NCBI RefSeq assembly: GCF_003334255.1 | Contig: NZ_QOWU01000080.1 | Origin: Escherichia coli | GTDB lineage: Bacteria > Pseudomonadota > Gammaproteobacteria > Enterobacterales > Enterobacteriaceae | Direction: 5' to 3' (one strand) | Length of the DNA: 14,006 nt | Part shown: positions 1-14,006 of the stretch, piece after piece | How the letters are laid out: each line of letters opens with the position of its first letter | Position numbering within the stretch: the stretch's first letter is position 1 | Translations under genes and position numbers: made by a program | Notes under the pieces: generated by a model | Seen by the model: the letters and a program-made list of their open reading frames with translations, nothing else | The model's database searches: none | What the model was told of the DNA's origin: nothing

Positions 1-216
1 GACCCGCCACCCCACGATGTATCCGGCAAACACATCAATGATGAACGCCACATAGACGAAGCCCCGCCATGTGCTGACGTAAGTAAAATCAGCCACCCAC
101 AGCTGGTCAGGTCGTTCTGCCACGAACTGACGGTTTACGTGGTCGCCTGCGGCAACGGCTTTCCGGCTGATGGTCGTACGGACCTTTTTACCCCGGAGAA
201 CACCGGCAAGTCCCAT
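1..216 (-). pseudogene. IS3-family transposase OrfB (DDE integrase) internal fragment; runs off the window start and lacks orfA and the OrfB N-terminus
   Basis: Minus-strand translation of 1-216 gives MGLAGVLRGKKVRTTISRKAVAAGDHVNRQFVAERPDQLWVADFTYVSTWRGFVYVAFIIDVFAGYIVGWRV, matching the IS3-family OrfB core; an in-frame stop lies just upstream and no orfA follows. Confidence 0.6.
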
Positions 217-289
217 AACCGCCATGTCGCAGTCGTCAGTCTGCTACTCGAATGGCGTAACGTAGCCATTTTTCTGGCCCCACACGTAG

Positions 290-820
290 TCAGGCTTTCC
301 ACGTAGAATGCAGCAATTTTTCATCAGTCAGGCTCATAATCAACCCCACTTTTTTTTCTTTATACAGCAAGAAATCAGCACGTCCAGTACATCCCTCTTC
401 CGCTTCTTGCCAGGTGGCCACCTGAGTGCGGAACTCATCATCAAACACAGACTTATCAGGCCATACCACCAGAGTTTTACCACGATAACTAATCTCAAAA
501 ATAAACTGTCCCCCTAAAGAGAAAGGGGCATCAGGGTGCCTTAAAGTAGGGTTTTGCAGGCAACGTCCTTCACGTACAGCGTGAGAAAGTATCTCTACAC
601 AATCCACAATTCCCGGACCGGGAAAACCCAGACTCCAGTAAAGCTCGCGGCGCATCACCGGTTGTTGCGGAGACAACAGAGAAAAAGCGTAGCGGCTCAC
701 ACGAATCATTAGTGCAGCAGCAATAACATTAGCGTTAGTCGTATATTTTAATAAATCCTGGCGCGTCAGAGTGATATCACCATCTTGATCCCGTACGGTT
801 ACGGTTAATTCGCTCATCAA
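290..820 (-). CDS. Hypothetical protein (176 aa), last gene of the ABC operon; paralog of the 3210-3767 product
   Basis: Long ORF directly abutting the binding-protein gene. Shares the motifs SLLSPQ, RREL, FPGxGxxDCxE and GxFxFExSYRxK with the 185-aa ORF. Confidence 0.6.
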
Positions 821-1762
821 TTACTGCTCCATAGCCTGTGGTAAAACAATATTGCTAACGTCAATTTCGTTGCGAATCATTCCATTTTCAATCATAAATT
901 GGATATCTTCTTTCATGCTGGTTATATCGTCCTGATTCAGACGCTGAGTGAAGTGAGACCGATTATACAATTTCTGTGCATCCTCAACGCTAATGCCCTG
1001 TACTTTTGCGCCTAATGCTATGGCTTCCGACTGATTTTTTTCTATCCATGTACTTGCCTCATCATGGGCAGCAATGACGACTTTAATCCAGTTCGGGTGT
1101 TTTTTAACTACCTTATCACTGGATGCCATGACCAATTTAGGTACAACCAAACCACTGGCGGTCGTCAGTACTTTAGCTCCTTCCTGTTCTGCTTTAATCA
1201 CCATGGTGGCAGCCAATAGTGCGGCATCAACCTGACTACTTTGTAAAGCCGCAAATGCCTGTGGCAAATCCATTTGAACAAACTGAACATCGTTCATGCT
1301 TAAACCATTTTTCACCAAAGCAGCCACCAACGTCTGATGTAAAACCGTGCCTTTAGGCCCTGCAATCTTTTTACCTTTTAATCCGGCAATAGAATTAACA
1401 CCATTCTTAGCCCCTACAATGGCAAAAGTATCGGTAGGACGAGAAACACCAGCGATGATCATCACAGGATTACCCTCGCTATTAGACATTAAAACTGAAG
1501 AAGTATTCATTACCCCTGCAATATCAAGATCACCGCTAGCTAGCGCCTGAGCCTGTTTGGCTCCGGAAGTAATTTCGTGCCATTCCACGTTTAATCCCAG
1601 CGATTCAGCCTGCTTTTCCAACAGGTTGTGCTCCTTCATTACAATCATTTGCAGATTAAATGGTGATTTAACATAGCTGATATCCAGCGTTTTATCATCC
1701 GCATGGGCCAGTCCAGAACTCAACAATGCAGAAAACAACGTGGTCAGAAGTATCTTTTTCAT
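821..1762 (-). CDS. ABC transporter periplasmic substrate-binding protein, NMT1/THI5 (SsuA/TauA-like) family
   Basis: 313 aa with an N-terminal signal peptide (MKKILLTTLFSALLSSGLAHA) and overall NMT1/SsuA-like character; sits in an operon with ABC ATPase and permease genes. Confidence 0.8.
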   Translation of the reverse strand: MKKILLTTLFSALLSSGLAHADDKTLDISYVKSPFNLQMIVMKEHNLLEKQAESLGLNVEWHEITSGAKQAQALASGDLDIAGVMNTSSVLMSNSEGNPVMIIAGVSRPTDTFAIVGAKNGVNSIAGLKGKKIAGPKGTVLHQTLVAALVKNGLSMNDVQFVQMDLPQAFAALQSSQVDAALLAATMVIKAEQEGAKVLTTASGLVVPKLVMASSDKVVKKHPNWIKVVIAAHDEASTWIEKNQSEAIALGAKVQGISVEDAQKLYNRSHFTQRLNQDDITSMKEDIQFMIENGMIRNEIDVSNIVLPQAMEQ

Positions 1763-1786
1763 AGTTCATCCTTATTCATAAGCAGT

Positions 1787-2455
1787 TTATAAATGGGTCA
1801 GTATTCGTTGTTTTAATTCTGTGTGGGAAATATCATGATGGCGGCGGTATACCACCGCAATTCGTCCTTGACTCATAACTAAAATCTGCTGACCAATAGT
1901 TATCGCTTCATTGAGGTCATGAGTGACAAACAAACAACTAATGTTTTGATGAGTAATCAGTCGAATTAACATTTCTTGCTGTTCTGACCGCGTGATGGCA
2001 TCCAGGGCTGCAAAAGGTTCATCCATCAGTAATACTTGTGGTTTTTGCAGAAGAGCTCTTGCGATTCCTACTCGCTGCGCCATACCACCAGAAAGTTCAT
2101 GAGGCATCAGGGAATAACTTTCTCCCAGTTGAACCTGTTGTAATACTTCAGCAATTTTGGCTTGTTTAATTTTTCTGCTACATAAAAATGGCAAAGCTAA
2201 TGCCAGATTTTCAGCTACCGTTAACCATGGTAATAAACGTGGTTCCTGAAACACCATGGCACACTGTGATGCAGAGATGTTGACTGTTCCGCTATCCGGT
2301 TTAATCAAACCTGCTACAATACGCAATAAAGTGGATTTTCCTCCACCAGAAGGGCCGAGCAAGCAAATAATTTCTCCCGGCGGCAGCGAAAGTGAGACAT
2401 CGATCAATACCTGTTTTTGCTGATAGCTTTTATTAATATGAGATAATGCTATCAT
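1787..2455 (-). CDS. ABC transporter ATP-binding protein (NitT/TauT family)
   Basis: Walker A GPSGGGKST, ABC signature LSGGMAQRVGIARAL, Walker B LLMDEPFAALD, H-loop FVTHD. Confidence 0.9.
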   Translation of the reverse strand: MIALSHINKSYQQKQVLIDVSLSLPPGEIICLLGPSGGGKSTLLRIVAGLIKPDSGTVNISASQCAMVFQEPRLLPWLTVAENLALALPFLCSRKIKQAKIAEVLQQVQLGESYSLMPHELSGGMAQRVGIARALLQKPQVLLMDEPFAALDAITRSEQQEMLIRLITHQNISCLFVTHDLNEAITIGQQILVMSQGRIAVVYRRHHDISHTELKQRILTHL

Positions 2456-3213
2456 CAGGTTGTTACCTCCGGAAAACGACGACGTAATAGCAGCACCAAT
2501 GAGCGATAAAATAGCGTATCCAATAGCCAGCCAATTAAACCAATGGTTAAAATACCCACTATTACAGCATCAGTACGCATCATCTCTTGTGAATCAATAA
2601 TCAAGTATCCCAGTCCACTGCTGGCAGCGATCAATTCTGCGCCAATTAATGCTCGCCAGCTATAACCAAAAGCCAGACGAAAACCAGTAACCACAGAAGG
2701 AGTGGCGCTTGGAATTACAATCGCCAACAGATAGCGTAAAGGTGAAAGATTCAGGCTAATGGCCAATTCCTTATGGGCTGTACTGACGCGACGCAGTCCA
2801 TCACGAGTGTTAAGAAATATGGGAAACACCGAGGCCAAAACAATAATCGAGAGTTGTGTCGTCTCCCCAATACCCAACCATAAAATCAATAATGGCGTCA
2901 TGGCCAATGGGGGGATCATACGAAAGAGTGCCAAAGGCGCGGACAATAACTGTTCCAGCCATGAGTAACGAGCAACCAAACCGGCCAACATCGTTCCAAG
3001 ACAACAACTCAGACAAAACCCTTCAAACACTCGTAATAATGAAGTGGATATATGACGAGGCAATGCGCCAATTTGCCACATATTTACGGCGGAATAAAAC
3101 ACCGTTATGGGTGATGGTAGTAAATAAGCAGAGATTAACTCCAAACTTGATAACAATTGCCAGTAAATCAATAGTAATATTGGTGTCAGCAACGGTCGCC
3201 AATAGCGCATCAC
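2455..3213 (-). CDS. ABC transporter permease (NitT/TauT family)
   Basis: 252-aa hydrophobic multi-helix protein; its stop overlaps the ATPase start and its start overlaps the stop of the upstream 185-aa ORF, suggesting translational coupling. Confidence 0.85.
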   Translation of the reverse strand: MMRYWRPLLTPILLLIYWQLLSSLELISAYLLPSPITVFYSAVNMWQIGALPRHISTSLLRVFEGFCLSCCLGTMLAGLVARYSWLEQLLSAPLALFRMIPPLAMTPLLILWLGIGETTQLSIIVLASVFPIFLNTRDGLRRVSTAHKELAISLNLSPLRYLLAIVIPSATPSVVTGFRLAFGYSWRALIGAELIAASSGLGYLIIDSQEMMRTDAVIVGILTIGLIGWLLDTLFYRSLVLLLRRRFPEVTT

Positions 3214-3767
3214 AATACCTGTATTGAATCCATTGGTGAGACGGTTAACAGCGTATTAGCTAACTGATATTTAGCCACCATCCACTGTCGTTGAACTTCT
3301 GGTGTTGCATCTGGCTGCTTACTTGCACGCCCTATTTTCAAAAATTCAGTAGTTGGCTGCCCGCCTACCGGAGCTAATGATACTTTTTTACTACGATAAC
3401 TAAATTCAAAATAGAAACGTCCAGTAAGACCTTGCTGTGCTTCGGTTTGGTCAAAGTCGACATCTAATATAAAACGATTTTCCGACACCATGCGGGTTAC
3501 CAACTCAAAACAATCACGGGCCCCCCTCCCCGGAAAGGCTGTAAATAATGCTAATTCCCGACGTTGCAGGGGCTCATCCTGCGGTGATAGCAATGAAATA
3601 GCCCTTTGTAGTAACCGAAATCCCAGTACTACGCCACCAACAGCATCATACCCATGATAATTGAAGGCATCCTGAACCGAGAAAGAAAAAAGCTGATGAT
3701 TATCTGCAACGTTTAGGGATGGCATAACCCATTGGGATACAGGGATAAGACCTGGATTAGTACTCAT
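3210..3767 (-). CDS. Hypothetical protein (185 aa), first gene of the ABC operon; paralog of the 290-820 product
   Basis: ORF overlaps the permease start by 4 bp; shares conserved blocks with the 176-aa ORF (see finding). Confidence 0.6.
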   Translation of the reverse strand: MSTNPGLIPVSQWVMPSLNVADNHQLFSFSVQDAFNYHGYDAVGGVVLGFRLLQRAISLLSPQDEPLQRRELALFTAFPGRGARDCFELVTRMVSENRFILDVDFDQTEAQQGLTGRFYFEFSYRSKKVSLAPVGGQPTTEFLKIGRASKQPDATPEVQRQWMVAKYQLANTLLTVSPMDSIQVL

Positions 3768-3857
3768 GTCAACCGCCTTTCTCTTTTTATAGTAAGAGTT
3801 ATTCCCTCATGTCGATTCTAGATACAAATACAAACAACATCAATTCTCATTCCCTCT

Positions 3858-4143
3858 TCAGGTTATTTGCCTCGCTGTTTTTCTCACTGTCTCCGTTATG
3901 GTGTACACCACCTCTTCCAGTAACCGACACTTCGCCGAACTCAGGAAACCGTAGTACCTCACCATACGGAACCCCTGAGGTAGCCAGGAGGCTGCAAATC
4001 GGGGTGTGGCAGAATATGAGCTTTCAGAGTAACCATCCAGAATGAGTTCCCATGTCACACAACCTGGAGCACCAGAAAGTCCACACCAGAATGGTGAAAG
4101 AGGTTCTGAAAGCCGTCGCCAGAGCCAATAATCACCCTTATCA
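3858..4143 (-). pseudogene. Possible IS91-family (Y2 rolling-circle) transposase C-terminal remnant
   Basis: Minus-strand translation contains LPQGFRMVRYYGFLSSAKCRLL, resembling the conserved C-terminal block of IS91-family transposases as recalled (LPKGF.RIRHYGFLAN); ends abruptly at the IR at 4144. Confidence 0.3.
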
Positions 4144-4181
4144 GGGGTTCCGTGGGAATTTCTGCGATAACACCCGCTAAG
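4144..4181 (+). repeat. Tn3-family 38-bp terminal inverted repeat (left)
   Basis: GGGGTTCCGTGGGAATTTCTGCGATAACACCCGCTAAG. Confidence 0.65.
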
Positions 4182-4318
4182 CGATTCCTCCCTGACGGAA
4201 ATCACTTGTTTTCCGTCAGGTCCTGCAGTTGAAGAAAATTGAATCCATAAATCTGTGATTTTTTGCGTGACAAACCCTGTCGGAATGAGAAACTGTACGG
4301 AAACTTCAATTTTAAGGT

Positions 4319-4504
4319 TTGTCGTACATTCGCAGCCAGGGGATCATTATACCGGAAGAGCTCTTGTCCAGTGTATCACCACTACCATGGGGTCATATCT
4401 CACTCACTGGAGATTACCTGTGGAACGAAATTGACCATCCCCTTGAACGATACAGGCCACTTCGTACTAATCGCTTCAATCCAAAGAACTTCACTTTTCC
4501 TTAG
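4319..4504 (+). pseudogene. tnpA: Tn3-family transposase TnpA C-terminal remnant
   Basis: Translation ends PLPWGHISLTGDYLWNEIDHPLERYRPLRTNRF, resembling the extreme C-terminus of Tn3-family TnpA (LGWEHINLTGDYLW...RPLRP as recalled); stop codon lies inside the right IR, as in Tn3-family transposons. Confidence 0.5.
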
Positions 4505-4537
4505 CGTGTGTTATCGCAGAAATGCCCACGGAACGCC
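4500..4537 (-). repeat. Tn3-family 38-bp terminal inverted repeat (right)
   Basis: Reverse complement reads GGCGTTCCGTGGGCATTTCTGCGATAACACACGCTAAG. Confidence 0.65.
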
Positions 4538-4879
4538 GTTATGGCCGTGAATGTGCCGACGACCTGGATTAATTCTGGTATGAGTGAGTTTGACAGCCGG
4601 TTGTTTGCAGCCATTAACGATATGCTGCTGGATATGCTGGCCGCTGTTGCCAGAAGGGACTATGAACAACGGCGGGAACGCCAGAAACAGGGGATAGAGA
4701 AAGCAAGGAAAGACGGCAAATATAAAGGGCGTAAACCTAATCAAGCCAGACATGATGCAATTATCAGGTTGATAGAAAGTGGCAGCTCCTGGACACAGGT
4801 ACAGAAGGTGCTAGGGTGCAGCCGCGGCACAATCAGTAGCGCAATAAAACGTAAATCCCGGCAATCCTCCGGTGAGTAG
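4508..4879 (+). pseudogene. Serine recombinase (resolvase/invertase) C-terminal fragment; catalytic N-terminal domain absent
   Basis: Contains LLDMLAAVARRDYEQRRERQKQGIEKARKDGKYKGRKP followed by an HTH-like tail (SWTQVQKVLGCSRGTISSAIKR); convincing similarity begins around 4570-4580; no S-T-x-x-Q catalytic region upstream. Confidence 0.5.
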
Positions 4880-4994
4880 GGTAGGGTGAGCTCAATAAAC
4901 TGGCTGACGTTATTTATTAGGGAGGTGCTGAGGTGGATATTTTTAAAAAGCAAATTGAATGTTGTAACTAATGAATATCAAAATAAAAGGCCGC

Positions 4995-5174
4995 TTACGC
5001 GACCTCAGCCTTTTGCGGTTTTGGCTTGGTGATATACCACGATAGACAACCGACAATAAAACTCATGAACATTCCAGTAAAACGATCATCGATGCCTGGA
5101 AACAGGCAACCGACAAACATCGCAACAGGGAAAGGAAGAAGTAAACAGCGCCCCAAAATGCTCATAAAATCCAT
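4995..5174 (-). CDS. Small hydrophobic membrane protein (59 aa), unknown function
   Basis: ATG at 5174 is preceded by AGGAGG with a 4-nt spacer; product MDFMSILGRCLLLPFPVAMFVGCLFPGIDDRFTGMFMSFIVGCLSWYITKPKPQKAEVA. The six-frame track extends it to a GTG at 5210 inside a hairpin, which I consider unlikely. Confidence 0.4.
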   Translation of the reverse strand: MDFMSILGRCLLLPFPVAMFVGCLFPGIDDRFTGMFMSFIVGCLSWYITKPKPQKAEVA

Positions 5175-5192
5175 AAATCCTCCTTTGTTAAA

Positions 5193-5219
5193 GGGCAGGA
5201 AGCGGTGCACTTCCTGCCC
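5193..5219 (-). terminator. GC-rich hairpin, probable terminator of the toxin transcript (possibly bidirectional)
   Basis: 10-bp perfect stem GGGCAGGAAG / CTTCCTGCCC with a 7-nt loop, about 20 nt downstream of the toxin stop; followed by TTTAA on the minus strand. Confidence 0.5.
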
Positions 5220-5240
5220 TTAGTTACGTTTCCGCAGTCA

Positions 5241-5336
5241 TCAATCGATGAACTGACGGATCAGTTCCAGAACTGCAATCAGCGCGTTTGCAACGGCGAC
5301 CACAGCCCTGAGAACGATGATTAACAGGTTAATCAT
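5241..5336 (-). CDS. Candidate type I toxin: 31-aa hydrophobic peptide, DinQ/TisB-like
   Basis: Not in the ORF track (below size cutoff). Translates to MINLLIIVLRAVVAVANALIAVLELIRQFID; GGAG sits 6 nt upstream of the ATG; resembles DinQ as recalled (shared IIVL and ALIA.LELIR blocks). Confidence 0.5.
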   Translation of the reverse strand: MINLLIIVLRAVVAVANALIAVLELIRQFID

Positions 5337-5413
5337 CCGTTTCTCCAGGTTGATACTGGAGGAAGTTGCCGTTGCTTGCTCATACATCGCCTGTCACAAC
5401 GGCTCTCTCACAT

Positions 5414-5453
5414 TGTTGGATGTAGAGTACCTTCCCCCTGCCAGAGCACTGAA
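5414..5453 (+). repeat. Copy 1 of a ~40-bp repeat, within the putative toxin leader
   Basis: TGTTGGATGTAGAGTACCTTCCCCCTGCCAGAGC... is roughly 85% identical to the copy at 5658-5697. Confidence 0.6.
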
Positions 5454-5623
5454 CACAGCACCACCTGTTTGTTCAGCCAGGGCTTTAATTCGTTCATACC
5501 CAGATAGCGCAGGGTTTAGAAGCAAGGGAGGCACACTGTACAGCGCCAACACAAAGATTATACAGATGCACGCATAAAATTCATTTAAAGAAATGGCCAT
5601 TGACAGACAATCTGAAGTCAAAC

Positions 5624-5650
5624 TAGACAACTGGTGTCTAGTGCCATAAT
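5624..5650 (+). promoter_or_regulatory. Putative sigma70 promoter for the small RNA
   Basis: TAGACA (5624-5629), 15-nt spacer, extended -10 TGcCATAAT (5642-5650); alternative -10 TAATAT at 5647-5652 with a 17-nt spacer. Confidence 0.3.
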
Positions 5651-5656
5651 ATTGTG

Positions 5657-5748
5657 GATGTTGGATGTAGAGTATCTTCCTCCAGTCAGAGCCACCAACT
5701 CAGGACTGGAAAACACGAAAAAGCCCGATTACCAGTCGGGTTTTTTTG
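5657..5748 (+). ncRNA. Candidate ~90-nt small RNA (AgrB-like antitoxin), divergent from the toxin gene
   Basis: Promoter-like elements upstream and a strong intrinsic terminator at the 3' end; body contains repeat copy 2, which is imperfectly complementary to the minus-strand toxin transcript at copy 1. Confidence 0.4.
5722..5748 (+). terminator. Rho-independent terminator
   Basis: Stem GCCCGA / TCGGGT with loop TTACCAG, followed by seven T; A-tract upstream, so possibly bidirectional. Confidence 0.6.
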
Positions 5749-6149
5749 TGCCTGTCGTTCGACTGTTCTTCCGTTTTTTCCCTTCATTTGGGGGATTTTC
5801 TTTCAGTTTTTTTGTTAAGTCCAATGCTGCCGGTCGCGTTGGCCAACAGATCAATGCCGTTATCGGCGTTTCCATTAATCCTTTTTTTCAGTAAGTTGCA
5901 GCACAAAAGATGATTAAAAAGCTATCAGTTTTTTTGATGGATACAGTAGCGGCGGTACGCTGCGTGAAATCTGAGGTTTTCGGGTAGGATTGGTCGCGAG
6001 AATTTACGAGAGAGCGACGGGCGGTTTCTGCACTGAGACAAGATACAACCGTTCTTTTTTTTCCCCTTCACGCCGTAGCTGAGCGATCTCGTCTCTGTTA
6101 CGCTGAAGTTCAATGATAGTCGTAATATTTAACTCTTTACCTCTTTCGT

Positions 6150-6166
6150 GGTATACCAGGTATACC
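6150..6166 (+). promoter_or_regulatory. Tandem 8-bp palindromes GGTATACC-a-GGTATACC, candidate operator upstream of the EamA gene
   Basis: Two identical self-complementary octamers separated by 1 nt, about 17 nt upstream of the start codon and just 5' of the AGGAGG ribosome-binding site. Confidence 0.3.
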
Positions 6167-6182
6167 GAAAAAAGGAGGCGTG

Positions 6183-7070
6183 ATGAACAACCAAAACTAT
6201 TTTTTAGTCCGTTGTATGTACGTAATTCTGATGGGACTAGGTTTTCCTATCATGAGATATATGAGTTTAAACTTTGACACATTAAATAACAATGCTATCA
6301 GATTTATCTCTGGAGGTGTTATTTTTTGCATTGTCTGCTTATTAAAGTACAATAACCACTTAAAAAATATAAATATTAAAACAATACTACTGCTTTTTGT
6401 TCTTTCTATTTTCATGACATGTAACATGTTCTTTTTTATTAATGGAATAAAGCATACATCAGCCTTATCAGGGAGTATTTTTAGTATATTAGCAATGCCA
6501 TTAGGTATTCTTGTCGCCAGTTTATTTTTTATTGACGAACGAGAAAGAGCACTTAGCTATAAATTTATAACAGGTTCATTAATTGCAATTATTGGATCAT
6601 TTATTTTTGTTTTTAATGGTTACTCTTTGGATTCCGGCTCATTTAGTTATACAGGCTTTATATTTTTAACCATCGCAATTTGCATTCAATCGATACAAAA
6701 TGTCATTGTTAAAATTGTAGCACAATACCTTCCCGCAATTGTAATTAGTGCGTCAACAGCAACAATTTCAGGGTTAATGTTTTTATTATTAGCAATAAAA
6801 ACAGGCGTTATCACAGAATTATCAGTAACATCCAAAGAATTATTAATATATTTGGTTCTTGCTGGCATATATGGAATGATGACAGGTATGCTTATGGCAT
6901 TTTACATAGTAAAAACACAAGGGGTAACTATTTTTAATATAACTCAATTACTAATCCCCGTATCAACAGGAATTTTTGGATACATCACTTTAGGTGAAAA
7001 AGTTGATCTTATTCAGGCAACAGGAGCAGTGATCATCATTGCTGGCTGTATTTTTGCAACAAAGCGATAA
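6183..7070 (+). CDS. DMT-superfamily (EamA-like) integral membrane transporter
   Basis: ~295 aa, about 10 predicted hydrophobic helices in two repeated halves; AGGAGG 4 nt upstream of ATG 6183 (the track's 6180 start is a GTG one codon upstream); very AT-rich. Confidence 0.8.
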   Translation: MNNQNYFLVRCMYVILMGLGFPIMRYMSLNFDTLNNNAIRFISGGVIFCIVCLLKYNNHLKNINIKTILLLFVLSIFMTCNMFFFINGIKHTSALSGSIFSILAMPLGILVASLFFIDERERALSYKFITGSLIAIIGSFIFVFNGYSLDSGSFSYTGFIFLTIAICIQSIQNVIVKIVAQYLPAIVISASTATISGLMFLLLAIKTGVITELSVTSKELLIYLVLAGIYGMMTGMLMAFYIVKTQGVTIFNITQLLIPVSTGIFGYITLGEKVDLIQATGAVIIIAGCIFATKR

Positions 7071-7080
7071 TGAGGTATTT

Positions 7081-8076
7081 ATGTATAATGTTGGTATTAT
7101 TGGGCTAGGGCAAATAGCTTATTCAATCGATAATGACCCGGCAAGAAAGATTACCTGGTCTCATATAAATGCATACAAAAAGTCTAAAGATACGCAAGTT
7201 ATATCAATCTGTGACATAGATGAAACACAAGTCAAAAAGATATCACAGGAATGTGATATCTATTCAGGGTATACCGATTACAGAGAAATGCTCAAAAATG
7301 AAGACCTCGATATAGTTAGTATTTGCACACCGATAAATACTCATGTTCAAATAATAAAAGACTGCATAAAGCATAATGTCAAAGCTATATTTTGTGAGAA
7401 GACAATATCATACAGTCTGGATGATTCGAGTGAAATCGTTGAATTATGCAAGAAAAATAATGTAGTACTGGCTGTTAATCATGTCCGTCGATGGGATGAT
7501 TTTAATCAAAAAATAAAAAATATAATTACACAAGATAATTATGGCGATATTTATACTATTGACTGCTATGGTGGAACGGCACTCCATACCAGTACAAGTC
7601 ACTTAATTGACTTAATGTGCTTCTTTTCTGATTCAGAGCCAGAATGGAGCATTGGATGTAAACAACAGGATTATGTTCGTAATGTTCACGGTGTACATGA
7701 TTACGGGGGCACAGGGTTTATAAAATTTAAAAATGGAATTATTGGGATAGTAAAATCAAATTCATCTTCTGAATTTAATATTTGCTTTGAAATTGATATT
7801 GCATGTAAAAATGGAAGAGTTATTATAACTGACGCTGGAGATACATGTGAGTTTTATAAATTTACACACAGTAATAGTTCGAGTGGTAGTCATTACAAAA
7901 CGTTATCTCTCGTACATAAAATATATAAAAATCAAACTGAAAGAATGATCAATGCTGTAAATAATATCGTTATGGCATTAAAAAAAGATCAGCAAGTCAA
8001 ATCAACAGGTCAAACATCATTAGCTTCCATCAAAATAATCAGTGGTATTTTATCTGAGGAAAAAACATTATTCTAA
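7081..8076 (+). CDS. Gfo/Idh/MocA-family NAD(P)-dependent oxidoreductase
   Basis: N-terminal Rossmann motif MYNVGIIGLGQIA; GAGG 5 nt upstream of ATG 7081. The track's 7039 start overlaps the previous gene and lacks a ribosome-binding site. Confidence 0.8.
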   Translation: MYNVGIIGLGQIAYSIDNDPARKITWSHINAYKKSKDTQVISICDIDETQVKKISQECDIYSGYTDYREMLKNEDLDIVSICTPINTHVQIIKDCIKHNVKAIFCEKTISYSLDDSSEIVELCKKNNVVLAVNHVRRWDDFNQKIKNIITQDNYGDIYTIDCYGGTALHTSTSHLIDLMCFFSDSEPEWSIGCKQQDYVRNVHGVHDYGGTGFIKFKNGIIGIVKSNSSSEFNICFEIDIACKNGRVIITDAGDTCEFYKFTHSNSSSGSHYKTLSLVHKIYKNQTERMINAVNNIVMALKKDQQVKSTGQTSLASIKIISGILSEEKTLF

Positions 8077-8081
8077 TTTGA

Positions 8082-8113
8082 TATCCTCCATGTACAGAGA
8101 AACGTGGAGGATA
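8082..8113 (+). terminator. Hairpin after the oxidoreductase gene (terminator-like, no clear U-tract)
   Basis: 11-bp stem TATCCTCCATG / CGTGGAGGATA with one G-U pair and a 10-nt loop, 6 nt after the stop codon. Confidence 0.35.
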
Positions 8114-8126
8114 CCAGTAAATCAGG

Positions 8127-8160
8127 GGAAGCTTGTCCCCCCCAGAAAGAACAAGCTTCC
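8127..8160. terminator. Second hairpin between convergent genes
   Basis: Perfect 10-bp inverted repeat GGAAGCTTGT / ACAAGCTTCC with a 14-nt C-rich loop; could serve the minus-strand gene ending at 8170. Confidence 0.35.
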
Positions 8161-8169
8161 GAATACAAT

Positions 8170-8436
8170 TTATCGTCTCTTCGCCCACTCTTTTTCATCA
8201 TCGGTGAGTTGTTCTTTATGCAAATAATCACCAGGAACAGGGGGAGGGGTAACCAGTTTAGGACGTCCATTATCATCACGAACTGTCACCAGACCAACTA
8301 CTTCTCCATTTTCTTTAAGTGCCCATGCAGCCAGTTGATATAGTGTTGACTTTCCTGTTACACCAGAGACATTATCGTGACGAAAATACCAGTCTGTCGC
8401 AGGGATAATTTGTTTATAAGGTGATGATTCACTCAT
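8170..8436 (-). CDS. Hypothetical protein (88 aa)
   Basis: ATG at 8436 preceded by GAGG with an 8-nt spacer; the track's longer 133-aa version has no ribosome-binding site at its start. Product MSESSPYKQIIPATDWYFRHDNVSGVTGKSTLYQLAAWALKENGEVVGLVTVRDDNGRPKLV... Confidence 0.5.
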   Translation of the reverse strand: MSESSPYKQIIPATDWYFRHDNVSGVTGKSTLYQLAAWALKENGEVVGLVTVRDDNGRPKLVTPPPVPGDYLHKEQLTDDEKEWAKRR

Positions 8437-8688
8437 AGCTTTTTCCTCAAAAAAATCTCCGGTATAAAACCAGAGGCTTGTTATAGGGGTCAGTTTGGAG
8501 ATCGGAAAATTTTGTTCGTTAAGCACATTATTTAACCAATAGATATGCGTAACGGATTGATTTTGCGTCAACGGCTATCGCTTTTAAGTTATCGCCATTG
8601 CGGTATTGCATTTAGGTTATCCGATAGAGGTCAAATCCTCTGAAAATGCCGTATAGCACGGGAGTACACCCTACCGCAATAGCGCAAC

Positions 8689-8704
8689 CGTACAATATTG
8701 TACG
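8689..8704. promoter_or_regulatory. Perfect 16-bp palindrome CGTACAATATTGTACG
   Basis: Self-complementary; half-site resembles the TGTACA operator motifs near the phd promoter; lies in the divergent intergenic region. Confidence 0.3.
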
Positions 8705-8865
8705 TTTCCCAAACGCAGCCCATCAGGCGCGGAACTCATCGAGGCGCGGGAATAAAATCCCATTCAGATGCCGGATAGATTCAAGCAAGCCCACTTATCG
8801 TCAAAATCGGTGTTGCAAAAACGGGAGTGACCATAGATTCGTTTCCCAAACCGCCCCCTTTTATA

Positions 8866-8899
8866 TTGACCAGAAGTGTTGTACAGTTTAATTGTACAA
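8866..8899 (+). promoter_or_regulatory. phd-doc promoter with two palindromic TGTACA operator sites
   Basis: TTGACC at 8866-8871; two TTGTACA-containing palindromes centred about 13 bp apart (8879-8886 and 8892-8899), immediately upstream of the ribosome-binding site. Confidence 0.45.
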
Positions 8900-8916
8900 C
8901 TCAAAGAGGAAGCACT

Positions 8917-9141
8917 ATGTTTACATGTAACTATAGCCATGCTCGCGATAACCTGGCCTCGTTGCTCGAGCTGGCGGTTGATGAAAATCAGCCAGTTGAG
9001 ATTCAGCGCCGTAAAGGTGGCGCAGCTGTACTGGTTGATAAAGACGCTTTTGAACGATACCGTAAAGCGGCTCTTGATGCTGAGTTTGCTGAGATCATGC
9101 AAAGTCATGGGACGGCCTATACGGAGCTTTCTAAGCGATGA
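8917..9141 (+). CDS. phd: Phd-family antitoxin
   Basis: 74 aa, MFTCNYSHARDNLASLLELAVDENQPVEIQRRKGGAAVLVDKDAFERYRKAALDAEFAEIM..., closely resembling P1 Phd as recalled; GAGGA 6 nt upstream; stop overlaps the doc start (ATGA). Confidence 0.85.
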   Translation: MFTCNYSHARDNLASLLELAVDENQPVEIQRRKGGAAVLVDKDAFERYRKAALDAEFAEIMQSHGTAYTELSKR

Positions 9142-9524
9142 AATTCGTTAGTTCACAGGAAGTGATTGAGTTTCATGACCGCTTGATTTCGCGTGATGGT
9201 GGCGTGGCGGGTATGCCAGAACCCGGTCGCGCTGACGCGATCATTCATCGTGTTTTGAACATGTATCATTATGAAGGTGTGACAGATATTATGGATCTGG
9301 CTGCCGTGTATTTAGTTGCTATTGCTCGTGGTCACATTTTCAACGATGCAAATAAGCGAACAGCCTTGTTTGTTGCACAGGTTTTTTTAAAACGGAATGG
9401 TGTACATATTATTAGTTCACGTATTTCGTTTGATGAAATGCAAATTATCGCTTTGAATGCTGCAACAGGAGAATATAACTGGAAGATGGTTTCTGACCAT
9501 CTTAAAGCCATTATTCTAAATTAG
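9138..9524 (+). CDS. doc: Doc toxin (Fic/Doc family)
   Basis: 128 aa with the Doc-type motif HIFNDANKRTA and GMPEPGRADAII, resembling P1 Doc; translationally coupled to phd. Confidence 0.9.
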   Translation: MKFVSSQEVIEFHDRLISRDGGVAGMPEPGRADAIIHRVLNMYHYEGVTDIMDLAAVYLVAIARGHIFNDANKRTALFVAQVFLKRNGVHIISSRISFDEMQIIALNAATGEYNWKMVSDHLKAIILN

Positions 9525-9631
9525 ATATAGATATCCAATCAGCAGCATTTTACAATCTCCTGAGCAATGTAAAAATCATATATCTTTTTACTATATAATT
9601 TCTGGCGTATGTGCTCAATTCAGACCTGACA

Positions 9632-9693
9632 CCCTTCCGCTTCCTCGCCCACTCGCCCACTCGCTCACTACCGTTCGGTCGCTGCGGCGAGCG
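9632..9693. other. ColE1/pMB1-like plasmid backbone segment (region flanking ori; possibly a primosome assembly site)
   Basis: CCCTTCCGCTTCCTCGC...CACTCGCTCACT...CGTTCGGTCGCTGCGGCGAGCG resembles the pBR322/pUC segment TCTTCCGCTTCCTCGCTCACTGACTCGCTGCGCTCGGTCGTTCGGCTGCGGCGAGCG, recalled from memory. Confidence 0.4.
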
Positions 9694-9776
9694 TTTGTAA
9701 GTTTTTCAATACAGACGACGTTCTCCCTGGCTGATTAATATTGTGTAATAATACATATCGTTTTCAGGAATAATGG

Positions 9777-10034
9777 GGGGTTGAGGCCCAATCGTACGAG
9801 ATCGTACGCTAAGTTCATTTTTTGAGCAGAAGAGGGGGGGGGTAAAGAAAACGAGGGTTTTGTTTACTCTTCCCGTCAATGCCAGTAGCCATGCGGTTTC
9901 AGGGACTTTCAGTGTTAATAAACTCGGTAATCAAATCAACGTAAACCTGCCTAACAACGCCACGACTTTATTGACTTAAAATCATATAGTTAGCTTCTTA
10001 GCGTACGTTTCCGCTCCATTGGGCTTCAAACCCC
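9777..10034. mobile_element. 258-bp element bounded by gamma-delta (Tn1000)-like IRs; IS101-like miniature element, or a composite of IR remnants
   Basis: Left IR 9777-9813 GGGGTTGAGGCCCAATCGTACGAGATCGTACGCTAAG and right IR 9997-10034 (reverse complement GGGGTTTGAAGCCCAATGGAGCGGAAACGTACGCTAAG) are inverted with outer GGGG and inner TAAG; no ORF inside. Confidence 0.5.
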
Positions 10035-10120
10035 TATACCAGGCAAGACGCATTCGCCTTGCCCGTAAATATCTGAACGGTAAAAAGGTTATGGAAGAAA
10101 CCGGGGAAAATACGCCCCCG

Positions 10121-10399
10121 TCAGCGTAAGGATTTCTTTTGCAGCTCCAGAGACTCCAGTTTTTTACGCAAATCCTCTCTTTTTTTGGCATCTCTGGTGC
10201 CTGCCAGTTTAGCTCTCAACTCATCGATCTGAAGCTGTATCTCCAGCCTTTTACTGAACATTTTCTGTCTGGCATTAACATCAGCAACAATGCCGTTTTT
10301 TGTCTTCTCGGCCTTTTGTTGAAAAACATTGCTGTCCGCATGACTGGCGACCGAAGCAGAAAGCACACTAAAAAGCAGGACTGGCACACATTTTTTCAC
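10121..10399 (-). CDS. Small secreted protein (92 aa) with a signal peptide and a charged coiled-coil-like mature region
   Basis: GTG start with AGGAA 8 nt upstream; MKKCVPVLLFSVLSASVASHA signal-like N-terminus followed by a K/E/R/L-rich sequence. Confidence 0.5.
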   Translation of the reverse strand: MKKCVPVLLFSVLSASVASHADSNVFQQKAEKTKNGIVADVNARQKMFSKRLEIQLQIDELRAKLAGTRDAKKREDLRKKLESLELQKKSLR

Positions 10400-10501
10400 G
10401 GGATTATTCCTGACTCATTGACCATCAAATCACATTGGGGTAAACCGACGTATGATAAGAGATACTCTTCGGAGATATAACCCCCTGAGTATCAGGATGA
10501 A

Positions 10502-10539
10502 AAACGCAAGGAGATGTTTATGGGGTCCGCTTGGAAAAC
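10502..10539 (+). repeat. Tn3-family 38-bp terminal IR (Tn21/Tn501-like), left end of the tnpR-tnpA transposon
   Basis: GGGGTCCGCTTGGAAAACGGAAAATATCCCACGCTAAG; compare the Tn21 IR as recalled (GAAAACGGAAAATA...CACGCTAAG). Lies just beyond the tnpR stop. Confidence 0.6.
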
Positions 10540-10567
10540 GGAAAATATCCCACGCTAAGACTATTTT

Positions 10568-11158
10568 CTATACAGTAACAGTTTGCTGTTTCGCTCTAAC
10601 TCTCAGAATTGTTTGCCGTGTGGTTCGGAATTCCCTGGCAATAGCACTTATACTTGCCCCAGACTTAATGCGTTCGAGTACCTTCTGTTTTTGTTCTTCA
10701 TTTAATACCGGTGGGCGACCAAAACGTTTTCCTGCATCCCGTGCTCTTGCTATCCCTGAATAAGTTCGTTCAAGTAAAAGATCTCGTTCAAATTCAGCGA
10801 CCGCTGAAATCACTTGCATTGTCATTTTTCCTGCCGGACTGGTCAGATCAACACCACCTAATGCCAGGCAATGCACCCTGATGCCAGATTCGGTCAGTTG
10901 CTCCACTGTTTTCCTGATATCCATTGCATTACGACCGAGGCGATCCAGTTTTGTGACTATCAATACATCGCCACTTTCCAGACGATCAAGCAACCGGTTA
11001 AAACTAGGACGTTCACTGGCTGCTACTGAGCCACTAATTTGTTCTTCGATTATTCGTTGGGGTCTGACGTTAAAACCCGCGCTTTCGATTTCCCGACGTT
11101 GATTTTCGGTCGTCTGTTCCAGAGTGGAAACCCGACAATAGGCAAAAATTCGAGACAT
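10568..11158 (-). CDS. tnpR: Serine recombinase, Tn3-family resolvase TnpR
   Basis: 196 aa; N-terminal catalytic motif [22 protein letters not shown]-helix region, C-terminal HTH; divergent from tnpA. Confidence 0.9.
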
Positions 11159-11318
11159 AGTGAGATCTTCTGTACGAAATAGGTGTACATATTATAATGC
11201 ATGTCCGAAAGTAATTTCGCTGACTTTCGGATATATCTGTTTAACAATGTCCGAAACCGGTCGTTTTCGGTCACAACAAATCCATAACATATGAAAACTT
11301 TACACGAGGGAAGCATTC
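11159..11318. promoter_or_regulatory. res site region with divergent tnpR/tnpA promoters
   Basis: Repeated imperfect inverted half-sites (TGTCCGAAAGTA...GACTTTCGGATA; TGTCCGAAACC...TTTTCGGTCACA) and a palindromic ATTATAAT giving a -10-like hexamer on both strands. Confidence 0.5.
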
Positions 11319-13037
11319 ATGCCACGGCGACAAATACTGAGTAGTGAAGAGCAAGCTCGCCTGCTGGTTATACCAGATGATGAAATTATTCTGACCAGAA
11401 TGTGTTTTCTTTGTGATAAAGATATTGCTCTCATTAATAAGCACCGGCGTCCAGCTAATCGCCTGGGCTTTGCGGTATTACTCTGTTACCTGCGTGGGCC
11501 TGGATTTGTTCCGGACAAAAATAATGTTCCCCACTGTGGCGTTGTATCCAGAATTGCTTCAAGACTGAAGCTTCAGCCCGATTTATGGCATGAATATGCA
11601 GCCAGAGAGCAAACCCGCTGGGAGCATCTGGCTGAACTTTATCGCTACCTGAAATTATCTCCGTTCAGCCGAACTCTGCAAAAAGACTGCATTCGGCATC
11701 TGCATTCCTATGCCATGCGAACAGATAAAGGATTTACTCTGGCGGAGGAAATGCTCAGTTGGCTACATAACAATAATGTTATTTTCCCGTCGGTTGATGT
11801 GATCGAACGGACGCTTGCCGAAGCCGTCACACTTGCTGACAGATCTGTTTTTTCGGCACTTACGACACAACTGGGAAAGCAGCATAGATCTGCACTCGAC
11901 AGCCTGCTCATATCAGAAGGGGAACAACCTTCCCGACTTGCGTGGCTACTTCAGCCTCCCGGTAAAATTAACGGTAAAAACGTGCTGCAACATATCGATC
12001 GACTTAATTCTATCACCGCGCTGGAATTACCTGATGGTATTGAGCTTTCCGTTCACCAGAACAAATTACTCAAACTGGCGCGTGAGGGCCGAAAAATGAG
12101 CAGCAGAGATCTGGCAAAATTCACCGATATCAGACGTTACGCTACGCTGGTTTGTGTCATTCAGGAAGCCAGAGCAACATTGACTGATGAAGTTATCGAG
12201 CTACACGAACGCATTATGGGCGGTCTGTTCAGCCAGGCAAAACGCACACAAGCCGAGAGGCTTCAGTTAACAGGCAAACTTATCCAGAGCAAGTTAAGAC
12301 AATATGTTACTGTCGGTCAGGCGCTACTGCATGCCAGAAAGTCAGGTGAAGATCCCTGGGCCGCGATAGAAGATGTTATTCCCAGGCAGGAGTTCGTCAA
12401 CAGCCTGGAAGAAACACAGTTGCTGTCCCGTAAAGGTAATTTCGATCCTCTTCACCTGATCACCGAAAAATACAGCACACTTCGAAAATACGCTCCACGA
12501 ATGTTGTCAGCATTGCAGTTTGTAGCGACACCTGCGGCGCAGCCGCTCAGCGATGCACTGGATACTATAAGGGAAATATACCGTAAGCAGCTTCGTAACG
12601 TTCCGCCTACAGCGCCAACAGCATTTATTCCTGAAAGCTGGCGAAAACTGGTATTAACGCCTTCAGGCATCAATCGAAAATACTATGAGTTTTGTGTACT
12701 GAATGAACTCAAGGGGGCGTTACGTTCCGGAGATATTTGGGTAAAAGGGTCGCGTCGTTACAGAAATTTTGATGATTATCTTATCCCGGTCACTGAATTT
12801 GATAAATCCCGACAAAATGACCAGTTACAACTGGCTGTGCAGACTGATTGCCATGCATATCTTCAGGCCCGTATGACGCTTCTTGCATCTCGTCTGGAAG
12901 AAGTTAACGCAATGGCTCTTGCCGGTGAGCTGCCGGATGTTGATATTTCAGATAAAGGAGTGAAAATCACTCCGCTGGAGAACGGGGTTCTGAGGTGTAC
13001 TGGCAATAGCGGACACTACCATTTGTTCTTTTTTTAA
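11319..13037 (+). pseudogene. tnpA: Tn3-family transposase TnpA, N-terminal ~557 aa only; interrupted by IS insertion at about 12990
   Basis: N-terminus MPRRQILSSEEQARLL...RPANRLGFAVLLCYLR closely resembles Tn3-family TnpA; full-length TnpA is about 1000 aa. The last ~15 codons (LRCTGNSGHYHLFFF) are read from the IS end. Confidence 0.85.
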
Positions 13038-14006
13038 GCAGCCATCTGATGATATTTTTCCCTGAAGGCTGCCGGGGAGATATTCCCCAGACGAGAGTGA
13101 CGACGCTGACGATTGTAGAAAATCTCAATGTATTCCCGTATTACTGAGATGGCTTCATCCCGGTTATTAAAACGATAGTGGCTCAGGCTCTCATTTTTCA
13201 GCGTTCCCCAGAAGCTTTCCATCGGAGCGTTGTCGTAACAGTTACCTTTACGCGACATTGATGTTTTCAGACCAAACTGCTCCTGTATGACCCGGTAATC
13301 GTATGCGCAGTACTGTGAACCTCGATCAGAGTGGTGGATTAGCCCGGCAGGTGGGCGCTGGCTCCTGAGCGCCATAAACAGGGCTTTACCTGTCAGCTCT
13401 TTTGTCATGCGCTCTCCCATGGCGTAGCCGACAATTTCGCACGTATAAACATCTTTGATGCCAGCGAGGTACAACCATCCCTCCTGTGTGGCAACATACG
13501 TCAGGTCCGCCACCCAGACCTGATTTGGTGCTGTAGGAGCGAACGTCTGGTTCAGCAGATTTGGCGCAACTGGCAGATTGTGGTTCGAGTTCGTAGTCGC
13601 TCTGAACTTGCGTTTCTGCTTACAGCGTAGCCTTAGCTCCTTACGAAGACGTGCCAGTTGGTCACGACCAACGATGATGCCATTCTCTGCCAGCTCCGTC
13701 TGGAGCCGCCGGGTTCCATATGTTTCGCGAGTGCGGATATGTGCCACCTTAATCTCCAGTTTTAGCCGCTCATCACTTTGTTTTCTGTCTGAGGGTTCAT
13801 GCTGTACCCAGTTGTAATAACCGCTCCTGGATACACCAAATACCTGACACATCGCTTCAATGGGAAATTGTTGTCGCCATTGTTCGATTAACGCGTATTT
13901 TTCAGCGACTCCTGTGCAAAATACGCTGTTGTAGATTCAATCTGTCAATGCAACACCCCTTTCAATTATCTCTTTCGGTGTTTTGAACTTCAGTGTCTTT
14001 CTCGGT
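12991..14006 (-). mobile_element. IS3-family insertion sequence (3' part with intact orfB; orfA apparently disrupted or absent), runs off the window
   Basis: IS terminus at 12991 (TGAGGTGTACTGGCAATAGCGGACAC) resembles IS3 ends as recalled; orfB intact; only ~17 codons of an orfA-like C-terminus (TAYFAQESLKNTR) precede stops in every frame. Confidence 0.7.
13034..13852 (-). CDS. IS3-family transposase OrfB (DDE integrase)
   Basis: 272 aa with VSRSGYYNW near the N-terminus, WVADLTYV, HHSDRGSQY and CYDNAPMESFWGTLK (DDE catalytic core). Confidence 0.85.
   Translation of the reverse strand: MCQVFGVSRSGYYNWVQHEPSDRKQSDERLKLEIKVAHIRTRETYGTRRLQTELAENGIIVGRDQLARLRKELRLRCKQKRKFRATTNSNHNLPVAPNLLNQTFAPTAPNQVWVADLTYVATQEGWLYLAGIKDVYTCEIVGYAMGERMTKELTGKALFMALRSQRPPAGLIHHSDRGSQYCAYDYRVIQEQFGLKTSMSRKGNCYDNAPMESFWGTLKNESLSHYRFNNRDEAISVIREYIEIFYNRQRRHSRLGNISPAAFREKYHQMAA

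Follow-up and report, generated by a model that had tools for sequence, protein, structure and literature searches.

A mobile ABC importer cassette bracketed by two divergent FmdE-fold proteins, with a possible link to iron uptake

In a contig of Escherichia coli, the three genes of an ABC importer are enclosed by genes for two paralogous cytoplasmic proteins, here called P1 and P2. The locus raises two questions: what the importer carries, and what P1 and P2 contribute to it. We analysed the surrounding stretch of 14,006 nucleotides (the window) together with related loci, and the results suggest an iron-related route of uptake that has not been described so far. No description of such a module was found in the literature on FmdE and ABC transporters or on Fur regulons and NMT1-type systems.

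A self-contained mobile cassette

Five open reading frames, all on the minus strand, lie within positions 290-3767 of the window. The first encodes P1 (3210..3767), a cytoplasmic FmdE-like protein of 185 residues which belongs to the 'YHG...GG' class. It is followed by an importer permease (2455..3213; BPD_transp_1, SsuC/TauC/NtrB-like), whose best NCBIfam matches are SaoP, SsuC, NtrB and TauC, all under the equivalog cut-offs, and by an ATPase of 222 residues (1787..2455), which has no C-terminal regulatory domain; its matches to numerous families of importer ATPases, at about 1e-50, all stay under the cut-offs. Next comes a periplasmic substrate-binding protein of the SsuA/NMT1 family (821..1762; TIGR01728) with the signal peptide MKKILLTTLFSALLSSGLAHA. 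The last gene encodes P2 (290..817), the paralog of P1, a cytoplasmic FmdE-like protein of 175 residues and of the 'no-His, D-C-x-E' class. Its reading frame reaches a TTG at 820 (290-820); the likely start is the ATG at 817, with GGAG 9 nt upstream. The genes are as tightly packed as the preliminary description of this locus had stated, with overlaps of 4 bp between P1 and the permease and of 1 bp between the permease and the ATPase, and with a gap of 0-3 nt between the binding protein and P2.

A contig of Morganella morganii matches the cassette in a single unbroken blastn alignment of 3,563 bp with 92.5% identity, which ends exactly at 289 and 3851. The blastn matches of Budvicia, Leminorella and a metagenome-assembled Enterobacteriaceae genome begin at a common upstream edge at 3849-3851. 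The whole mobile cassette, promoter and operator plus five genes, is accordingly 289..3851 on the minus strand; the true unit extends past 3767, as it includes a conserved promoter/operator block. It is flanked by remnants of insertion sequences, IS91-related upstream and a fragment of an IS3-family transposase downstream. No conserved flanking genes besides the five were found when the related loci were compared, and thus the cassette is self-contained; it is also horizontally mobile. In E. coli it is located on a plasmid.

The order P1-permease-ATPase-binding protein-P2 is found in 15 species-level loci from Gamma-, Beta- and Alphaproteobacteria and Desulfobacterota, and also in Morganella. 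P1 and P2 are thus co-conserved with the transporter. In a neighbour census of family loci by tblastn (n=56), the importers nearby were of the NMT1 type in 23 cases, of the FecBCD type in seven and of the Nik/Opp type in five. More distant family members adjoin FecBCD-type importers and TonB-dependent receptors; the companion proteins of this branch gave no informative Pfam match. Orphan homologs without a fixed transporter neighbour exist in Vibrio. Many hosts of the cassette are gut or sulfidogenic bacteria.

Fold, motifs and pairing of P1 and P2

P1 and P2 are 35% identical over 117 residues (E=2e-19), and the motifs SLLSPQ, RREL, FPGxGxxDCxE and GxFxFExSYRxK, by which they had been recognised as paralogs, are all present in both. 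The cysteine of the third motif, which had been taken as invariant, is not. In P1 orthologs its position is occupied by C, V, T, A or G, and among the 71 members of a family alignment C (12) is less frequent there than A (34) and G (18). Only the P2 orthologs of the cassette always have the cysteine (16/16); in them Cys74 is accompanied by His80 (14 of 16) and Cys87 (15 of 16). The ortholog and family alignments rule out a catalytic invariant Cys; as the residue varies across the family, a universal catalytic role appears unlikely. Near-invariant instead are two acidic positions (68/71 and 70/71), D85 and E88 in P1 and D73 and E76 in P2.

The two proteins could not be placed in a family in the preliminary description. 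Sequence searches alone did not change this: neither protein matched a Pfam model, even at E<=10, or an NCBIfam model, and searches of PDB sequences, Pfam and NCBIfam with P1, P2 and two family profiles gave no assignment. The predicted structure has the alpha+beta core fold of solved FmdE proteins (AlphaFold pLDDT 95.8). Foldseek against the PDB returned 2glz and 2gvi (E about 1e-4, probability 1.0), and the structural neighbours in AFDB, with TM scores of 0.8-0.9, carry the name 'FmdE domain-containing'. The PF02663 profile matches 5/71 family members at E<=1e-3 (best 9.7e-8) and 23/71 at E<=0.1, so that P1 and P2 are linked to PF02663 only transitively, through other family members. P1 and P2 are divergent FmdE/FwdE-fold proteins, distantly related to FmdE of archaea. 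To our knowledge, FmdE-like proteins, whose structures have been solved since 2006, have never been assigned a function, and the only clue has been their metal-transporter gene neighbours.

P1 and P2 differ from the FmdE/FwdE proteins (PF02663; 2GLZ, 2GVI, 3D00) in more than being missed by the Pfam model. The genes of canonical FmdE belong to operons for molybdenum/tungsten enzymes, crystals of the protein contain bound Zn or Ni, and most PF02663 genes adjoin metal-ion transporter genes (2010 structural paper, PMC2954224). The loop that connects helices 1 and 2 carries the metal motif FHGHxC (PMC2954224). The equivalent stretch, as judged from secondary structure and not from superposition, reads YHGYDA in P1 and KYTTNA in P2, so that P1 has the first His alone of the three ligands and P2 has none. 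Across the family the first His is present in 57/71 members, whereas neither the second His nor the Cys is conserved. Both proteins also lack the zinc-finger domain. Their hosts are non-methanogen bacteria, and their partner is an NMT1-type importer.

FmdE proteins are dimers, in which a conserved acidic/polar motif lies at the two-fold axis (PMC2954224). Here two unlike paralogs, specialised as a pair or fused to each other, take the place of such a homodimer. Natural tandem fusions exist in which the N-terminal half is P2-like and the C-terminal half P1-like, and one of them lies directly after a trio of permease, ATPase and NMT1 binding protein. These fusions, one of them beside the same transporter, argue for a heterodimer, and P1 and P2 most likely act together in this form. 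In a model of the joined P2+P1 sequence, P2 had the same secondary-structure pattern as P1; the pTM of this model was only 0.64, so that it does not predict with confidence how the two halves are oriented to each other. Taken together, paralogy, co-conservation and fusions make the accessory role tied to the uptake system, proposed earlier, well founded. Neither membership in a well-characterised family with an unrelated role nor a lack of co-conservation with the transporter was found.

Promoter and predicted control by Fur

Promoter scan and conservation identify a sigma-70 type promoter upstream of P1 (3815..3843, minus strand; TTGATG, 17 nt spacer, TAGAAT), the only promoter-like site on this strand within positions 1-4300 of the window. 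Both hexamers are kept in the copies of the Enterobacteriaceae assembly, Budvicia, Accumulibacter, Leminorella and Morganella. The upstream alignment further revealed an operator-like block, AATGAGAATTGATGTTG (3835..3851, minus strand), which overlaps the -35 hexamer and resembles a degenerate Fur-type 7-1-7 site. Operator block and promoter are the only upstream part that can be aligned among five taxa. The operator copies of Budvicia, Leminorella and Accumulibacter have three mismatches to TGATAATnATTATCA. The E. coli copy has 6/14 mismatches to the 7-1-7 site and no significant match to the 19-mer Fur consensus (8/19 mismatches at best, p=0.53). With the promoter kept and the Fur-like site degenerate, the regulation of the E. 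coli copy itself is uncertain. Copies from Brachymonas, Xanthobacteraceae, Sutterella and the locus L018 likewise have no significant Fur box.

A match to the Fur consensus that was significant against Markov simulations (p<=0.02) was present in 21/31 upstream regions. In Vibrio, Orbus and Parasutterella the boxes ahead of the operon or of orphan homologs have 0-3 mismatches; Desulfovibrionaceae have Fur boxes in this position as well. Perfect TGATAATnATTATCA sites stand before the gene in four Vibrio loci, including a five-gene Vibrio cassette. Of all sites with at most two mismatches, 15/23 fall inside the 250-nt regions upstream, about 2% of the 679 kb that were scanned. In 6/6 Desulfovibrionaceae loci the Fur box of delta-proteobacteria, WTGAAAATNATTTTCAW (PMC545781), was found 94-212 nt upstream of the operon, usually as the sole match in 14.5 kb. 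Since a Fur box lies ahead of the cassette or of orphan P1 homologs in most lineages, expression is probably switched on at iron shortage; judged from these sites, the cassette is probably under Fur control.

Scans of the upstream regions with the consensus sequences of ModE, NikR, Zur, FNR, CRP and IscR gave no convincing sites. Neither IdeR boxes in actinobacterial loci nor Irr ICE boxes in alphaproteobacterial loci were found near family genes; the iron link is therefore not universal. No riboswitch or leader RNA matched Rfam at gathering thresholds in the window and nine related loci. A Fur box in Oligella was considered as additional support and set aside. It belongs to a neighbouring FecB-type operon, and because an IS element parts this operon from the three family paralogs, the locus is not direct support.

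Possible cargo and roles of the two proteins

The interpretation that fits best is that the cassette encodes an iron-regulated importer whose cargo is received or processed by a cytoplasmic FmdE-like heterodimer. Binding protein, permease and ATPase form a type I ABC importer, flanked by P1 and P2. At iron shortage the Fur-box-linked cassette would be switched on, in most lineages at least. The binding protein, of the SsuA/NMT1 family, would then capture a small ligand other than a typical alkanesulfonate, and the transporter would carry it into the cell. There the P1-P2 heterodimer could bind it and hand on, release or process the part of use to the cell, for which iron or an iron-bearing chelate is the most plausible candidate. 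We hold this reading tentatively and regard it as a little short of probable; both the iron link and the cargo handling by P1 and P2 are inferred.

Known Fur-regulated ABC systems for iron, such as Fhu/Fep/Hmu, work with FhuF-, ViuB/YqjH- or HemS-type cytoplasmic partners for iron release. The cassette resembles them in the pairing of an ABC importer with a small cytoplasmic partner and, in its relatives, in a Fur box at or before the promoter. It differs from them in that no gene for a TonB-dependent or other outer-membrane receptor accompanies it and in that its binding protein comes from a cluster not known for iron or siderophores; we know of no NMT1/SsuA-type binding protein that binds either. 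Nor are we aware of any evidence that an FmdE-like fold such as that of P1 and P2 takes part in iron release. Should the iron link hold, bacterial iron acquisition would gain a new importer type and a new cytoplasmic partner, and the plasmid spread of the cassette beside other fitness cargo in gut bacteria would be explained. If it fails, the cassette is still a well-defined uncharacterised transporter module, and one in which the annotation of the binding protein points wrongly to sulfonates.

A bolder version of this idea seems rather doubtful. According to it, FmdE-fold proteins are an unrecognised class of cytoplasmic handlers of iron or iron chelates, the cassette provides gut bacteria with a new iron route that uses an SsuA/NMT1-type binding protein, and the His-bearing P1 and the Cys/His/Cys-bearing P2 together build a composite cargo site. 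If iron handling by the FmdE fold proved true, it would give the first functional handle on FmdE proteins encoded beside archaeal metalloenzyme and metal-transporter genes.

P1 and P2 could instead be ligand-sensing regulators that do not handle cargo but adjust uptake or signaling by docking on the ATPase or other proteins. The ABC importers beside family members fall into three classes of different structure that have the ATPase in common, and the missing regulatory domain of the cassette ATPase and the orphan copies in Vibrio would fit as well. Fusion partners speak for both sides: in one relative the partner is a TetR DNA-binding regulator, whereas fusions to GNAT acetyltransferases and to an [FeFe]-hydrogenase-like 4Fe-4S domain suit substrate handling better, and among the 150 best family representatives none is fused to an ABC component. 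On balance a regulatory role appears unlikely.

Another possibility, which we consider quite unlikely, is that the cargo is an iron-sparing cofactor or a metal other than iron (e. g. a flavin, molybdate/tungstate, nickel or cobalt) and that P1-P2 serves as its cytoplasmic chaperone. This would agree with the operon context of canonical FmdE and the Zn or Ni of its crystals, and iron-sparing functions, flavodoxin among them, are common in Fur regulons (PMC545781). Moreover, a ModE regulator gene adjoins the cassette in Orbus, and two Vibrio homologs follow a NikA-like importer. Yet the ModE neighbour is convergent and confined to one locus, and the upstream regions showed no consensus site for ModE, NikR or Zur and, in the window and the nine related loci, no riboswitch. 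In Vibrio the Fur box lies between the Nik-like operon and the homolog, which therefore has its own promoter. Fur regulons also hold genes unrelated to iron import, a point against iron import itself.

That the cassette is an ordinary organosulfonate (Ssu/Tau-like) importer for sulfur scavenging, with P1 and P2 acting on the sulfonate or on released sulfite, is decidedly improbable: the binding protein exceeds the cut-off of TIGR01728 SsuA_fam (171.5 against 163.5 bits), its nearest solved relatives are SsuA (2x26, 1.4e-18), X. citri SsuA (3e4r) and TauA (6ssy), and the gut and sulfidogenic hosts would suit it, but the sulfonate-coordinating residues are largely replaced, no SsuD/SsuE or TauD-type desulfonating enzyme is encoded in the window or beside any of the 15 loci, and the upstream sites match Fur.

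The reference residues for the pocket were Gln36, Gly68, Gly86 and Ser141 of X. citri SsuA and Gln30, Gly61, Gly79 and Thr132 of TauA. In the binding protein Val31, Met85 and Val140 stand in place of SsuA Gln36, Gly86 and Ser141, and Gly68 is kept as Gly67. The three hydrophobic replacements are conserved in all cassette orthologs (21 cassette-type binding proteins), and the pocket motifs, which differ from those of SsuA, are conserved within the cassette. This comparison weakened a sulfonate as candidate substrate. With three of four sulfonate positions hydrophobic, no desulfonating enzyme and a predicted regulation of the Fur type, the sulfonate, nitrate and pyrimidine classes mentioned in the preliminary description are not favoured. 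The same holds for a typical alkanesulfonate as cargo. SsuABC and TauABC share transporter architecture and binding-protein family with the cassette. They differ in having sulfonate residues and desulfonating enzymes, in being controlled by sulfur starvation where control by Fur is predicted here, and in that two FmdE-like genes bracket the operon of the cassette.

With five genes in a self-contained unit, the cassette is a clean and genetically tractable bacterial case for the function of FmdE-like proteins, and it yields both a specific regulatory prediction (Fur, iron) and specific residues. It occurs in culturable Enterobacterales and Vibrio, and on E. coli plasmids.

The paralogous proteins P1 and P2

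The operon consists of five minus-strand open reading frames, which encode P1 (185 aa; window 3210-3767), a permease (2455-3213), an ABC ATPase (1787-2455), a binding protein with a signal peptide (821-1762) and P2 (290-820; probable start ATG at 817, with GGAG ahead of it). The P1 gene shares 4 bp with the permease gene, which in turn overlaps the ATPase gene by 1 bp, in agreement with the tight packing noted in the preliminary description. The paralogy of P1 and P2 proposed there was likewise confirmed: the two proteins align with 35% identity over 117 residues (E=2e-19) and both contain all the motifs it had named. RefSeq gives P1 a length of 171 aa, with its start placed 14 codons after the ATG at 3767 (window 3725-3767). 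This annotated start is probably too short, because the skipped N-terminal LIPxxxWxxP block is conserved in orthologs of several phyla.

Neither P1 nor P2 matched Pfam (even at E<=10), NCBIfam or PDB sequences. None of the 84 P1 homologs in a large protein collection is named, and a profile search recovered 433 cluster representatives of the family. With the AlphaFold model built on a 24-homolog alignment (pLDDT 95.8, pTM 0.91), the sole significant Foldseek matches in the PDB were the FmdE-like proteins 2glz and 2gvi. Proteins of closely similar structure in the AlphaFold database (TM 0.8-0.9) often carry the name 'formylmethanofuran dehydrogenase subunit E domain-containing protein', and in individual scans Pfam PF02663 was reached by 5/71 diverse family members at E<=1e-3 and by 23/71 at E<=0.1. 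Taken together, the modelled fold, these names and these scans argue that P1 and P2 are divergent members of the FmdE/FwdE-like superfamily, outside the range of the Pfam model.

FmdE family proteins are intertwined dimers with a metal-binding FHGHxC motif in the loop joining helices 1 and 2 and a D..Q..T motif on the dimer axis; metal-ion transporter genes adjoin most genes of this family (PMC2954224). The loop corresponding to FHGHxC reads YHGYDA in P1 and KYTTNA in P2, and both proteins keep D..E at the start of helix 3. Two sequence classes can be distinguished among the homologs. P1-like members have Y-H-G and a G-G pair; P2-like members are without the His and the glycines and usually have Cys in D-C-x-E. 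This cysteine, previously called invariant, is constant only in the 16 cassette P2 orthologs: the position is Cys in just 12 of the 71 family members, and several P1 orthologs have V, T, A or G there. The cassette P2 orthologs also keep His80 (14/16), where the remaining family has a near-invariant Arg, and Cys87 (15/16). The three P2-specific residues are candidates for a putative metal or cluster site.

A mobile importer cassette

The window is a section of an E. coli conjugative plasmid (100% identity with NZ_CP060058, 99.9% with pECOED of strain ED1a). In blastn, a Morganella morganii contig gave a single unbroken match from 3851 to 289 (3,563 bp, 92.5% identity), whose upstream edge is shared by Budvicia, Leminorella and a metagenome-assembled Enterobacteriaceae genome. 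Beyond these limits the window contains IS remnants, and the Morganella copy is flanked by mobile-element genes (HigBA, transposase, TraU). The 84 bases upstream of P1 include the only minus-strand sigma-70-like promoter of the region, TTGATG-17-TAGAAT (3843-3815). Conservation of the upstream sequence among five taxa is confined to this promoter and the adjoining block AATGAGAATTGAT..TT..TTTG. Thus the cassette comprises a promoter/operator and five genes. Just 5 of 5,426 complete E. coli genomes carry it, every time on a plasmid, so that it is rare in this species. The mobile region that holds the cassette in Morganella also contains a ferritin-like gene, ~3 kb away from it (L058 8155-8655).

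A scan with one genome per species yielded 52 loci, 15 of which have the order P1-permease-ATPase-binding protein-P2. These belong to Orbus, Budvicia, Leminorella, the Enterobacteriaceae assembly, a Vibrio, Brachymonas, an Accumulibacter-labelled assembly, a Xanthobacteraceae genome, and several Desulfovibrio plus Mailhella, with protein identities from 28% to 88%. P1 and P2 are therefore co-conserved with the transporter. Burkholderiaceae and Sutterella loci have another order, permease-ATPase-binding protein-P2like-P1like. No gene beyond the cassette set was consistently adjacent among related loci.

Tandem fusions occur naturally in several proteins of 350-367 residues, in which the N-terminal half scores better with the P2 profile and the C-terminal half with the P1 profile; one such fusion directly follows a permease, an ATPase and an NMT1-type binding protein. 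Considering these fusions and the dimeric FmdE proteins, the natural reading is that P1 and P2 would form a heterodimer. An AlphaFold model of joined P2 and P1 (paired orthologs) has both halves well folded (pLDDT 91.4), with a pTM of only 0.64, so that their relative placement is not settled.

More distant family members occur with FecBCD/Btu-type importers at 7 loci, some with a TonB-dependent receptor, and with Nik/Opp-type importers at 5; 17 loci have no importer within 4.5 kb. Other domain fusions involve GNAT acetyltransferases, a TetR regulator and an [FeFe]-hydrogenase-like 4Fe-4S module. At four FecBCD-type loci (L028, L037, L046, L047) the family gene is accompanied by two proteins of ~215 aa, which are one fused 432-aa protein in Pseudonocardia and gave no informative Pfam or NCBIfam match; they may be further components of this branch's system. 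In Intestinimonas and Flavonifractor (L032-L034), a NifH-like ATPase and a 621-aa partner adjoin the FecBCD-type importer and the family member. The ATPase has its best NCBIfam match, under the cut-off, to the F430 cyclase subunit CfbC (281 bits) and the partner matched no family; this set gives a hint that a tetrapyrrole-like or metal-chelate cargo is imported and reduced.

Ligand, predicted iron control and function

The binding protein scored 171.5 bits against the NCBIfam SsuA-family cut-off of 163.5, and SsuA and TauA are its nearest solved relatives. A genuine sulfonate system, sulfonates being one of the substrate classes named in the preliminary description, is less well supported. X. 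citri SsuA contacts the sulfonate through Gln36, Gly68, Gly86 and Ser141 (PMC3839906), and TauA does so through Gln30, Gly61, Gly79 and Thr132 (PMC6906117). Aligned residue by residue, the window protein keeps only the Gly68 position and has Val31, Met85 and Val140 at the other three. All 21 cassette-type binding proteins instead share near-invariant SYVKxPFN, ITSGAKQAQ, GVMNTxS and GPKGTVLHQ blocks, and SsuD, SsuE and TauD genes are absent from the cassette. The ligand is thus probably a specific conserved compound, not a typical alkanesulfonate.

No riboswitch was found, and a known-operator scan of the upstream regions returned Fur-consensus matches. At 11 Vibrio loci with an orphan P1 homolog, the gene is preceded at ~60-90 nt by a predicted site that differs from GATAATGATAATCATTATC at 2-4 positions and is usually the sole such site in 14.5 kb, regardless of the neighbouring genes. 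Among five-gene cassettes, predicted sites have 2 mismatches in Vibrio sp. 99-8-1 and 3 in Orbus; in Parasutterella the permease gene is preceded at ~80 nt by a 7-1-7 site with 1 mismatch. A Fur match at p<=0.02 against first-order Markov simulations was present in 21/31 upstream regions. Sites with <=2 mismatches to TGATAATnATTATCA numbered 23 in 679 kb of loci, and 15 of them lie in the 250 nt ahead of a family gene or operon; these stretches make up ~2% of the sequence scanned. The Desulfovibrio Fur box differs, being WTGAAAATNATTTTCAW (PMC545781). It precedes the operon by 94-212 nt in 6/6 Desulfovibrionaceae loci having upstream sequence, as the only match in five. Judged by boxes of two types, the family is predicted to be under the iron sensor Fur in several independent lineages. 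A significant Fur site was not found in the window copy, Brachymonas, locus L018, the Xanthobacteraceae locus or Sutterella, nor were IdeR or Irr boxes in the actinobacterial and alphaproteobacterial loci. Enterobacterial copies have a weak box (3/14 mismatches) overlapping the -35 hexamer; for E. coli and Morganella the box at this place is weaker still. In Oligella ureolytica (L039 4996-5943) an IS5-like transposase separates three tandem family paralogs from a Fur-boxed FecB-type operon; its insertion may have broken an original operon link.

The best-supported account is that the cassette is an iron-regulated uptake module. The SsuA-fold periplasmic protein would capture a small ligand, the transporter would bring it into the cell, and a cytoplasmic heterodimer of the specialised FmdE-like paralogs P1 and P2 would bind, release or process the cargo. 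The Fur-boxed Vibrio orphans and the association with three importer classes point to a general part in handling metals or chelates in the cytoplasm, and not to an enzyme dedicated to one organic substrate; fusions with redox and acetyltransferase domains agree with such a role, without proving it. Less well supported are an importer for an iron-sparing cofactor or a metal other than iron, and a regulatory instead of a cargo-handling function of P1 and P2.

The FmdE fold family and its habit of adjoining metal transporters were already known. New are the placement of the formerly unassigned P1 and P2 in it, the putative heterodimeric or fused pair architecture, the fixed association, within a mobile cassette, of the pair with an NMT1/SsuA-type importer, and the predicted Fur control across lineages. 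A literature search found no paper on any of these four points.

Surroundings of the operon

The operon lies within a mosaic of mobile elements. At 5661-5748 (+), with IS remnants on either side, the plasmid matches Rfam RF02891 (AgrB antisense RNA, arsR-gor region; 68.8 bits, gathering score 40). The low-GC island at 6000-8100 (32-33% vs ~45% around) has the look of a foreign insert of its own, with genes for a DMT-family transporter (6180-7070) and a Gfo/Idh/MocA oxidoreductase (7039-8076). The RefSeq name 'methionyl-tRNA formyltransferase' of the following ORF (8170-8571, minus strand) is probably wrong, as that enzyme is much longer than the 133 aa encoded here. In 8827-9524 and 10568-13852 lie a Phd/Doc toxin-antitoxin pair, a serine resolvase and the ORF of a Tn3-family transposase, which stops at the start of an IS3-family transposase gene (13034).

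Follow-up and report, generated by a model that had tools for sequence, protein, structure and literature searches.

The insertion sequences IS1294 and IS1294b use a 5′-GTTC target at oriIS and, at terIS, a 5′-GTTC cleavage site together with one subterminal palindrome; they generate no target duplication and are often found inserted in Tn2 (PMC13181058; PMC6052338). Read on the other strand, the target and terIS cleavage tetranucleotides are GAAC (PMC13181058). In the IS91-like element ISEc37, the 395-residue transposase TnpA carries the Pfam domains Zn_Tnp_IS91 (residues 18-104) and Y2_Tnp (residues 142-320), with the HUH motif at residues 157-161 and the tyrosine pair (Y2), YFGSY, at 249-253. 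A third relevant system is a 3779-bp Tn3-family transposon in E. coli plasmid pSCU-106-3 (L009, 574-4352), which is organized as IRL-tnpR-tnpA-IRR and has a TATAT duplication on both sides.

Remnants of these three kinds of element lie next to one another in a 14,006-nucleotide stretch of an Escherichia coli contig (NZ_QOWU01000080.1; hereafter, the window). We read positions 3851-4879 as stacked, inactive fragments of mobile elements on an E. coli plasmid of IncK type that belongs to the pECOED lineage, without a working gene or element among them, and put the probability of this reading at roughly 0.85. Window positions 3700-4700 are 100% identical to NZ_CP060058.1 and 99.9% identical to pECOED (NC_011754.1, IncK2/Z), and only six near-identical plasmids in PLSDB carry the arrangement. 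The segments were delimited by blastn against complete relatives, and their boundaries and identities are read directly from those alignments. Local blastn split positions 3851-4144 into two pieces, 3851-3976 and 3979-4144, that derive from different IS91-family elements on opposite strands; the first-pass annotation had fused them into one transposase "tail" extending from 3858 to 4143. The debris as a whole belongs to known families and is a routine case of nested mobile elements, with nothing new in kind.

The first piece (3851-3976, minus strand) is an internal relic of an IS91-family (ISEc37/IS91-like) tnpA and corresponds to approximately residues 303-346 of TnpA. Its peptide was identical to residues 306-344 of ISEc37 TnpA at 34 of 39 positions (pairwise BLASTP, E = 1e-20), and its DNA was 90.5% identical by blastn (87% at the protein level) over ISEc37 tnpA codons 303-346 (L002, 3866-3991; 126 bp; E ~1e-45). 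The protein search against IS91-family transposases that the first-pass annotation had proposed thus bears out its attribution of the block LPQGFRMVRYYGFLSSAKCR to a rolling-circle (HUH/Y2, IS91-family) transposase gene. Among domain models, Pfam Y2_Tnp gave only E = 0.013 over its last ~20 model positions, and NCBIfam transpos_IS91 (NF033538) gave E = 1.7e-4 over residues 69-109 of the surrounding ORF, with a score of 20.7 bits that falls far under the 125-bit cutoff because the scrap is so short. Other IS91-like copies, including one named IS91 by PGAP, were 84-87% identical to the DNA. The segment was matched by 1178 plasmid records in PLSDB, the best of which outside the source lineage reached 92.1%; since no outside copy goes beyond about 92%, the scrap represents an isoform that is either old or divergent.

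Homology to tnpA stops at 3976 in the five relatives compared directly and among the matches listed. The scrap has no start codon, Zn-binding domain, HUH motif, or Y2 motif, as it covers only residues 306-344 at the protein level, and its final ~50 codons are gone, as are both IS ends. Homology ends inside tnpA on both sides, so neither an oriIS beside a GTTC/CTTG target nor a terIS accompanies it, and no IS91-like end sequence was present in 3768-3850. Compared with ISEc37 and IS91, the relic is only 126 bp long, is devoid of orf121, terIS, and oriIS, and has a nonsense change at Trp345. The in-frame stop (TGA, 3858-3860, minus strand) occupies the position of the Trp345 codon, TGG, in ISEc37 (ACCTGA in the window versus ACCTGG), and the DNA homology ends 7 nt beyond it. 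Past the point where the window reads "QIT*", the ISEc37 frame continues as ...QITWRGMYQRLLK... for 51 more residues, which rules out a natural C-terminus at 3858. Because ISEc37 reads through and the homology ends 7 nt later, the stop is a mutation (TGG>TGA), with the natural C-terminus and the oriIS end absent; the label "tail" therefore does not suit this internal 126-bp piece. At 3850/3851, the scrap is joined to DNA that lies upstream of an ABC-transporter operon.

The second piece (3979-4143/4144, plus strand) is the terIS-proximal end of an IS1294-type IS91-family element, comprising element positions 8-173 and cut on its right side by a Tn3-type inverted repeat (IR). It is 97% identical (3979-4144) to positions 3998-4163 of L007, where the complete element occupies 1713 bp (3991-5703), and the segment occurs in 722 plasmids at 96-98% identity. 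In the intact L007 element, a 90-aa ORF overlaps, in the same orientation, the gene for a 402-aa IS91-family TnpA (NF033538, E = 5e-93); this overlap was seen in both L007 and L012. Seven independent flanks (L003 twice, L006, L007, L008, L011, and L012) all meet the element at GAACCACGGCAGCCTGGCGGCTGC, and in these seven different flanks the IS1294-type end starts GAACCACGGCAGCC. The complete copy in L007 lies inside a Tn3 tnpA, where its right end, ...TTTCCTATACGT, is followed by a single GAAC target and no duplication. Since the ends of this copy, its GAAC target, and the lack of a duplication match the published properties of IS1294, we assign the window fragment to the IS1294 type, a name given from structure and literature descriptions; the database sources name the transposase only "IS91 family."

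Like IS1294 and IS1294b, the 1713-bp parent begins with GAAC and a subterminal palindrome, ends ...TTTCCTATACGT beside a GAAC target, encodes an IS91-family TnpA (402 aa), and is located, duplication-free, in Tn2/Tn3. Unlike them, the window keeps only the first ~10% of the element, and the cleavage tetranucleotide and the outer terIS stem are gone. Positions 1-7 of the element (GAACCAC), which include the cleavage tetranucleotide, are absent, and the subterminal palindrome has degraded to GTAGCC-AGGA-GGCTGC at 3980-3995; the hairpin predicted for this end has -4.5 kcal/mol (z -0.1), whereas that of the canonical copy has -12.3 kcal/mol (z -4.2). Positions 4052-4144 (plus strand) retain 31 codons from the start of the 90-aa ORF, which in IS1294-type elements lies upstream of tnpA and overlaps it; all 31 are identical to those of the L007 ORF (4071-4340). 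This ORF had no NCBIfam match and is hypothetical in every database source. The remainder of the element gave 0 matches elsewhere in the window, and pECOED has a single place that matches the segment. The element truncated at 4144 is thus of the IS1294 type, on the plus strand, and is cut at its own position 173, in the small upstream ORF. Separately, on the ETEC plasmid NZ_CP023348 (L003), inverted IS1294-type terIS ends (85-239 and 2998-3162) flank the heat-labile enterotoxin genes eltAB, and one of these copies is broken by an IS91-like element inserted beside GAAC.

The two pieces meet in the sequence ...CACCATACG-GAAC-CCCT-GA-GGTAGCCAGGAGGCTGC..., in which homology to tnpA ends at 3976, IS1294-type homology begins at 3979, and the 2 nt between them (GA, 3977-3978) can be assigned to neither element. 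Within the IS91-like relic, 7 nt before the start of the IS1294-type homology, positions 3969-3972 (plus strand) read GAAC, identical to the tetranucleotide that IS1294 targets and at which its terIS is cleaved (5′-GTTC on the other strand). A canonical insertion would give ...CATACG-GAACCACGGCAGCC..., whereas the window has ...CATACG-GAACCCCTGAGGTAGCC...; the canonical junction forms for this GAAC are CATACGGAACCACGG and CACCATACGGAACCACGGCAGCC. Thus, the initial 7 nt of the IS have been lost or altered, and the palindrome carries three substitutions. When the canonical IS1294-into-IS91 junction was used as a synthetic query against PLSDB, only the six source-lineage plasmids matched, and none had the canonical version; the partial hits H210, H212, and pAPEC-O2-ColV reflected chance flank similarity. 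No match to the variant terIS, GGTAGCCAGGAGGCTGCAAATCGG, turned up among 100,044 species genomes.

For this junction, decay of an IS1294 insertion and illegitimate joining at a deletion are about equally likely sources, because the join falls within 7 nt of the true IS terminus and beside the preferred tetranucleotide. That the junction is an endpoint of illegitimate recombination or deletion unrelated to IS1294 transposition, with the GAAC there by coincidence, has a probability just short of one half in our estimation. It accounts for the loss of the first 7 nt of the IS end, and both the 3850/3851 boundary and the internal junction of the Tn3-type mini-element described below are likewise plain deletion joints; however, a random breakpoint in a 1.7-kb element would fall this close to the terminus with a chance of only ~1%. 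The closeness of the break is, conversely, what favors a true transposition of an IS1294-type element into the IS91-like gene at the 3969-3972 GAAC, after which small local mutations (AC>CCTGA and the three substitutions) would have damaged terIS. The tetranucleotide is the one that IS1294 targets and cleaves, GAACC is common to both sequences, and variants of the palindrome loop are known elsewhere, for example in L008. Yet the 4 nt after GAAC (CCCT) fit the IS91-like gene and not the IS end, and neither the canonical junction in PLSDB nor the variant end in the species genomes was found, so that we hold transposition to be plausible at somewhat under even odds.

To the right of the IS1294-type fragment is a non-autonomous Tn3-family element of 394 bp (4144-4537, plus strand), bounded by IRL (4144-4181) and IRR (4500-4537). 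The IR arms, of which the first-pass annotation had named the one at 4144, are 38 bp long, 92% complementary, and of the form GGGG...TAAG; 0 such matches are expected by chance, and the window holds no further copies of the IR beyond the pair. These terminal IRs have the ~38-bp length of the Tn3 family. A 5-bp target duplication is lacking, the flanks being TATCA to the left and GTTAT to the right. Of the genes typical of the family, which encode a DDE transposase (TnpA) and may include a resolvase, the element keeps just the final ~175 bp of tnpA. Aligned to the 3779-bp parent, the mini-element retains its left 186 bp and right 213 bp at 96.6-99.5% identity; L005 matches the left part at 99.5% identity, and 3′ ends of Tn3-family tnpA genes match the right part at 99.1%. 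Also retained is the ~150-bp stretch from IRL to the start codon of tnpR; it contains a 14-bp inverted repeat at 4191-4220 and presumably corresponds to the res region. It leads to a deletion junction at 4325-4329 with a 5-nt TACAT microhomology, followed by the end of tnpA and IRR; tnpR and the rest of tnpA were lost in this 3.4-kb internal deletion. Unlike Tn3-derived miniature elements (TIMEs/MITEs), this is a one-off internal-deletion derivative and not a propagated MITE family, because only the 6 near-identical plasmids carry it.

The IRR in turn cuts the 5′ side of a plasmid resolvase (serine recombinase) gene, of which the 3′ fragment, 113 codons plus stop, occupies 4538-4879 (plus strand). 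Its 342 bp are 93.9% identical to the 3′-terminal 342 bp of a 645-bp recombinase gene (L002, 2698-3342). As the two flanks, TATCA and GTTAT, differ and the right flank is a resolvase gene, the two ends of the mini-element come from different insertion sites; presumably, either two Tn copies recombined or an adjacent deletion brought the ends together. The missing duplication and the flanks from unrelated genes rule out a simple Tn3-type insertion. The earlier proposal that a Tn3-type element had inserted into an older IS91-like element therefore survives in part: an older element of the IS91 family is indeed truncated by a Tn3-family end, although the element so cut is the second, IS1294-type one in the opposite orientation, and no simple insertion with a duplication took place. 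Nor is the tnpA scrap truncated exactly at the IR at 4144, as had been supposed; it ends at 3976, 167 bp short of it.

The order and mechanism of the joins in 3851-4879 are what we infer from these alignments, and the order of events is only partly determinable; searches for intermediate structures returned none. An IS1294-type element would have inserted in, or become joined to, the IS91-like tnpA beside GAAC, and a Tn3-family element would then have entered the IS1294-type element. One flank of the transposon may have been replaced through recombination between Tn copies or an adjacent deletion, which would explain the absent target duplication. A 3.4-kb internal deletion at the TACAT microhomology could then have produced the mini-element, and a separate deletion may have removed the 3′ portion of the IS91-like gene, bringing the remainder up against the ABC-transporter module at 3850/3851.

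A different course of events would have the IS1294-type copy, with its terIS cleavage site and outer stem already lost, move by read-through and bring the DNA adjoining its terIS, namely the IS91 scrap and the 3.6-kb ABC-transporter module, into this plasmid lineage. The loss of those terIS features would leave only one-ended rolling-circle transposition open to such a copy. We regard this capture as improbable and unsupported: the left border of the module, at 226/227, meets an internal IS629 fragment and has no GAAC.

The block that first drew attention to the region is found in the minus-strand translation, within an ORF of 115 aa (3858-4205) whose translation includes ...RFAASWLPQGFRMVRYYGFLSSAKCRLLEEVVYTITETVRKTARQIT*. 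The block LPQGFRMVRYYGFLSSAKCR is encoded by 3924-3983, and its first two residues (L and P) come from the IS1294-type element and the junction, not from the IS91 tnpA. For the 75 in-frame codons upstream of the tnpA homology, comparison with the transposase gave no similarity (E = 0.81). The ORF is a chimera: read antisense, it crosses the Tn3 IR and then the IS1294-type end before entering the IS91 scrap, where it ends at the nonsense mutation. One 3′ tail spanning 3858 to 4143, belonging to a transposase gene of the IS91 family and severed at 4144 when a miniature Tn3 element inserted, could draw on the unbroken minus-strand frame from 4205 to 3861 and on the NCBIfam IS91 alignment, which reaches slightly upstream of the DNA boundary (ORF residues 69-109), and is nevertheless hardly credible, being refuted as a continuous tnpA by the 3976 boundary in every IS91-like tnpA compared, the 97% identity of 3979-4144 to a different element on the other strand, and the upstream residues without similarity, with the ~50 natural codons past the apparent stop and the lack of a target duplication around the mini-element also against it.

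RefSeq already records all of the pieces as partial pseudogenes. In the identical plasmid, PGAP annotates partial pseudogenes at 3861-3977 (minus strand; both termini missing), 4052-4162 (plus strand; C-terminus missing), and 4319-4504 (plus strand; N-terminus missing), together with a partial recombinase family protein at 4538-4879 (plus strand; N-terminus missing). This independent parse agrees with our four pieces, the first three of which it labels only "hypothetical protein." The relevance of the present analysis is therefore to annotation only, with no new biology: a plausible-looking 115-aa ORF turns out to be a three-element chimera, and the RefSeq pseudogenes can now be named as an IS91-like ΔtnpA, an IS1294-type terIS end with ΔorfA, a Tn3-family ΔtnpA, and a Δresolvase. 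The locus adds to the cases in which insertions of the IS91 and Tn3 families are nested within the accessory region of IncK/IncF-type plasmids.

Another IS91-like element lies ~2 kb to the left of the window in pECOED (L001, 1-1246). It is nearly complete, 89% identical to ISEc37, inverted with respect to the scrap, and annotated as frameshifted in NZ_CP060058. As blastn gave only 90.8% identity between this copy and 3851-3976, the scrap is not a recent duplicate of it. The IS91-like sequences bracket a segment with AAA-ATPase, pentapeptide-repeat, IS629-fragment, and ABC-module parts, and their oriIS-side ends face inward. Window positions 1-226 hold the IS629 (IS3 family) fragment, an internal piece of ORF2 that is 99.6% identical to Shigella/E. 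coli copies and forms the left border of the ABC module. The module itself (~227-3850) was found in PLSDB only in the six pECOED-like plasmids. Its NrtA/SsuA-type ABC transporter operon (821-3213) is bracketed by genes for paralogous uncharacterized proteins of 176 aa (290-820, minus strand) and 185 aa (3210-3767, minus strand), which share 35% identity over 117 aa (E = 2e-19); the 185-aa paralogue had no Pfam match, and neither paralogue had a significant NCBIfam match.

A second, unrelated Tn3-family unit at 10568-13852 shares no IR with the mini-element at 4144. It has divergent tnpR (10568-11158, minus strand) and tnpA (11319-13037, plus strand; NF033527, E = 7e-162) genes, and of the latter ~570 codons remain before an IS3-family transposase gene (13034-13852, minus strand) truncates it. 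A 497-bp stretch (10035-10530) is 95% identical to the colicin K plasmid pSCU-106-3 (L009, 6484-6980), where the matching region consists of hypothetical genes adjoining an Exc2-family lipoprotein gene; the same plasmid bears the parent Tn3-family element. Among other features of the window, RefSeq annotates the DinQ-like type I toxin dqlB at 5241-5336 (minus strand) and a Phd/Doc toxin-antitoxin pair at ~8917-9524 (plus strand). The genes for a DMT transporter and a Gfo/Idh/MocA oxidoreductase lie in a segment of low GC content (0.36 at 6001-6400).

Follow-up and report, generated by a model that had tools for sequence, protein, structure and literature searches.

We found that a 394-bp segment of Escherichia coli plasmid DNA, at positions 4144-4537 of the 14,006-nt stretch analysed here (referred to below as the window), is an internal-deletion derivative of a 3,788-bp tnpR-tnpA transposon of the Tn3 family. 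The segment is very probably a fixed, non-autonomous relic of that cryptic transposon, similar in form to TIMEs and with no sign of mobility. TIMEs are an established class of short, gene-less Tn3-family derivatives, exemplified by IS101, TIME244, IMU, MITESen1 and TIME1-4 of Pseudomonas (PMC4133298, PMC13367494). The window sequence belongs to the pECOED/pDETEC45 group of E. coli plasmids. An internally deleted Tn3-family transposon had been proposed in the initial annotation of this DNA and was borne out by alignment: both ends of the segment align to full-length copies of the transposon, and the approximately 3.39 kb that separate these ends in the full-length copies are absent.

Structure of the 394-bp segment and its parent

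The following features, given in window coordinates, were distinguished within the segment.

4144..4181, plus strand: IRL, the left terminal inverted repeat, GGGGTTCCGTGGGAATTTCTGCGATAACACCCGCTAAG, identical to the IRL of the full-length parent
4191..4220, no strand assigned: palindrome with 14-nt arms and a 2-nt spacer, made up of two inverted TGACGGAAA half-sites (repeat search, motif scan, alignment)
4221..4327, plus strand: rest of the IRL-tnpR intergenic region (BLAST, motif scan, alignment)
4325..4329, plus strand: deletion junction, with the 5-bp microhomology TACAT (BLAST overlap of both parent segments)
4325..4504, plus strand: tnpA remnant, the last 59 codons and TAG stop (BLAST to parent, translation, NF033527)
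4500..4537, minus strand: IRR, the right terminal inverted repeat, which reads GGCGTTCCGTGGGCATTTCTGCGATAACACACGCTAAG from its outer end

A repeat search of the window returned the 2 arms, 4144-4181 and 4500-4537, as sequences of 38 nt each that are 92% complementary (35/38) and have 318 nt between them, in agreement with the repeats first described. When the left arm was used as a query with up to 3 mismatches, exactly 2 sites were found in the window, against 0.00 expected from 200 shuffles. The element thus displays the 38-bp length, GGGG outer end and inner ACGYTAAG-type box by which Tn3-family repeats are recognized. The GGGG sequence had been assigned to both outer ends; we observed it in the left repeat, which has GGGG as its outer end and CCGCTAAG as its inner end, whereas the right repeat has GGCG and ACGCTAAG, respectively. 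Altogether, the IRR differs from the IRL at 3 positions, 2 of which also differ in the parent. The third is repeat position 3, where the plus-strand base at 4535 is G and the parent has C. Full-length parent copies that we examined carry the canonical base at this position, with GGGG at the start of both ends, and among all copies examined the change was seen only in the 394-bp element. It falls in the conserved GGGGT "box A", a sequence that, in the Tn4430 transpososome, lies beside the scissile bond and makes trans contacts with the linker, scaffold and RNase H domains (PMC9579193). A direct repeat of 16 nt (3749-3764 and 4561-4576, 88% match) was also detected; it lies off the element ends and was treated as a chance occurrence.

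Local BLAST located the internal deletion precisely. Positions 1-186 of the segment correspond to positions 1-186 of the parent at 100% identity, and positions 182-394 (213 bp) correspond to parent positions 3575-3787 with 2 differences, one at window position 4402 and the other at repeat position 3. The segment therefore agrees with its parent in its repeats, in the IRL-tnpR intergenic region and in the tnpA stop inside IRR, and differs from it in lacking the ~3.39 kb, in the changed IRR position 3 and in having no 5-bp duplication. The missing DNA comprises all of tnpR and codons 1-929 of tnpA. The overlap between the 2 alignments, TACAT, is common to the start region of tnpR (parent 182-186) and to tnpA codons 930-931. 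In the parent, the tnpR ATG begins at the last 2 bases of TACAT; in the segment, this former ATG has become ATT (4328-4330), in frame with the TnpA tail. The loss of ~3.39 kb thus fused the start codon of tnpR with codon 930 of tnpA at TACAT, a junction pattern that fits replication slippage or illegitimate recombination, not resolvase action. A resolvase-made deletion was rejected on 2 grounds: on the left, the break coincides with the start codon of tnpR, where the intergenic region borders that gene, and the joint is a 5-bp microhomology inside tnpA; this argument depends on where the putative res, considered below, is placed.

Translation of 4325-4504 gives YIRSQGIIIPEELLSSVSPLPWGHISLTGDYLWNEIDHPLERYRPLRTNRFNPKNFTFP followed by the stop, equal to the last 59 residues of the 988-aa parent TnpA and matching positions 923-954 of NCBIfam model NF033527 (Tn3 family transposase; E 4.4e-6). 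The segment is accordingly tied to a Tn3-type DDE transposase through its parent and through this 59-residue remnant. The identification of a TnpA C-terminus in the initial annotation was correct, and the length given for it, ~40 codons, was too short, as 59 codons remain. As had been pointed out, the TAG stop (4502-4504) lies inside the right repeat, which is also its position in the parent tnpA. The single difference between the remnant and the parent gene is synonymous (window 4402, A versus G). PGAP lists 4319-4504 as a partial pseudogene, truncated N-terminally.

The tail of tnpA had been taken for the sole remnant besides the repeats. Alignment with related elements indicated otherwise, in that the entire conserved region between IRL and tnpR, 145 bp, also survives in the segment. 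In the parent, where the coding sequences of tnpR and tnpA overlap and the latter runs into the right repeat, this region is the only non-coding DNA, and by elimination it is the place to which we assign res. For the alignment of the left region we used sister elements, 71-85% identical, from Salmonella, IncX1 plasmids, Roseateles and Polymorphum. Conservation was evident in the repeat itself, in the palindrome and in a block running up to the start of tnpR. The palindrome at 4191-4220 is kept in 4 of the 5 clade members, including the alpha- and betaproteobacterial relatives, and is a putative resolvase-binding site and a candidate for res site I. The remainder, 4221-4327, includes the conserved block TTTTTGCGTGACAAACCCTGTCGGAATGAGAAACTGTACGGAAAC...TTTAAGGTTTGTCGTACA, with further TGwCGGAA-like half-sites, and may contain res sites II/III together with the tnpR promoter and ribosome-binding site. 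With regard to cointegrate resolution, the segment has thus lost the resolvase gene and kept the palindrome and half-sites of the putative res. An Rfam search inside the 394-bp element gave no match, and a scan of 4000-4950 for promoters and terminators gave nothing above shuffle expectation.

The intact parent, 3,788 bp in length, has the layout IRL - res/promoter (putative) - tnpR - tnpA - IRR. Its tnpR encodes a 207-aa serine recombinase (WP_000904945.1) and overlaps by 20 bp with tnpA, the product of which (WP_000008826.1, 988 aa) reaches 916.9 bits on NF033527, for which the cut-off is 500, and contains the Pfam domains DDE_Tnp_Tn3 (E 2e-134) and DUF4158. Full copies are present in plasmid pSLy2 (NZ_CP015914.1; L002:4427-8213, with the same left repeat) and in the chromosome NZ_AP045181.1, and are surrounded by 5-bp duplications, TCGTA in pSLy2 and TTTAA in the chromosomal bcsB gene (L022). 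Using the 394-bp segment as a query we obtained matches in 172 of 5,426 complete E. coli genomes, some strains having several copies on different replicons. The exact parent TnpA sequence occurs on at least 953 contigs, and hundreds of PLSDB plasmids have a "Tn3 family transposase" gene whose 3' end is matched by the right 213 bp of the segment. On these sequence comparisons, the parent is a genuine, widespread and apparently active cryptic Tn3-family transposon that is common in plasmids of E. coli and Salmonella. Among the tblastn matches listed, its TnpA is 36-38% identical to those of TnAs1, TnAs3 and ISPa38. The databases, protein cluster names included, give it only generic "Tn3 family transposase" labels, and literature searches on the repeat sequence and on "3787 bp" with transposon returned nothing relevant. 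Tn5403 was considered as a candidate for the parent and was not retained, since nothing in the literature examined ties it to the parent sequence.

Several parent copies show alterations of their own. The pSLy2 tnpR (L002:4610-5213) has a 1-nt deletion relative to intact copies, which makes that element 3,787 rather than 3,788 bp long and probably resolvase-defective. In pUTME-12-1 (NZ_CP157096.1), an otherwise intact copy has a ~221-bp tandem duplication at the 3' end of tnpA (L015:3560-4009), so that an incomplete right repeat precedes a complete one and the element is 4,008 bp long. A copy in the lsr operon of the E. coli Res13-Lact-PEA12-26 chromosome (L021:857-4213) is without the left repeat and tnpR, adjoins a truncated lsrC-like permease gene, and appears to be another relic of the parent of the adjacent-deletion type.

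Flanking DNA and the missing target duplication

The segment is bordered by 2 further features.

3851..4143, minus strand: left flank, remnant of an IS91-family transposase gene (NF033538, E 1e-4, on the minus-strand translation; sequence identity)
4538..4879, plus strand: right flank, 342 nt from the 3' end of an IncX1-type serine recombinase gene that measures 645 nt when intact (PGAP: resolvase pseudogene, missing N-terminus)

The sequences next to the segment are TATCA on the left and GTTAT on the right, so that the 5-bp target duplication typical of the Tn3 family is absent, as noted previously. The proposal that the flanks had been rearranged was upheld, in that the 2 flanks are unrelated to each other and each is uninterrupted in other plasmids. 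The left flank, in which PGAP lists partial pseudogenes, is 95.6% identical to locus L004 and 84-96% identical to the IS91-family element in locus L005, and continues unbroken across the breakpoint in pAPEC-O2-ColV, with ...CCCTTATCA before and GTCCGTATTT (GTCCG...) after it. An ABC-transporter cluster is located beside the IS91 remnant on this side. The right-flank recombinase gene lacks its first 101 codons and is intact in IncX1 plasmids such as pFORC75_2, which have ...ATATTCGA before the breakpoint and GTTATGGCC (GTTATGG...) after it; IncX1-like DNA extends rightward from here to about window position 5500-5780. Since both breakpoints fall exactly on the repeat tips, each junction looks like a true transposon-target joint, and the missing duplication is attributable to flanks that are unrelated DNA brought together at a rearrangement junction. 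Within the IncX1-like DNA, at 5661-5748 on the plus strand, we also observed a match to the Rfam AgrB antisense RNA (RF02891; 68.8 bits, gathering score 40), where related plasmids carry DinQ-like (dqlB) type I toxin genes.

The element would mark a joint produced by one of the usual side-reactions of replicative transposition in the Tn3 family, candidates for which are adjacent deletion by intramolecular transposition, an unresolved cointegrate, and res-mediated or homologous recombination between 2 copies. We looked for other products of such an event in pDETEC45, which was scanned whole, and found there no second parent copy; the 5' portion of the recombinase gene was likewise missing, and the IS91-like sequence did not continue beside the element. 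As for the reciprocal junctions (recombinase N-terminus, GTTAT and IRL in one case; IRR, TATCA and the IS91-like continuation in the other), no PLSDB record covers both halves of either. With neither reciprocal junction in PLSDB, the data fit either order of internal deletion and flank rearrangement.

It is possible, although we consider it clearly the less probable course, that the 2 ends came from separate full copies of the parent, one interrupting the IS91-like remnant and one the recombinase gene. The 2 copies would have been on one plasmid, or at the 2 junctions of an unresolved cointegrate, and a single TACAT-mediated deletion would have run from the tnpR start of the first copy to the tnpA 3' end of the second. 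One event would then account for the missing duplication and the deletion alike, and the flanks do derive from different backbones, IncX1-like on the right and the IS91 remnant with the ABC-transporter cluster on the left. Copies with defective tnpR, which would leave cointegrates unresolved, exist as well, as exemplified by the 1-nt deletion in pSLy2. Yet target immunity of the Tn3 type disfavours the presence of 2 copies on one replicon (PMC9579193), and neither ancestral insertion was found in any PLSDB plasmid. Moreover, the present sequence fits a two-step route equally well and cannot distinguish the 2 courses.

Distribution and mobility

As a specific probe for the segment we used the 27-mer AAGGTTTGTCGTACATTCGCAGCCAGG, which spans the deletion junction. 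It had no match in 100,044 species-representative genomes, and it identified 7 metagenome contigs (JGI/ENA) in which the flanks are identical on both sides, the GGCG end is the same and there is no more than 1 mismatch over 394 bp. The full 394 bp is present in 6 PLSDB plasmids and 5 complete RefSeq E. coli genomes, again at a single locus and with the same DNA on either side. Of the PLSDB records, those 6 alone cover at least 80% of the query, and no other short, two-ended derivative of the parent was found in that database. When additional copies with target duplications were sought, as had been recommended, 5-bp duplications were seen around full-length parents, and no copy of the short form was found at another site in PLSDB, the complete RefSeq E. 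coli genomes, the metagenomes or the species-representative genomes. By its structure (394 bp, within the 50-500 bp range; family repeats; no transposase gene apart from a 59-codon tnpA fragment) the segment conforms to a TIME or MITE, while by its distribution it does not, as it occupies one locus, rather than different sites, and has no direct repeats.

These data bear upon whether the segment is a functional Tn3-family TIME or MITE, one that transposes as a 394-bp unit with the parent TnpA supplied in trans and has lost its duplication only through later rearrangement. The retention of both 38-bp ends and an internal res-like region, which recalls IS101 and TIME244 (PMC13367494), would suit such an activity, as would the circulation of the cognate transposon in the same species, and known TIMEs are also often single-copy and without direct repeats (PMC4133298). 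Against this, the 13-plus occurrences all share one locus and the same flanks, PLSDB yielded no further short derivative of the parent with both ends, and the right end is substituted in the conserved GGGGT box that contacts catalytic domains (PMC9579193). Nor did pDETEC45, the one host plasmid scanned whole, carry a cognate transposase gene, and the other TnpA fragment in the window is only 27% identical. In the aggregate, we regard present-day transposition of the segment as improbable, and the suggestion that it could still be mobilised in trans was not sustained by the single locus with its identical flanks, the box A substitution and the lack of a cognate tnpA on pDETEC45.

A second Tn3-family element in the window was considered as a helper and rejected, its TnpA being 27% identical and truncated by IS600. 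This remnant consists of an intact-looking resolvase gene of 196 aa (10568-11158, minus strand), divergent from a tnpA (11319-13037, plus strand) that ends after 572 codons next to the IS600 copy. Identity to the corresponding proteins of the parent of the 394-bp segment is only 27% for its TnpA and 35% for its resolvase, and we regard this remnant as an unrelated element. Between the 2 transposon remnants lies a gene pair for a Phd/YefM antitoxin and a Doc toxin (8916-9523, plus strand), according to the annotation of an identical plasmid.

We favour the reading of the segment as a fixed relic, which most likely persists passively, through inheritance with the surrounding 10-14 kb of plasmid DNA. 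The relic has neither a transposase nor a resolvase of its own and carries a box A substitution at one end. Any residual activities would most plausibly be cis-acting: the repeats could bind the parent's TnpA and so provide the plasmid with Tn3-type target immunity, a property that disfavours 2 copies per replicon, and the res-like region could take part in recombination upon arrival of a cognate resolvase in the cell.

Whether the relic has been kept for a benefit to the plasmid is a separate matter, and selection of this kind seems to us even less probable than mobility. The benefit might consist in repeat-based immunity to the parent transposon or in an interfering peptide derived from the TnpA tail. 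With regard to the latter, the last 58-61 codons of TnpA now follow in frame, as a result of the deletion, on the intact region that holds the putative tnpR promoter and ribosome-binding site, the possible starts being ATT at 4328 and TTG at 4319. In the structure of Tn4430 TnpA, the C-terminal tail is one of 2 dimerisation interfaces, and a small tail peptide might for this reason interfere with an incoming transposase. Finally, a chance similarity of the TnpA-like tail, with repeats that match no Tn3-family element, had been named as the outcome that would overturn the annotation; it can be dismissed, as can an assembly artefact. Shuffles gave 0.00 expected sites, the TnpA tail and both arms match a characterisable Tn3-family transposon (99-100% identity for the arms), and the same arrangement is present in 6 plasmids that were finished independently and in 7 metagenome assemblies.

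Related elements and significance

The 394-bp element resembles TIMEs in being short and gene-less, in its 38-bp Tn3-family repeats and in an internal res-like region of the kind present in IS101 and TIME244. The res site of IS101, an element that Tn1000 mobilises, is functional, and that of TIME244 is Tn21-like (PMC13367494). Like many TIMEs, which are often found in single copy and without direct repeats (PMC4133298), the element is single-copy and lacks direct repeats. It differs from known TIMEs in that these occur at several sites, form composite transposons or have been shown to transpose, whereas the 394-bp element has a single locus, 59 recognisable tnpA codons and a mutated terminal box. 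Comparison with the Enterobacteriaceae TIME sequences (Table S2 of PMC13367494) revealed agreement at only 19-22 of 38 repeat positions with IS101, TIME244, IMU and MITESen1; the 394-bp element is therefore not identifiable as any of these 4 elements and must have come from a different parent.

A second type of relic was observed beside parG, for example at L016:5001-5208 in pSI102-2 (IncX1), where a sister transposon has left one end only. The part that remains runs from the left repeat through the res-like region into the first ~10 codons of tnpR, is 83-85% identical to the left arm of the 394-bp element, and has counterparts in the same identity band in ~190 PLSDB plasmids, mostly of IncX1 type; no genes were annotated under these sequences among the matches listed. 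These parG-adjacent relics are similar to the 394-bp element as decayed fragments of sister elements fixed in plasmid backbones, and differ from it in that one end is kept there and both ends are kept here.

Beyond annotation, the relic itself has little significance. The segment, now labelled as 2 "hypothetical protein" pseudogene fragments, can be annotated as a Tn3-family deletion derivative, and it marks the point at which recombination joined an IncX1-derived segment to the remainder of the plasmid, which helps to reconstruct the history of pECOED-like plasmids. Target immunity conferred by its repeats, if true, would be one more example of a well-known property of the Tn3 family. The parent, for its part, is a widespread and apparently active transposon with a TnpA less than 40% identical to those of named relatives, and its clade has left relics in ~190 plasmids that are mostly of the IncX1 type.

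Follow-up and report, generated by a model that had tools for sequence, protein, structure and literature searches.

Four Tn3-family elements and an inverted-repeat stub, probably accessory-DNA debris, in an Escherichia coli IncFII colicin plasmid

Results and Discussion

The Tn3-family sequences crowded into this stretch of Escherichia coli DNA (14,006 nucleotides of contig NZ_QOWU01000080.1, hereafter the window) are most probably ordinary accessory-DNA debris, left by four separate Tn3-family elements and a stub of one further inverted repeat (IR) that inserted, and were later rearranged, in DNA that tolerates such events. An earlier note on this DNA had proposed that the region collected and degraded several Tn3-family elements, and this much stands: the four elements and the stub are listed in Table 1, and three of the four elements are gene-less miniatures, here called E1, M1 and M2.

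By sequence comparison, the window is 99.9-100% identical to the E. coli IncFII colicin plasmids pDETEC45 and the G6/7 plasmid, and the replicon is evidently an IncFII colicin plasmid and not a chromosome. Situated between the par and rep regions, the window consists of mosaic accessory DNA and is not a core "plasmid maintenance region" as the note had suggested. The phd-doc pair that was part of that suggestion is indeed annotated, and it sits between M1 and M2, inside neither; the "ColE1-like segment" does show a likeness to a ColE1-type plasmid, but one of merely ~67 nt at 78% identity. More Tn3-type IRs are spread over the accessory region of the same plasmid beyond the window, the density of such ends in this plasmid lineage is high (at least 13 in ~25 kb), and there may be some regional preference for them.

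Table 1. Features of the window (coordinates in nucleotides of the window)
Feature	Coordinates	Strand	Evidence or description
IS91-family transposase fragment, left flank of E1	3851..4001	-	blastn 87-91% to IS91 copies
E1	4144..4537	+	394-bp internal-deletion derivative of 3,788-bp Tn3-family transposon
Res-like region kept in E1	4182..4329	+	perfect dyad TGACGGAAA...TTTCCGTCA; half-site scan
3' part of IncX1 plasmid resolvase gene, residues 102-214 of 214	4538..4879	+	112/113 aa identical to pSE34 resolvase
IncX1-backbone block: truncated resolvase gene, small ORF, dqlB/AgrB type I toxin-antitoxin repeats	4538..5975		97.8% identity to pSE34 over 716 nt
M1	8486..8721	+	236-bp Tn3-derived miniature, MITESen1 variant; IRs 8486-8523 and 8684-8721 (tip GGGC)
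Right-end fragment of IS5075/IS4321-like (IS1111-family) IS, abutting M1	8722..8839	+	~97-98% identity over 119-125 nt (window 8721-8844)
Further Tn3-type IR, outer 19 nt (GGGGGCGGTTTGGGAAACG)	8840..8858	-	half outside IS5075-type insertion point
phd-doc toxin-antitoxin pair	8917..9524	+	RefSeq annotation of identical DNA
Short relic resembling ColE1-type plasmid DNA	9628..9693	+	77.6% identity over 67 nt to record L003 5397-5458, E=1.5e-7
M2	9776..10034	+	259-bp Tn3-derived miniature; IRs 9776-9813 and 9997-10034, gamma-delta/IS101/Tn5403 type
Remnant TATACCAGG, 9 nt, of original M2 target site	10035..10043	+	includes one TATAC duplication copy
Left 38-bp IR of 3,815-bp cryptic Tn3-family transposon	10522..10559	+	matrix 36.8 bits; right IR outside window
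tnpR, intact 196-aa serine resolvase	10568..11158	-	34% identity to gamma-delta resolvase, E=2e-31
Res-like tnpR-tnpA intergenic region	11159..11318	.	five TGTCCGAAA-type half sites in dyads; half-site scan
tnpA, 5' 557 codons, cut by IS600	11319..12990	+	matches to intact copies end at 12990
IS600, interrupted by IS30 from 13932	12991..14006	-	RefSeq annotation; IS600 end begins 12991; IS30 terminal sequence at 13932
IR sites by matrix	4144-4181(+), 4500-4537(-), 8486-8523(+), 8684-8721(-), 9776-9813(+), 9997-10034(-), 10522-10559(+)		38-bp Tn3-type ends

E1 and the IncX1 resolvase fragment

E1 holds both 38-bp IRs (4144-4181 and 4500-4537), whose ends are identical at 35 of 38 positions and of which the right one has the tip GGCG in place of GGGG, together with the last ~57 codons of tnpA (4330-4499). 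Its nucleotides 1-186 and 182-394 correspond to the two ends of an intact 3,788-bp element (record L003, 921-4708), which is flanked by the target duplication ATGTT and carries res, tnpR and tnpA in one direction, like the Tn21 group. The deletion junction lies at a 5-bp repeat, TACAT (4325-4329), and E1 evidently arose when 3,394 bp were lost between two TACAT repeats of this 3.8-kb transposon. In the intact parent the res-like region kept in E1 lies upstream of tnpR, between IR and tnpR, and it is probably a res site. Since E1 retains both IRs and this res-like leader, it resembles a miniature element at birth. The full 394-bp E1 with both its junctions was found in six plasmid records only.

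A block of IncX1 backbone starts exactly at the IR tip of E1, with a resolvase fragment that the earlier note had correctly recognized as C-terminal but had begun at 4570 instead of 4538; the suggested comparison with plasmid resolvases identified it as IncX1 (Table 1). This fragment lacks the catalytic N-terminal domain and the upstream res, and intact genes for the IncX1 resolvase adjoin parA/parG in IncX1 plasmids, including pSE34 (parA-parG). E1 abuts codon 102 of the gene, 303 nt inside the coding sequence and not at a res site. Neither the IncX1 res nor the 5' part of the gene is present, and on the opposite side of E1 there is instead the IS91 fragment, whose ORF is matched by NCBIfam transpos_IS91 at residues 69-109 (E=1.7e-4). 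Within the block, Rfam AgrB matches at 5661-5748, and dqlB is annotated by RefSeq.

M1 and the adjoining IS5075-like stub

M1 is a variant of MITESen1, a 256-bp element in ISfinder (sequence in PMC13367494 Table S2). In a global alignment the two are identical at 201 of 259 positions, with ~90% identity over the shared core, and the 8486 end matches the MITESen1 right IR at 36 of 38 positions; a canonical MITESen1 copy (L008) aligns with M1 end to end. Unlike MITESen1, M1 is 20 bp shorter and has a divergent other IR (27/38) with the unusual tip GGGC at 8721, a variant end that recurs in several copies (L001, L002, L007). Copies of M1 in other contexts occur in records L007 and L008, and beyond the window the plasmid itself carries a second, inverted copy with 91.5% identity (L002 22839-23074).

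The IS fragment that abuts M1 was identified against a segment downstream of the annotated IS5075 transposase gene in a Tn21-type IR (L009), and the arrangement of ...GGGAGTGACCATAGATT at the IS end followed by the outer half of an IR is the same in the window and in L009, where the IS end is likewise followed directly by the outer ~19-20 nt of a Tn3-type IR. IS4321 and IS5075 insert into Tn21-family IRs. The stub differs from these known insertions in that the IS is reduced to its last ~118 nt and in that the IR that was hit is not Tn21-type but resembles M1/MITESen1-type ends.

M2, an apparently unnamed miniature element

The two ends of M2 (9776 and 10034) are identical at 30 of 38 positions, each matches IS101 at 30-32 of 38, and the 10034 end matches the gamma-delta IR at 33 of 38. 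IS101 of pSC101, a 209-bp element, is mobilised and resolved by gamma-delta. Like IS101, M2 is a gene-less miniature; unlike it, its interior, when compared with IS101, the gamma-delta res and other res regions, scored no differently from shuffled sequences, while IS101 against the gamma-delta res, as positive control, gave z=7.2. Given this lack of likeness to IS101 or the gamma-delta res, a functional res is not indicated for M2. Nor does M2 match any of the named TIME or MITE sequences that were compared, and it appears to be an unnamed element.

Over 200 plasmid records contain copies covering at least 80% of M2; these span several genera and sequence contexts, and diverged copies come from Enterobacter, Pantoea and Pectobacterium. 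The element is surrounded by perfect 5-bp duplications in Pantoea (TAAAC), L022 (GTAAA) and L023 (TATAC), and M2 has evidently transposed at least three times elsewhere. In the window, the remnant TATACCAGG equals the sequence just to the right of M2 in pJNE132847_2 (L023), where the element has its duplication, and beyond these 9 nt the two diverge; pECOED also leaves the window sequence at ~10043, where an IS26 copy follows. Since just 9 nt of the L023 flank remain next to M2, the sequences that now adjoin it are secondary.

The three miniatures may be compared with the Tn3-type miniature elements, TIME and MITE (2014, PMC4133298; Gomi and Yano 2026, PMC13367494). Like these, M1, M2 and E1 are short (236-394 bp), plasmid-borne, bounded at both ends by Tn3-type 38-bp IRs and devoid of a transposase gene, and M2 copies elsewhere bear the typical 5-bp direct repeats. 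Unlike the class, all three lack direct repeats here, and E1 is confined to one plasmid lineage, has a mutated tip and gives no sign of movement.

The cryptic 3,815-bp transposon

An intact copy of the fourth element (L020, 3001-6815; 3,815 bp) has perfect IRs and the target duplication TATCA, and the window end at 10522 is identical at 38 of 38 positions to its partner beyond the window (record L002). Small cryptic Tn3-family transposons with tnpR and tnpA only (for example Tn5403, or Tn1000/gamma-delta minus its extra ORF) resemble this element, which shares with them divergent tnpR and tnpA genes, a res-like region in between, perfect 38-bp IRs and 5-bp duplications. It is nevertheless distant from gamma-delta, with TnpR just 34% identical, and its TnpA has 25-27% identity to the gamma-delta and E1-parent TnpA proteins (E=2e-34 and 1e-58); RefSeq labels both this element and the E1 parent as "Tn3 family" only.

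Both the intact tnpR (named "recombinase family protein" by RefSeq) and the res-like region that the earlier note had reported were recovered here, and E1 holds a second such region. The intergenic one is placed as the gamma-delta res is and probably acts as res. The insertion of IS600 in tnpA disabled the cryptic transposon, yet it retains tnpR and the res-like region.

Origin of the cluster

Tn3-family transposition is replicative ("paste-and-copy"): TnpA, bound to the 38-bp IRs, joins the donor to the target as a cointegrate, which TnpR resolves at res, and 5-bp target duplications remain. Gene-less elements can be moved when a matching TnpA is supplied in trans. In the window, no 5-bp direct repeats surround E1, M1, M2 or the cryptic transposon (none for four of four), and intact or other copies elsewhere of three of the four have duplications (TATCA, ATGTT and TAAAC/GTAAA/TATAC). 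The missing duplications, together with the secondary flanks of M2, favour insertion into tolerant accessory DNA, with later deletion and rearrangement, over targeted capture close to a resolution site.

We propose that each element shed its target duplication after insertion, likely through TnpA-mediated adjacent deletion or inversion, through rearrangements by IS26, IS91 or IS1111-type elements, or through homologous recombination; owing to such secondary events, the IncX1, ColE1-like and other blocks would now start right at IR tips. The clustering would then mark DNA where insertions are harmless, and not targeting of resolution sites. The presence of dissimilar IR types, which give no mutual target immunity, may have contributed, although the several M1-type ends on this plasmid are a poor fit to a simple target-immunity argument. 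Neither an "empty" ancestral site nor a version with flanking duplications turned up at these positions for E1, M1 or the cryptic transposon.

It is improbable that phd-doc, M2 and the cryptic transposon arrived at once, as a composite transposon bounded by two inverted M1 copies. The second M1 copy does lie ~8.4 kb to the right of the first, and the canonical GGGG...TAAG ends of the pair point outward (L002 14485 and 23074), and MITESen1-bounded composites, some without direct repeats, have been described (PMC13367494). However, the outer flanks (TTATA vs TACAG) form no duplication, the two copies share only 91.5% identity, the structure is seen in this plasmid lineage only, the second copy in pECOED is in direct orientation after an inversion, and E1 is left unexplained.

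Slightly less credible again is the "landing pad" of the earlier note, to which elements would have been drawn repeatedly by plasmid or transposon resolution functions and where they would have decayed in place. Four elements with eight IR ends lie within 6.4 kb, E1 sits directly in a plasmid resolvase gene, and two res-like regions are present. Nevertheless, E1 lies 303 nt inside the resolvase coding sequence with the IncX1 res gone, no element has a target duplication here, the M2 flanks are demonstrably secondary, and the IRs pair into elements. Res-site hunting, the known case of transposons accumulating at resolution sites and the phenomenon that the note invoked, is a property of the Tn5053/Tn402 family, which differs from the elements here in its TniABQ transposition proteins and its IRs; we know of no such property of Tn3-family TnpA. 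The annotation of this DNA shows no tni genes or Tn5053/Tn402 elements, and none of the insertions in the window falls within a res site. Furthermore, IS91, IS600, IS30, IS26, IS1 and IS629 crowd the same accessory DNA, and crowding is thus no peculiarity of Tn3-family elements.

Detection and pairing of the inverted repeats

The debris reading builds on IRs located with a position weight matrix made solely from outside references, namely the IRs of IS101, TIME244, IMU and MITESen1 (PMC13367494 Table S2) and those of gamma-delta from plasmid F. At a threshold of at least 12 bits, the window contains seven full 38-bp Tn3-type ends, against 0.08 expected from 200 Markov shuffles. Four of the five IRs listed in the earlier note were right (its 9777 being 9776), and the fifth was 20 bp off, at 10502 instead of 10522; three ends had been missed, those of the third miniature at 8486 and 8721 and the 19-nt outer half. 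Its count of at least three IR sequence types was sound and conservative, with four or five types in the pairwise identity matrix.

The window IRs are paired ends of complete miniature elements, not scattered relics. That they might be chance matches or generic palindromes is next to impossible, even though a loose GGGG...TAAG regular expression yields ~1.5 chance matches in shuffles, and is refuted by the excess of matrix matches, by the 78-92% complementarity of the paired ends, and by their delimiting each element exactly in unrelated contexts, with 5-bp duplications around copies elsewhere.

Tn3-type ends in the window

Transposons of the Tn3 family end in inverted repeats (IRs) of about 38 bp, which start with GGGG and end with TAAG. 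The window was scanned on both strands with a 38-column weight matrix built from outside references only, i.e., the two ends each of IS101, TIME244, IMU and MITESen1 (Table S2 of Gomi and Yano 2026, PMC13367494) and of gamma-delta (from plasmid F). At a cut-off of at least 12 bits, exactly seven sites were found, against 0.08 expected in Markov shuffles, which disposes of the concern that the IRs might prove spurious on alignment. A repeat finder paired 4144 with 4500 at 92% and 9773 with 9997 at 78%. The regular expression GGGG-N-TAAG was rejected as an IR detector for being too permissive (about 1.5 chance matches).

The IRs are not scattered relics: apart from one IR stub, they are the complete ends of three gene-less miniature elements (E1, M1 and M2) and of a disabled autonomous transposon. 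The earlier note had listed five IRs of at least three sequence types. Four of its coordinates are right and the fifth, 10502, is off by 20 bp (the true position is 10522), while the M1 pair and the 19-nt half IR were missed; as for the types, an identity matrix separates at least four.

Coordinates of the features discussed, by position in the window
Feature	Position	Strand	Remark
ORF	290-820	-	176 aa
ORF	3210-3767	-	185 aa
Left flank of E1			IS91-family fragment
E1, IR	4144-4181	+	
E1, IR	4500-4537	-	
Right flank of E1	from 4538		3' half of resolvase gene, starting at the very next base
dqlB	5241-5336	-	DinQ-like type I toxin gene
Duplicated 48-nt repeat	5414-5461; 5659-5706		
AgrB antisense RNA	5661-5748	+	Rfam, 68.8 bits
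Low-GC island	6180-8076		DMT-family transporter and Gfo/Idh/MocA oxidoreductase
M1, IR	8486-8523	+	
M1, IR	8684-8721	-	
IS5075-type stub	8722-8839		
Half IR	8840-8858		outer 19 nt
phd-doc	8917-9524		
M2, IR	9776-9813	+	
Nine-G run	9844-9852		inside M2
M2, IR	9997-10034	-	
Lineage junction	10035-10044		
ORF	10121-10399	-	92 aa
Transposon, left IR	10522-10559	+	
tnpR-tnpA intergenic region	11159-11318		160 bp
IS30 terminal sequence	13932-14006		inside IS600; starts TGTAGATTCAAT...

E1 and its flanks

E1 is 394 bp long and corresponds to the two ends of a Tn3-family transposon that is widespread: nt 1-186 match the left end at 98-100%, and nt 182-394 the right end at 99%. An intact parent of 3,788 bp was found at positions 921-4708 of a 9-kb ColE1-type plasmid (L003), with tnpR and then tnpA in one direction and a perfect target duplication, ATGTT. 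The junction in E1 lies on TACAT, and since TACAT is present at both edges of the missing DNA in that plasmid (1102-1106 and 4496-4500), E1 is the product of an internal deletion, 3,394 bp long, between 5-bp repeats. Both IRs were kept, together with the final ~57 codons of tnpA and the entire leader from the left IR to tnpR, in which TGACGGAAA...TTTCCGTCA form a perfect dyad. Because the terminal GGGG is almost invariant in the Tn3 family, E1, with GGCG at its right tip in place of the GGGG of the intact copy, is predicted to be impaired.

The full 394-bp form with both junctions was found in six plasmid records only. The window copy has no target duplication (flanks TATCA and GTTAT), and neither the several contexts nor the direct repeats by which the mobility of a TIME is judged were found for E1. 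We therefore do not regard E1 as a repeated miniature element: each half matches a different end of a full transposon, and the two are joined in one lineage only. E1 is instead a documented origin of a miniature element. In E. coli chromosomes (CFT073, Nissle 1917, ATCC 25922 and others), relics of 125 nt are found that share 84.5% identity with the left end of E1 (IR and leader), one per chromosome in many strains and at times beside a DUF4158 (TnpA N-terminal domain) pseudogene.

The earlier note had proposed comparing the fragment at 4570-4879 with a plasmid resolvase, and a plasmid resolvase it is: 112 of its 113 residues agree with the stretch 102-214 of the resolvase (214 aa) of the IncX1 plasmid pSE34, where the gene adjoins parA-parG. 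The fragment lacks the catalytic domain and the upstream res, and the end of E1 lies inside the coding sequence, not in a res site. Similarity to the IncX1 backbone runs on to about 5975 and takes in the dqlB/AgrB type I toxin-antitoxin repeats. The block to which they belong, 97.8% identical to the pSE34 backbone, has been transplanted into an IncFII plasmid.

M2, a probable new family

M2 is 259 bp long, its IRs score 33.0 and 35.6 bits on the independent matrix, and no ORF of at least 50 aa lies inside it. It thus has the structure of a TIME, i.e., a length below 500 bp, Tn3-type IRs at both ends and no transposase gene. The IRs are of the gamma-delta/IS101/Tn5403 type, with 30-32 of 38 positions shared with IS101 and, for the right IR, 33 of 38 with gamma-delta. 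M2 is nevertheless not IS101, since the IRs alone align. Against IS101 its 183-nt interior reaches a local score of 16 (shuffle mean 17.4) and is unrelated, and no similarity was found to any res region tested, gamma-delta res included; the control, IS101 against gamma-delta res, gave z=7.2.

At a coverage of at least 80%, copies of M2 are present in 161 records from E. coli and 210 from plasmids. About 100 of the former have the element in one and the same setting, beside the microcin B17 operon, and the others differ; diverged copies occur in Enterobacter (87%), Pantoea (83%) and Pectobacterium (74%). Perfect 5-bp duplications flank three copies: TAAAC in Pantoea, GTAAA in record L022 and TATAC in pJNE132847_2. 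The unrelated contexts and direct repeats expected of a TIME are therefore seen for M2 elsewhere, but the window copy has no target duplication (TAATG and TATAC). Given its Tn3-type ends, varied contexts and three duplications, M2 is a genuine Tn3-derived miniature element, and as it matches none of the Enterobacteriaceae sequences of PMC13367494 that were compared, it is probably unnamed and a probable new family. We lean, with some reserve, towards the joint reading that E1 is a miniature element caught at its origin and that M2 represents a probably undescribed, recently mobile family.

To the right of M2, exactly 9 nt (TATACCAGG) are shared with the duplication-flanked copy in pJNE132847_2 before the two diverge, and the match of pECOED to the window also ends 9 nt right of M2, so the present neighbours of M2 are secondary. 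Three plasmid lineages thus part at the same point: from there the window continues into the 92-aa ORF, pECOED into an IS26 copy, and pJNE132847_2 into its own flank, which suggests a rearrangement junction involving IS26. The 92-aa ORF has a signal-peptide-like N-terminus and a charged, coiled-coil-like remainder; no family match was found for it, and the 487-bp interval that holds it between M2 and the transposon appears private to this plasmid lineage. At the place of the nine-G run inside M2, the four E. coli copies with which it was compared (L005, L022, L023 and L024) have GGTGAG; the difference accounts for the length of 259 bp versus 256 bp and may be slippage or a homopolymer sequencing error.

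M1 and the IS5075-type stub

M1 (236 bp) aligns end to end with MITESen1, with 201 of 259 columns identical and ~90% identity over the core. One of its IRs matches that of MITESen1 at 36 of 38 positions; the other end is divergent, 23 nt shorter (a 23-nt gap), and has a GGGC tip. To count as MITESen1 in PMC13367494, a sequence has to reach 95% in both identity and coverage against the 256-bp reference. M1 lies below that threshold and is thus not MITESen1 proper but a variant or relative. The variant is also present in another E. coli plasmid (NZ_CP085057), and canonical MITESen1 in a 1.9-kb ColE1-type plasmid. Some 8.4 kb further right, beyond the window but still on its plasmid, there is a second M1 in inverted orientation, with 91.5% identity to the first. 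For the interiors of M1 and M2, no significant similarity was found to the res-like regions of gamma-delta, record L019, the large transposon, E1, IS101, TIME244 or IMU, and the positive control worked.

The ~118 nt directly after M1 match the right end of IS5075-type elements, which occur in thousands of plasmids, at ~97-98% over 119-125 nt, and the half IR of another Tn3-type end follows. The junction is arranged as in an annotated IS5075 within a Tn21-type IR (record L009), except that only a fragment is left here. Both its identity and its location in a Tn3-family IR, ~19-20 nt from the tip, assign the stub to IS5075/IS4321 (IS1111 family). The phd-doc genes were considered as the passenger of a transposon starting at 8486, but M1 stops at 8721, short of these genes.

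The disabled transposon at 10522

The left IR of this cryptic element scores 36.8 bits on the independent matrix, and in the G6/7 plasmid its two IRs match at 38 of 38 positions. Its tnpR encodes 196 aa with 34% identity to gamma-delta resolvase, and the intergenic region between the divergent tnpR and tnpA holds five TGTCCGAAA-type half sites; judged by sequence, this is a serine resolvase gene with an adjacent putative res of repeated dyad subsites. The N-terminal part of tnpA (557 aa) aligns to the TnpA of gamma-delta (E=2e-34) and of the E1 parent (E=1e-58) with 25-27% identity, and the window thus holds the remains of at least three transposase lineages. The match to intact copies runs up to 12990 and ends at the border with IS600. 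The intact gene has 2,985 nt, in keeping with a large Tn3-type TnpA (~1,000 aa), and the window gene is cut by IS600; IS30 sits in turn in IS600, a nested series of insertions. In a colicin D plasmid, an intact copy of 3,815 bp has a perfect pair of 38-bp IRs and the target duplication TATCA; the copy in the present plasmid, as read in G6/7, has no target duplication (TTTAT versus AGTAA). An exact-sequence cluster look-up returned only the generic names "Tn3 family transposase" and "recombinase family protein". In 8400-11400, promoter-like sites are not in excess (6 versus 6.2 expected in shuffles) and terminator-like sites are modestly so (7 versus 3.1, sd 2.0), none of them informative.

Plasmid setting and probable accretion of the elements

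Window positions 1-13931 are 99.9% identical to pDETEC45 (NZ_CP116070), NZ_CP145705 and NZ_CP075654, the G6/7 and G8 plasmids match at 100% in two pieces, and pECOED (from ED1a) matches over 1-10043; pECOED is distinguished by an IS26-associated inversion, for which no clean derivation from a single event was found. The window is therefore E. coli plasmid DNA, not a chromosomal contig with no plasmid genes nearby. It is accessory mosaic DNA and not the core maintenance region; the earlier note had suggested a plasmid maintenance region. In pDETEC45 the segment is placed between parM/stability genes and the IncFII repA, with colicin and microcin genes and copies of IS91, IS629, IS600, IS26, IS1 and IS66 as neighbours. 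Apart from a gap of ~500 bp around res (G6/7 17049-17050 versus window ~11050-11560), the G6/7 and G8 plasmids are 100% identical to the window; missing from them are the 5' end of tnpR, res and the 5' end of tnpA, and the source plasmid of the window is therefore a distinct relative with res intact. The low-GC segment (30-35% versus ~45% elsewhere) is a foreign island, and its oxidoreductase gene is split in pDETEC45. The 176-aa and 185-aa ORFs flank an SsuA-like ABC transporter operon and have short DNA repeats in common, by which they may be paralogues; neither has an NCBIfam match.

That transposons were repeatedly captured and degraded here is borne out by the real ends, the three miniature elements, the disabled transposon and the IR stub. 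The best reading is one of ordinary accretion, in which elements would have collected in tolerant accessory DNA and deletions and inversions with endpoints at element tips would have followed. No swapped or reverse-complement target duplications, as from inversion between the M1 copies or exchange between elements, were seen by eye in the printed flanks. A weak regional preference for Tn3-type ends is possible. The case for a landing pad at a resolution site is weak, because no element here has a target duplication, the plasmid res is absent, the flanks of M2 are demonstrably secondary, and many unrelated insertion sequences crowd the same DNA. We think it very improbable that Tn3-family TnpA prefers sites next to unlike Tn3-type ends or res, with the duplications erased later; if it did, a segment holding one such element would become a true attractor for others. 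The res-site hunters Tn5053/Tn402, which carry tniABQ(R) genes and 25-bp IRs and insert inside res sites, do not fit, as no such genes are in the ORF list or RefSeq annotation of the window, all ends here are of the Tn3 38-bp type, and E1 lies inside resolvase coding sequence.

Significance

Paired gene-less Tn3-derived miniature elements can move intervening genes, including resistance genes (PMC13367494), and such elements escape annotation pipelines. The kinds of element and the mechanisms described here are already known, no new mechanism is revealed, and the M2 family, the MITESen1 variant and the origin of E1 are modest additions. What the window adds is a probable unnamed family in more than 200 plasmid records, with target duplications documenting three of its insertions, a clear example of how a miniature element arises by deletion between 5-bp repeats with both ends and a res-like leader kept, and a case of plasmid-module breakpoints exactly at these unannotated ends.

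Further Tn3-type ends on related plasmids

The accessory region of these plasmids has Tn3-type ends at other places too. A hybrid miniature element of 292 bp, found beyond the window at 39184-39475 of pDETEC45, matches IS101 over its first 191 nt, including the res-like interior, and has a Tn21/IMU-like IR at its other end; no target duplication flanks it. Solitary M1-type IRs with the GGGC tip are found at 14490-14527 of pDETEC45, ~0.5 kb left of the window start, and at 24298-24335 of the G6/7 plasmid. At 3817-5409 of NZ_CP085057, an IS110-family transposase gene is bracketed by a pair of Tn3-type IRs, one of them an M1-type end with GGGC and the other a GGGGGCGG end; the structure is either an IS1111-family insertion in a miniature element or an unusual chimera.

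Follow-up and report, generated by a model that had tools for sequence, protein, structure and literature searches.

A small membrane protein gene fixed behind the DqlB-AgrB type I toxin-antitoxin module of IncX1 and IncX4 plasmids

The DqlB/AgrB (DinQ-like) family of type I toxin-antitoxin systems was defined by Kristiansen in 2016 (PMC5066626), and its members have been shown experimentally to act as toxin-antitoxin and addiction systems in pOXA-48 (IncL; PMC12365149) and validated experimentally in the IncX3 plasmid pOXA-484 (PMC12317039): the peptide is toxic, is neutralised by AgrB, and the system stabilises the plasmid (PMC12365149, PMC12317039). Each module described so far consists of a toxin mRNA plus an antisense RNA and stops at the hairpin behind the toxin gene (PMC5066626, PMC12365149, PMC12317039). 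The 14,006-nt stretch of Escherichia coli DNA analysed here (contig NZ_QOWU01000080.1; hereafter the window) and about 700 IncX1/IncX4-type plasmids have a third gene directly behind this hairpin, made up of a Shine-Dalgarno (SD) sequence, an open reading frame for 59 amino acids (ORF59) and a terminator. The arrangement poses two questions, namely whether ORF59 is a genuine protein-coding gene and, if it is, whether it belongs to the toxin-antitoxin module or only travels with it.

The module in the window is complete (Table 1). It has all the features by which membership of DqlB-AgrB is recognised: a DqlB peptide scoring 71.1 bits against NCBIfam NF041473 (cut-off 35, E=5e-20), an AgrB RNA scoring 68.8 bits against Rfam RF02891 (gathering score 40, E=3e-11), and complementarity between AgrB and the dqlB 5' UTR, with a duplex dG of -66.9 and z = -6.8 relative to shuffled sequences. 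These elements are shared with the described DqlB/AgrB modules, as is the 3' hairpin with its TTTAAC tail, which begins 19 nt past the dqlB stop. One database record carries a 78-aa "hypothetical protein" (WP_000887751.1; 5658-5894, plus strand) that overlaps agrB and leaves AgrB itself unannotated; the sRNA locus has probably been misread as a CDS there.

Table 1 Features of the dqlB-ORF59 locus, in coordinates of the window.
Feature	Position	Strand	Details
Motif TAGTTACAACAT, distal edge of the ORF59 cassette	4959..4970	minus	12 nt; from comparison of IncX loci
Resolvase (recombinase family) pseudogene, 5'-truncated	4538..4879	plus	convergent with ORF59
ORF59 intrinsic terminator	4977..5006	minus	8-bp stem (hairpin 5006-4987), GUAA loop, TTTTATTTT tail
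ORF59	4995..5174	minus	59 aa; ATG at 5174, TAA at 4997-4995, stop codon included
SD of ORF59, AGGAGG	5179..5184	minus	4-nt spacer ATTT, then ATG
dqlB 3' hairpin	5191..5221	minus	12-14 bp, dG -24.4 kcal/mol; homologous to the dinQ terminator stem-loop
dqlB, DinQ-like type I toxin	5241..5336	minus	31 aa; NCBIfam NF041473; RefSeq WP_000609149.1
Repeat copy in the dqlB 5' UTR, complementary to AgrB (antitoxin target)	5414..5461	minus	direct repeat D1 with 5659-5706
agrB, antisense antitoxin RNA gene	5661..5748	plus	Rfam RF02891, full-length match

ORF59 had been picked out in a sequence-only reading of the window as a 59-aa hydrophobic ORF with a consensus AGGAGG ribosome-binding site, positioned behind the toxin hairpin on the same strand and followed by a hairpin of its own. 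Every one of these elements is present. The frame, whose strand had not been stated, lies on the minus strand and translates to MDFMSILGRCLLLPFPVAMFVGCLFPGIDDRFTGMFMSFIVGCLSWYITKPKPQKAEVA, with a GRAVY of +0.77; the AGGAGG stands 4 nt ahead of the ATG, and the dqlB hairpin separates the dqlB stop from ORF59, all on the minus strand. The downstream hairpin (dG -13.2 kcal/mol) is called a minus-strand terminator by a terminator scan, and the TAA stop of ORF59 sits in its GUAA loop. The ORF59 region of the window is 100% identical to NZ_CP060062.1, a 99.8-kb E. coli plasmid that carries the 59-aa form as RefSeq WP_000347021.1 ("hypothetical protein"). Other records call the gene as 59 aa or 71 aa, and in many IncX4 records it is left unannotated. 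We rejected the 71-aa form, which would start from a GTG at 5210: this codon falls within the hairpin loop, lacks an SD and is missing from locus L019. Also rejected was an antisense 65-aa ORF (5026-5223, plus strand) that fully overlaps ORF59 and has stops in other alleles; its low dN/dS comes from wobble positions shared with ORF59. The window (14 kb) contains the AGGAGG-N3-9-ATG pattern twice, where 0.58 occurrences would be expected. The length of ORF59 is by itself not above chance, with 48 ORFs of at least 25 aa within 3 kb, and we accept the gene as real because of the comparative evidence, not because of its length.

This evidence comes from eight intact ORF59 alleles, taken from IncX1 and IncX4 plasmids and from untyped MOBP plasmids and compared by pairwise Nei-Gojobori counts in all six frames, with a binomial p for synonymous excess. 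In the ORF59 frame dN/dS is 0.11-0.42 and the synonymous excess is significant, with p down to 1.2e-6 (an example pair has 22 synonymous vs 16 non-synonymous changes over 38/139 sites, p = 1.2e-6), whereas the five other frames are interrupted by stops or give dN/dS of about 0.5-2.4. The exception is the antisense frame whose wobble positions coincide with those of ORF59, and it has a stop column in all comparisons except that of the window with L003; low dN/dS in such a frame is a known artefact. Over codons 1-25, dN/dS is 0.02-0.11 relative to L012 and L015 (0.04 for the window and L012, with 8 synonymous and 2 non-synonymous changes), and L012 pairs generally show 8-10 synonymous vs 2 non-synonymous changes in the 5' half of the gene. 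Variable alignment columns number 33, 20 and 12 at codon positions 3, 1 and 2, respectively. Exactly 59 codons are kept in alleles that have only about 55-60% nucleotide identity, and the divergent alleles L019 (53-60% nucleotide identity to the others) and L021 (55.9% protein identity to the window-type allele) keep not only this length but also the SD (AAGGAG) and the stop inside the terminator loop. At least AAGGAG is kept in all alleles, with GGAGTG in L012, L019 and L021, and the terminator hairpin is kept in seven of the eight, its stem showing G-U/G-C changes. The 22 invariant residues are MDFMSILGR, LLLP, F20, L24, DD, M35, SW, T49 and P51, and the N-terminus MDFMSILGR-LLLP is unchanged across alleles though its codons vary synonymously. 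ORF59 is thus kept across alleles under protein-level purifying selection, and this comparison of alleles gives us high confidence that ORF59 is a genuine coding gene.

What kind of protein does it encode? Hydropathy places hydrophobic segments at about residues 8-25 and 35-45, and an AF2 model, which is of low confidence (mean pLDDT 63), has helices at 3-11, 16-24 and 30-49, with an interruption at LPFP. The suggestion of a small membrane protein therefore gains two predicted helices from hydropathy and AF2 (pLDDT 63), and we have high confidence in the membrane nature of ORF59. A conserved acidic loop, DD(R/K), lies between the hydrophobic stretches and a basic tail behind the second. From this charge distribution and the positive-inside rule we infer a probable N-in/C-in helical hairpin of the inner membrane, with a predicted TM1 at ~8-25 (kinked at LPFP), a periplasmic DD(R/K) loop, TM2 at ~32-48 and a cytoplasmic basic C-terminal tail. 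A reading of ORF59 as a lipoprotein, with a lipobox-like FVG-C23, was rejected, as Cys23 is Ser in L015 and L019 and Ala in L021.

Family searches returned no relatives outside a narrow group. ORF59 matches nothing in Pfam at E<=10, including Hok/Gef and PF28061, nothing in NCBIfam at E<=1, including the DinQ/DqlB models NF041472 and NF041473, and nothing in PADLOC; its best PHROG hit has E=0.39, and a PDB sequence search gave nothing usable. A profile search over 1.84 billion representatives added only more divergent members of the same narrow family, two further hits (P0046 and P0048) being discarded as low-complexity false positives. A literature search found no paper mentioning ORF59, including PMC12365149, PMC12317039 and PMC5066626. 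As judged from these searches, ORF59 appears to belong to no described family and to be an orphan member of the bacterial small membrane proteins. Well-known examples of small inner-membrane proteins with accessory or regulatory roles are AcrZ, MgtS, MgrB and CydX, which are chromosomal, have mostly one TM helix and have known partners. ORF59 is like them in size, hydrophobicity, a strong independent SD and in being dispensable but conserved, and unlike them in being plasmid-borne, in having two predicted TM helices and in sharing no homology.

The distribution of ORF59 bears directly on the second question. By tblastn, 713 plasmids carry it, the matches falling into identity classes of 100, 98, 81, 78, 75, 66 and 60%, and its carriers have IncX1/IncX4-type backbones. 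A recognisable dqlB segment is present in about 4,827 plasmids and continues into ORF59 in only 701 of them, the dqlB-agrB module being found without ORF59 in other Inc groups; ORF59 was never seen apart from dqlB. Its start lies 66-69 nt past the dqlB stop in every locus examined, despite outer flanks that differ widely (resolvase, MipZ-like ATPase, AAA ATPase and HEPN genes, mcr-1). In IncI, IncK, IncL/M, IncF and IncX3 plasmids the homology to the dqlB segment ends at query positions 214-217, corresponding to 5187-5184 of the window, that is 0-3 nt ahead of the GGAGG core of the ORF59 SD. In this sense ORF59 is a cassette of ~210 nt that brings its SD, its reading frame and its terminator but no DNA ahead of these. 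Broken copies occur beside an intact dqlB in L005, L006 and L020, through deletions or frameshifts: L006 and L020 have frameshifts, pSARA30-type plasmids have a 20-codon in-frame deletion whose 39-aa product (P0036) is found on 67 contigs, and various truncated ORF59 proteins are present in the database.

Because the cassette brings no upstream DNA, ORF59 should be transcribed from within or through the dqlB unit, a dependence that we hold with high confidence. Read-through from the toxin promoter had been raised as a possibility, and it is made more plausible by the finding that ORF59-specific sequence starts only 0-3 nt upstream of the SD; a promoter scan found no minus-strand promoter-like site in 4700-6100. 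Transcription would begin within the dqlB unit, at the dqlB promoter or at another site, pass the U-poor dqlB 3' hairpin and stop at the ORF59 terminator; a promoter for ORF59 inside dqlB is conceivable. Read-through is the simplest route because the tail of the dqlB hairpin, only TTTAAC on the minus strand, has three U and is not called a minus-strand terminator, whereas the ORF59 hairpin, with a full U-tract, is. All dqlB loci inspected, and the chromosomal dinQ of E. coli K-12, end in the hairpin followed by TTTAAC or TTTAAT, and the GCCCTTTAAC tail is common to the IncI, IncL/M, IncX3 and IncF dqlB loci and K-12 dinQ. The dinQ hairpin has been described as a working Rho-independent terminator (PMC5066626). 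An initial reading of the weak U-tract as evidence of heavy read-through was therefore tempered, since chromosomal dinQ has the same tail and is reported to terminate there; for the same reason, read-through into ORF59 may be low. On the opposite strand, the hairpin at 5191-5221 scores as a plus-strand terminator with the tail AGTTACGTTT, and it faces a convergent gene both in E. coli K-12 (gor; L022 2262-2292) and in pOXA-48-type plasmids (trbC), which suggests that the dqlB/dinQ hairpin may act as a bidirectional terminator.

Once transcribed, ORF59 would be translated from its own strong SD, outside AgrB control, and the protein would be made in plasmid-carrying cells. We place ORF59 outside antitoxin control because AgrB lacks complementarity to it: pairing of AgrB with ORF59 regions is no better than with shuffled sequences (z = +1.1 to +1.5), on which grounds AgrB targeting of ORF59 was rejected, and no third copy of the AgrB repeat was found. 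Base pairing of the SD with codons 12-15, predicted for the common alleles, could damp translation. This pairing is given little weight because it is absent from the divergent alleles, and a conserved SD-sequestering hairpin was rejected, the structure being predicted in common alleles only and without covariation support.

The reading that we favour, at about even confidence, is that ORF59 is a genuine inner-membrane protein gene, carried as a promoterless cassette, read through from the dqlB unit and accessory to the DqlB module. The functional tie to the module, in which our confidence is moderate to low, is favoured because of the invariant physical coupling and the shared transcription. 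ORF59 is accessory in that the killing and antidote circuit works without it: published DqlB/AgrB systems function without ORF59, the pOXA-48- and IncX3-type loci that we examined lack it, and broken ORF59 alleles adjoin an intact dqlB. ORF59 could act at the membrane, for example by tuning the membrane stress caused by leaky toxin, and such a membrane-level accessory role would seem the most likely one, rather than that of a second toxin. A stronger version, in which the DqlB-AgrB system of IncX1/IncX4 plasmids (including the mcr-1 IncX4 lineage) is a three-gene module whose co-transcribed ORF59 acts at the membrane on DqlB, either as a safeguard against leaky toxin or as a co-toxin that strengthens post-segregational killing, is unlikely on present evidence. 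To our knowledge, no protein partner inside a type I (RNA-antitoxin) system has been described so far.

The main alternative, to which we give a smaller but still appreciable probability, is that ORF59 is a passenger: a membrane protein unrelated to DqlB, involved for instance in host-membrane interaction, exclusion or defence or as an accessory of a transport complex, and transcribed from an unrecognised promoter inside dqlB or by incidental read-through. Allele histories are in its favour. Codons 1-25 of ORF59 are nucleotide-identical in the window, L003, L004 and L007, as is the 3' end of dqlB, while codons 26-59 have 27-32 differences between the window and these three loci; such mosaicism points to recombination inside the gene, with a break near codon 25, and not to co-evolution with the toxin. 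Correspondingly, DqlB and ORF59 alleles do not co-vary. One DqlB sequence occurs with three different ORF59 alleles whose C-terminal halves are quite different, and there is thus no sign of DqlB-ORF59 co-evolution. The movement of dqlB-agrB between Inc groups without ORF59 fits a passenger as well, as do the loss of the terminator in L015-L017, where more same-strand genes follow, and the many disrupted alleles, which mark ORF59 as dispensable and would also suit a gene that hitch-hikes with an unrelated or marginal function. Against this stands the coupling itself. ORF59 is tied to dqlB throughout (713 plasmids by tblastn, 701 with a joint dqlB and ORF59 segment), and its SD always begins within a few nt of the module edge, with no separate promoter region.

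Could ORF59 instead be a membrane-damaging toxin, either a second type I toxin under a cis-antisense RNA, started at a promoter-like site at 5142-5170 (plus strand) and ending at the hairpin 5191-5221, or a co-toxin released together with DqlB? Like the type I toxins Hok/Gef, TisB, Ldr, Ibs, ShoB, ZorO and DinQ, ORF59 is a small hydrophobic membrane peptide (59 aa, GRAVY +0.77) of fewer than 60 aa with a charged end, and it is plasmid-borne beside a validated type I system. A plus-strand promoter-like TAAACA-17-TAAAAT faces the SD, the hairpin scores as a terminator on that strand, the SD is predicted to be sequestered in common alleles, and inactivated alleles are frequent, as for a costly gene. 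Promoter-like hits, however, are at chance (3 vs 2.0 +/- 1.3 expected) and the antisense -35 and -10 are lost in L019 and L021, for which reasons the cis-antisense RNA from 5142-5170 was rejected; the SD-sequestering pairing is not conserved; and AgrB has no complementarity to ORF59, which is not its target. ORF59 also differs from type I toxins in having two predicted TM helices instead of one and a consensus SD that is at near-optimal spacing and, in sequence terms, fully exposed, both atypical of the class, and the analysis showed neither a conserved antisense RNA for it nor a long, structured 5' UTR of its own. It has no sequence similarity to DqlB/DinQ and matches neither DinQ, Hok nor any toxin model. 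A classical second type I toxin is accordingly disfavoured, and we regard a toxin role of either kind as quite improbable.

Finally, it is very unlikely that ORF59 is untranslated and that its frame stays open only because an RNA or DNA element is conserved there, for example a recombination site or an extended 3' end of the dqlB mRNA. The points in favour are the identity of the first 75 nt among several otherwise diverged alleles, the adjoining conserved motif and resolvase gene and two weak sub-threshold Rfam hits overlapping the region. Against them stands the codon evidence: changes in the 5' half are overwhelmingly synonymous where it is variable (L012, L015, L019, L021), the synonymous excess is frame-specific (p down to 1e-6) and the length is exact at 55-60% nucleotide identity. 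Moreover, both Rfam hits score far short of the gathering thresholds.

The identity of the carriers gives the question some practical weight. Among the plasmids that carry resistance genes, those of types IncX1 and IncX4 are of major importance (mcr-1 is present at the IncX4 locus L003), and DqlB/AgrB has recently been shown to be a main stability determinant of other resistance plasmids. If it is true that ORF59 modulates the toxin, a protein component would be added to a class of systems thought to be controlled by RNA only. Even without such a role, ORF59 is a well-supported small protein that annotation pipelines call inconsistently. If it is an unrelated passenger, the finding is an ordinary one. 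What sets ORF59 apart among small membrane proteins is only that it is firmly joined to a type I toxin-antitoxin module, and this in plasmids of clinical importance. It is in any case a cheap target for knock-out or over-expression.

Several observations concern the distal edge of the cassette and the surroundings of the locus. The motif TAGTTACAACAT stands just past the ORF59 terminator in IncX1/IncX4 plasmids and almost directly behind dqlB in IncX3 plasmids without ORF59. Further copies are found at L003 2705-2716 and 2833-2844, L009 1422-1433 and L015 4818-4829; the motif lies ~80-100 nt beyond the resolvase stop, and in IncX4 it forms an inverted pair 128 nt apart. Judged from its placement, it may mark a point at which the IncX backbone undergoes recombination or takes up insertions. 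One IncX1-like lineage (L015-L017, 3181-4441) has an altered ORF59 C-terminal end and no terminator. Three extra genes lie there between ORF59 and TAGTTACAACAT: two small ones on the strand of ORF59 (100 and 139 aa), which follow it, and one on the opposite strand. The arrangement suggests that an insertion replaced the ORF59 terminator, and the transcription unit may have been extended as a result.

In the window, the truncated resolvase, ORF59, dqlB and agrB together form a piece of an IncX1-type backbone, and in IncX1 backbones the resolvase is intact as the neighbour of ORF59. A patchwork of pseudogenes on both strands at 3800-4880 (IS/transposase remnants and the truncated resolvase) separates this IncX-type segment from an ABC-transporter operon at 290-3767 (minus strand), from which we take the dqlB-ORF59 unit of the window to be what is left of an IncX1 backbone inside a larger plasmid. 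At 8916-9523 (plus strand), ~3.7 kb from the dqlB module, is a type II Phd/YefM-Doc toxin-antitoxin pair, giving two addiction systems on the segment. On the agrB side of the module, the corresponding slot of IncX1 plasmids holds variable defence-type genes (L002 6185-8352; L016 1-2111; L005 1-4915), among them HEPN RiboL-PSP, ApeA-like HEPN and a DEAD-box helicase with an AAA ATPase, and by gene content it looks like a hot spot for cargo or defence genes beside the toxin-antitoxin module.

Follow-up and report, generated by a model that had tools for sequence, protein, structure and literature searches.

The window, by which we mean the whole stretch of Escherichia coli DNA analyzed here (14,006 nucleotides), contains a small toxin gene, dqlB, and, divergent from it, the gene for a small antitoxin RNA, agrB. 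The dqlB coding sequence lies on the minus strand (5336..5241, stop codon included), and its translation is exactly the 31-aa hydrophobic peptide, MINLLIIVLRAVVAVANALIAVLELIRQFID, that a first-pass annotation of this DNA had pointed out. The peptide was described there as missed by the ORF list, which is true at the list's 60-aa length threshold, but the gene is not unannotated, because RefSeq/PGAP records it as dqlB. The ribosome-binding site noticed in that annotation is present as a GGAG Shine-Dalgarno sequence at 5346-5343 on the minus strand, 6 nt ahead of the ATG. The -10 hexamer of the gene, TATAAT (5562-5557, minus strand), corresponds in an alignment of 13 loci to the -10 of the promoter mapped for K-12 dinQ, and the T, A, T and last T of the hexamer are invariant there; the -35 is poor. 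The predicted primary transcript of 361 nt (5190..5550, minus strand) comprises a 214-nt 5' UTR, the ORF and the terminator. Its start (+1, 5550) is the position that aligns with the +1 determined by experiment for K-12 dinQ, and its 3' end is the conserved terminator; both the start and the processing site are alignment-based positions, in a leader that is about 18 nt longer in the window within the variable 5' region.

Transcription of dqlB is predicted to end at a 3' stem-loop (5190..5221, minus strand) with a 12-bp stem followed by UUUAAC. The stem is a perfect inverted repeat (5191-5202 and 5210-5221) that begins 19 nt past the stop codon, close to the 20 nt given at first pass, where the stem had been counted as 10 bp. 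K-12 dinQ and every sampled homologue keep this hairpin, whose stem covaries, and the CCTTTAAC that follows it. Two other protein readings near dqlB were rejected. A 48-aa version starting from the ATG at 5387 would begin within the leader stem-loop SL4, at an ATG without a Shine-Dalgarno sequence that is followed directly by TAA in most homologues, and a 59-aa ORF downstream of dqlB, considered as a third component, has no family match and is conserved only in the sampled IncX4 locus.

The agrB promoter is sigma-70-like (TAGACA, 17 nt, TAATAT; 5624..5652, plus strand) and matches 9 of 12 consensus positions in a promoter scan that returned three promoter-like sites in an 801-bp region where 0.7 were expected. 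The same TAATAT -10 is found ahead of the agrB-like RNAs in IncN and IncL/M loci. The sRNA itself, of about 90 nt (5659..5748, plus strand), consists of a pairing region (5659-5692), an internal stem-loop (5681-5710) and a terminator (5716-5748); it folds at -33.1 kcal/mol (z = -4.8) and ends in a 15-bp terminator stem with a U-run. The first-pass annotation had proposed just such a plus-strand unit of about 90 nt with a promoter and a strong terminator, divergent and about 320 bp upstream of the toxin gene, and the distance from the dqlB ATG (5336) to the agrB start (5659) is indeed 323 nt. All the elements described at first pass are found where they had been placed or 1-3 nt away. A second, agrA-like copy was not found: Rfam gives a single AgrB match, both over the whole window at the gathering threshold and over 4900-6100 at E <= 1. 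In the RefSeq record dqlB is annotated, agrB is absent, and the CDS drawn across agrB (WP_000887751.1) looks spurious.

Family membership and pairing of toxin and antitoxin

The peptide belongs to the distinct, named DqlB subfamily and is not DinQ itself. It matches the NCBIfam model NF041473 ("DinQ-like type I toxin DqlB") with 72.8 bits against a cut-off of 35, residues 1-31 aligning with profile positions 1-31, and is identical to RefSeq WP_000609149.1, which carries the same name (dqlB). The DinQ model NF041472 aligns with residues 18-30 only and scores 25.3 bits, below its cut-off of 30; this score and a promoter without a LexA box are the reasons for the assignment to DqlB. With the peptide as query, NCBIfam returned at E <= 1 no models besides DqlB and DinQ; TisB, ZorO, ShoB and Hok were unmatched. 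The comparison with DinQ that the first-pass annotation had proposed supports the kinship it named. BLASTP against K-12 DinQ aligns VANALIAVLELIR with VLGALIALLELIR (10 of 13 residues identical), and the IIVL and ALIA-LELIR blocks are seen in both peptides.

The plus-strand RNA, which the same annotation had suggested comparing with Rfam, matches AgrB (RF02891) over the full-length model at 5661-5748 on the plus strand, with 68.8 bits against a gathering score of 40 (E = 3e-10). No other Rfam family rises above threshold anywhere in the window, and over 4900-6100 at E <= 1 AgrB is again alone above threshold, other type I sRNAs being unmatched. The initial description of a DinQ/AgrB-like type I locus thus stands for both genes, with the correction that the toxin is of the DqlB subfamily and the locus is not dinQ proper. 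One outcome that would have spoken against that description, a peptide or an RNA without similarity to known type I systems, is not what we see, as both match curated models.

The 5' end of agrB is complementary to a segment of the dqlB leader on the minus strand (5447-5414, +104..+137), the AgrB target site, which includes element 2 of the leader (5430-5442, GGCAGGGGGAAGG). At the DNA level this complementarity appears as a direct repeat. The repeat reported at first pass between 5658-5697 and 5414-5453 is real; its first copy starts one position later, at 5659, and its identity is 32/40 (80%), not about 85%. In the register 5414-5461 versus 5659-5706 the identity is 38/48 (79%), and over the first 34 nt it is 30/34. 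Three of these four differences are G-U wobbles, with the result that 33 of these 34 agrB positions find a partner in leader 5447-5414. The duplex prediction called for by the earlier proposal of imperfect pairing in trans with the toxin leader bears it out: the agrB/leader duplex has an energy of -59.7 kcal/mol versus -22.8 +/- 2.8 for 1000 shuffles of agrB (z = -13). Because the transcripts are divergent, with promoters about 110 bp apart and no overlap, this pairing is in trans. The target site lies about 77 nt upstream of the start codon in the window, and among the intact loci detected by Rfam its end is always 70-77 nt from that codon.

For comparison we fetched 16 diverse plasmid loci (IncX1, X3, X4, I1/K1, K2/Z, N, L/M and F hybrids) together with K-12 dinQ-agrAB. 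Of the 16 plasmid loci, 12 have an AgrB that attains the Rfam gathering score. The remaining four are the IncN and IncL/M loci, in which a complementarity scan found a shorter agrB-like RNA with a TAATAT -10, the same terminator and pairing from its 5' end. In two of the 16 sampled plasmid loci both promoters are gone through a deletion between the repeats.

Across 13 loci, agrB and its target have changed together: the pairing sequence is very different from one locus to another, but complementarity inside each locus is retained. Changes occur on both sides at 28 of the 34 positions, and the mean number of paired positions is 31.1 of 34 for cognate partners versus 23.3 for permuted ones; none of 2000 permutations reached the cognate value. 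The mean duplex energy is -53.6 kcal/mol for cognate and -30.2 kcal/mol for non-cognate pairs, and for 12 of the 13 agrB RNAs the best target is the cognate leader. Gene conversion between the direct DNA repeats could explain part of this co-variation. Selection on pairing is favored, however, because wobble-compatible differences exceed mismatches (20 versus 15 in eight loci).

Taken as a whole, the locus is very probably an intact plasmid-borne DqlB-AgrB type I toxin-antitoxin module, and we found no sequence features that contradict this reading. The family of both genes, the pairing and its co-variation, the homology of the leader and the conservation of the switch elements described below are supported directly for the window locus. 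The toxicity of the peptide, rescue by agrB, processing of the mRNA, cleavage by RNase III, a difference in RNA stability and stabilization of the plasmid would be expected here from what homologues do.

The leader of the dqlB mRNA

The 260 nt upstream of the dqlB start align with the K-12 dinQ leader and promoter. In the published model for dinQ (PMC5066626), the leader is a four-element switch whose duplexes 1:2, 2:3 and 3:4 exclude one another, and all four elements can be placed on the minus strand of the window. Element 1, GCCUCCCUUGCU (5521..5532, +19..+30), is predicted to pair with element 2 in the full-length mRNA (the "lock"), as in the RNAfold MFE structure. Element 3, ACUUCCUCCAG (5356-5366), and element 4, CUGGAG (5343-5348), which contains the Shine-Dalgarno sequence, would form a hairpin that hides the latter (5343..5366); its CUCCAG/CUGGAG stem is kept in 13 of 13 loci. 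Two further stem-loops are SL2 (5446..5483), a covarying stem with compensatory changes in 6 of 9 pairs, and SL4 (5368..5403), which is predicted by RNAfold and RNAalifold and has compensatory changes in 5 of 9 pairs. Applied to the 13-sequence alignment, RNAalifold yields the 1:2 duplex (compensatory changes in 3 of 6 pairs), SL2, SL4 and the Shine-Dalgarno hairpin, with compensatory changes in 15 of 32 pairs altogether.

The folding predictions for the window's own mRNA follow the same scheme. In the full-length form, RNAfold pairs element 1 with element 2 and gives the Shine-Dalgarno sequence an unpaired probability of 0.00. After truncation of about 55-67 nt from the 5' end, this probability rises to 0.20-0.26, that is, to partial opening, and an alternative fold between element 2 and element 3 emerges, this fold being the MFE structure of the +68 form. 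Masking of the agrB site brings the probability back to 0.00. For dinQ, the same three states have been demonstrated by SHAPE and in vitro translation (PMC5066626). The leader in the window is therefore predicted to keep the published switch that exposes or hides the Shine-Dalgarno sequence.

Host plasmid and alternative readings

The window comes from an E. coli plasmid, with 100% identity to NZ_CP060062.1 (strain G6/7, 99.8 kb), a plasmid typed IncK2/Z in PLSDB on which RefSeq also annotates an IncFII RepA. Within the window, 967 bp (5008-5974) form a block with 99.9% identity to 34-kb IncX-type plasmids that have an H-NS, Hha and topoisomerase backbone, and this identity ends abruptly. Around the block lie a truncated resolvase gene, transporter and oxidoreductase genes, IS fragments and a Phd/Doc type II toxin-antitoxin system; the window copy sits in a mosaic, IS-rich accessory region. 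The mobile context suspected at first pass is thus borne out, as a plasmid and as a block common to IncX-type plasmids. At >= 99% identity, the segment 5150-5800 occurs in 169 E. coli records, and the matching places number 1735 on plasmids versus 9 on chromosomes. In PLSDB the module is present on at least 5000 plasmids; among the matches listed, these are mostly conjugative and from Escherichia, Klebsiella and Salmonella. A phage origin was rejected, as only the insertion sequences within the window find matches in the phage collection.

The host plasmid carries three dqlB-agrB modules; the two besides the IncX-type copy in the window are a tandem of IncK/I type about 48 kb away. All three agrB RNAs are predicted in silico to pair best with their own leaders (-58 to -68 versus -32 to -46 kcal/mol), a preference of 12-27 kcal/mol. 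Several other toxin-antitoxin systems are also borne by this plasmid. The contribution of the window copy to plasmid stability may be redundant, because the plasmid already bears the two further modules.

Could the window copy be intact in sequence and yet silent or redundant, a fragment of IncX backbone that hitch-hikes and adds nothing to the maintenance of its host plasmid? The near identity of the 967-bp block to the 34-kb IncX-type plasmids and its abrupt end, the truncation of the adjoining resolvase gene and the presence on the same plasmid of two further modules and several other toxin-antitoxin systems all fit this explanation, and decay in the family is real, as the 2 of 16 sampled plasmid loci without both promoters illustrate. 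However, both promoters, the Shine-Dalgarno sequence, the ORF and both terminators are intact in the window, the pairing extends over 33 of 34 positions, and sequence that is at least 99% identical recurs in 169 E. coli records. Active repression is at least implied, because a toxin that has a promoter but lacks control by an antitoxin would be lethal. We therefore consider a silent or redundant copy improbable.

A plasmid copy of dinQ proper would have a different role, that of an SOS-induced, LexA-repressed stress toxin and not of a constitutive addiction module. Leader and peptide are homologous to dinQ, and a CTG-N10-CAG motif is present nearby. Yet the peptide falls short of the DinQ model (NF041472, 25.3 bits, cut-off 30), and the dqlB promoter has no CTG-N10-CAG: in the alignment, ATCTGTATAATCTTTGTGTT of the window stands opposite TACTGTATGATTATCCAGTT of K-12. 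In K-12 a LexA box overlaps the dinQ -10, but neither the window nor any of the 11 other aligned plasmid loci retains it. The nearest CTG-N10-CAG (5465-5480, plus strand) lies at +71..+86, within the transcribed leader and inside SL2. At the dqlB locus of pTF2, a 20-mer was proposed as an SOS box with an HI of 11.64, without supporting expression data (PMC12211044), and this 20-mer differs from that of the window in its last base alone; the same study saw no change in DqlB protein (PMC12211044). The location of the motif within the covarying SL2 stem explains its conservation, which we regard as conservation of RNA structure, although LexA could still bind there. With a promoter that lacks the motif and the sole nearby match in SL2, dinQ-style LexA control was rejected, and we judge it very unlikely that the locus is a copy of dinQ proper.

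Hardly credible is the reading that the plus strand encodes ordinary proteins, with the DqlB peptide and the AgrB RNA being incidental: RefSeq annotates a 78-aa hypothetical protein (WP_000887751.1, 5658-5894), and this frame and an 86-aa ORF (5317-5577) are both in the mechanical ORF list, but stops break both frames in homologous loci whose translations are 57-71% identical (L004, L005, L006, L008, L009 and L011), for which the protein-coding readings were rejected, while the annotated CDS starts at the agrB 5' end without a ribosome-binding site and runs through the strong terminator, NCBIfam gives no match, and the RNA structures account for the nucleotide conservation.

Known systems and the role of the module

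The reading of the locus as a DqlB-AgrB module places it in a system that is already known. The dql family was named in 2016 (Kristiansen et al., PMC5066626), curated protein and RNA models and RefSeq annotation exist, and modules from two plasmids, pOXA-48 and pOXA-484, were tested experimentally in 2025 (PMC12365149, PMC12317039). Toxicity and ghost cells follow when DqlB of pOXA-48 is expressed together with its 5' UTR; the cells are rescued by agrB in trans but not by an agrB with a 4-nt pairing mutation (PMC12365149). Transposon insertions in agrB of pOXA-48 were not recovered, and agrB alone averts death after forced loss of the plasmid (PMC12365149). On the IncX3 plasmid pOXA-484, dqlB alone inhibits growth, whereas the whole locus does not, and the dqlB-agrB locus stabilizes a test plasmid (PMC12317039).

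The peptide in the window is identical at 26 of 31 residues to the pOXA-48 type (IncL) and at 28 of 31 to the IncX3 type of pOXA-484. As on these plasmids, the module is plasmid-borne, with agrB divergent and upstream of a long dqlB leader, the 5' end of agrB pairs over about 34 nt with a leader segment that finishes 70-77 nt before the start codon, and the Shine-Dalgarno hairpin and the terminators are the same. The pairing sequence is different. The window agrB is predicted to pair with the IncL/M, IncN and IncX3 leaders at -21 to -40 kcal/mol, versus -59 kcal/mol with its own. It also retains the internal stem-loop, which the agrB RNAs of IncL/M and IncN lack, and the window copy lies in an accessory mosaic region and not in a backbone maintenance region.

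[quoted passage not shown] The two loci differ in several respects. The window peptide has 31 aa, an ATG start and a four-residue insertion, whereas K-12 DinQ has 27 aa and a GTG start. The K-12 dinQ promoter has a LexA box and the window promoter does not. The window has one agrB, whereas K-12 has the pair agrA and agrB, and the distance from agrB to the start codon is 323 nt in the window versus 505 nt in K-12. The window locus is on a plasmid, whereas dinQ-agrAB is chromosomal.

More distant systems resemble the module in their logic. Both hok/sok of R1 and tisB/istR-1 combine a small membrane toxin, an inert mRNA that is activated by processing and an antisense RNA as antitoxin (PMC5066626). 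With hok/sok the system shares the logic of post-segregational killing, and with tisB/istR-1 a divergent, trans-encoded sRNA that pairs far upstream of the ribosome-binding site (PMC5066626). Neither has sequence, Rfam or NCBIfam similarity to the system in the window. Unlike in the window, Sok is a cis-encoded RNA overlapping hok, whose activation depends on 3' processing, and tisB has a ribosome standby site and LexA control.

These comparisons suggest how the module in the window may work. A promoter with a consensus -10 and without a LexA box would produce a dqlB mRNA of about 361 nt. In the full-length form, pairing between elements 1 and 2 would leave element 3 free to sequester the GGAG of the Shine-Dalgarno sequence, and the primary transcript would therefore be translationally inert. 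Once the 5' end is removed, element 2 would be available for pairing with element 3, opening the Shine-Dalgarno sequence and allowing DqlB to be translated; the 31-aa membrane peptide would then damage the inner membrane. The 90-nt AgrB, encoded divergently and without overlap, would pair through its first 34 or so nucleotides with the leader segment that holds element 2. In dinQ, the Shine-Dalgarno hairpin closes when agrB binds, and RNase III cleaves the duplex in vitro (PMC5066626); by analogy, AgrB pairing in the window would re-close this hairpin and create an RNase III substrate. After loss of the plasmid, the unstable antitoxin RNA would be expected to disappear first, and the toxin would kill the cell (post-segregational killing).

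A wider reading at the level of the family, drawn in silico, is tentative and rather doubtful as a whole. It holds that diversification of the pairing segment may have produced orthogonal modules, that recombination between the repeats may disarm them, and that the leader may receive an SOS input. If the modules are orthogonal, then a single plasmid can stack several independent addiction modules, as with the three on this host plasmid. Recombination between agrB and its target repeat would, if this reading is true, be a safe, one-step way of disarming a module, since both promoters are deleted together. The conserved LexA-like site within the leader might add an SOS input.

The locus brings no new biology beyond what has been described for DqlB-AgrB, and its worth lies chiefly in annotation. 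A module of this kind is easily missed because its toxin has 31 codons and its antitoxin is an RNA. Nevertheless, DqlB-AgrB is a real and widespread determinant of plasmid stability, and for plasmid curing and other anti-plasmid strategies it is relevant which DqlB-AgrB variants are present and whether they cross-react.

Reading frames around the dqlB-agrB module

The dqlB frame (minus strand) stays open in the 5' direction as far as an ATG at 5387, which would give a 48-amino-acid reading (5241-5387). Because this ATG lies within SL4, a predicted stem-loop of the dqlB leader (5368..5403), is not accompanied by a Shine-Dalgarno sequence, and has ATG-TAA at its position in most homologues, the longer reading was rejected, and the true start of dqlB is that of the 31-amino-acid toxin (5336..5241). 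On the opposite strand, the RefSeq record of plasmid NZ_CP060062.1 contains no annotation for agrB, and RefSeq annotates a 78-amino-acid hypothetical protein, WP_000887751.1 (5658-5894, plus strand), whose start coincides with the agrB 5' end and whose frame continues past the agrB terminator. This CDS is probably spurious, because stop codons interrupt its frame at four homologous plasmid loci (L004, L005, L006 and L011).

Downstream of dqlB, RefSeq lists a hydrophobic ORF of 59 amino acids (WP_000347021.1, MDFMSILGRCLLLPFPVAMFVGCLF...; 4995-5174, minus strand), which is preceded by an AGGAGG ribosome-binding site and begins about 17 nt past the dqlB terminator hairpin. A counterpart with 78% protein identity is found in an IncX4 plasmid (L004); none was found in the other sampled loci, and the protein has no match in NCBIfam.

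Detection of agrB and a LexA-like site

In IncN and IncL/M (pOXA-48-type) plasmids (L012, L014, L015 and L016, at about 1277-1390), the agrB RNAs are shorter and do not contain the internal stem-loop. All four score under the gathering score of the Rfam AgrB model, even though they represent the experimentally validated type; this branch is under-detected by the model.

A pattern match to CTG-N10-CAG identified a LexA-like 20-mer, ACCTGTTTGTTCAGCCAGGG, at 5463-5482 (plus strand). It differs only in its final base from the predicted SOS box of the pTF2 dqlB (HI 11.64; PMC12211044). In the window, this 20-mer sits in the transcribed part of the dqlB leader, within stem-loop SL2 (5446..5483), and no LexA box was found at the dqlB promoter itself.

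Genomic surroundings and multiple modules

IncX-type plasmids of 34 kb, among them NZ_AP043967.1, share a block of 967 bp (5008-5974) with the window at 99.9% identity; on these plasmids the block adjoins HEPN and ApeA-domain genes and an H-NS/Hha/topoisomerase backbone. In the window the block is set in an IS-rich accessory region, beside a truncated resolvase gene. A type II toxin-antitoxin pair (about 8916-9523, plus strand) lies 3.2 kb from the dqlB-agrB module. RefSeq annotates its antitoxin as Phd/YefM and its toxin as Doc (death-on-curing); the ORF list of the window has an ORF at 9138-9524 in this region.

Two more complete dqlB-agrB modules are found in tandem on NZ_CP060062.1 (87743-88934; 37743-38934 in the sampled stretch L021), which brings the total on this plasmid to three, window copy included. 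Other modules on the plasmid are Hok/Gef, Phd/Doc, YacAB and GNAT/DUF1778. The predicted agrB-leader duplexes are strongest for the cognate pairs (-58 to -68 kcal/mol, versus -32 to -46 kcal/mol for non-cognate pairs), which suggests that the three modules may be orthogonal. In the IncX1/X3 hybrid plasmid pExPB5-59-1 (L003), the region 18-380, immediately next to the annotated dqlB, holds another stretch that resembles a dqlB leader (18-176), and AgrB is matched there a second time (294-380, 56 bits). Judged by these matches, pExPB5-59-1 is a further putative example of tandem modules.

Probable deletion alleles

In two of the sampled plasmids (L017, 1030-1200, and L018, 1020-1185), the dqlB leader passes directly from the target repeat to the 3' half of agrB. 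The sequence that separates the direct repeats, about 240 bp with both promoters, is gone, and in L017 the dqlB ORF is truncated as well. This looks like a repeat-mediated deletion, which would have disarmed toxin and antitoxin together.

Follow-up and report, generated by a model that had tools for sequence, protein, structure and literature searches.

A palindrome at the start codon of the plasmid toxin gene dqlB corresponds to a conserved, predicted mRNA hairpin homologous to SL6 of dinQ

The architecture of the chromosomal dinQ-agrB locus, which is the same as that of the locus studied here, has been described (PMC3567139, PMC5066626). A SHAPE-supported model of E. coli dinQ mRNA has a 3' domain made up of SL6 (G194-C215), SL7, SL8, and the terminator (Kristiansen et al. 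2016, RNA 22:1739, PMC5066626). This domain is the same in the inert +1 RNA and in the translatable +44 RNA, and SL6 is present in both (PMC5066626). Translation of dinQ starts at a GUG at G195, with the Shine-Dalgarno (SD) sequence at G184-G187. The on/off switch is the upstream SD hairpin SL5, which is governed by 5' processing and by AgrB (PMC5066626). Translation of the +44 RNA in vitro proceeds with an intact SL6, and the SD of this RNA is SHAPE reactive; the authors could not exclude a standby component (PMC5066626). Covariation analysis in the 2016 paper was limited to the 5' UTR (SL2, SL4, and a/a'), and the function of SL6 was neither tested nor discussed (PMC5066626). SL6 has been drawn before and never examined; here we found that it covaries across subfamilies.

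Plasmid dqlB-agrB homologs have been validated as addiction modules on pOXA-48 (PMC12365149) and on the IncX3 plasmid pOXA-484 (PMC12317039). The toxicity of these homologs, its neutralisation by AgrB, the pairing of AgrB with the 5' UTR, and post-segregational killing were demonstrated in that work, which makes no mention of mRNA folding at the start codon (PMC12365149, PMC12317039). A published survey found dqlB-agrB in 3,310 of 15,775 typed plasmids (PMC12365149), and our search found it in 4,945 of 72,556 PLSDB records. It is among the commonest addiction modules on resistance plasmids. The layers that restrain translation of the toxin matter for plasmid-curing strategies, whether these trigger the toxin or neutralise it.

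We analyzed a 14,006-nt stretch of DNA, here called the window, which carries a known and annotated type I toxin-antitoxin plasmid addiction module, dqlB-agrB. The dqlB coding sequence (5241..5336, minus strand) encodes a 31-aa DinQ-like type I toxin followed by a stop codon (MINLLIIVLRAVVAVANALIAVLELIRQFID). DqlB matched NCBIfam NF041473 over its full length (residues 1-31) with 72.8 bits (cutoff, 35). The 900 bp around the palindrome were 100% identical to many E. coli plasmids, NZ_CP060062.1 among them, in which RefSeq labels this ORF dqlB, "DinQ-like type I toxin DqlB" (WP_000609149.1). The gene for the antitoxin sRNA AgrB lies at 5661-5748 on the plus strand, divergent from dqlB (Rfam RF02891; 68.8 bits; gathering score, 40; E value, 3e-10), with a promoter-like site, TAGACA-17-TAATAT, at 5624..5652 on the same strand. 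The pOXA-48 and pOXA-484 modules share with this locus the gene family, the AgrB sRNA, and the divergent layout. A RefSeq hypothetical protein, WP_000887751.1 (~5658-5894, plus strand), overlaps the AgrB gene and is probably an ORF called in error across a non-coding RNA gene.

The AgrB target region in the dqlB 5' UTR, which contains "sequence 2," lies at 5414..5461 (minus strand). We found that 5414-5461 and 5659-5706 form a 48-nt direct repeat with 79% identity, near-perfect over the first 22 nt. Because the plus strand here repeats the 5' part of AgrB, the dqlB mRNA is complementary to the sRNA. The anti-SD element ("sequence 3"; 5355..5365, minus strand) is CUUCCUCCAGU, and AgrB carries an exact copy of this 11-mer at 5676-5686 (plus strand), which suggests that the sRNA mimics the anti-SD element displaced from "sequence 2." The SD itself, GGAG, lies at 5343..5346 (minus strand), 6 nt 5' of the AUG, and the block GGAGnAAACGG-RUG is conserved in all homologs. 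Following the dinQ model (PMC5066626), we predict an SD hairpin homologous to SL5 ("3:4") at 5343..5361 (minus strand; CUCCAG-UAUCAAC-CUGGAG). A putative -10 box of dqlB, TATAAT preceded by TG, lies at 5557..5562 (minus strand), as judged by alignment with the mapped dinQ +1, so that transcription would start near 5550. An intrinsic terminator with a 12-bp stem lies at 5191..5221 (minus strand). We found no match to CTGT-N8-ACAG with up to 1 mismatch near 5550-5600, and the chromosomal dinQ promoter carries the LexA box TACTGTATGATTATCCAGTT (1984-2003 of locus L022). A dqlB promoter without a LexA box fits constitutive transcription for post-segregational killing, not SOS control.

The first-pass annotation had described a palindrome with 9-bp arms at 5317-5336. 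These arms are correct, and one further G/C pair on either side extends them to 10 bp, giving a perfect inverted repeat at 5316-5337 that reads GATGATTAAC-AG-GTTAATCATC. The repeat also has, as described, an ATG at each end on opposite strands, at 5317-5319 (plus strand) and at 5336-5334 (minus strand). The minus-strand ATG opens the 31-aa toxin ORF (5336..5241), which is dqlB. No other perfect inverted repeat in the window has arms of at least 10 bp and a short spacer, and about 0.17 would be expected per window by chance (14,006 positions x 13 spacer lengths x 4^-10). The plus-strand ATG is not conserved and is ACG in the IncN and IncL/M variants. We considered an antisense ORF from this ATG (5317..5577, plus strand, 86 aa) and rejected it: its start ATG is absent in many homologs (GUC variants), and no record annotates it. 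With up to 1 mismatch, GTTAATCATC occurred at seven sites in the window (1.24 expected). The five outside the palindrome, at 3695, 5909, 7474, 8423, and 12771, are all unpaired, and the one at 5909-5918 forms the start, G-ATG-ATT-AAA, of a 25-aa ORF (5910-5987, plus strand).

Read as RNA, the palindrome can form nine of its 10 pairs; the central C.G, at a position that differs between homologs, would leave a loop of only 2 nt. The resulting start-codon hairpin (5316..5337, minus strand; GAUGAUUAA-CCUG-UUAAUCAUC) has 9 bp and a 4-nt loop, with the AUG at stem positions 2-4. The 22-mer had a predicted free energy of -6.7 kcal/mol, compared with -0.75 +/- 1.0 kcal/mol for shuffled sequences (z = -5.9), and none of 200 shuffles folded as well. 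The first-pass annotation had proposed folding the 5' region of the toxin RNA, and we found that the AUG-containing stem was predicted in both the full-length and the processed mRNA. We took the full-length mRNA as 5550-5190 (361 nt) and the processed form as 5488-5190 (299 nt), cut at the position that aligns with the dinQ +44 site; both the start and the processing site come from the alignment. In each form the minimum free energy (MFE) structure and the centroid contained the 9-bp start-codon hairpin, together with the SD hairpin (CUCCAG/CUGGAG) upstream and a 52-nt SL7-like hairpin (5264..5315, minus strand) that abuts it directly downstream. Both forms folded better than their shuffles (z = -5.7 for the full-length and -6.2 for the processed mRNA). 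The SL7-like hairpin joins the invariant GUUCU to GGAAC, which lies in the Leu-Glu-Leu codons, and its RNAalifold consensus includes compensatory pairs.

We also folded the region with and without the anti-SD element. With it, the SD hairpin formed 5 nt from the start-codon hairpin. When it was omitted, which mimics its capture by "sequence 2," 17 nt including the SD were unpaired and the start-codon hairpin stayed. Of the four-element switch, the 1:2 duplex and the 3:4 SD hairpin were predicted in the full-length MFE structure, and the 2:3 duplex was absent from that of the processed form. We also considered whether ACGG, invariant ahead of the AUG, pairs with CCGUU in SL4, and rejected this: the SL4 stems vary (for example, GUCGCUG in IncN copies), and ACGG is constant.

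In an alignment of 20 family members, window positions 5337-5316 matched dinQ G194-C215 column for column. We recomputed the dinQ numbering on MG1655, with +1 at the G of GTTAGC; this places the annotated start at G195 and gives GGUGAUUGAUAAAGCAAUCAUC as G194-C215. Because the two elements align column for column, we conclude from the sequences that the palindrome is the dqlB counterpart of SL6 in the E. coli dinQ mRNA. Both are 22 nt long, begin at the G before the start codon, and stop just before the GUUCU of SL7. Their outer pairs (G-C, R-U, U-A, G-C, A-U, U-A, and U-A) are identical, and their predicted stabilities are comparable (-7.4 kcal/mol for dinQ SL6 and -6.7 kcal/mol for the dqlB hairpin). 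The flanking SD hairpin, the AgrB target, and the terminator are likewise alike. They differ in that the start codon is AUG in dqlB and GUG in dinQ, and the dqlB hairpin has 9 bp and a 4-nt loop, whereas dinQ SL6 has 8 bp and a 6-nt loop. Pair 8-15 is A-U in dqlB and G-C in dinQ, a double change.

To compare the hairpin across the family, we collected about 150 loci: 20 plasmid loci (IncX1, X3, X5, I, K, L/M, N, and F), the loci from a scan of one genome per species, and 120 metagenome loci. The species scan yielded chromosomal copies in Citrobacter, E. albertii, Photorhabdus, Pantoea, Pluralibacter, Serratia, and Enterobacter, as well as a Haemophilus contig. Its search pattern, GACAGGC..GGAAACGTA, was too loose: about 13 of 120 loci were true family members, and the rest were mostly random loci. 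One of them, from Eggerthellaceae (L140), was dropped as a chance 11-mer match. The pattern used for the metagenome search lay outside the hairpin except for the hairpin's last two bases. The Haemophilus sputorum CCUG 13788 contig (L079; 2.6 kb) lies outside Enterobacterales, and its dqlB shares an identical translation initiation region with IncX3 plasmids (L007); the contig could be a piece of a plasmid or a contaminant. Five loci carried two dinQ/dql copies within about 1 kb, as tandem duplicates: L041 (Photorhabdus caribbeanensis), L106 (Pluralibacter gergoviae), L157, L170, and L197.

Among 25 dqlB sequences, all nine stem pairs were kept. The only changes in the stem were AUG-AUU to AUG-GUU, giving a G.U pair (5 sequences), and AUC-AUC to AUC-GUC, giving a U.G pair (6 sequences). 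Such wobbles pair on the mRNA strand only and break the DNA symmetry (in 11 of the 25), which argues for a hairpin on the mRNA strand. In the pOXA-48 copy (L016), the hairpin is the same apart from a single U.G wobble. Variation in dqlB was concentrated in the loop (AAC/AAU and CUG/UUG/GUG). The synonymous positions in the stem (AUU, UUA, AUC, and AUC) were invariant, and synonymous sites from codon 9 on varied freely. By these comparisons, the predicted hairpin proves to be the most sequence-constrained part of the dqlB coding region.

In four subfamilies, the start codon is followed by an insertion of three codons (AAA-GCA-UUU, AAA-ACU-UUG, GGG-GCU-UUA, and AAG-GUU-UUC). We found that each of these subfamilies has its own new 5' arm, complementary to its own 3' partner. 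In Photorhabdus, the 5' arm GGUGA.AGCA faces the 3' arm UGCU.UCAUC. In Serratia, Enterobacter, and their metagenomic relatives, GRUGA.AACUUU faces AAAGUU.UCAUC. The type represented by L151 pairs GAUGG..GCUUU with AAAGC..UCAUC, and L185 pairs GAUGA..GUUUUC with GAAAAC..UCAUC. The register of the stem was the same in all subfamilies: it begins at nucleotide -1 of the start codon and ends right before GUUCU.

We used this register for a covariation test in which the arms were set by anchors and not by structure, as the 10 nt that begin at position -1 relative to the start codon and the last 10 nt ahead of GUUCU. The test covered 17 distinct arm pairs, few and phylogenetically related, with the arms taken by hand from the alignments. 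Among them, 88.8% of cells were paired, compared with 80.3% in shuffles; 20 cells had changed on both sides, compared with 8.7; and the covariation score was 0.388, compared with 0.243. None of 500 shuffles was as high on any of these three measures, and slid registers scored far lower than the true register. Among these 17 related arm pairs, neither the number of pairs with double changes nor the number of pair types was above the shuffles. We regard the covariation counts as supportive rather than conclusive that evolution has maintained the pairing. The comparisons shown here, taken with the strand-specific wobbles, point to selection that retains the mRNA-strand hairpin across the DinQ/Dql family. 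What is modestly new is this evidence of RNA-level selection on the stem family-wide and of its rebuilding after N-terminal insertions.

Predicted stability also varied little. Most intact copies fell between -6.1 and -8.2 kcal/mol: the dqlB variants at -6.1, -6.3, and -6.7; dinQ at -7.4 and -8.0; Photorhabdus at -6.8; Serratia at -7.6; Enterobacter at -6.8; and the metagenomic types at -8.0, -7.1, -8.2, -6.8, and -6.1 kcal/mol. One copy, L185, reached -10.1 kcal/mol. Two apparently intact copies were weak exceptions, an IncX1 copy with a mutated SD (L002; -4.1 kcal/mol) and Pluralibacter copy a (-3.5 kcal/mol). A Photorhabdus thracensis pseudogene (L121:202-300), in which the GUG start has become GUA and a premature UGA is present, had a hairpin of -2.7 kcal/mol, compared with -6.8 kcal/mol in intact Photorhabdus.

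We propose that the palindrome is the DNA image of a 22-nt stem-loop in the dqlB mRNA and that this stem-loop probably acts as a constitutive brake on initiation, alongside the AgrB-controlled SD hairpin. According to this model, the 9-bp stem (about -6.7 kcal/mol) would take in the AUG together with the nucleotide that precedes it and the first six codons. The hairpin would be present in every mRNA isoform and would slow 30S initiation in all of them. Since the 30S subunit must take in mRNA from roughly -20 to +19 relative to the start codon, initiation would require the stem to melt. In the closed state (unprocessed mRNA, or mRNA with AgrB bound), the SD would lie within SL5 and the AUG would be paired in its own hairpin only 5 nt further on, leaving the entire ribosome binding site folded. 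In the open state (processed mRNA without AgrB), the SD would be single-stranded, and an SD-anchored 30S subunit would still need to melt the start-codon hairpin, so that toxin output would stay low and strictly dependent on SD exposure.

The first-pass annotation had suggested that the palindrome could sequester the start codon in RNA and so silence translation of the toxin. The first part is supported by the predicted folds, by conservation, and by the SHAPE-supported SL6 of dinQ, all of which put the AUG in a stem on the toxin mRNA. The second part is overstated, since the dinQ switch is SL5 and SL6 is also present in the translated +44 form (PMC5066626). In vitro, the dinQ +44 RNA is translated despite SL6 (PMC5066626), so the hairpin alone does not block translation. 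Because SL6 is found in the translationally active form, the hairpin would be at most a constitutive damper or second lock, not a switch.

A different role for the same hairpin has to be weighed. It could be a structural insulator or stability element and not a translational brake, one that helps SL7, SL8, and the terminator to fold the coding region up into local hairpins. This would keep the toxin mRNA long-lived, as post-segregational killing needs, and would keep the coding sequence away from the four-element switch in the 5' UTR. Such a role fits the way SL6 is followed by SL7 without a gap in a 3' domain that consists wholly of hairpins, the identity of this domain between the active and inactive forms of dinQ (PMC5066626), and the folding of the full mRNA, which is far better than that of its shuffles. 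However, the stem starts at the nucleotide before the start codon in every subfamily, even where three codons have been inserted, and an insulator needs no such register. A register fixed at the start codon suggests that the start codon itself is what is paired, which favors a translational role. We therefore consider a purely insulating role rather unlikely; the insulator and brake roles are compatible and not exclusive. A second arrangement would extend the hairpin outward to about 44 nt (window ~5305-5349), with the SD paired to CUC/AGG codons downstream and both SD and AUG sequestered. A 54-nt fragment does fold in this way (-17.3 kcal/mol; z = -2.85), but the structure was lost in every longer context, in which GUUCU pairs with GGAAC in SL7 instead. 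In addition, the third position of the partner codon Leu9 varies freely (C/G/U/A) without a matching change in the SD, and the dinQ SD is SHAPE reactive in the +44 form (PMC5066626). We judged the extended hairpin quite improbable and dropped it for its loss in longer folds and the free variation of its partner positions.

The pairing might also be a by-product of the peptide, in which Met-Ile and a later Ile-Ile give AUGAU and AUCAU by chance with no selected structure. The outer 5 bp do derive in every case from G-RUG-R and UC-AUC, where conserved hydrophobic residues are encoded, and the I-to-V changes that give wobbles are the most conservative amino acid changes. Such chance pairing is nevertheless highly improbable, given that synonymous third positions are fixed inside the stem and variable in the loop and further downstream, that double changes in the four subfamilies with insertions show covariation of the inner stem, and that the anchor-defined pairing beats both shuffles and slid registers. 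The first-pass annotation had offered a site for a dimeric protein on the DNA, such as a plasmid regulator or a host factor, as the alternative to an RNA role. This is what a perfect palindrome with 10-bp arms and an excess of half-site matches in the window might suggest. In contrast, the five matches elsewhere are unpaired singletons, and the one-arm A-to-G changes in 11 of 25 dqlB homologs break the DNA symmetry with RNA pairing intact. The arm sequences of other subfamilies are unrelated. The element occurs on plasmids with unrelated backbones (IncX, I, K, L/M, N, and F) and on chromosomes, and these have no common regulator. Its position is also within the coding sequence, some 215 nt downstream from the dqlB promoter and far from both promoters. 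The idea of a DNA site is thus unsupported, and we give it hardly any credence.

The proposed brake on initiation can be compared with other type I toxin mRNAs. The tisB mRNA likewise has a long 5' UTR, is activated by 5' processing, is targeted by its sRNA far upstream, and has a folded start region in the active isoform (PMC6690012, PMC7708055). It differs in that its SD is sequestered in the active form and that a distant standby site and S1 are required (PMC6690012, PMC7708055). We did not find SD sequestration of the tisB type in the active isoform of dqlB, whose SD is predicted to be single-stranded without the anti-SD element; the AUG alone stays paired. Local hairpins also limit translation independently of the antitoxin in hok and aapA1 mRNAs (PMC6733600). 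In contrast to dqlB, however, it is the SD that is paired in those hairpins, with anti-SD sequences, and they are either transient or reliant on 5'-3' long-range pairing (PMC6733600). In the dqlB hairpin, the start codon is paired with codons 5-7, and the pairing is predicted in all isoforms.

A stronger form of the brake model is one that we hold only tentatively, as possible but rather doubtful. Throughout the DinQ/Dql family, the hairpin could be a second lock that is obligatory and tuned in energy to about -6 to -8 kcal/mol, rebuilt after each insertion of codons behind the start codon. It would restrain the "open" processed mRNA from killing plasmid-bearing cells by making initiation depend on a standby-like, SD-anchored 30S subunit that has to melt the stem. 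If this were true, synonymous mutations that open the stem should make the locus unclonable without excess AgrB. The general picture of type I toxin control is unchanged by our analysis, in which the hairpin appears as a conserved and largely ordinary part of a known system.

Two further features lie next to the module. Directly 3' of the dqlB terminator and on the same strand is a 59-aa hydrophobic ORF (4995-5174, minus strand; MDFMSILGRCLLLPFPVAMFVG...) with a strong ribosome binding site, AAAGGAGG, and its own terminator (5006-4987). It is annotated in RefSeq as a hypothetical protein (WP_000347021.1) and matched nothing in NCBIfam; a further small membrane protein tied to the module is one possibility. 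The toxin module is also adjoined by a C-terminal fragment of a serine recombinase (4508-4879, plus strand), which is annotated as a pseudogene in an identical plasmid and suggests that the region has been rearranged.

Follow-up and report, generated by a model that had tools for sequence, protein, structure and literature searches.

A candidate two-repeat NanR operator upstream of a plasmid-borne transporter and oxidoreductase operon in Escherichia coli

Introduction

Which regulator controls an operon that sits on a plasmid as an inserted cassette and carries no regulator gene of its own? The question is raised by a stretch of Escherichia coli plasmid DNA of 14,006 nucleotides (hereafter the window), in which two identical short palindromes stand directly in front of a low-GC operon encoding a transporter and an oxidoreductase. 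On balance we favour, with modest confidence, the view that the palindromes form a two-repeat operator for NanR, and that the operon is under the control of chromosomal NanR and is induced by N-acetylneuraminate (Neu5Ac). This view is based on the match of the site to known NanR operators, on its conservation, on the occurrence of nanR in the host and on the nan neighbourhoods of relatives of the operon.

Results

An inserted operon without a regulator gene

The window comes from an E. coli plasmid of type IncK2/Z and shares 99.9% identity with pECOED of strain ED1a; it is also nearly identical to NZ_CP060058.1, a sister plasmid available as a whole (99.8 kb). Note that the plasmid records are one base shorter than the window. 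The operon lies in a region of 30-35% GC, compared with about 45% around it, at whose borders homology to related plasmid backbones breaks. In IncX1 plasmids the flanks are joined without the operon, with backbone homology stopping at 6009 and restarting at 8161, while in IncX3 plasmids backbone homology extends to about 6127. These breakpoints identify the operon as an inserted cassette that spans approximately 6129-8160. Upstream of the cassette, the minus strand carries dqlB, a gene for a DinQ-like type I toxin (~5241-5336), and a truncated IncX-type backbone ORF remnant (5925-6113) that runs into the left cassette junction.

Both genes of the cassette are on the plus strand. The first (6183-7070) encodes a DMT/EamA-family transporter of 295 amino acids, assigned from the ORF, homologues in Pfam PF00892 and the RefSeq annotation. 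The second (7081-8076) encodes a Gfo/Idh/MocA-family oxidoreductase of 331 amino acids, counted from MYNVG and assigned from the ORF and from PDB and NCBIfam matches. A repeat search revealed two hairpin-forming inverted repeats on the plus strand 3' of the oxidoreductase stop codon (8079-8093/8102-8116 and 8127-8136/8151-8160), which are probably terminators. The second of these ends exactly at the right cassette edge, with backbone homology back at 8161.

The exact transporter protein is present on 858 contigs of the public collection. The oxidoreductase gene is intact in the window and is split or frameshifted in many otherwise identical plasmids, including that of ED1a. Split gene calls were found in the loci L001 (7723-8475), L057, L058, L072 and L075, and the gene is broken also in L076. 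In Proteus faecis and in the loci L005 and L047 it is deleted. Since the DMT gene is intact everywhere and the enzyme is often broken, the enzyme seems dispensable in Enterobacterales.

No GntR-type regulator gene was found in the cassette, and the plasmid annotation lists none. NanR, the best candidate, is encoded on the chromosome, and 5410 of 5426 complete E. coli genomes have nanR. A preliminary description of the locus had noted that the cassette holds no regulator and had placed control in trans. Both points stand: because no GntR regulator is annotated on the plasmid and nanR is chromosomal, control would be exerted in trans.

The paired octamers are non-random and occur once on the plasmid

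The self-complementary octamer GGTATACC is present at 6150-6157 and again at 6159-6166, with a single A between the copies (window sequence around the site, cgtGGTATACCaGGTATACCgaaaaaaGGAGGcgtgATG), as originally described. The pair is located ~20 nt inside the left cassette edge and ends 16 nt before the ATG (6183) and 7 nt before the GGAGG of the Shine-Dalgarno sequence (6174-6178). The 17-bp site as a whole is palindromic, so that GGTATA-N3-GGTATA can be read on both the plus and the minus strand.

To the preliminary description, a motif at background frequency would have spoken against a regulatory role. The window contains four copies of GGTATACC, compared with 0.12 expected, and none of 200 dinucleotide shuffles reached four. 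The paired octamers are thus real and non-random. The two lone copies are both in coding sequence, at 1846-1853 (codons V-V-Y-R of an ABC ATPase) and at 7268-7275 (G-Y-T-D segment of the oxidoreductase). We rejected these as regulatory sites, as both are intragenic and have no partner repeat, and NanR binds single repeats poorly.

The same description had suggested a search for further pairs on the replicon, and here the outcome was negative. The sister plasmid NZ_CP060058.1 has a mild excess of the octamer over its 99.8 kb (five copies versus 0.7-1.5 expected), with one pair only, and there is no second pair or other GGTATA-N2-3-GGTATA besides this site. This points to a single site of a chromosomal regulon rather than a plasmid-wide motif. 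One of the lone octamers on this plasmid, at position 54641, is within a coding sequence. When a 33-nt query across the pair was compared with the 5426 complete E. coli genomes, it matched only five plasmids, all bearing this cassette.

Two minor features of the site were noted. The centre of the site, CCAGG (6156-6160), is a Dcm methylation site (CCWGG). It is present in the window lineage only, other lineages having CTAGG, CTAAG or CCTTT, and binding could be influenced by methylation of the spacer. In the interval from the site to the Shine-Dalgarno sequence (6167-6173), six consecutive A are found in the window and five in each of the 15 other copies of the same type, a difference that may be due to a sequencing error or to variation in homopolymer length.

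The site is an island of conservation

We compared 29 copies of the cassette and its relatives, which fall into four upstream haplotypes. The window type (16 copies, transporter identity 100%) has the 17-mer GGTATACCAGGTATACC. L004, with a transporter identity of 97%, has GGTATACTAAGTATACC (15/17 positions identical to the window). The L005 type, represented by 10 copies in a different plasmid context with a transporter identity of 78%, has GGTATACCTTTGATACC (13/17), and L047/L069, the most divergent at 66%, have GGTATACTAGGTATACC (16/17).

The extent of conservation can be seen from the comparison of the window with L047. The 17-mer is 94% identical (16/17), versus 72% for the coding sequences. 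In contrast, the 80 nt upstream match at 52 positions, which is at random level (shuffle mean 47.5), and the stretch between the site and the ATG is identical at only 9 of 18 positions. Homology between the window and the L005-type cassette, the 78% variant carried by other plasmids, begins exactly at 6149. In total, the site is retained in four different plasmid contexts. That the 17-mer forms an island of conservation speaks for a cis-acting element, and against chance or a transposition footprint.

This pattern also bears on whether the site has any function. The palindrome might have arisen by chance, a 9-bp stretch might have been duplicated in tandem, or transposition or recombination might have left a footprint at the edge of the cassette, all of which we consider very improbable. 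The proximity of the site to the left cassette junction (~20 nt), together with the start of L005-type homology exactly there, would be in line with such an origin, and GGTATACCA/GGTATACCG is formally a 9-bp tandem duplication. Nine base pairs is the length of many target-site duplications. However, the two copies are adjacent, with nothing inserted between them, and a target-site duplication or footprint was rejected on the conservation of the 17-mer, set against flanks at random level and a coding sequence at 72%, as well as on its persistence in different plasmids.

Where the four haplotypes differ, the changes are mainly concentrated in the central 3-5 nt, with TGGTATAC and ATACC(A) kept. 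The second hexamer is degenerate in two of the haplotypes (AGTATA in L004, TTGATA in L005), and the CC behind it does not vary. Judged from these sequences, an outer palindrome of 19 bp, TGGTATAC-N3-GTATACCA, fits the conservation slightly better than two hexamers. Both the degenerate hexamer and the better fit of the outer palindrome count against NanR as the regulator. So does the distribution of the motif, which was found neither in front of the DMT genes at 36 loci from Pasteurellaceae, Clostridia, Fusobacteria and spirochaetes nor in front of the chromosomal transporter copy of P. faecis (90% protein identity).

The site resembles the NanR operators of E. coli K-12

NanR binds GGTATA repeats spaced by 2-3 nt (PMC3658417); its site has also been given as direct repeats of TGGTATAW (PMC4494728). 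One dimer occupies each repeat, placing one of its winged helices on GGTATA and the second on neighbouring DNA outside the consensus. Two repeats are bound with a KD of about 25 nM, giving two complexes, whereas binding is poor with a single repeat and is lost when the spacer is lengthened by six bases (PMC8012715). As read from the K-12 genome, the operators of nanA and nanX (yjhB) are tgatcTGGTATAACAGGTATAAAGGTATA. At nanC the third repeat is GGTGCA, leaving only two perfect repeats.

The window sequence TGGTATACCAGGTATA matches TGGTATAACAGGTATA, which represents repeats 1-2 of the K-12 nanA, nanX and nanC operators, at 15 of 16 bases. The T ahead of repeat 1 and the CA at the end of the spacer are among the matching bases. 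The site can thus be read as TGGTATA-CCA-GGTATA, with the same 9-bp phasing as in the K-12 NanR operators. We therefore annotate 6149-6166 (plus strand) as a candidate two-repeat Nan box, comprising T, a first GGTATA at 6150-6155, the spacer CCA, a second GGTATA at 6159-6164 and CC. Two direct hexamers, the minimum for a Nan box, are also found on the minus strand. The spacer is within the 2-3 nt of known boxes and reads CCA, compared with ACA between repeats 1 and 2 in K-12. A search of the window together with 55 kb of K-12 sequence located GGTATA-N2-3-GGTATA at the three nan operators and this site, and nowhere else. From 46 fifteen-mers within one mismatch, divided by 4^15 and multiplied by 200 to 28,000 positions, we calculated that a 15/16 operator match directly upstream of an operon is expected by chance ~1e-5 to 1e-3 times, which argues further against a site without function.

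The likeness to the Nan boxes of nanATEK-yhcH, nanXY (yjhBC) and nanCMS extends to the arrangement. These share the 9-bp period of TGGTATA/AGGTATA repeats, the spacer ending in CA and the position just upstream of the first gene, and their regulator is chromosomal and acts in trans, as we propose for the plasmid site. There are also differences. The site has two repeats and not three as at nanA and nanX, with GAAAAA following the CC in the third position. However, a third repeat is not strictly required, given the GGTGCA at nanC and the affinity of NanR for two repeats. Unlike in the K-12 boxes, the hexamers are extended to perfect GGTATACC palindromes that read the same on both strands, and the site is carried by a plasmid, within a foreign cassette of low GC content. 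The TTGATCT flank common to the three K-12 nan operators is absent, and no CRP site of the kind found at nan promoters was detected within 3 mismatches in the 280 nt upstream of the site. The lack of a third repeat, of the TTGATCT flank and of a CRP site all weigh against NanR. A Nan box as such is a known kind of operator; what would be unusual here, as far as the sequence tells, is that it is carried on a plasmid, has two repeats and is perfectly symmetric.

The core TGGT-NN-ACCA of the site is shared with the UxuR/ExuR boxes of the hexuronate regulon, and UxuR belongs to the same protein subfamily as NanR. Another regulator, either a FadR-subfamily GntR protein such as UxuR or some further dimer recognizing the 19-bp palindrome, might therefore use the site, a possibility that we regard as unlikely. 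The stretch TGGTATACCA (6149-6158) forms the palindrome TGGT-N2/3-ACCA of UxuR/ExuR boxes and fits the FadR-subfamily consensus TKGT/ACMA with the 2-nt GT..AC spacing reported for UxuR (PMC4494728); boxes in the K-12 UxuR region read TTGGTCAACCAT, GTGGTTAACCAA and TTGGTTGACCAG. Substitutions clustered in the centre are moreover what would be expected of the half-sites of a symmetric dimer. On the other hand, a UxuR box consists of a single palindrome that has a YR centre and is flanked by A/T-rich sequence, whereas here two units overlap, offset by 9 bp, and have AT at the centre and G/C in the flanks. The flanks AAATTGGT...ACCAATTT are missing and are TTCG and GGTA instead. Overlapping boxes 9 bp apart are a known arrangement for NanR and not for UxuR. 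Furthermore, no hexuronate gene (uxa, uxu or exuT homologue) is located near any of about 50 DMT loci, while nan genes are found near DMT loci in three contexts. As to the 19-bp palindrome, a candidate regulator for it is neither in the cassette nor annotated on the plasmid.

The operator for a dimeric regulator seen in the preliminary description is thus supported as a general idea, in so far as the 17-mer is conserved where its flanks are not. Its assignment of the units was probably not correct: rather than two independent palindromic octamers, the functional units are more likely either 9-bp-phased TGGTATA direct repeats, with one NanR dimer each, or the larger palindrome.

Under control by NanR, a GntR/FadR-family repressor of the sialoregulon, two dimers would cooperate in binding the TGGTATA/AGGTATA units, located downstream of the presumed promoter and ahead of the ribosome-binding site, and would prevent transcription of the plasmid DMT transporter and Gfo/Idh/MocA oxidoreductase operon. 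N-acetylneuraminate would release NanR and so induce the operon. In this way the acquired cassette would be wired in trans into the sialoregulon of its host. We infer the binding of NanR, the repression, the inducer, the position of the promoter and a substrate related to sialic acid.

Promoter and leader of the operon

At nanA, the NanR operator is located downstream of the RNA polymerase site (PMC8012715 summary, operator-promoter geometry). For the plasmid operon, a consensus scan of 6000-6180 detected no sigma-70 promoter, a further point against regulation by NanR. By eye, we identified a putative -10 element, TAATAT, on the plus strand at 6123-6128. It is 21 nt upstream of the site, has a poor -35 and straddles the backbone/cassette junction. 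Similar hexamers are found in L005 (TATATT) and L047 (TATATG), 5 and 17 nt upstream of the respective sites. In the earlier placement of the palindromes between a likely promoter and the ribosome-binding site, the promoter is thus the weaker part.

The leader might instead, or in addition, act as RNA. The palindromic pair would form a GGUAUAC-N3-GUAUACC hairpin capping a stem in the 5'-UTR, in which an anti-SD sequence pairs with the Shine-Dalgarno sequence, so that translation would be limited or the mRNA stabilized. Such an element could coexist with a DNA operator; we think it quite improbable. In the predicted fold of the window leader (-16.2 kcal/mol, z -2.6), the pyrimidine tract CCTCTTT (6140-6146, plus strand) pairs as CCUCUUU with the AAGGAGG Shine-Dalgarno sequence of the transporter gene (6172-6178, plus strand), which is 4 nt before the ATG. 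The L004 leader is predicted to form a near-perfect helix of ~19 pairs, which at -24.4 kcal/mol (z -6.4) is more stable than any of 200 shuffles. Here the changes flanking the palindrome on both sides (CG to UU, one G lost) lengthen the helix, and both changes within the 17-mer are in the 3-nt loop. At 4957-4997 of L004, the inverted repeat is extended to CTCCTTTTTGGTATAC-TAA-GTATACCAAAAAGGAG, burying the Shine-Dalgarno sequence in the helix.

In contrast, the L005 and L047 leaders fold no better than their shuffles (z -1.1 and -1.3). L005 breaks two of the stem pairs without compensation, and its -10-like hexamer is only 5 nt upstream, so that the U tract is probably not transcribed. The 7-bp stem is identical in the window, L004 and L047 despite 28% divergence of the coding sequence, with no covariation, which points to sequence-specific recognition rather than recognition of shape. 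A search of 5900-6400 against Rfam produced no match at E <= 1.

Relatives of the operon in the neighbourhood of sialic acid genes

The closest chromosomal relative of the cassette lies in the nan cluster of Proteus faecis, in which the gene order is nanA-nanT-esterase-nanC-nanM-esterase-nanR-nanS-DMT. The transporter gene is the last of the cluster and is followed by the remnant of a deleted oxidoreductase gene. The NanR encoded there (L003 2998-3699, L011 6001-6699) is 51% identical to E. coli NanR and lacks the N-terminal extension of 30 residues through which several dimers of the E. coli protein bind cooperatively. As we found no GGTATA repeats in the intergenic regions of the P. faecis nan cluster that were read, the operator of P. 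faecis NanR is probably different.

In a spirochaete MAG, the order is ROK regulator-DMT-Gfo-NanA-like lyase-YhcH-like-esterase. On a Klebsiella plasmid, the L047 variant adjoins the lyase gene that heads an RpiR-regulated nanT/nanE/nanK/nanQ island. Relatives of the transporter are thus found beside nan genes in three unrelated contexts. Most DMT homologues have no nan neighbours, which is among the points against NanR control. A sialic-acid catabolic island (lyase, RpiR regulator, MFS transporter, nanE, nanK and nanQ) is present in L056, the K. pneumoniae plasmid p90CM2-172k (9003-14799), where it is bracketed by vapBC copies and IS110.

The layout of the operon recalls that of nanXY (yjhBC), which encodes a 2,7-anhydro-Neu5Ac transporter and the NanY oxidoreductase: a transporter gene followed by a gene for a Gfo/Idh/MocA enzyme, behind a GGTATA-repeat operator. 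The transporters differ, as NanX is an MFS protein of 405 amino acids, compared with the DMT/EamA protein of 295 amino acids here. We considered the oxidoreductase as a NanY/NanOx orthologue and rejected this assignment, which likewise counts against NanR. YjhC (6o15, E 1e-5) and RgNanOx (6z3b, E 8e-9) match in the Rossmann/NAD part only, and unrelated dehydrogenases score better than either. The NCBIfam matches of the oxidoreductase were all far under the family cut-offs.

The eight described families of sialic-acid transporters include no DMT family (PMC8461474). A more far-reaching and rather doubtful proposal is that the DMT/EamA transporter and the Gfo/Idh/MocA enzyme constitute a ninth system for the uptake and processing of sialic acid or a derivative, which came from a Morganellaceae-like donor, spread on plasmids of Enterobacteriaceae and was captured by the host sialoregulon via a symmetric two-repeat NanR operator. 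The Proteus chromosomal copy is without the operator, and one lineage is directly upstream of a SPATE autotransporter gene. In this lineage, which comprises the 78% DMT variant on E. coli plasmid contigs (L061-L068; e.g. L067 1478-6820), the cassette always directly precedes a Peptidase_S6 (SPATE) gene, and its oxidoreductase is reduced to an 83-amino-acid stub. Control of SPATEs by NanR has been suspected in Citrobacter rodentium, without demonstration (PMC10334811).

If regulation by NanR is correct, the NanR regulon of E. coli would not be fixed at three or four chromosomal operons, and a mobile, acquired operon would have joined it through a minimal two-repeat operator. It would provide a clear example of plasmid cargo being connected, in trans, to a circuit with which the host senses nutrients. 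The DMT-family transporter would also become a candidate importer, in gut E. coli, of a sugar acid derived from host glycans.

Intact DMT-Gfo pairs were also observed on very small contigs, in L025 (Bisgaardia, 4.7 kb) and L044 (Cetobacterium, 4.7 kb), and in addition in L026 (Glaesserella). The ORFs neighbouring the pair in L025 and L044 resemble relaxase or mobilization genes. If they are such genes, the DMT-Gfo pair would also travel on small mobilizable plasmids in Pasteurellaceae and Fusobacteria.

Follow-up and report, generated by a model that had tools for sequence, protein, structure and literature searches.

Hha and YmoA are stand-alone partners of H-NS. In the backbones of IncX1 and IncX5 plasmids, hha forms part of a longer gene order, topB-hha-hns-upfA, in which all genes lie on one strand and about 50 nt separate hns from upfA. 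The last gene of this order has been named in the IncX1 plasmid pECTm80, where the gene directly after the H-NS-family gene mdbA was described as 'upfA, UpfA conserved hypothetical protein' (PMC3332091). UpfA is already known and catalogued as a sequence entity, and in the literature searched we found no functional study of, or experiment on, any member of its family; it is among the few never-studied conserved backbone genes of clinically important IncX resistance plasmids. The topB-hha-hns 'stealth' module has been linked to conjugation rate and host fitness in IncX3 (PMC11880322). The deletion screen of that IncX3 study was set aside as evidence on upfA, because the homology of its rs00140 to upfA is not established.

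Here, we analysed an 88-codon reading frame on the minus strand of a 14,006-nt stretch of Escherichia coli plasmid DNA (contig NZ_QOWU01000080.1, in the following the window) and found that it is almost certainly the upfA orthologue of the IncX1/IncX5 backbone, lying within an IncX1-derived fragment (Table 1). Since the window holds 28 open reading frames of 80 aa or more, the length of the frame is not significant on its own; the case for a real gene is a comparative one. The original prediction had proposed a gene for an 88-aa protein with a plausible ribosome-binding site and start and with a protein-like composition, and these proposals were borne out. The frame is intact, and its translation (8436..8170) reads MSESSPYKQIIPATDWYFRHDNVSGVTGKSTLYQLAAWALKENGEVVGLVTVRDDNGRPKLVTPPPVPGDYLHKEQLTDDEKEWAKRR followed by a stop codon, with DWYFRHDN, LAAWALKENGEVVGLV and PPPVPG, so that the motifs quoted earlier are confirmed. 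RefSeq/PGAP annotates identical coordinates (WP_012605122.1, hypothetical protein), and identical DNA (100%) occurs on five complete E. coli plasmids. A lack of homologues, together with a lack of expression, had been named beforehand as a reason to give the gene up; instead, a search of 5.8 billion proteins returned 66 close homologues of the window protein, and a profile run against 1.84 billion cluster representatives assigned 342 clusters to the family at E <=1e-3, 143 of these at <=1e-10. Against the IncX1 and IncX5 orthologues, dN/dS amounts to 0.06-0.11 at a dS of 0.28-1.6 (Nei-Gojobori). Almost all aligned homologues share the first Met, which supports the ATG at 8436 as the start, and the AGGA core of the ribosome-binding site is retained in the orthologous IncX1 and IncX5 regions. 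A longer frame of 133 aa from a TTG at 8571 was rejected, because its extension overlaps the transposon inverted repeat and is not conserved in homologues.

Table 1. Features of the window around upfA, and domains fused to UpfA in its relatives
Feature	Position	Strand	Remarks
IncX1-derived backbone fragment (resolvase remnant, 59-aa ORF, dqlB, cargo slot, upfA)	4538..8485	.	98% match
Inverted repeat, GGAAGCTTGT / ACAAGCTTCC	8127..8160	minus	starts 10 nt past the stop codon; read from the sequence
upfA CDS, 88 aa + stop	8170..8436	minus	translation, PGAP, homologues, dN/dS, AF2 model
Ribosome-binding site GAGGA	8444..8448	minus	7 nt upstream of the ATG; read from the sequence
Terminator-like hairpin, 7 bp stem, then U-run	8457..8475	minus	remnant of the hns-upfA spacer; terminator scan
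Left 38-bp terminal inverted repeat, Tn3-family transposon	8486..8523	plus	GGGGTCAGTTTGGAGATCGGAAAATTTTGTTCGTTAAG
FitA-like RHH (PF22513)	N-terminal to UpfA		IncX7, Erwinia, Yersinia, Citrobacter
KfrA_N (PF11740)	N-terminal to UpfA
KorA HTH part (PF16509; only positions 1-54 of the 84 in the model)	N-terminal to UpfA		185-aa proteins, Halomonas ICE
Unclassified HTH-like head	N-terminal to UpfA		weak support
PaaA2 antitoxin segment (PF21217 / NF050103)	C-terminal to UpfA		one case

The window protein is 93-95% identical in amino acid sequence to IncX1 proteins (E 1e-49 to 1e-54), and similar proteins are common on plasmids of Escherichia, Salmonella and Shigella. Its similarity to the named UpfA proteins extends over the full length, and it agrees in length and motifs with the IncX1 UpfA of pECTm80 and of Salmonella Dublin (B1MU02). 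The family motifs PAxDW[YF]F, AAWAL, G-x3-GL and PPxxGxYxH are all present in a protein of the family's usual length (~85-90 aa), as are all the residues that we found conserved across 127 sequences, i.e. W16, A36, W38, G44, G48, L49, L61, P65, G69 and Y71. A remnant of the hns-upfA spacer is kept as well. Unlike IncX1 upfA, the window copy does not lie directly 3' of hns in a topB-hha-hns-upfA module but is cut off from hns by the end of a Tn3-family transposon; the missing hns is a secondary rearrangement and therefore no argument against orthology.

The curated libraries gave a different picture from sequence space. The window protein has no match in Pfam even at E<=10, none in NCBIfam at E<=1 and none in PADLOC, and a sequence search of the PDB found no relative. 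Hence the earlier statement that the protein cannot be placed in a family is right for Pfam, NCBIfam and PADLOC and wrong for sequence space, where it belongs to UpfA with its 342 clusters. The recommended HMM and structure-based searches divided in the same way: the HMM libraries stayed empty, and Foldseek against AFDB50 returned family members as its top matches, including Q8RSI0, 'UpfA protein'. Several other names were considered and discarded. A PHROG match to a tail-fibre assembly protein is marginal (E 0.01) and was taken as chance, as was the GNAT chain 2atr (E 0.68). KfrB, the IncP survival protein that partners KfrA, was dropped at an hhalign probability of 0.1%. The label 'methionyl-tRNA formyltransferase', widespread on entries of the family, is an annotation error: the window protein has 88 aa against ~315 aa and matches neither the N-terminal nor the C-terminal domain of the formyl transferase.

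The IncX1-derived fragment itself matches IncX1 (megablast, ~98%) in two pieces over window ~4538-8456 (query 339-4257 of window 4200-8490), with upfA in one piece and the stretch from the resolvase remnant as far as dqlB in the other. In the slot 3' of upfA, IncX1 carries a pair of ApeA-HEPN and RiboL-PSP-HEPN genes (L007 6440-8607), replaced in the window by an AT-rich DMT-transporter/Gfo-Idh-MocA cassette, and IncX5 carries ArdR directly downstream together with a SprT-like gene (L024 5463-6517). Beyond the slot follow dqlB (a DinQ-like type I toxin), the 59-aa ORF and the resolvase. Compared across these IncX-type backbones, the slot between upfA and dqlB is a cargo hotspot. The original prediction had drawn on the position of the gene beside the AT-rich cassette, an argument that lapses with the different cargo of the same slot in other plasmids. 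The cassette of the window (6184-8076, ~30% GC) comprises a DMT transporter and a Gfo/Idh/MocA oxidoreductase. In the window, the gene of the latter (7039-8076) forms a single 345-aa ORF that begins with TTG; for the same region in pSTEC17_183-b, PGAP gives a partial pseudogene and a shorter CDS. The dqlB of the window (~5242-5338, minus strand) carries a frameshift according to the annotation of the source plasmid, and an intact dqlB or dinQ accompanies upfA in the IncX1, IncX5 and IncX7 backbones.

Is UpfA bound to a particular partner gene? By tblastn, ~290 PLSDB plasmids have a UpfA homologue, 228 of them predicted to be conjugative. A near-full-length upfA is found in 98 of 5,426 complete E. 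coli genomes, almost always on plasmids, there is no tblastn match in 50,697 phage records, and a scan of species-representative genomes gave one locus only. The family also occurs without hns, namely in the trb operon of IncP-1 plasmids, in ICEs and beside a DNA methylase. From these contexts, about a dozen loci in all, the common denominator of the family is its occurrence on conjugative plasmids and ICEs of Proteobacteria and not any single partner gene. In IncX7, the UpfA domain carries an N-terminal FitA-like RHH, and the gene stands alone between parA and dinQ-hns-topB. Mainstream IncX4 plasmids appear to be devoid of a UpfA homologue, because only ~290 PLSDB records match and the RHH-fused form belongs to IncX7. 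TsxAB and PixR of IncX4, the latter a LuxR-type HTH protein (PMC8725589), were dropped as leads. Besides the near-full-length copies, there are ~230 complete E. coli records, most of them large plasmids, in which upfA is reduced to a 46-bp fragment of its 3' end (window 8170-8215) at ~91% identity, and nothing is annotated under this remnant in the records listed.

On its other side, upfA is bordered by the sequence GGGGTCAGTTTGGAGATCGGAAAATTTTGTTCGTTAAG, whose form GGGG...CGTTAAG we take to be that of a Tn3-family terminal repeat. An inverted partner repeat with 3 mismatches lies 7.8 kb away at 17413-17450 of the source plasmid (L001), where 0 were expected by chance. Each 38-bp repeat forms the tip of a 248-nt arm; the two arms are inverted and 90% complementary, and they enclose a resolvase, a Tn3-family transposase that IS600 interrupts, and phd-doc. 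The transposon comprises window 8486-14006 and continues beyond the window end (L001 9587-17450); because phd-doc lies between its arms, phd-doc is transposon cargo. In an alignment with IncX1 and IncX5, the repeat adjoins the point at which the stop codon of hns would stand. The transposon is flanked by TTATA on one side and by TACAG on the other, so that there is no target-site duplication, which indicates a further rearrangement after insertion. Sub-segments of the arm (~8486-8721 and ~8721-8869) match >5000 PLSDB plasmids at 84-98%, mostly from Klebsiella and Escherichia, and in most of the records listed nothing is annotated under the match; the segments 8486-8869 are probably a widespread Tn3-family end or a remnant of a res region.

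This arrangement bears directly on the role that had been proposed for the protein, i.e. that of an accessory or regulatory factor, here taken as a third component of the phd-doc toxin-antitoxin pair next to it. The geometry was described correctly: the plus-strand gene phd starts at 8917, and upfA is divergent from it at a distance of ~480 bp. Some relatives of UpfA also have antitoxin-type domains (RHH, PaaA2). However, the terminal repeat separates the two genes, and upfA and phd-doc are adjacent in only 5-6 near-identical plasmids, compared with ~290 plasmids that bear upfA and >2000 E. coli records that match parts of the queried phd-doc segment; the top partial matches among these contain phd-doc only, without upfA. 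Moreover, phd-doc is found in none of the homologue contexts inspected, and the locus does not fit the conserved co-occurrence and co-transcription expected of a third component of phd-doc. Based on the intervening repeat and the rarity of the adjacency, we reject the positional argument of the original prediction and, with it, the regulatory link; the co-occurrence analysis suggested at the time speaks against the link as well. The neighbourhood of upfA and phd-doc is thus an accident of transposition, and a function of UpfA within this toxin-antitoxin pair is hardly credible. What survives of the proposed accessory or regulatory role is a loose agreement with the DNA-binding fusions of relatives discussed below, and not the positional reasoning behind it.

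The insertion has also changed the surroundings from which upfA could be expressed. The spacer remnant retains a terminator-like hairpin (Table 1). At the same place in the IncX5 hns-upfA spacer there is a hairpin of different sequence, with a minimum free energy of -16.9 kcal/mol for the ~54-nt spacer, and in the IncX1 spacer (L010) the hairpin is weak. We speculate that the spacer hairpin may act as a partial terminator that sets the ratio of hns to upfA expression. The inverted repeat behind the upfA stop codon is possibly a 3' hairpin without a clear U-run; it was not called by the terminator scan, and IncX1 and IncX5 have a different inverted repeat in its place. Between the transposon end and the ATG of upfA, ~50 nt are left, and no sigma-70-like promoter was found upstream of upfA on the minus strand. 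Having lost hns and the operon promoter, and lying behind a terminator-like hairpin, the upfA of the window may be weakly expressed or silent.

It could even be a silent passenger, an IncX leftover without a role in its present plasmid, which is a serious possibility although we would not put it at even chances, and which is compatible with the best explanation given below. Next to the missing hns and operon promoter, the short leader with its hairpin and the lack of a promoter-like site, the ~230 E. coli records with the 46-bp remnant point to decay of the region in non-IncX plasmids. On the other hand, the reading frame is intact, the six carrier plasmids are nearly identical and have had too little time for visible decay, and read-through from the transposon end may still supply a transcript.

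What could UpfA do in the plasmids in which its native context is kept? The AF2 monomer model (pLDDT 86.5) shows seven strands and a helix, from which we infer that UpfA is a soluble domain of ~85 aa, all-beta apart from a helix at its C-terminus. We further modelled a tandem construct, in which a Gly/Ser linker of 25 residues joins two UpfA copies, with a 32-sequence alignment and obtained a pLDDT of 82 and a pTM of 0.74 over 201 residues, the linker itself having a pLDDT of 35. Since a pTM of 0.74 would be out of reach for two 88-residue domains that tumble independently, the copies are placed confidently against each other, and UpfA is predicted to form a homodimer. This prediction is based on the pLDDT and pTM of one linker-trick model, with PAE, contacts and a negative control outside its basis, and the concatenated alignment is of a kind in which intra-chain couplings can become false inter-chain contacts. 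The tandem model has no relative in the PDB. The strongly conserved aromatic and histidine residues W16, W38, Y71 and H73 suggest a surface for binding a ligand or partner beyond plain dimerisation. By analogy, UpfA may be likened to the C-terminal SH3-like domain of KorB, which is the dimerisation module of a plasmid regulator, and to further small beta-barrels through which plasmid regulators oligomerise.

Several domains are fused to UpfA in its relatives (Table 1). KorA oligomerises through its C-terminal part, KfrA through its coiled coil and ParD-type antitoxins through their N-terminal RHH, and the UpfA domain apparently sits where the oligomerisation domains of DNA-binding heads usually are. 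In the Halomonas ICE, the KorA-UpfA gene lies between a resolvase and a TraI_2 relaxase. From the positions in these fusions and the predicted dimer, we propose that UpfA acts as a dimerising partner or effector in regulatory and maintenance circuits of conjugative elements. A dimeric module that serves plasmid regulatory circuits as a partner or effector is the likeliest of the mechanisms considered; it is a tentative proposal built on models and fusion patterns, and we regard it as possible rather than probable. A bolder version, in which UpfA represents an undescribed fold and family, a dimeric beta-domain that occurs alone or fused to DNA-binding heads or antitoxin tails and serves as a co-regulator or as an anti-defence or establishment effector, seems rather unlikely to us.

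The same fusions could be read as signs of an addiction module. Some relatives of UpfA resemble type II antitoxins (FitA/ParD RHH, PaaA2) in carrying an RHH in front or PaaA2 behind, a RelE/ParE pair adjoins the family member in a P. syringae plasmid, and a gene for a dinQ-like type I toxin is near in IncX backbones, so that UpfA might be the toxin or the antitoxin of an unrecognised two-gene module. Unlike a type II antitoxin with its DNA-binding or antitoxin domain and adjacent toxin gene, the window protein has neither RHH nor PaaA2 and no conserved toxin neighbour. Indeed, no partner gene is conserved across the family: downstream we found a HEPN pair, ArdR, Gfo, trbP or a methylase, and upstream there is hns or another gene. 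The model moreover predicts a folded beta domain and not a disordered toxin-binding tail, and neither PADLOC nor NCBIfam gave a toxin-antitoxin match. We therefore regard an addiction module as improbable.

A second alternative comes from the IncP-1 plasmids pAKD1 and pEMT3, in which a family member annotated as TrbO lies between trbN and trbP in the Tra2 operon. This position, together with the topB-hha-hns-upfA block that comes after the type IV secretion genes in IncX backbones, would fit an accessory or modulator of the mating-pair-formation apparatus. The pEMT3 'TrbO' is ~41% identical to the IncX orthologues (tblastn), and the pAKD1/pEMT3 proteins have the motifs PATDWFYVH, VVGLIPV and YLHRDQLTEEE in common with the UpfA family. 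In contrast, R751 and the RP4-type plasmid pBS228 encode the classical TrbO, a hydrophobic 88-aa protein unrelated to UpfA, and two tblastn searches recover different plasmid sets. From the loci compared (L025 4998-5255, L027 2995-3261, L028 29577-29843 and L029 38429-38692), it looks as if a non-orthologous replacement under one gene name has taken place in IncP-1 Tra2 operons at the position called 'trbO'. Over-expression of RP4 trbO is reported to affect T4SS-mediated killing (PMC11045733), a phenotype that does not carry over to UpfA because the TrbO proteins of R751 and RP4 type are unrelated to it. UpfA has no signal peptide or membrane segment, and many family members are not near T4SS genes, which leaves a function in the secretion apparatus only a slim chance.

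More weight has to be given to a third alternative, in which UpfA is a self-regulated anti-defence or establishment effector whose N-terminal heads repress their own gene and whose beta domain inhibits a host factor. The fusions of anti-CRISPR and Aca proteins (Acr-Aca) serve as the model of such self-repressing heads. UpfA is small, soluble and confined to conjugative plasmids and ICEs, it has a conserved aromatic surface, and it borders a slot in which defence and anti-defence cargo is swapped. Genes known or suspected to act against defence are often near, such as ArdR and the SprT-like gene in IncX5 and a SprT-like gene on the L011 contig, where the family member follows an integrase. Further neighbours are an orphan C5 DNA methylase on a Vibrio contig, on which the family member lies among small ORFs and a TraF-family conjugation gene is present as well, and RadC and DUF3275 in the Halomonas ICE. 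However, no characterised protein with anti-restriction or anti-CRISPR activity turned up as a homologue (of the libraries searched, PADLOC is confined to defence systems), and UpfA is not acidic like DNA mimics, with ~13 D/E against 12 K/R. In IncX1 and IncX5, upfA lies 3' of hns in a maintenance module, and the UpfA-PaaA2 fusion is hard to account for by an anti-defence effector. On balance, we hold this alternative to be unlikely, albeit the main rival to the dimerising partner or effector proposed above.

In summary, the best explanation as a whole, to which we give somewhat less than an even chance, is a stranded IncX upfA orthologue whose product would be a dimerising regulatory partner or effector. 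For the window, the outcome is mainly a correction, in that upfA is a stranded piece of an IncX backbone and not an accessory of phd-doc. For the family, concrete and cheaply testable hypotheses follow from the fused domains, the predicted dimer and the missing fold relative; their payoff would be moderate, namely a new factor that assists plasmid regulation or establishment, and no new principle.

Hha/YmoA offers an analogy for the situation in IncX plasmids. There, UpfA would be a stand-alone co-factor that is co-produced with plasmid nucleoid-associated proteins, as Hha is for H-NS. Both are small stand-alone proteins from the same plasmid module, hha and upfA flanking hns in IncX1 and IncX5, and like Hha, UpfA would work through protein-protein contacts and not through catalysis. 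Such an H-NS-linked role cannot be general, since the family occurs without hns. UpfA differs from Hha in sequence and in fold, Hha being helical and UpfA all-beta according to its model, and an interaction of UpfA with H-NS is proposed here by analogy only.

Follow-up and report, generated by a model that had tools for sequence, protein, structure and literature searches.

In the well-known P1 family of toxin-antitoxin modules, the Phd-Doc complex of P1 engages two adjacent palindromic sites cooperatively (PMC13034048). The P1 operator begins after the annotated -10 element (TATAAT) and reads GTGTACAC-ATAAC-GAGTACAC, with the centers of the two palindromes 13 bp apart. This layout is kept in 78 P1-like viral contigs with small variants, including GCGTACAC; our scan of viral contigs for Phd relatives returned almost only P1-like copies, so that operator variants were gained but little diversity. 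The operator of the related YefM system carries two palindromes with a TGTACA core at a distance of 12 bp, and cooperative binding is disrupted when this distance is changed (PMC4803016). The chromosomal phd-doc locus of Salmonella (STM3559/3558) has three TGTACA boxes placed in exact 13-bp steps.

Mobile elements with Tn3-family ends are the second group of described systems that bear on this locus. In such ends, the inner domain of the inverted repeat is the part bound by the transposase, and a 5-bp direct repeat is a hallmark of Tn3-family transposition. The motif GTACG occurs in many of these ends, e.g., in IS101 (Table S2, PMC13367494). For the miniature element MITESen1 (256 bp, ISfinder), we used the sequence given in Table S2 of Gomi and Yano 2026 (PMC13367494). 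IS4321 and IS5075 prefer inverted repeats of the Tn21 family (Partridge and Hall 2003, as cited in PMC11187229).

The stretch of Escherichia coli DNA analyzed here (14,006 nucleotides in all; hereafter the window) is identical to part of the conjugative IncK2/Z plasmid pECOED of E. coli ED1a (NC_011754.1) and of five other E. coli plasmids. Comparison of its segments across plasmids established their homology, their boundaries, and their distribution. On these grounds, we consider it highly probable that the window sets side by side two unrelated things, juxtaposed by plasmid mosaicism: a phd-doc cassette and a palindrome that belongs to a miniature element and lies outside the circuit of the cassette.

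The antitoxin gene phd (8917-9141, plus strand, 74 aa) was assigned from its open reading frame together with Pfam, NCBIfam, and PDB matches, and a Shine-Dalgarno sequence, AAGAGG, lies at about 8904-8909 on the same strand, upstream of the ATG at 8917. The toxin gene doc (9138-9524, plus strand, 128 aa) belongs to the Fic-fold kinase family; its start and the phd stop share the sequence ATGA, giving a bicistronic order of antitoxin, then toxin. Phd matches Pfam PF02604 (E 1.1e-9), as expected of an antitoxin whose N-terminal Phd/YefM domain serves DNA binding and dimerization, and scores 22.5 bits with the NCBIfam phd_fam model TIGR01552 (cut-off 20.8). It shares 42-43% identity with P1 Phd and 49% with Salmonella STM3559, and finds its best PDB match in P1 Phd (3hry, 4zm0), with 3k33 among the closest solved relatives. 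Doc matches the DOC_P1 model TIGR01550 (85.1 bits; cut-off 38.65) and Pfam Fic PF02661 (E 3.3e-11); BLASTP gives 51% identity with P1 Doc, and the P1 Doc structure PDB 3k33 aligns at E 3e-32. The catalytic motif HIFNDANKR (residues 66-74, encoded at 9333-9359 on the plus strand), which has the HxFx(D/N)(A/G)NKR form of the Doc subfamily, is identical in P1 Doc in the BLASTP alignment. Both genes already carry corresponding RefSeq labels, Phd/YefM-family antitoxin and death-on-curing family toxin. The searches of Pfam, NCBIfam, and PDB all return Phd and Doc, as an earlier note on this DNA had proposed, and they support the assignment of the pair as a Phd/Doc type II toxin-antitoxin system. The allele is a so far uncharacterized plasmid relative of the P1 family and nothing categorically new.

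Upstream of phd, two strand-neutral TGTACA palindromes form box 1 (8880-8885; context GTTGTACAGT) and box 2 (8893-8898; context AATTGTACAAC), 13 bp apart from start to start, the same period as in P1 and Salmonella. The note had placed two such palindromes in the promoter at about this distance, and both are there. In the 14-kb window as a whole, 8 copies of TGTACA are observed and 3.6 expected. The pairing of the two proximal boxes goes beyond chance because it recurs at 13 bp in the P1 and Salmonella homologues, so that the operator period agrees across three independent lineages. Across five plasmid loci, neither box varies, whereas the spacer between them does. Relative to the phd ATG, the GTAC cores start at -36 and -23 in the window and at -28 and -15 in P1. 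The operator logic of P1, which the note had seen in these boxes, is thus matched by GTAC-core boxes at an identical period in P1 and Salmonella and by their conservation among the plasmids, and a two-box autoregulatory operator at the phd promoter appears well supported at the level of sequence. Within the promoter itself, a putative -35 element, TTGACC, can be read at 8866-8871 on the plus strand, and this hexamer is kept in four related loci (L003-L006). The AT-rich stretch between both operator boxes holds the -10 candidates TTTAAT and TAATTG (8887-8894, plus strand), a weak assignment because a strict consensus scan called no sigma-70 promoter for phd.

By analogy with P1, we infer the DNA binding, repression, and toxicity of this pair as follows. 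The segment from 8860 to about 9729 constitutes a self-contained phd-doc type II toxin-antitoxin cassette, in which one Phd dimer would occupy each TGTACA palindrome, flanking the -10 region. With Phd in excess, Doc would bridge two Phd dimers and strengthen repression, and with Doc in excess, the repressing complex would be broken, i.e., the operon would show conditional cooperativity. Upon loss of the plasmid, the labile Phd would be degraded and Doc freed. Doc, a Fic-fold kinase with an intact HIFNDANKR motif, would then phosphorylate EF-Tu and block translation, and plasmid-free segregants would therefore be killed or arrested.

The distribution of the allele marks the limits of this cassette. 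The phd-doc allele was found in 61 places, all on plasmids and none chromosomal, including 46 full-length records among complete E. coli genomes. The figure of 46 comes from a query restricted to phd-doc; wider queries reached thousands of plasmids, dominated by the IS4321/IS5075 fragment described below. For most phd-doc plasmids, homology to the window starts at about 8859-8861, and the conserved cassette spans about 8860-9729. In two loci with the same phd allele (L004 and L005), the DNA upstream is unrelated to that of the window and contains no distal GTAC sites.

Farther upstream, at 8689-8704, lies the perfect 16-bp palindrome CGTACAATATTGTACG, the sole perfect palindrome of at least 16 bp in the 14-kb window. 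It ends 213 bp upstream of the phd ATG, with its center about 220 bp upstream, in agreement with the separate palindrome that the note had placed about 215 bp from phd. The GTACAA half-site that the note had described as common to this palindrome and the promoter boxes is likewise present: of the nine TTGTAC/GTACAA hexamers in the window, five lie in the distal palindrome or in the pair of boxes near phd. Both palindrome arms hold the exact ATTGTAC half-site of box 2. The cores of the palindrome, CGTACA and TGTACG, each match TGTACA at five of six positions, and their centers are 10 bp apart; the 13-bp operator spacing was sought within the palindrome and was not found. The promoter and terminator scan called no terminator at the palindrome.

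The palindrome lies within a 236-bp miniature element without an open reading frame (8486-8721, minus strand), which fits the definition of a Tn3-derived inverted-repeat miniature element (TIME), a non-coding unit of 50-500 bp with a Tn3-family inverted repeat of some 38 bp at either end. One end, IR-A (38 bp, GGGGTCAGTTTGGAGATCGGAAAATTTTGTTCGTTAAG, 8486-8523), is canonical (GGGG...CGTTAAG); the other, IR-B (38 bp, GGGCTGCGTTTGGGAAACGTACAATATTGTACGGTTGC, the reverse complement of 8684-8721), is degenerate, and a count over the two sequences finds 22 of 38 positions in common. The strand-neutral 16-bp palindrome corresponds to positions 18-33 of IR-B. The element is similar to MITESen1 over its whole length and identical to it at 197 of 235 aligned positions (84%), which identifies it as a variant of that already described Tn3-derived element. 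It recurs as a discrete unit in many plasmids at about 93% identity, with three copies in pECOED, and the window copy is 92% identical to that of one further locus (L010). The repeat end that bears the palindrome is found in more than 1,100 PLSDB plasmids, chiefly from Escherichia and Shigella and mostly without phd-doc.

At the place equivalent to the palindrome, MITESen1 reads ATAGAGAATTATTGTACGGTAAG, and the comparison indicates that, of the two arms of the palindrome, the right one alone is ancestral. Since this arm, TTGTACG, is the counterpart of the GTACG conserved in Tn3-family ends, the likeness of the palindrome to the Phd half-site is most likely coincidental. If the palindrome has any role, it would probably be within the end of the element to which the transposase binds, in the inner domain of the repeat. 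As to transposase use of the repeat, one composite structure is informative. In plasmid pCTXM15_000533 (L013), two inverted copies of the element flank a 117-aa open reading frame, and the outer ends of the composite are IR-B; it is bounded on both sides by the perfect 5-bp direct repeat TTTAA, from which we infer that IR-B, palindrome included, has served as a transposon end. No 5-bp target duplication is present at the window copy (8486-8721), which is flanked by ttata and atcag, nor at the single element copies in L013 and in CP129349 (L014).

The miniature element adjoins an insertion sequence remnant at 8721/8722. The segment 8722-8839 (plus strand) is the last 118 bp of an IS4321/IS5075 element of the IS1111 family, lies in its 3' non-coding region, and is 96.8% identical to the annotated right end of IS4321 in AB571791. 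A DEDD transposase gene and both subterminal repeats were sought in 8722-8839, and only these last 118 bp were found. The remnant abuts the 19-bp tip of a second Tn3-family inverted repeat, CGTTTCCCAAACCGCCCCC (reverse complement GGGGGCGGTTTGGGAAACG; 8840-8858, minus strand), exactly as IS4321 abuts the repeat tip in two other loci (L002 and L009). The repeat at 8840-8858 was the target of the IS insertion. It also delimits the conserved phd-doc block on the left, and its tip sits 7 bp upstream of the putative phd -35 element. The remnant and the repeat tip represent two mobile-element junctions that stand between the palindrome and the phd promoter.

The linkage between the palindrome and phd-doc shows the same modular arrangement. 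Of the 46 E. coli plasmid records, no more than eight have the palindrome upstream of the allele, namely the five identical to the window, CP027341, AP042496, and AP042678, while the conserved block starts at about 8860. These eight records have a common right junction at 8721/8722 and differ in their left sides. In CP027341, the left arm of the palindrome is cut off by an IS91 context, and in AP042496, a 50-bp perfect palindrome is all that remains of the element. In CP129349, a copy of the element lies about 205 bp downstream of doc; it was inserted independently and flanks the conserved cassette on its opposite side. The 50-bp palindromes could arise from the element itself: because a perfect palindrome reads the same on both strands, two copies of IR-B in inverted orientation have these 16 bp in common as a direct repeat as well, and a deletion between these repeats would leave exactly the 50-bp palindromes present in L006 and L011. 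Target-site duplications were searched for around these 50-bp scars and none was found.

Two other identities of the palindrome-bearing repeat were considered and set aside. A XerC/cer-like site, suggested by the common CGTACAA, was dropped once the identity of the inverted repeat was clear. A single-strand promoter (Frpo-like) repeat, an idea that arose from the common orientation of all three pECOED copies of the element, was rejected once canonical Tn3-type repeats had been recognized at either end, together with the MITESen1 homology and the duplication of 5 bp.

Among the alternatives to a palindrome that belongs to a mobile end, the one that survives best, though we regard it as unlikely, is that the palindrome is a pure chance feature, without a role even within the miniature element. 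MITESen1 has the non-palindromic ATAGAGAATTATTGTACGG at the equivalent position and is still considered mobile, and conservation is limited to the right arm. Three observations point the other way. The perfect palindrome is kept in diverged copies of the element (L010, L011, L012, and L013), and two copies in pECOED are near-perfect; it falls within the inner repeat domain, to which the transposase binds in Tn3-family ends; and the 50-bp palindromic scars, which are centered on it (L006 and L011), suggest a part in rearrangements.

A third Phd/Doc site had been the first function proposed for the palindrome in the note. We judge it very improbable that the palindrome evolved as such a site, tuning phd-doc repression through looping or as an auxiliary operator. 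Its attraction is in the motifs: the palindrome shares the GTACAA/TTGTAC half-site with box 2, its arms are five-of-six matches to TGTACA, a CGTACA core is tolerated in operators of the P1 lineage (the GCGTACAC variant), and the Salmonella locus shows that a third box is possible. However, in Salmonella the third box keeps the 13-bp phase and does not lie 190 bp away, and the distal cores are 10 bp apart, whereas changes of spacing break cooperative binding in the related YefM system (PMC4803016). Moreover, the palindrome belongs to the inverted repeat of an element whose end is carried by more than a thousand plasmids, most of them lacking phd-doc, whereas 38 of the 46 plasmids with the window allele have no distal palindrome, and where it is present in the window, an IS remnant and a repeat tip intervene between it and the phd promoter. 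The proposal therefore finds no support in position, spacing, or distribution. Weak incidental binding of Phd to the palindrome is another matter and is chemically plausible, given the five-of-six core matches, the box 2 half-site, and the existence of natural operators of the CGTACA type. We give similarly little credence to the broader possibility that antitoxins of the Phd/YefM type recognize the palindrome in the inverted repeat, fortuitously or adaptively, and would thus bind Tn3-family ends. If they did, antitoxin level would be coupled to the transposition or rearrangement of these elements, or, alternatively, a distal auxiliary operator would have been added in the eight plasmids in which the palindrome adjoins phd-doc.

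The second function proposed in the note involved a divergent 88-aa gene. A minus-strand open reading frame of this length is indeed present at 8173-8436, within a separate mosaic block (8161-8456). Neither the 88-aa frame nor its longer 133-aa version has a Pfam or NCBIfam match, and the RefSeq label of the longer version, methionyl-tRNA formyltransferase, is unsupported by Pfam and NCBIfam. The block 8161-8456 occurs by itself in plasmids about 30-50 kb in size, a distribution unlike that of the 236-bp element, and in the IncX1 plasmid pSE34, the gene comes last after topB, hha, and a gene of the H-NS family, all on one strand. Between the miniature element and the gene lies a terminator-like hairpin (8457-8475, minus strand). 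An Rfam scan of the whole window returned nothing in the region of interest. Although the palindrome lies upstream of this opposite-strand frame, about 250 bp from its ATG, a role as its operator or promoter element is scarcely credible, since the gene block, with homology stopping at 8456, and the element are distinct mosaic units with different distributions, the pSE34 gene does without the palindrome, unrelated genes flank other copies of the element, and the hairpin intervenes; the palindrome is, as judged from these comparisons, not the native operator of the gene.

The reading of the palindrome as part of a mobile end, beside an independent phd-doc cassette, carries a caution for similar cases. 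A perfect palindrome with an operator half-site looked regulatory, and comparison among plasmids led instead to the end of a mobile miniature element. It also makes a modest addition to the catalogue of Enterobacteriaceae plasmid elements, namely a 236-bp MITESen1 variant that occurs widely among plasmids of Escherichia and Shigella, has been a target for an IS4321-type element, and leaves 50-bp palindromic scars.

Set against the described systems, the miniature element resembles MITESen1 in having Tn3-family inverted repeats at both ends, in occurring mainly on plasmids, and in forming composites with 5-bp direct repeats. It differs in being 20 bp shorter, owing to an internal deletion next to one repeat, and in the state of the repeat on that side, which is degenerate at both ends (tip GGGCTGCG..., inner end ...GGTTGC) and holds the perfect 16-bp palindrome that MITESen1 lacks. 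The IS remnant lies where IS4321 and IS5075 characteristically insert, 19 bp from the tip of a GGGG-tipped inverted repeat. However, the target repeat in the window is of the MITESen1 type and not of the known Tn21 type, and only the last 118 bp, without the transposase, remain of what is an intact element in IS4321 and IS5075.

The phd-doc pair follows that of P1 (PDB 3k33, 3hry, and 4zm0) in gene order, in the overlap of stop and start, and in combining a Phd/YefM-fold antitoxin with a Doc kinase that carries HIFNDANKR, but it resides on conjugative E. coli plasmids, whereas the P1 module resides on a phage-plasmid. Both operators consist of two GTAC-core palindromes with centers 13 bp apart; the P1 boxes are GTGTACAC and GAGTACAC and follow the -10 element, whereas the window boxes are both TGTACA and straddle the putative -10. 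The phd-doc locus of Salmonella enterica (STM3559/STM3558) has TGTACA at the same 13-bp period, but it is chromosomal and has three in-phase boxes instead of two. The E. coli yefM-yoeB operator, with its L and S palindromes, shares with the window the fold family of the antitoxin and TGTACA cores that overlap the promoter (PMC4803016), but its spacing is 12 bp and its toxin belongs to the RelE/ParE superfamily and not to Doc. Compared with these systems, the cleaner TGTACA pair of the window allele could offer a point of comparison in work on conditional cooperativity.

Downstream of doc, the divergence between the window and L004, a compared plasmid locus with the same phd allele, is marked by a 38-bp Tn3-family-type inverted repeat (GGGGGGTTGAGGCCCAATCGTACGAGATCGTACGCTAAG, window 9775-9813), which points rightward and which we take to resemble the gamma-delta/Tn1000 and IS101 repeats; the phd-doc cassette is thus bordered on both sides by different Tn3-family ends. 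The stretch CTTCCGCTTCCTCGCCCACTCGC...GGTCGCTGCGGCGAGCG (window 9630-9700), also downstream of doc, belongs to the phd-doc block conserved in all plasmids compared and presumably resembles the region adjoining ColE1/pMB1-type replication origins.

On the upstream side, window 8722-8858 contains a 118-bp IS4321/IS5075 remnant, from the 3' non-coding end, that adjoins the terminal 19 bp of a MITESen1-type repeat. This 3' non-coding region specifies the seekRNA of IS1111-family elements, and the repeat once targeted by an IS4321-like element was therefore of the MITESen1 type and not of the Tn21 type. A different IS110-family element, with transposase WP_000156883.1, occupies 513-1871 of locus L013 (pCTXM15_000533); in F-type plasmids it is inserted into a MITESen1-like copy, at the inner edge of that copy's other inverted repeat.

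Two further plasmid loci carry 50-bp palindromes (L006 2975-3024, perfect; L011 2108-2157), in which two outer inverted-repeat halves meet at the 16-bp palindrome of IR-B, and these look like deletion scars. Since the 16-mer is self-complementary, and so forms a direct repeat between the inverted repeat copies, slippage or recombination at this sequence would delete the whole interior between them.

The 118-aa version of the divergent ORF (window 8170-8526, minus strand; L001 9071-9427 in another compared locus) is labeled 'methionyl-tRNA formyltransferase' in RefSeq, a label unsupported by any Pfam or NCBIfam model. In IncX1 plasmids, the 87-88-aa form follows topB-hha-hns and is annotated as a hypothetical protein.

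Elsewhere in the window, positions 5661-5748 (plus strand) score 68.8 bits for the Rfam family AgrB (RF02891), whose gathering score is 40. The dinQ-agrAB locus, from which this antisense RNA is known, is chromosomal; the match here is plasmid-borne and adjoins the small ORFs 5317-5577 and 5634-5894.

The 236-bp MITESen1-like miniature element (window 8486-8721) is widespread in Escherichia/Shigella plasmids, with further copies at L001 196-429 and 14432-14667, and at L013 317-512 plus 1872-1909 and 2501-2736. A composite of element copies, with TTTAA on its flanks, encloses a 117-aa ORF (WP_000005489.1). The 236-bp variant was not found among the Table S2 sequences of the 2026 catalogue of these miniature elements (Gomi and Yano 2026, PMC13367494), which include MITESen1. 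Relative to the ISfinder MITESen1, it is 84% identical and 20 bp shorter.

Follow-up and report, generated by a model that had tools for sequence, protein, structure and literature searches.

A putative primosome assembly site downstream of doc on an IncK2/Z plasmid is probably a passenger of a phd-doc cassette

What is a short piece of ColE1-like DNA doing downstream of doc on a large plasmid? The original prediction, made for the 14,006-nucleotide stretch of Escherichia coli DNA analysed here (the window), picked out about 60 bp that resemble the flank of the pBR322/pUC origin, associated them with a primosome assembly site, and left two options: a conserved single-strand initiation (ssi) element or a recombination scar from a small plasmid. 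We consider it probable, at about 0.72, that the element at 9604-9693 is a member of the ssiA family by descent, that it travelled from F-type plasmids as a passenger of phd-doc, and that it now persists as a derived allele with at most auxiliary PriA-dependent activity.

An ssiA-like core downstream of doc

Over the 466 nt tested, the window is 100% identical to the E. coli plasmid NZ_CP060058.1, which is 99.8 kb long and typed IncK2/Z; window position x corresponds to position 45728 - x of that record, on the opposite strand. The plasmid pECOED of strain ED1a is 99.6% identical to the window. The features needed below are the following.

8859..9778, plus strand: phd-doc cassette, comprising promoter/operator, phd, doc and a downstream unit with the element
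8917-9141: phd (gene name from the RefSeq annotation of NZ_CP060058.1)
9138-9524: doc (gene name from the same annotation)
9532-9603: AT-rich leader of a ~165-nt unit, kept only among the large-plasmid copies (window, L115, second copy of L108)
9605-9618, minus strand: conserved box GCGTATGTGCTCAA; on the minus strand, the putative active one, it follows the core on the 3' side
9635-9693: core homologous to ssiA / n'-pas, putative active strand minus, 5'-CGCTCGCCGCAG...GCGAGGAAGCGGAA-3'
9635-9648, minus strand: conserved block TTCCGCTTCCTCGC, complement of GCGAGGAAGCGGAA, with the GAAGCGG motif inside
9644-9669: tandem 8-nt repeat CTCGCCCA, 3.2 copies (Tandem Repeats Finder)
9682-9693, minus strand: conserved block CTGCGGCGAGCG, complement of CGCTCGCCGCAG

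The segment does lie downstream of doc, with TTCCGCTTCCTCGC starting at 9635 and CTGCGGCGAGCG ending at 9693. Between them the CTCGCCCA repeats are followed by ACCGTTCGGTCG, and an exact GAGGAAGCGGAAG, which contains the GAAGCGG-type motif, occupies 9634-9646 of the minus strand. GAAGCGG is a motif shared with the phiX174 site and goes back to the literature of the 1980s. The predicted extent of about 60 bp holds for the core, but the conserved element is longer and includes the upstream box GCGTATGTGCTCAA. This box is kept in the window, in L115 (an IncI2-typed, divergent relative), in both copies of L108 (NZ_CP146509.1, 39 kb), in the Col(MG828) plasmid L005 and in the MOBQ4 plasmid L117; its surroundings differ between its five unrelated contexts, and the alignment of small plasmids to the window begins at 9605. 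Among the large plasmids the similarity extends further, as window 9532-9693/9695 aligns at 75-78% to L108 4465-4624 and L115 2501-2662. Each of these two units follows a RepA gene at ~0.8-0.9 kb and does not adjoin doc.

ColE1 (NC_001371) matches the window core in two collinear blocks, with 18/19 and 12/12 identities. Aligned globally, the window core and the pMB1/pBR322-type core agree in 49 of 61 columns, with a score of 33.5, about 9.5 sd above shuffled sequences (mean 0.0, sd 3.5, maximum 11); the likeness to the pBR322/pUC origin flank is thus borne out as homology to the experimentally defined ssiA of ColE1/pMB1. The blastn comparison proposed as a check, run over 72,556 plasmid records, matched 3,108, most of them small ColE1-like plasmids at ~80% over ~60 nt, the others including 1.5-kb Col(MG828) plasmids (94.6% over 37 nt) along with 33-kb IncX4 mcr-1 plasmids. 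Exact pMB1/pBR322-type cores were also seen on short contigs assigned to Streptomyces, Cutibacterium, Paracoccus, Candidatus Caldipriscus and others (L007, L009, L016, L020, L035); these matches in non-enterobacterial assemblies are probably cloning-vector contamination.

In ColE1, Rfam places RNAI at 645-749 on the minus strand (73.8 bits), so that the start of RNAII falls near 643 of the plus strand; the RNA/DNA switch (ggaaaaacgcc), near 1198, marks ori. From ori, the homologous core at 1310-1364 is 110-165 nt further downstream; its CGCTCGCCGCAG...GCGAGGAAGCGGAA strand has the RNAII sense and is the one displaced at initiation. ColE1 ssiA acts strand-specifically. Once single-stranded, the GCTCGCCGCAG-hairpin-GCGAGGAAGCGG strand folds, resists coating by SSB and is bound by PriA, which together with PriB, DnaT and DnaC loads DnaB; DnaG then primes. 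The site named ssiA (n'-pas) lies at that ColE1 position downstream of ori (PMC3167613), where it is exposed by DNA polymerase I extension, recruits PriA and has the primosome assembled on it for lagging-strand synthesis (PMC3167613; also PMC5935869). Hence, the suggested link to a primosome assembly site finds support in the ColE1 position (PMC3167613) as well as in the architecture of the family described below. Because the GGAAGCGG strand of ColE1 is RNAII-sense, displaced and downstream of ori, the window minus strand is, by analogy, the putative active strand.

A family of sites beside diverse replicons

Members of the family consist of GCTCGCCGCAG, a variable hairpin with compensatory changes, and GCGAGGAAGCGG; on the active strand, CGCTCGCCGCAG is followed by one base, an arm X, an apical region, the arm X', and then CGAGGAAGCGGAA. 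A pattern scan of one genome per species, in which the two outer blocks were fixed, returned 99 stretches with 28 distinct cores, and the matches in enterobacterial small-plasmid contigs have diverse cores. The two arms, which were defined by eye, covary as CCTGT/ACAGG, CTCAT/ATGAG, CTCAC/GTGAG, CTTTGAC/GTCAAAG and CCCA/TGGG. Four of the five helix pairs show changes on both sides, with 16 cells against 4.6 in shuffles; none of 500 shuffles scored as high, and the signal drops sharply when the partner columns are slid. This covariation supports a helix beside CGAGGAAGCGG. RNAalifold, applied to the family, paired only invariant columns (CGCT/AGCG, CCGC/GCG.G) and detected no covariation.

The conservation of the blocks was rechecked without the fixed pattern, by searching whole plasmids with a profile made from small-plasmid rows only. 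Plasmid F (L120, NC_002483.1) yielded three copies, at 48031-48099 (+), 49566-49619 (-) and 38065-38127 (-), of which the first two flank ori2/repE/incC of RepFIA and face inward, while the third is separated by ~450 nt from the rep gene of RepFIB. All three carry GCTCGCCGCAG and CGAGGAAGC and add the compensatory pair CCGGT/ACCGG, and each has either a GAA-looped apical hairpin or the covarying helix. A primosome assembly site at mini-F ori2 was reportedly described by Imber, Low and Ray (PNAS 1983), and a set of ssi sites from F, R100 and ColE2 is said to have been treated by Nomura et al. in 1991.

Chromosomes almost never carry a member of the family; more than 3,000 plasmid records do. 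Complete E. coli genomes contain it at 1,329 places, 1,283 of them on plasmids and 46 chromosomal. A search of the phage collection found no genuine phage with the element, its two matches being 2-4-kb records that resemble small plasmids. The architecture recurs beside replication genes of ColE1-like, Col(MG828), MOBQ4, IncX4, IncFII/FIC, mini-F ori2 and RepFIB type: ~500 nt downstream of the sole gene in Col(MG828), ~730 nt upstream of the initiator gene in IncX4, between rep and mobC in the MOBQ4 plasmid L117, and ~0.8-0.9 kb downstream of the RepA gene in replicons with a 340-aa RepA. A general rule, by which the element would be on the rep-sense strand at 0.5-1 kb downstream of rep, fits ColE1, Col(MG828), IncFII/FIC and the 340-aa RepA replicons, but it fails on position in MOBQ4 L117 and in IncX4, whose element is upstream of rep, and the mini-F copies face inward. 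In view of these exceptions, the orientation of an element is only weak evidence. On pColZ and pHUSEC2011-3 the site is annotated as a 'phiX174-type primosome assembly site' (PMC6668396). In every large plasmid examined it carries no annotation, though it is present in 914 of 5,426 complete E. coli genomes (~17%).

Cassette, allele and alternative readings

In the nine compared loci at which the left end of the phd-doc cassette is present, this end is constant at 8859, shortly before the promoter and operator of phd, and the right end varies between 9697, 9733, 9758 and 9778, at 95-97% identity. The palindrome TTGTACAGTTTAATTGTACAA, at 8870-8905 just upstream of phd on this constant boundary, presumably represents the operator of Phd/Doc. 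Records of 82 plasmids, F-type and other large ones, contain the 251 nt that follow doc. In ~50-kb IncFII/FIC plasmids such as pGMI14-004_2, the order is a parA-like gene, two small ORFs, phd, doc, the element, a stretch of ~0.8 kb with a DnaA box (tgtggataag), and repA, which points toward the element; in L112, the DnaA box and oriR are ~0.8 kb from the element and repA is ~1 kb away. Replication of R1/R100 (IncFII) is unidirectional and its direction is established. From the gene order, therefore, the element lies beyond oriR in the direction of replication and on the repA-sense strand, and the pas strand of F-type plasmids is, by analogy, the lagging-strand template, in the same topology as ColE1 ssiA.

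In NZ_CP060058.1, the sole repA occupies record positions 1-873, ~35 kb from the element, which is thus away from the origin-adjacent setting of its relatives. Of the element's two strands, the putative active one is repA-sense with respect to the IncK2/Z replicon, and the family profile, run over the whole 99.8-kb plasmid, found no copy besides the window element.

Several rearrangements are visible around the cassette. Homology to the nearest relative, L108, ends at 9778, at the left end of a Tn3-like element. This ~262-bp element (9776-10037) is bounded by imperfect inverted repeats of 37-38 bp, GGGGTTGAGGCCCAATCGTACGAGATCGTACGCTAAG and GGGGTTTGAAGCCCAATGGAGCGGAAACGTACGCTAAG, which resemble Tn3-family termini; it may be a Tn3-derived miniature element. 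About 200 conjugative plasmids match it at 95-97%, and its flanks show no obvious 5-bp target duplication. On the other side, window 8486-8720, within which lies the palindrome CGTACAATATTGTACG, is an inverted copy (98.7%) of the CP027641.1 segment to the right of the cassette (L110 3206-3440). The cassette has therefore been flipped at least once relative to IncF origin-proximal DNA. L108 holds two copies of the unit, at 3110-3167 and 4465-4740; the first is doc-linked and 97% identical to the window, and the second is divergent, lies ~0.8 kb downstream of its own repA and shares 205 nt of homology with a 1.5-kb Col(MG828) plasmid. Elsewhere in the window, Rfam reports an AgrB antisense RNA (RF02891, 68.8 bits) at 5661-5748 on the plus strand, and in the identical plasmid the DinQ-like type I toxin gene dqlB is annotated nearby, on the minus strand, at about 5242-5337 in window coordinates.

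The window copy itself is altered. Col(MG828) plasmids and L110, a doc-linked copy of F type, have the same canonical 57-nt core, TTCCGCTTCCTCGCCCACTCGCTCACTAACGTTCGGTCGCTGGGGCTGCGGCGAGCG. Relative to it, the window has one additional 8-nt CTCGCCCA unit and lacks 6 nt (CTGGGG/GGGCTG) around 9683/9684, a loss that includes, on the active strand, the CCCA half (5' arm) of the covarying CCCA/TGGG helix. With a profile built without the window row or F-type rows, the window copy scores 36.5 bits (E = 7e-12), against 51-68 for typical members (ColE1 68, IncX4 63, canonical F/MG828 forms 51-53). Both conserved blocks and GAAGCGG are intact.

Such variation is widespread among its sisters. Eleven doc-linked or related copies have 0, 1, 2 or 3 CTCGCCCA units before the terminal CTCGCTCA, one being the canonical number and the sole form seen in the species-representative scan; across the window, L003 and L108-L116, the unit acts like a mini-VNTR prone to slippage, located inside a primosome assembly site. 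One lineage has GAAACGG in place of GAAGCGG, and another has substitutions in both blocks. In L111-L114, representing at least 14 conjugative IncFII/FIC plasmids of ~50 kb, GCGGCG and ~45 nt are gone and one conserved block is broken; evidently, the element is dispensable for these replicons. The 107 nt between doc and the element are 98-100% identical among the indel-variable copies; rightward of the element, most groups drop to 82-86%. From this drop, the element marks a mosaic junction. In the divergent L115, the core is ~98% identical and the flanks are 64-77% identical, which suggests that at least some lineages have experienced purifying selection or recent exchange.

Folding offers little guidance. 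The predicted single-strand DNA fold of the window copy, at -13.4 kcal/mol, is no weaker than those of the canonical form or ColE1, and on both strands the window, ColE1 and pMB1 sequences fold no better than dinucleotide shuffles. Given that none of the members, validated sites among them, exceeds its shuffles, folding cannot judge function. As far as its sequence goes, the window copy may be fully active or fully dead.

We favor the passenger reading because the cassette boundaries are common to F-type plasmids, the sole repA is ~35 kb off, and the allele scores low. Under this reading, a phd-doc cassette of ~0.9 kb would have brought the element as its 3' tail into an IncK2/Z plasmid. In F-type plasmids the cassette stands ~0.8 kb past the oriR of IncFII/FIC, and the repA-sense strand bears the pas; in the IncK2/Z plasmid, the element is outside the replicon. 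With its additional 8-nt repeat unit and 6-nt loss, the derived allele would at best help PriA to load the helicase on the minus strand, in an auxiliary role. Being common to many co-resident plasmids, the conserved core also marks a recombination junction. The window copy is probably dispensable.

An unlikely, though far from negligible, alternative is that the element is a functional primosome assembly site under selection in the IncK2/Z plasmid, where it would reload DnaB on the lagging-strand template of a unidirectional IncK2/Z fork, for restart or auxiliary priming, phd-doc and the site together forming a stability cassette. The intact blocks and GAAGCGG speak for it, as does the L115 core, kept far better than its flanks, and so does the finding that deleting the ssi of pIGRK leads to multimerisation and instability (PMC6854812). 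The active strand also has the polarity of a lagging-strand site, being the repA-sense strand, although chance alone would give this polarity in half of all cases. Six related plasmids carry the same allele, but these are close relatives and say nothing on constraint. Against selected function stand the ~35 kb to repA, the derived, low-scoring allele, the flip of the cassette relative to IncF origin-proximal DNA, and the tolerance of sister plasmids for block loss, GAAGCGG substitutions and 0-3 repeat units.

A bolder version seems improbable to us. It holds that the doc-linked pas is functional and tuned by slippage of the 8-nt repeat, that phd-doc plus pas is a mobile stability cassette, and that the 57-nt core serves as a crossover point at which modules are shuffled between small Col and large F/I/K plasmids.

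The scar of a ColE1/pMB1-type plasmid that integrated and was then deleted is very hard to credit. The ~80% identity to the ColE1/pMB1 ssiA region would fit it, as would the ColRNAI replicons carried by some large F plasmids (e.g. CP027641.1). However, the rest of the ColE1 origin is absent, as originally noted: Rfam finds no RNAI in the window, and ColE1 itself gives 73.8 bits. ColE1 homology stops at the edges of the core, the nearest relatives belong to the Col(MG828)/F-type subfamily (96-98% over matching segments) and not to ColE1, and 82 large plasmids, F-type and others, share the flanks of the window copy. A ColE1/pMB1 replicon remnant was rejected, the window containing no RNAI/RNAII or other origin sequence. 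Each of the two options offered at the outset therefore survives in part: the element does belong to a conserved, origin-associated ssi family, but it has moved away from any origin and carries indels; the copy does sit at a mosaic junction, but the donor was not a ColE1-type plasmid. Judging by its sequence relatives, the element most likely came with the phd-doc cassette of F-like plasmids, its nearest kin being the Col(MG828)/F-type subfamily rather than ColE1.

Equally hard to credit is a role in conjugation, with the element priming complementary-strand synthesis on the transferred strand in the manner of leading-region ssi sites. The plasmid does have an IncI-type transfer system, and the element is on the leading-region side of oriT, ~28-33 kb from nikA. 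Polarity contradicts this role: nikA/mobA and the relaxase are on the record plus strand, with ardA to their left and transcribed toward oriT. From the orientation of nikA/relaxase and ardA in NZ_CP060058.1 and pECOED, the T-strand is the record minus strand, i.e. the window plus strand, whereas the ssiA-like strand is the window minus strand, which is retained in the donor. A conjugative leading-region ssi was rejected on these grounds, the putative active strand not being the transferred one.

Least likely of all is an RNA-level feature of the doc transcript, an intrinsic terminator or 3' stabilising hairpin, for although the element lies 110 nt downstream of the doc stop codon and has a short GC stem followed by TTTGTAAGTTTTT, the same unit occurs without adjoining doc in the second L108 copy, L115, L116 and all small plasmids, a terminator scan of 9600-9720 on both strands found nothing (on which an intrinsic doc terminator was rejected), and Rfam gave no match at the element locus at gathering or permissive thresholds.

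Comparison with known initiation sites

Taken together, the picture of PriA-dependent priming is unchanged: the window holds an ordinary element in an unusual place, displaced from its origin. Its recognition explains the recurrent "ColE1-like" similarity block in IncF, IncK, IncI2-typed and IncX4 plasmids, and averts confusion with a ColE1 replicon or with vector contamination. For plasmid biology, the family adjoins very different replicons, and its doc-linked copies are indel hot spots and markers of mosaic junctions.

With ColE1/pMB1 ssiA, the window element shares the blocks CGCTCGCCGCAG and GCGAGGAAGCGGAA, the overall length, repeated GAGCG/GCGAG motifs and the strand-specific architecture. 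It differs in the interior hairpin sequence, and, unlike ColE1/pMB1 ssiA, it has an expanded 8-nt tandem repeat and neither an adjoining origin nor RNAI/RNAII. The nearest subfamily is formed by the Col(MG828) and MOBQ4/ColE2-like small-plasmid sites. Outside the two indels, 50 of 51 positions match the canonical Col(MG828)/F-type core, and the upstream GCGTATGTGCTCAA box is common to both; in contrast to those sites, the window copy has the extra CTCGCCCA unit, lacks 6 nt, and resides on a 100-kb IncK2/Z plasmid far from rep.

The mini-F ori2/repE and RepFIB sites share with the window copy their blocks (GCTCGCCGCAG ... CGAGGAAGC) and the position of the helix, where their compensatory pairs are independent. 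Unlike the window, the F copies have a GAA-looped apical hairpin, no 8-nt repeats, and a rep gene within 0.5 kb. G4-type primase-only sites (the R1 G-site) and Frpo-type leading-region promoters are likewise single-strand initiation signals of large plasmids, but they belong to other sequence classes and act by other mechanisms, whereas the window element has phiX174/ColE1-type blocks and its putative active strand is the non-transferred one.

Finally, the ssi of the rolling-circle plasmid pIGRK is dispensable, yet it aids stability, and its deletion results in multimerisation and instability (PMC6854812). Plasmids of the pHW126/pIGRK type have a replicon different from that of the window plasmid; nevertheless, their accessory, non-essential and stabilising ssi represents the class of phenotype expected for a copy outside an origin (PMC6854812). 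By this analogy, a non-essential role that reduces multimerisation and instability would be the most to expect from the window copy.

Follow-up and report, generated by a model that had tools for sequence, protein, structure and literature searches.

The window analysed here, 14,006 nt of an Escherichia coli contig (NZ_QOWU01000080.1), contains a short non-coding stretch that is bounded by inverted repeats (IRs) and flanked by sequences of two different plasmid replicons. This raises the question of whether the stretch is a discrete mobile element, to which group of transposons it is related, and how it came to lie between chimeric flanks. We conclude that 9776–10034 is very probably a non-autonomous TIME (a Tn3-derived inverted-repeat miniature element) of the Tn1000/gamma-delta IR group, which has no recognisable res site and forms the seam of a plasmid fusion. 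A first-pass annotation of the window had proposed at this place a Tn3-type miniature element that has no coding content and whose IRs resemble those of gamma-delta, and the copy survey, the target site duplications (TSDs) and the matches to the Tn1000 IRs described below support that proposal.

Boundaries, copies and target duplications of the element

The element spans 259 bp, in which 38-bp IRs, matched at 30 of 38 positions, surround 183 bp. A repeat search of 9500–10300 recovered a sole inverted pair, with arms at 9773–9813 and 9997–10037 that lie 183 nt apart, and a scan of the whole window returned this pair again. In the register set by the family consensus, the left IR (9776–9813) reads GGGGGTTGAGGCCCAATCGTACGAGATCGTACGCTAAG and the right IR (9997–10034), as its reverse complement, reads GGGGTTTGAAGCCCAATGGAGCGGAAACGTACGCTAAG. 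Both start with GGGG and end with ACGCTAAG, which is the pattern of Tn3-family IRs (about 38 bp, GGGG...ACGYTAAG). An IR pair with at least 30 of 38 matches has a binomial tail of 4.6e-12 per placement and of about 3e-5 across all placements within 500 bp in the 14-kb window; a chance origin of the pairing is negligible. The first-pass annotation had described IRs of 37 and 38 bp around 183 bp without an ORF. The spacing of 183 nt and the lack of an ORF stand, but both IRs measure 38 bp and the element starts at 9776; the empty site of related plasmids, in which ...AATAATG is followed by CGG, shows that the earlier start at 9777 was off by one base towards the interior.

According to the ORF list, no internal ORF of at least 50 aa is present in the element, and two mechanical ORFs overlap its ends only. 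Rfam searches of 9500–10600 at E ≤1 returned no RNA family, and consensus scans found neither promoter-like nor terminator-like sites inside the element. Its length of 259 bp and the lack of a transposase gene agree with the size of TIMEs (below about 500 bp). The window copy is 3 bp longer than the consensus because a run of nine G replaces GGTGAG (Table 1); the copy on pECOED has a run of seven G at this place.

Table 1. Features of the element and its surroundings in the window, followed by 5-bp TSDs of copies at other loci
Feature	Position or locus	Strand	Details
Left flank: IncK2/Z-type backbone downstream of phd/doc	9500..9775	.	Insertion point after ...AATAATG
Complete miniature element copy	9776..10034	+	259 bp vs consensus 256 bp; 97.3% identical to consensus
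Left 38-bp terminal IR, 'tnpR-end' type	9776..9813	+	Relative to consensus: T5G, C17T
Probable resolvase-gene end remnant (…LLKK*)	9814..9829	-	Alignment with L008, whose annotated tnpR ends …LFKK* at the IR
9-G run in place of consensus GGTGAG	9834..9842	.	Alignment of copies
Palindrome GTAAAGAAAAC-GAGG-GTTTTGTTTAC	9842..9867	.	Conserved; 11+4+11
Second conserved interior block AATAAACTCGGTAATCAAATCAACGTAAAC	9917..9946	.	Conservation alignment
IHF-consensus-like site AATCATATAGTTA	9980..9992	+	WATCARNNNNTTR with 1 mismatch; nt 43-55 from right terminus
Right 38-bp terminal IR, 'tnpA-end' type	9997..10034	-	IR comparisons
Right flank: ColK/ColE1-type small-plasmid fragment, 488-bp	10035..10521	.	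98.6% identical to pSCU-171-3 (L011) 2501-2989
Terminal IR of neighbouring, unrelated Tn3-family transposon	10522..10559	+	19-22/38 vs element IRs; ends ColK fragment
TSD GTGTC	L007		Splits relE/parE gene
TSD TAAAC	L018/L021		Pantoea
TSD TTGAA	L038		
TSD TAATA	L084		Splits chromosomal yifB
TSD ACAGA	L085		4.5-kb pesticin plasmid
TSD TATGC	L086		IncFII plasmid
TSD AACAA	L080		Right flank short

When 9500–10300 was compared with PLSDB by megablast, the query fell into three independent parts that each match a different set of plasmids, namely the left flank (query coordinates 1–276), the element (277–538) and the right flank (536–801). About 210 PLSDB records hold at least 80% of the element. 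The copy-number survey found it in 153 of 5,426 complete E. coli genomes (2.8%), with 181 of 182 places on plasmids and a median of one and a maximum of eight copies per genome; the source-type plasmid has one copy. A pattern scan with the interior added five species-representative genomes and 57 metagenome contigs. The 72 full copies represent 28 distinct sequences, with a consensus of 256 bp. Copies 76–88% identical occur in Enterobacter (E. asburiae, 87%), Citrobacter (one isolate, 84%), Pantoea (P. stewartii, 83–84%), Buttiauxella (82%, on a 1.35-Mb contig) and Erwinia (E. billingiae, 76–78%, with a decayed right end). The unit of IR, interior and IR, about 256 bp long, stands in 39 distinct flank contexts, that is, it recurs in unrelated surroundings, as TIMEs do. 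None of the records examined annotates the element. Full-text literature searching, with ISfinder itself outside the search, returned no description of it; the family is apparently unnamed, which is a provisional statement.

Two contigs, labelled 'Citrobacter sp. 18056' (L022) and 'Chryseobacterium sp. 18061' (L025), carry an identical element copy with the same right flank, and their left flanks differ at one of 15 bases. This sharing is probably due to carry-over between co-cultured isolates and not to true presence in a Bacteroidota genome.

Perfect 5-bp TSDs abut both termini in six of the 39 flank contexts scored. A seventh (L080), with a right flank too short for scoring, stands outside this count. 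With permuted right flanks, 0.44 perfect matches are expected, and none of 20,000 permutations reached six. The flanking direct repeats that the first-pass annotation had suggested looking for at other places are thus present at seven independent insertions elsewhere, though not at the window copy. The element transposes in the fashion of the Tn3 family. In E. coli strain cM8a, three copies (L084, L085 and L086) are each flanked by a perfect 5-bp duplication, which suggests recent transposition activity in this strain; near the copy on its plasmid p3, the search for a helper transposase found only a Tn3-family pseudogene fragment.

On the Enterobacter asburiae plasmid NZ_CP129516.1 (L017, 1615–1864), an end of Tn5403 abuts element position 6, which indicates that Tn5403 inserted within the terminal GGGGG of the element; an intact tandem partner of this copy lies about 640 bp away. 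The tandem pair is intact in other samples (L030, L052 and L063), and a deletion product between both copies was also found (L081).

Relatives of the ends and conservation of the interior

The resemblance of the right IR to the Tn1000 IR, which the first-pass annotation had noted, was borne out by alignment with the genuine Tn1000 on plasmid F (L083). Compared with the gamma IR, the right IR is identical at 33 of 38 positions and the left IR at 31 of 38. The right IR is closer still to the tnpA-proximal end of a Tn1000-like transposon (L009), with 34 of 38 positions and about seven further bases, and the left IR matches the right IR of IS101 at 32 of 38. For the consensus left IR, the tnpR-proximal end of L008, a transposon relic common in Klebsiella plasmids, gave 35 of 38 positions and about 15 subterminal bases. 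Inside this end, 9814–9829 is the probable remnant of the last codons and the stop codon of a resolvase gene, and its TTTTTTGARCAGA stretch is also present in MITESen1. With an end of tnpR type on the left and one of tnpA type on the right, the element appears to have arisen long ago by internal deletion from a transposon with the order IR-tnpR-res-tnpA-IR. A tblastn comparison of TnpA and TnpR with all element variants detected no remnant coding similarity (E ≥0.77), the interior of about 150 bp gave no nucleotide match outside the element family, and an autonomous parent with the same interior was not found. When the parent was sought with the tnpR end of L008, all 240 full-length matches were the same IS26-truncated relic; this query included the IS26 end and was swamped.

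Next to the right IR lies a site that resembles the IHF consensus. Sites with equal position and orientation occur in the corresponding end of IS101 and in Tn1000 delta (both exact) and in Tn1000 gamma and L009 (one mismatch each). Among 10 divergent representatives of the family, the specified bases are invariant and the four N positions are variable. A match of this quality is unremarkable by itself (P = 0.39 in shuffles), and it is the conserved position that argues for IHF binding at 9980–9992, which we propose as a candidate interaction. The ends of gamma-delta bind IHF next to the transposase site, as Wiater and Grindley reportedly found in 1988.

The interior was compared with res sites. 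Against Tn1000 res, the element interior reaches scores of 62 and 47 with a shuffle mean of about 65, whereas the interior of IS101, as a control, scores 145 and thereby exceeds the maximum of 116 in 500 shuffles (0/500). The resolvase motif TGTC is absent from both strands of the element, and TGTCYNNTA motifs are present in the IS101 interior. Comparisons with the res of the window's own transposon, of the source-type plasmid's other transposon, of L009 and of Tn5403 all remained at shuffle level. By these comparisons, a gamma-delta/Tn3-type res is not detectable in the element.

Some interior blocks are nevertheless conserved as strongly as the IRs: across ten divergent lineages, the mean pairwise identity is 0.87–0.95 for the conserved interior blocks and 0.87–0.91 for the IRs. 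Consensus positions 61–92, which hold the palindrome, show a mean pairwise identity of 0.87, similar to the IRs. As a DNA hairpin, the palindrome has z-scores of -4.7 in the consensus and -3.7 in the window copy, and among the fetched loci its motif is confined to copies of the element. No compensatory substitutions in the palindrome were found among the copies, so that its variants give no evidence for an RNA structure. The conservation of the second block is partly inflated because this block served as a search pattern; it is also present in the copies found by BLAST only (L017–L019). As a single strand, the whole element forms a long stem-loop of the kind usual in MITEs (-91 kcal/mol, z = -5.3), with an energy that falls inside the range quoted in PMC4133298.

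Given such conservation, the interior may hold a cis site that escaped recognition, perhaps one for recombination. One explanation of this kind is that a functional res, used by a different resolvase, lies in the element; the palindrome and 9917–9946 would be its subsites, and site-specific recombination between copies, instead of unresolved replicative transposition, would account for the shuffled flanks and the plasmid fusions. The conservation of the blocks is compatible with this explanation, as are the res-subsite-like 11+4+11 geometry of the palindrome, the exchange of flanks described below, the deletion product between near direct copies (L081 compared with L052 and L063) and the precedent of the res-bearing TIMEs IS101 and TIME244. 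However, the interior shows no likeness to any of the five kinds of res compared, with a significant result for the IS101 control, it has no TGTC core, and the centre of the palindrome is not AT-rich. In addition, several samples retain direct copies at spacings of 5.6 kb and about 0.9 kb, and this counts against such a res since an active resolvase would delete the interval. We therefore regard a hidden res as improbable and retain the reading of the element as a res-less TIME. A more far-reaching reading, which we consider rather doubtful, is that the copies make up a hitherto unnamed TIME family of the Tn1000 group that lacks res, welds plasmids together and has a new cis-acting site in its conserved interior. 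If this were true, the palindrome and the second block could, for instance, bind a host factor, enhance transposition or serve as the res of an unknown recombinase, and the main effect of the family would be the welding of small ColE1-type plasmids into IncF, IncI or IncK replicons.

Comparison with Tn1000 and with named miniature elements

Tn1000 (gamma-delta, on the F plasmid) represents the presumed type of helper. Besides its IRs, it shares with the element the distance of the IHF-like site and the 5-bp TSD. In contrast, Tn1000 is autonomous and has tnpA, tnpR and res in about 6 kb, of which the element keeps only the ends and a few resolvase codons. The resolvase-gene end of the element moreover resembles the L008 type, a relative different from Tn1000.

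Reference sequences of TIMEs were taken from Table S2 of Gomi & Yano 2026 (PMC13367494). According to that paper, the enterobacterial MITEs in ISfinder are MITEKpn1, MITESen1 and MITEEc1, and TIME244 was added as MITEEc2. IS101 is described as the 209-bp TIME of pSC101 in the passages of PMC4133298 and PMC13367494 that cite Fischhoff 1980 and Ishizaki & Ohtsubo 1985.

The first-pass annotation had called the element IS101-like, and part of this likeness is real. IS101 is also a non-coding miniature element with gamma-delta-type 38-bp IRs, which are identical to those of the element at 27–32 of 38 positions; it has one end of tnpA type with an IHF-consensus site at nt 43–55 and another of tnpR type, so that the left and right end types of both elements correspond in reverse orientation; and it forms cointegrates, a further likeness to the element. 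Nevertheless, the element is not IS101. BLAST of IS101 against the window aligned only IS101 1–54 and 172–209, at 80–84% identity, which corresponds to the IRs and about 16 nt at one end. The interiors are unrelated, with an alignment at shuffle level, and the lengths are 209 bp and 256 bp. Furthermore, a significant match to Tn1000 res and TGTCYNNTA motifs are features of the IS101 interior that the element lacks.

MITESen1, a 256-bp TIME, has the same consensus size as the element, is likewise plasmid-borne in Enterobacteriaceae and often without flanking duplications, has no recognisable res, and shares the short TTTTTTGARCAGA relic of a resolvase end. However, its IRs belong to another group (18–21 of 38 positions identical) and its interior is unrelated. 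The element interior matches that of MITESen1 only marginally (reached in 1–5 of 300 shuffles), and this match is, as judged by eye, the shared relic. BLAST of MITESen1 against the window returned 8486–8682 only, a separate MITESen1-like remnant, and not the element. That the element is a copy or a diverged variant of IS101 or MITESen1 is thus highly improbable and already refuted by these alignments. TIME244 and IMU, of the Tn21 subgroup, are also TIMEs on enterobacterial plasmids but have Tn21-like IRs, identical to those of the element at 17–22 of 38 positions, and TIME244 has a Tn21-type res.

The proportion of complete E. coli genomes with the element (2.8%) can be set beside the 0.4–2.3% of complete Enterobacteriaceae genomes reported for IS101, TIME244 and MITESen1, with the reservation that the denominators differ; the element appears to be comparably common or commoner than the named TIMEs in complete genomes. 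It is a common, res-less addition to the short list of enterobacterial TIMEs, and the understanding of how such elements work is unchanged by it. Miniature Tn3-derived elements of this kind are invisible to standard annotation.

The element as a probable seam between replicons

About 80% of the contexts show no target duplication, and copies have visibly swapped flanks: one right flank was found joined to three different left flanks, and certain left flanks stand next to two or three different right ones. On OAVT01000079.1, three direct copies lie at about 27,970, 33,861 and 58,534. AAGAC stands after copy 1 and before copy 2, and TTATA after copy 2 and before copy 3; TATCT follows copy 3 and is also found in front of an element copy on a different contig. 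Between copies 1 and 2 lie 5.6 kb that carry RNAI (RF00106) and a relaxase-like ORF, the latter judged by its sequence alone; this stretch is therefore a complete ColE1-type plasmid, opened at AAGAC. A CopA (IncFII) replicon lies upstream and a repBA pseudoknot replicon downstream. The ColE1 interval has the form expected of a cointegrate structure, and homologous recombination between copies would equally give the same structure.

The window copy fits this pattern. The element-free plasmids L012 and L013 read on from ...AATAATG into CGGTCAATTAC, and this continuation of the backbone is missing from the source-type plasmid. On the other side, the colicin K plasmid pSCU-171-3 runs on without a break at either border of the ColK fragment. 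The same junction recurs in related metagenome contigs, where 954–1061 bp of the small plasmid follow and the neighbouring transposon is missing, and on pECOED, where it is cut after 9 bp by IS26. The bases next to the window copy are TAATG and TATAC; there is no target duplication because the position is a fusion junction. Since the source-type plasmid has one element copy and has lost the backbone continuation, the reciprocal junction must have been deleted. Taken together, the window copy appears to be the seam at which a site of an IncK plasmid was joined to a ColK-type small plasmid. A left flank ending in TATAC was considered as the missing reciprocal junction (L061); it has no similarity to the ColK plasmid, and its last bases are a coincidence.

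The unit and its family, the target duplications, the relationships of the IRs, the lack of similarity to res and the chimeric flanks are observed directly. We infer which transposase moves the element, what role IHF has and in which order the events took place, and propose the following scenario, in which (i) the element retains the two 38-bp transposase-binding IRs, the left one with a few resolvase codons and the right one with the IHF-like site; (ii) a Tn1000-like TnpA acting in trans would move it by replicative transposition and generate the 5-bp target duplications; (iii) cointegrates and fusions by homologous recombination would be resolved only slowly, as there is no recognisable res, and copies of the element would often become permanent seams between replicons; (iv) in the lineage of the window, the IncK2/Z site downstream of phd/doc would have been joined via the element to a ColK-type small plasmid; and (v) most of the small plasmid and a second copy of the element would have been deleted later, partly by the neighbouring Tn3-family transposon and IS elements. 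The lost reciprocal junction would then read ...ColK...TATAC, the element and TAATGCGGTCAATTAC... in this order. The element must be moved in trans, as it encodes nothing, and the similarity of its IRs to Tn1000 together with the precedent of IS101 (PMC4133298) points to a Tn3-family transposase. The source-type plasmid encodes no Tn1000-like TnpA; its two Tn3-family TnpAs, that of the neighbouring transposon and another intact one, are 25% and 23% identical to Tn1000 TnpA, respectively. A helper of the Tn1000/ISEc63 group elsewhere in the cell would be needed; only given such help might the window copy still move. Simple TSD-flanked insertions exist, which means that cointegrates have some route of resolution.

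Because three Tn3-type ends lie within 800 bp and TIME-bounded composite structures are documented (PMC13367494), one might suppose that the element, the 488-bp ColK fragment and the adjacent tnpR-tnpA transposon moved as a single composite (TIME-COMP-like) transposon. This is very unlikely: the neighbouring transposon has IRs of another type (Table 1) and a distant TnpA, it must have arrived later because related contigs hold the element with a longer ColK segment and lack it, no duplication brackets any combination of the ends, and among more than 370 records the block of three parts was not found at an unrelated site with a 5-bp duplication. Weaker still is the view, named in the first-pass annotation as what would overturn its reading, that the two IRs are solo ends of unrelated Tn3-family insertions facing each other: flanks from two replicons and the lack of a TSD would agree with it, but it is practically excluded and already refuted by the copy survey, in which the whole unit recurs in the 39 unrelated contexts and several genera, seven times with perfect 5-bp duplications. 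The flanks of the window copy come from different replicons because the element is a fusion junction and not because its ends are unrelated. The TIME at this seam accounts for the presence of ColK-plasmid sequence on the downstream side of phd/doc in an IncK plasmid. The family stands at fusion and rearrangement junctions of clinically relevant Enterobacterales plasmids, and its recognition explains puzzling breakpoints.

The neighbouring transposon has the IR GGGGTCCGCTTGGAAAACGGAAAATATCCCACGCTAAG and a divergent pair of genes, tnpR (10568–11158) and tnpA (11319–13037). IS600 interrupts its tnpA at about 12990, and IS30 is found at the window's end. The bases just outside this transposon do not match (TTTAT on the window side and, read in the same direction, AGTAA beyond the far end), which indicates a rearrangement junction there too. 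Compared with NZ_CP060058.1, the window has 504 extra bases at 11051–11554 in an otherwise identical plasmid; they span the 5' part of tnpR, res and the start of tnpA.

The first-pass annotation had counted two independent miniature Tn3-type elements in the window, the other one at 4144–4537. The clustering of Tn3 relics is real, but 4144–4537 is a different kind of object. This 394-bp unit joins a left 186-bp tnpR end and a right 213-bp tnpA end, its halves are 99–100% identical to full-length transposons, and the joined unit is present in six PLSDB records only. It arose by internal deletion from a complete Tn3-family transposon, is private to one lineage and does not belong to a dispersed family. 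The third relic, 8486–8682, is a truncated MITESen1-like sequence in reverse orientation, 87% identical to MITESen1 61–256 and with one end missing. The clustered Tn3-type relics reflect a rearrangement-rich region of the plasmid.

An IR related to the 8486–8682 relic is present at 28653 of the source-type plasmid. On the E. coli plasmid NZ_CP035883.1 (L005, 1480–1500), the element lies 6 bp from a MITESen1-like end (…CCAAACTGACCCC AAATAA GGGG…), so that two different TIMEs are nested at one hotspot. Elsewhere in the window, 5661–5748 matches the AgrB antisense RNA (Rfam RF02891, 68.8 bits) and adjoins the annotated dqlB, a DinQ-like type I toxin.
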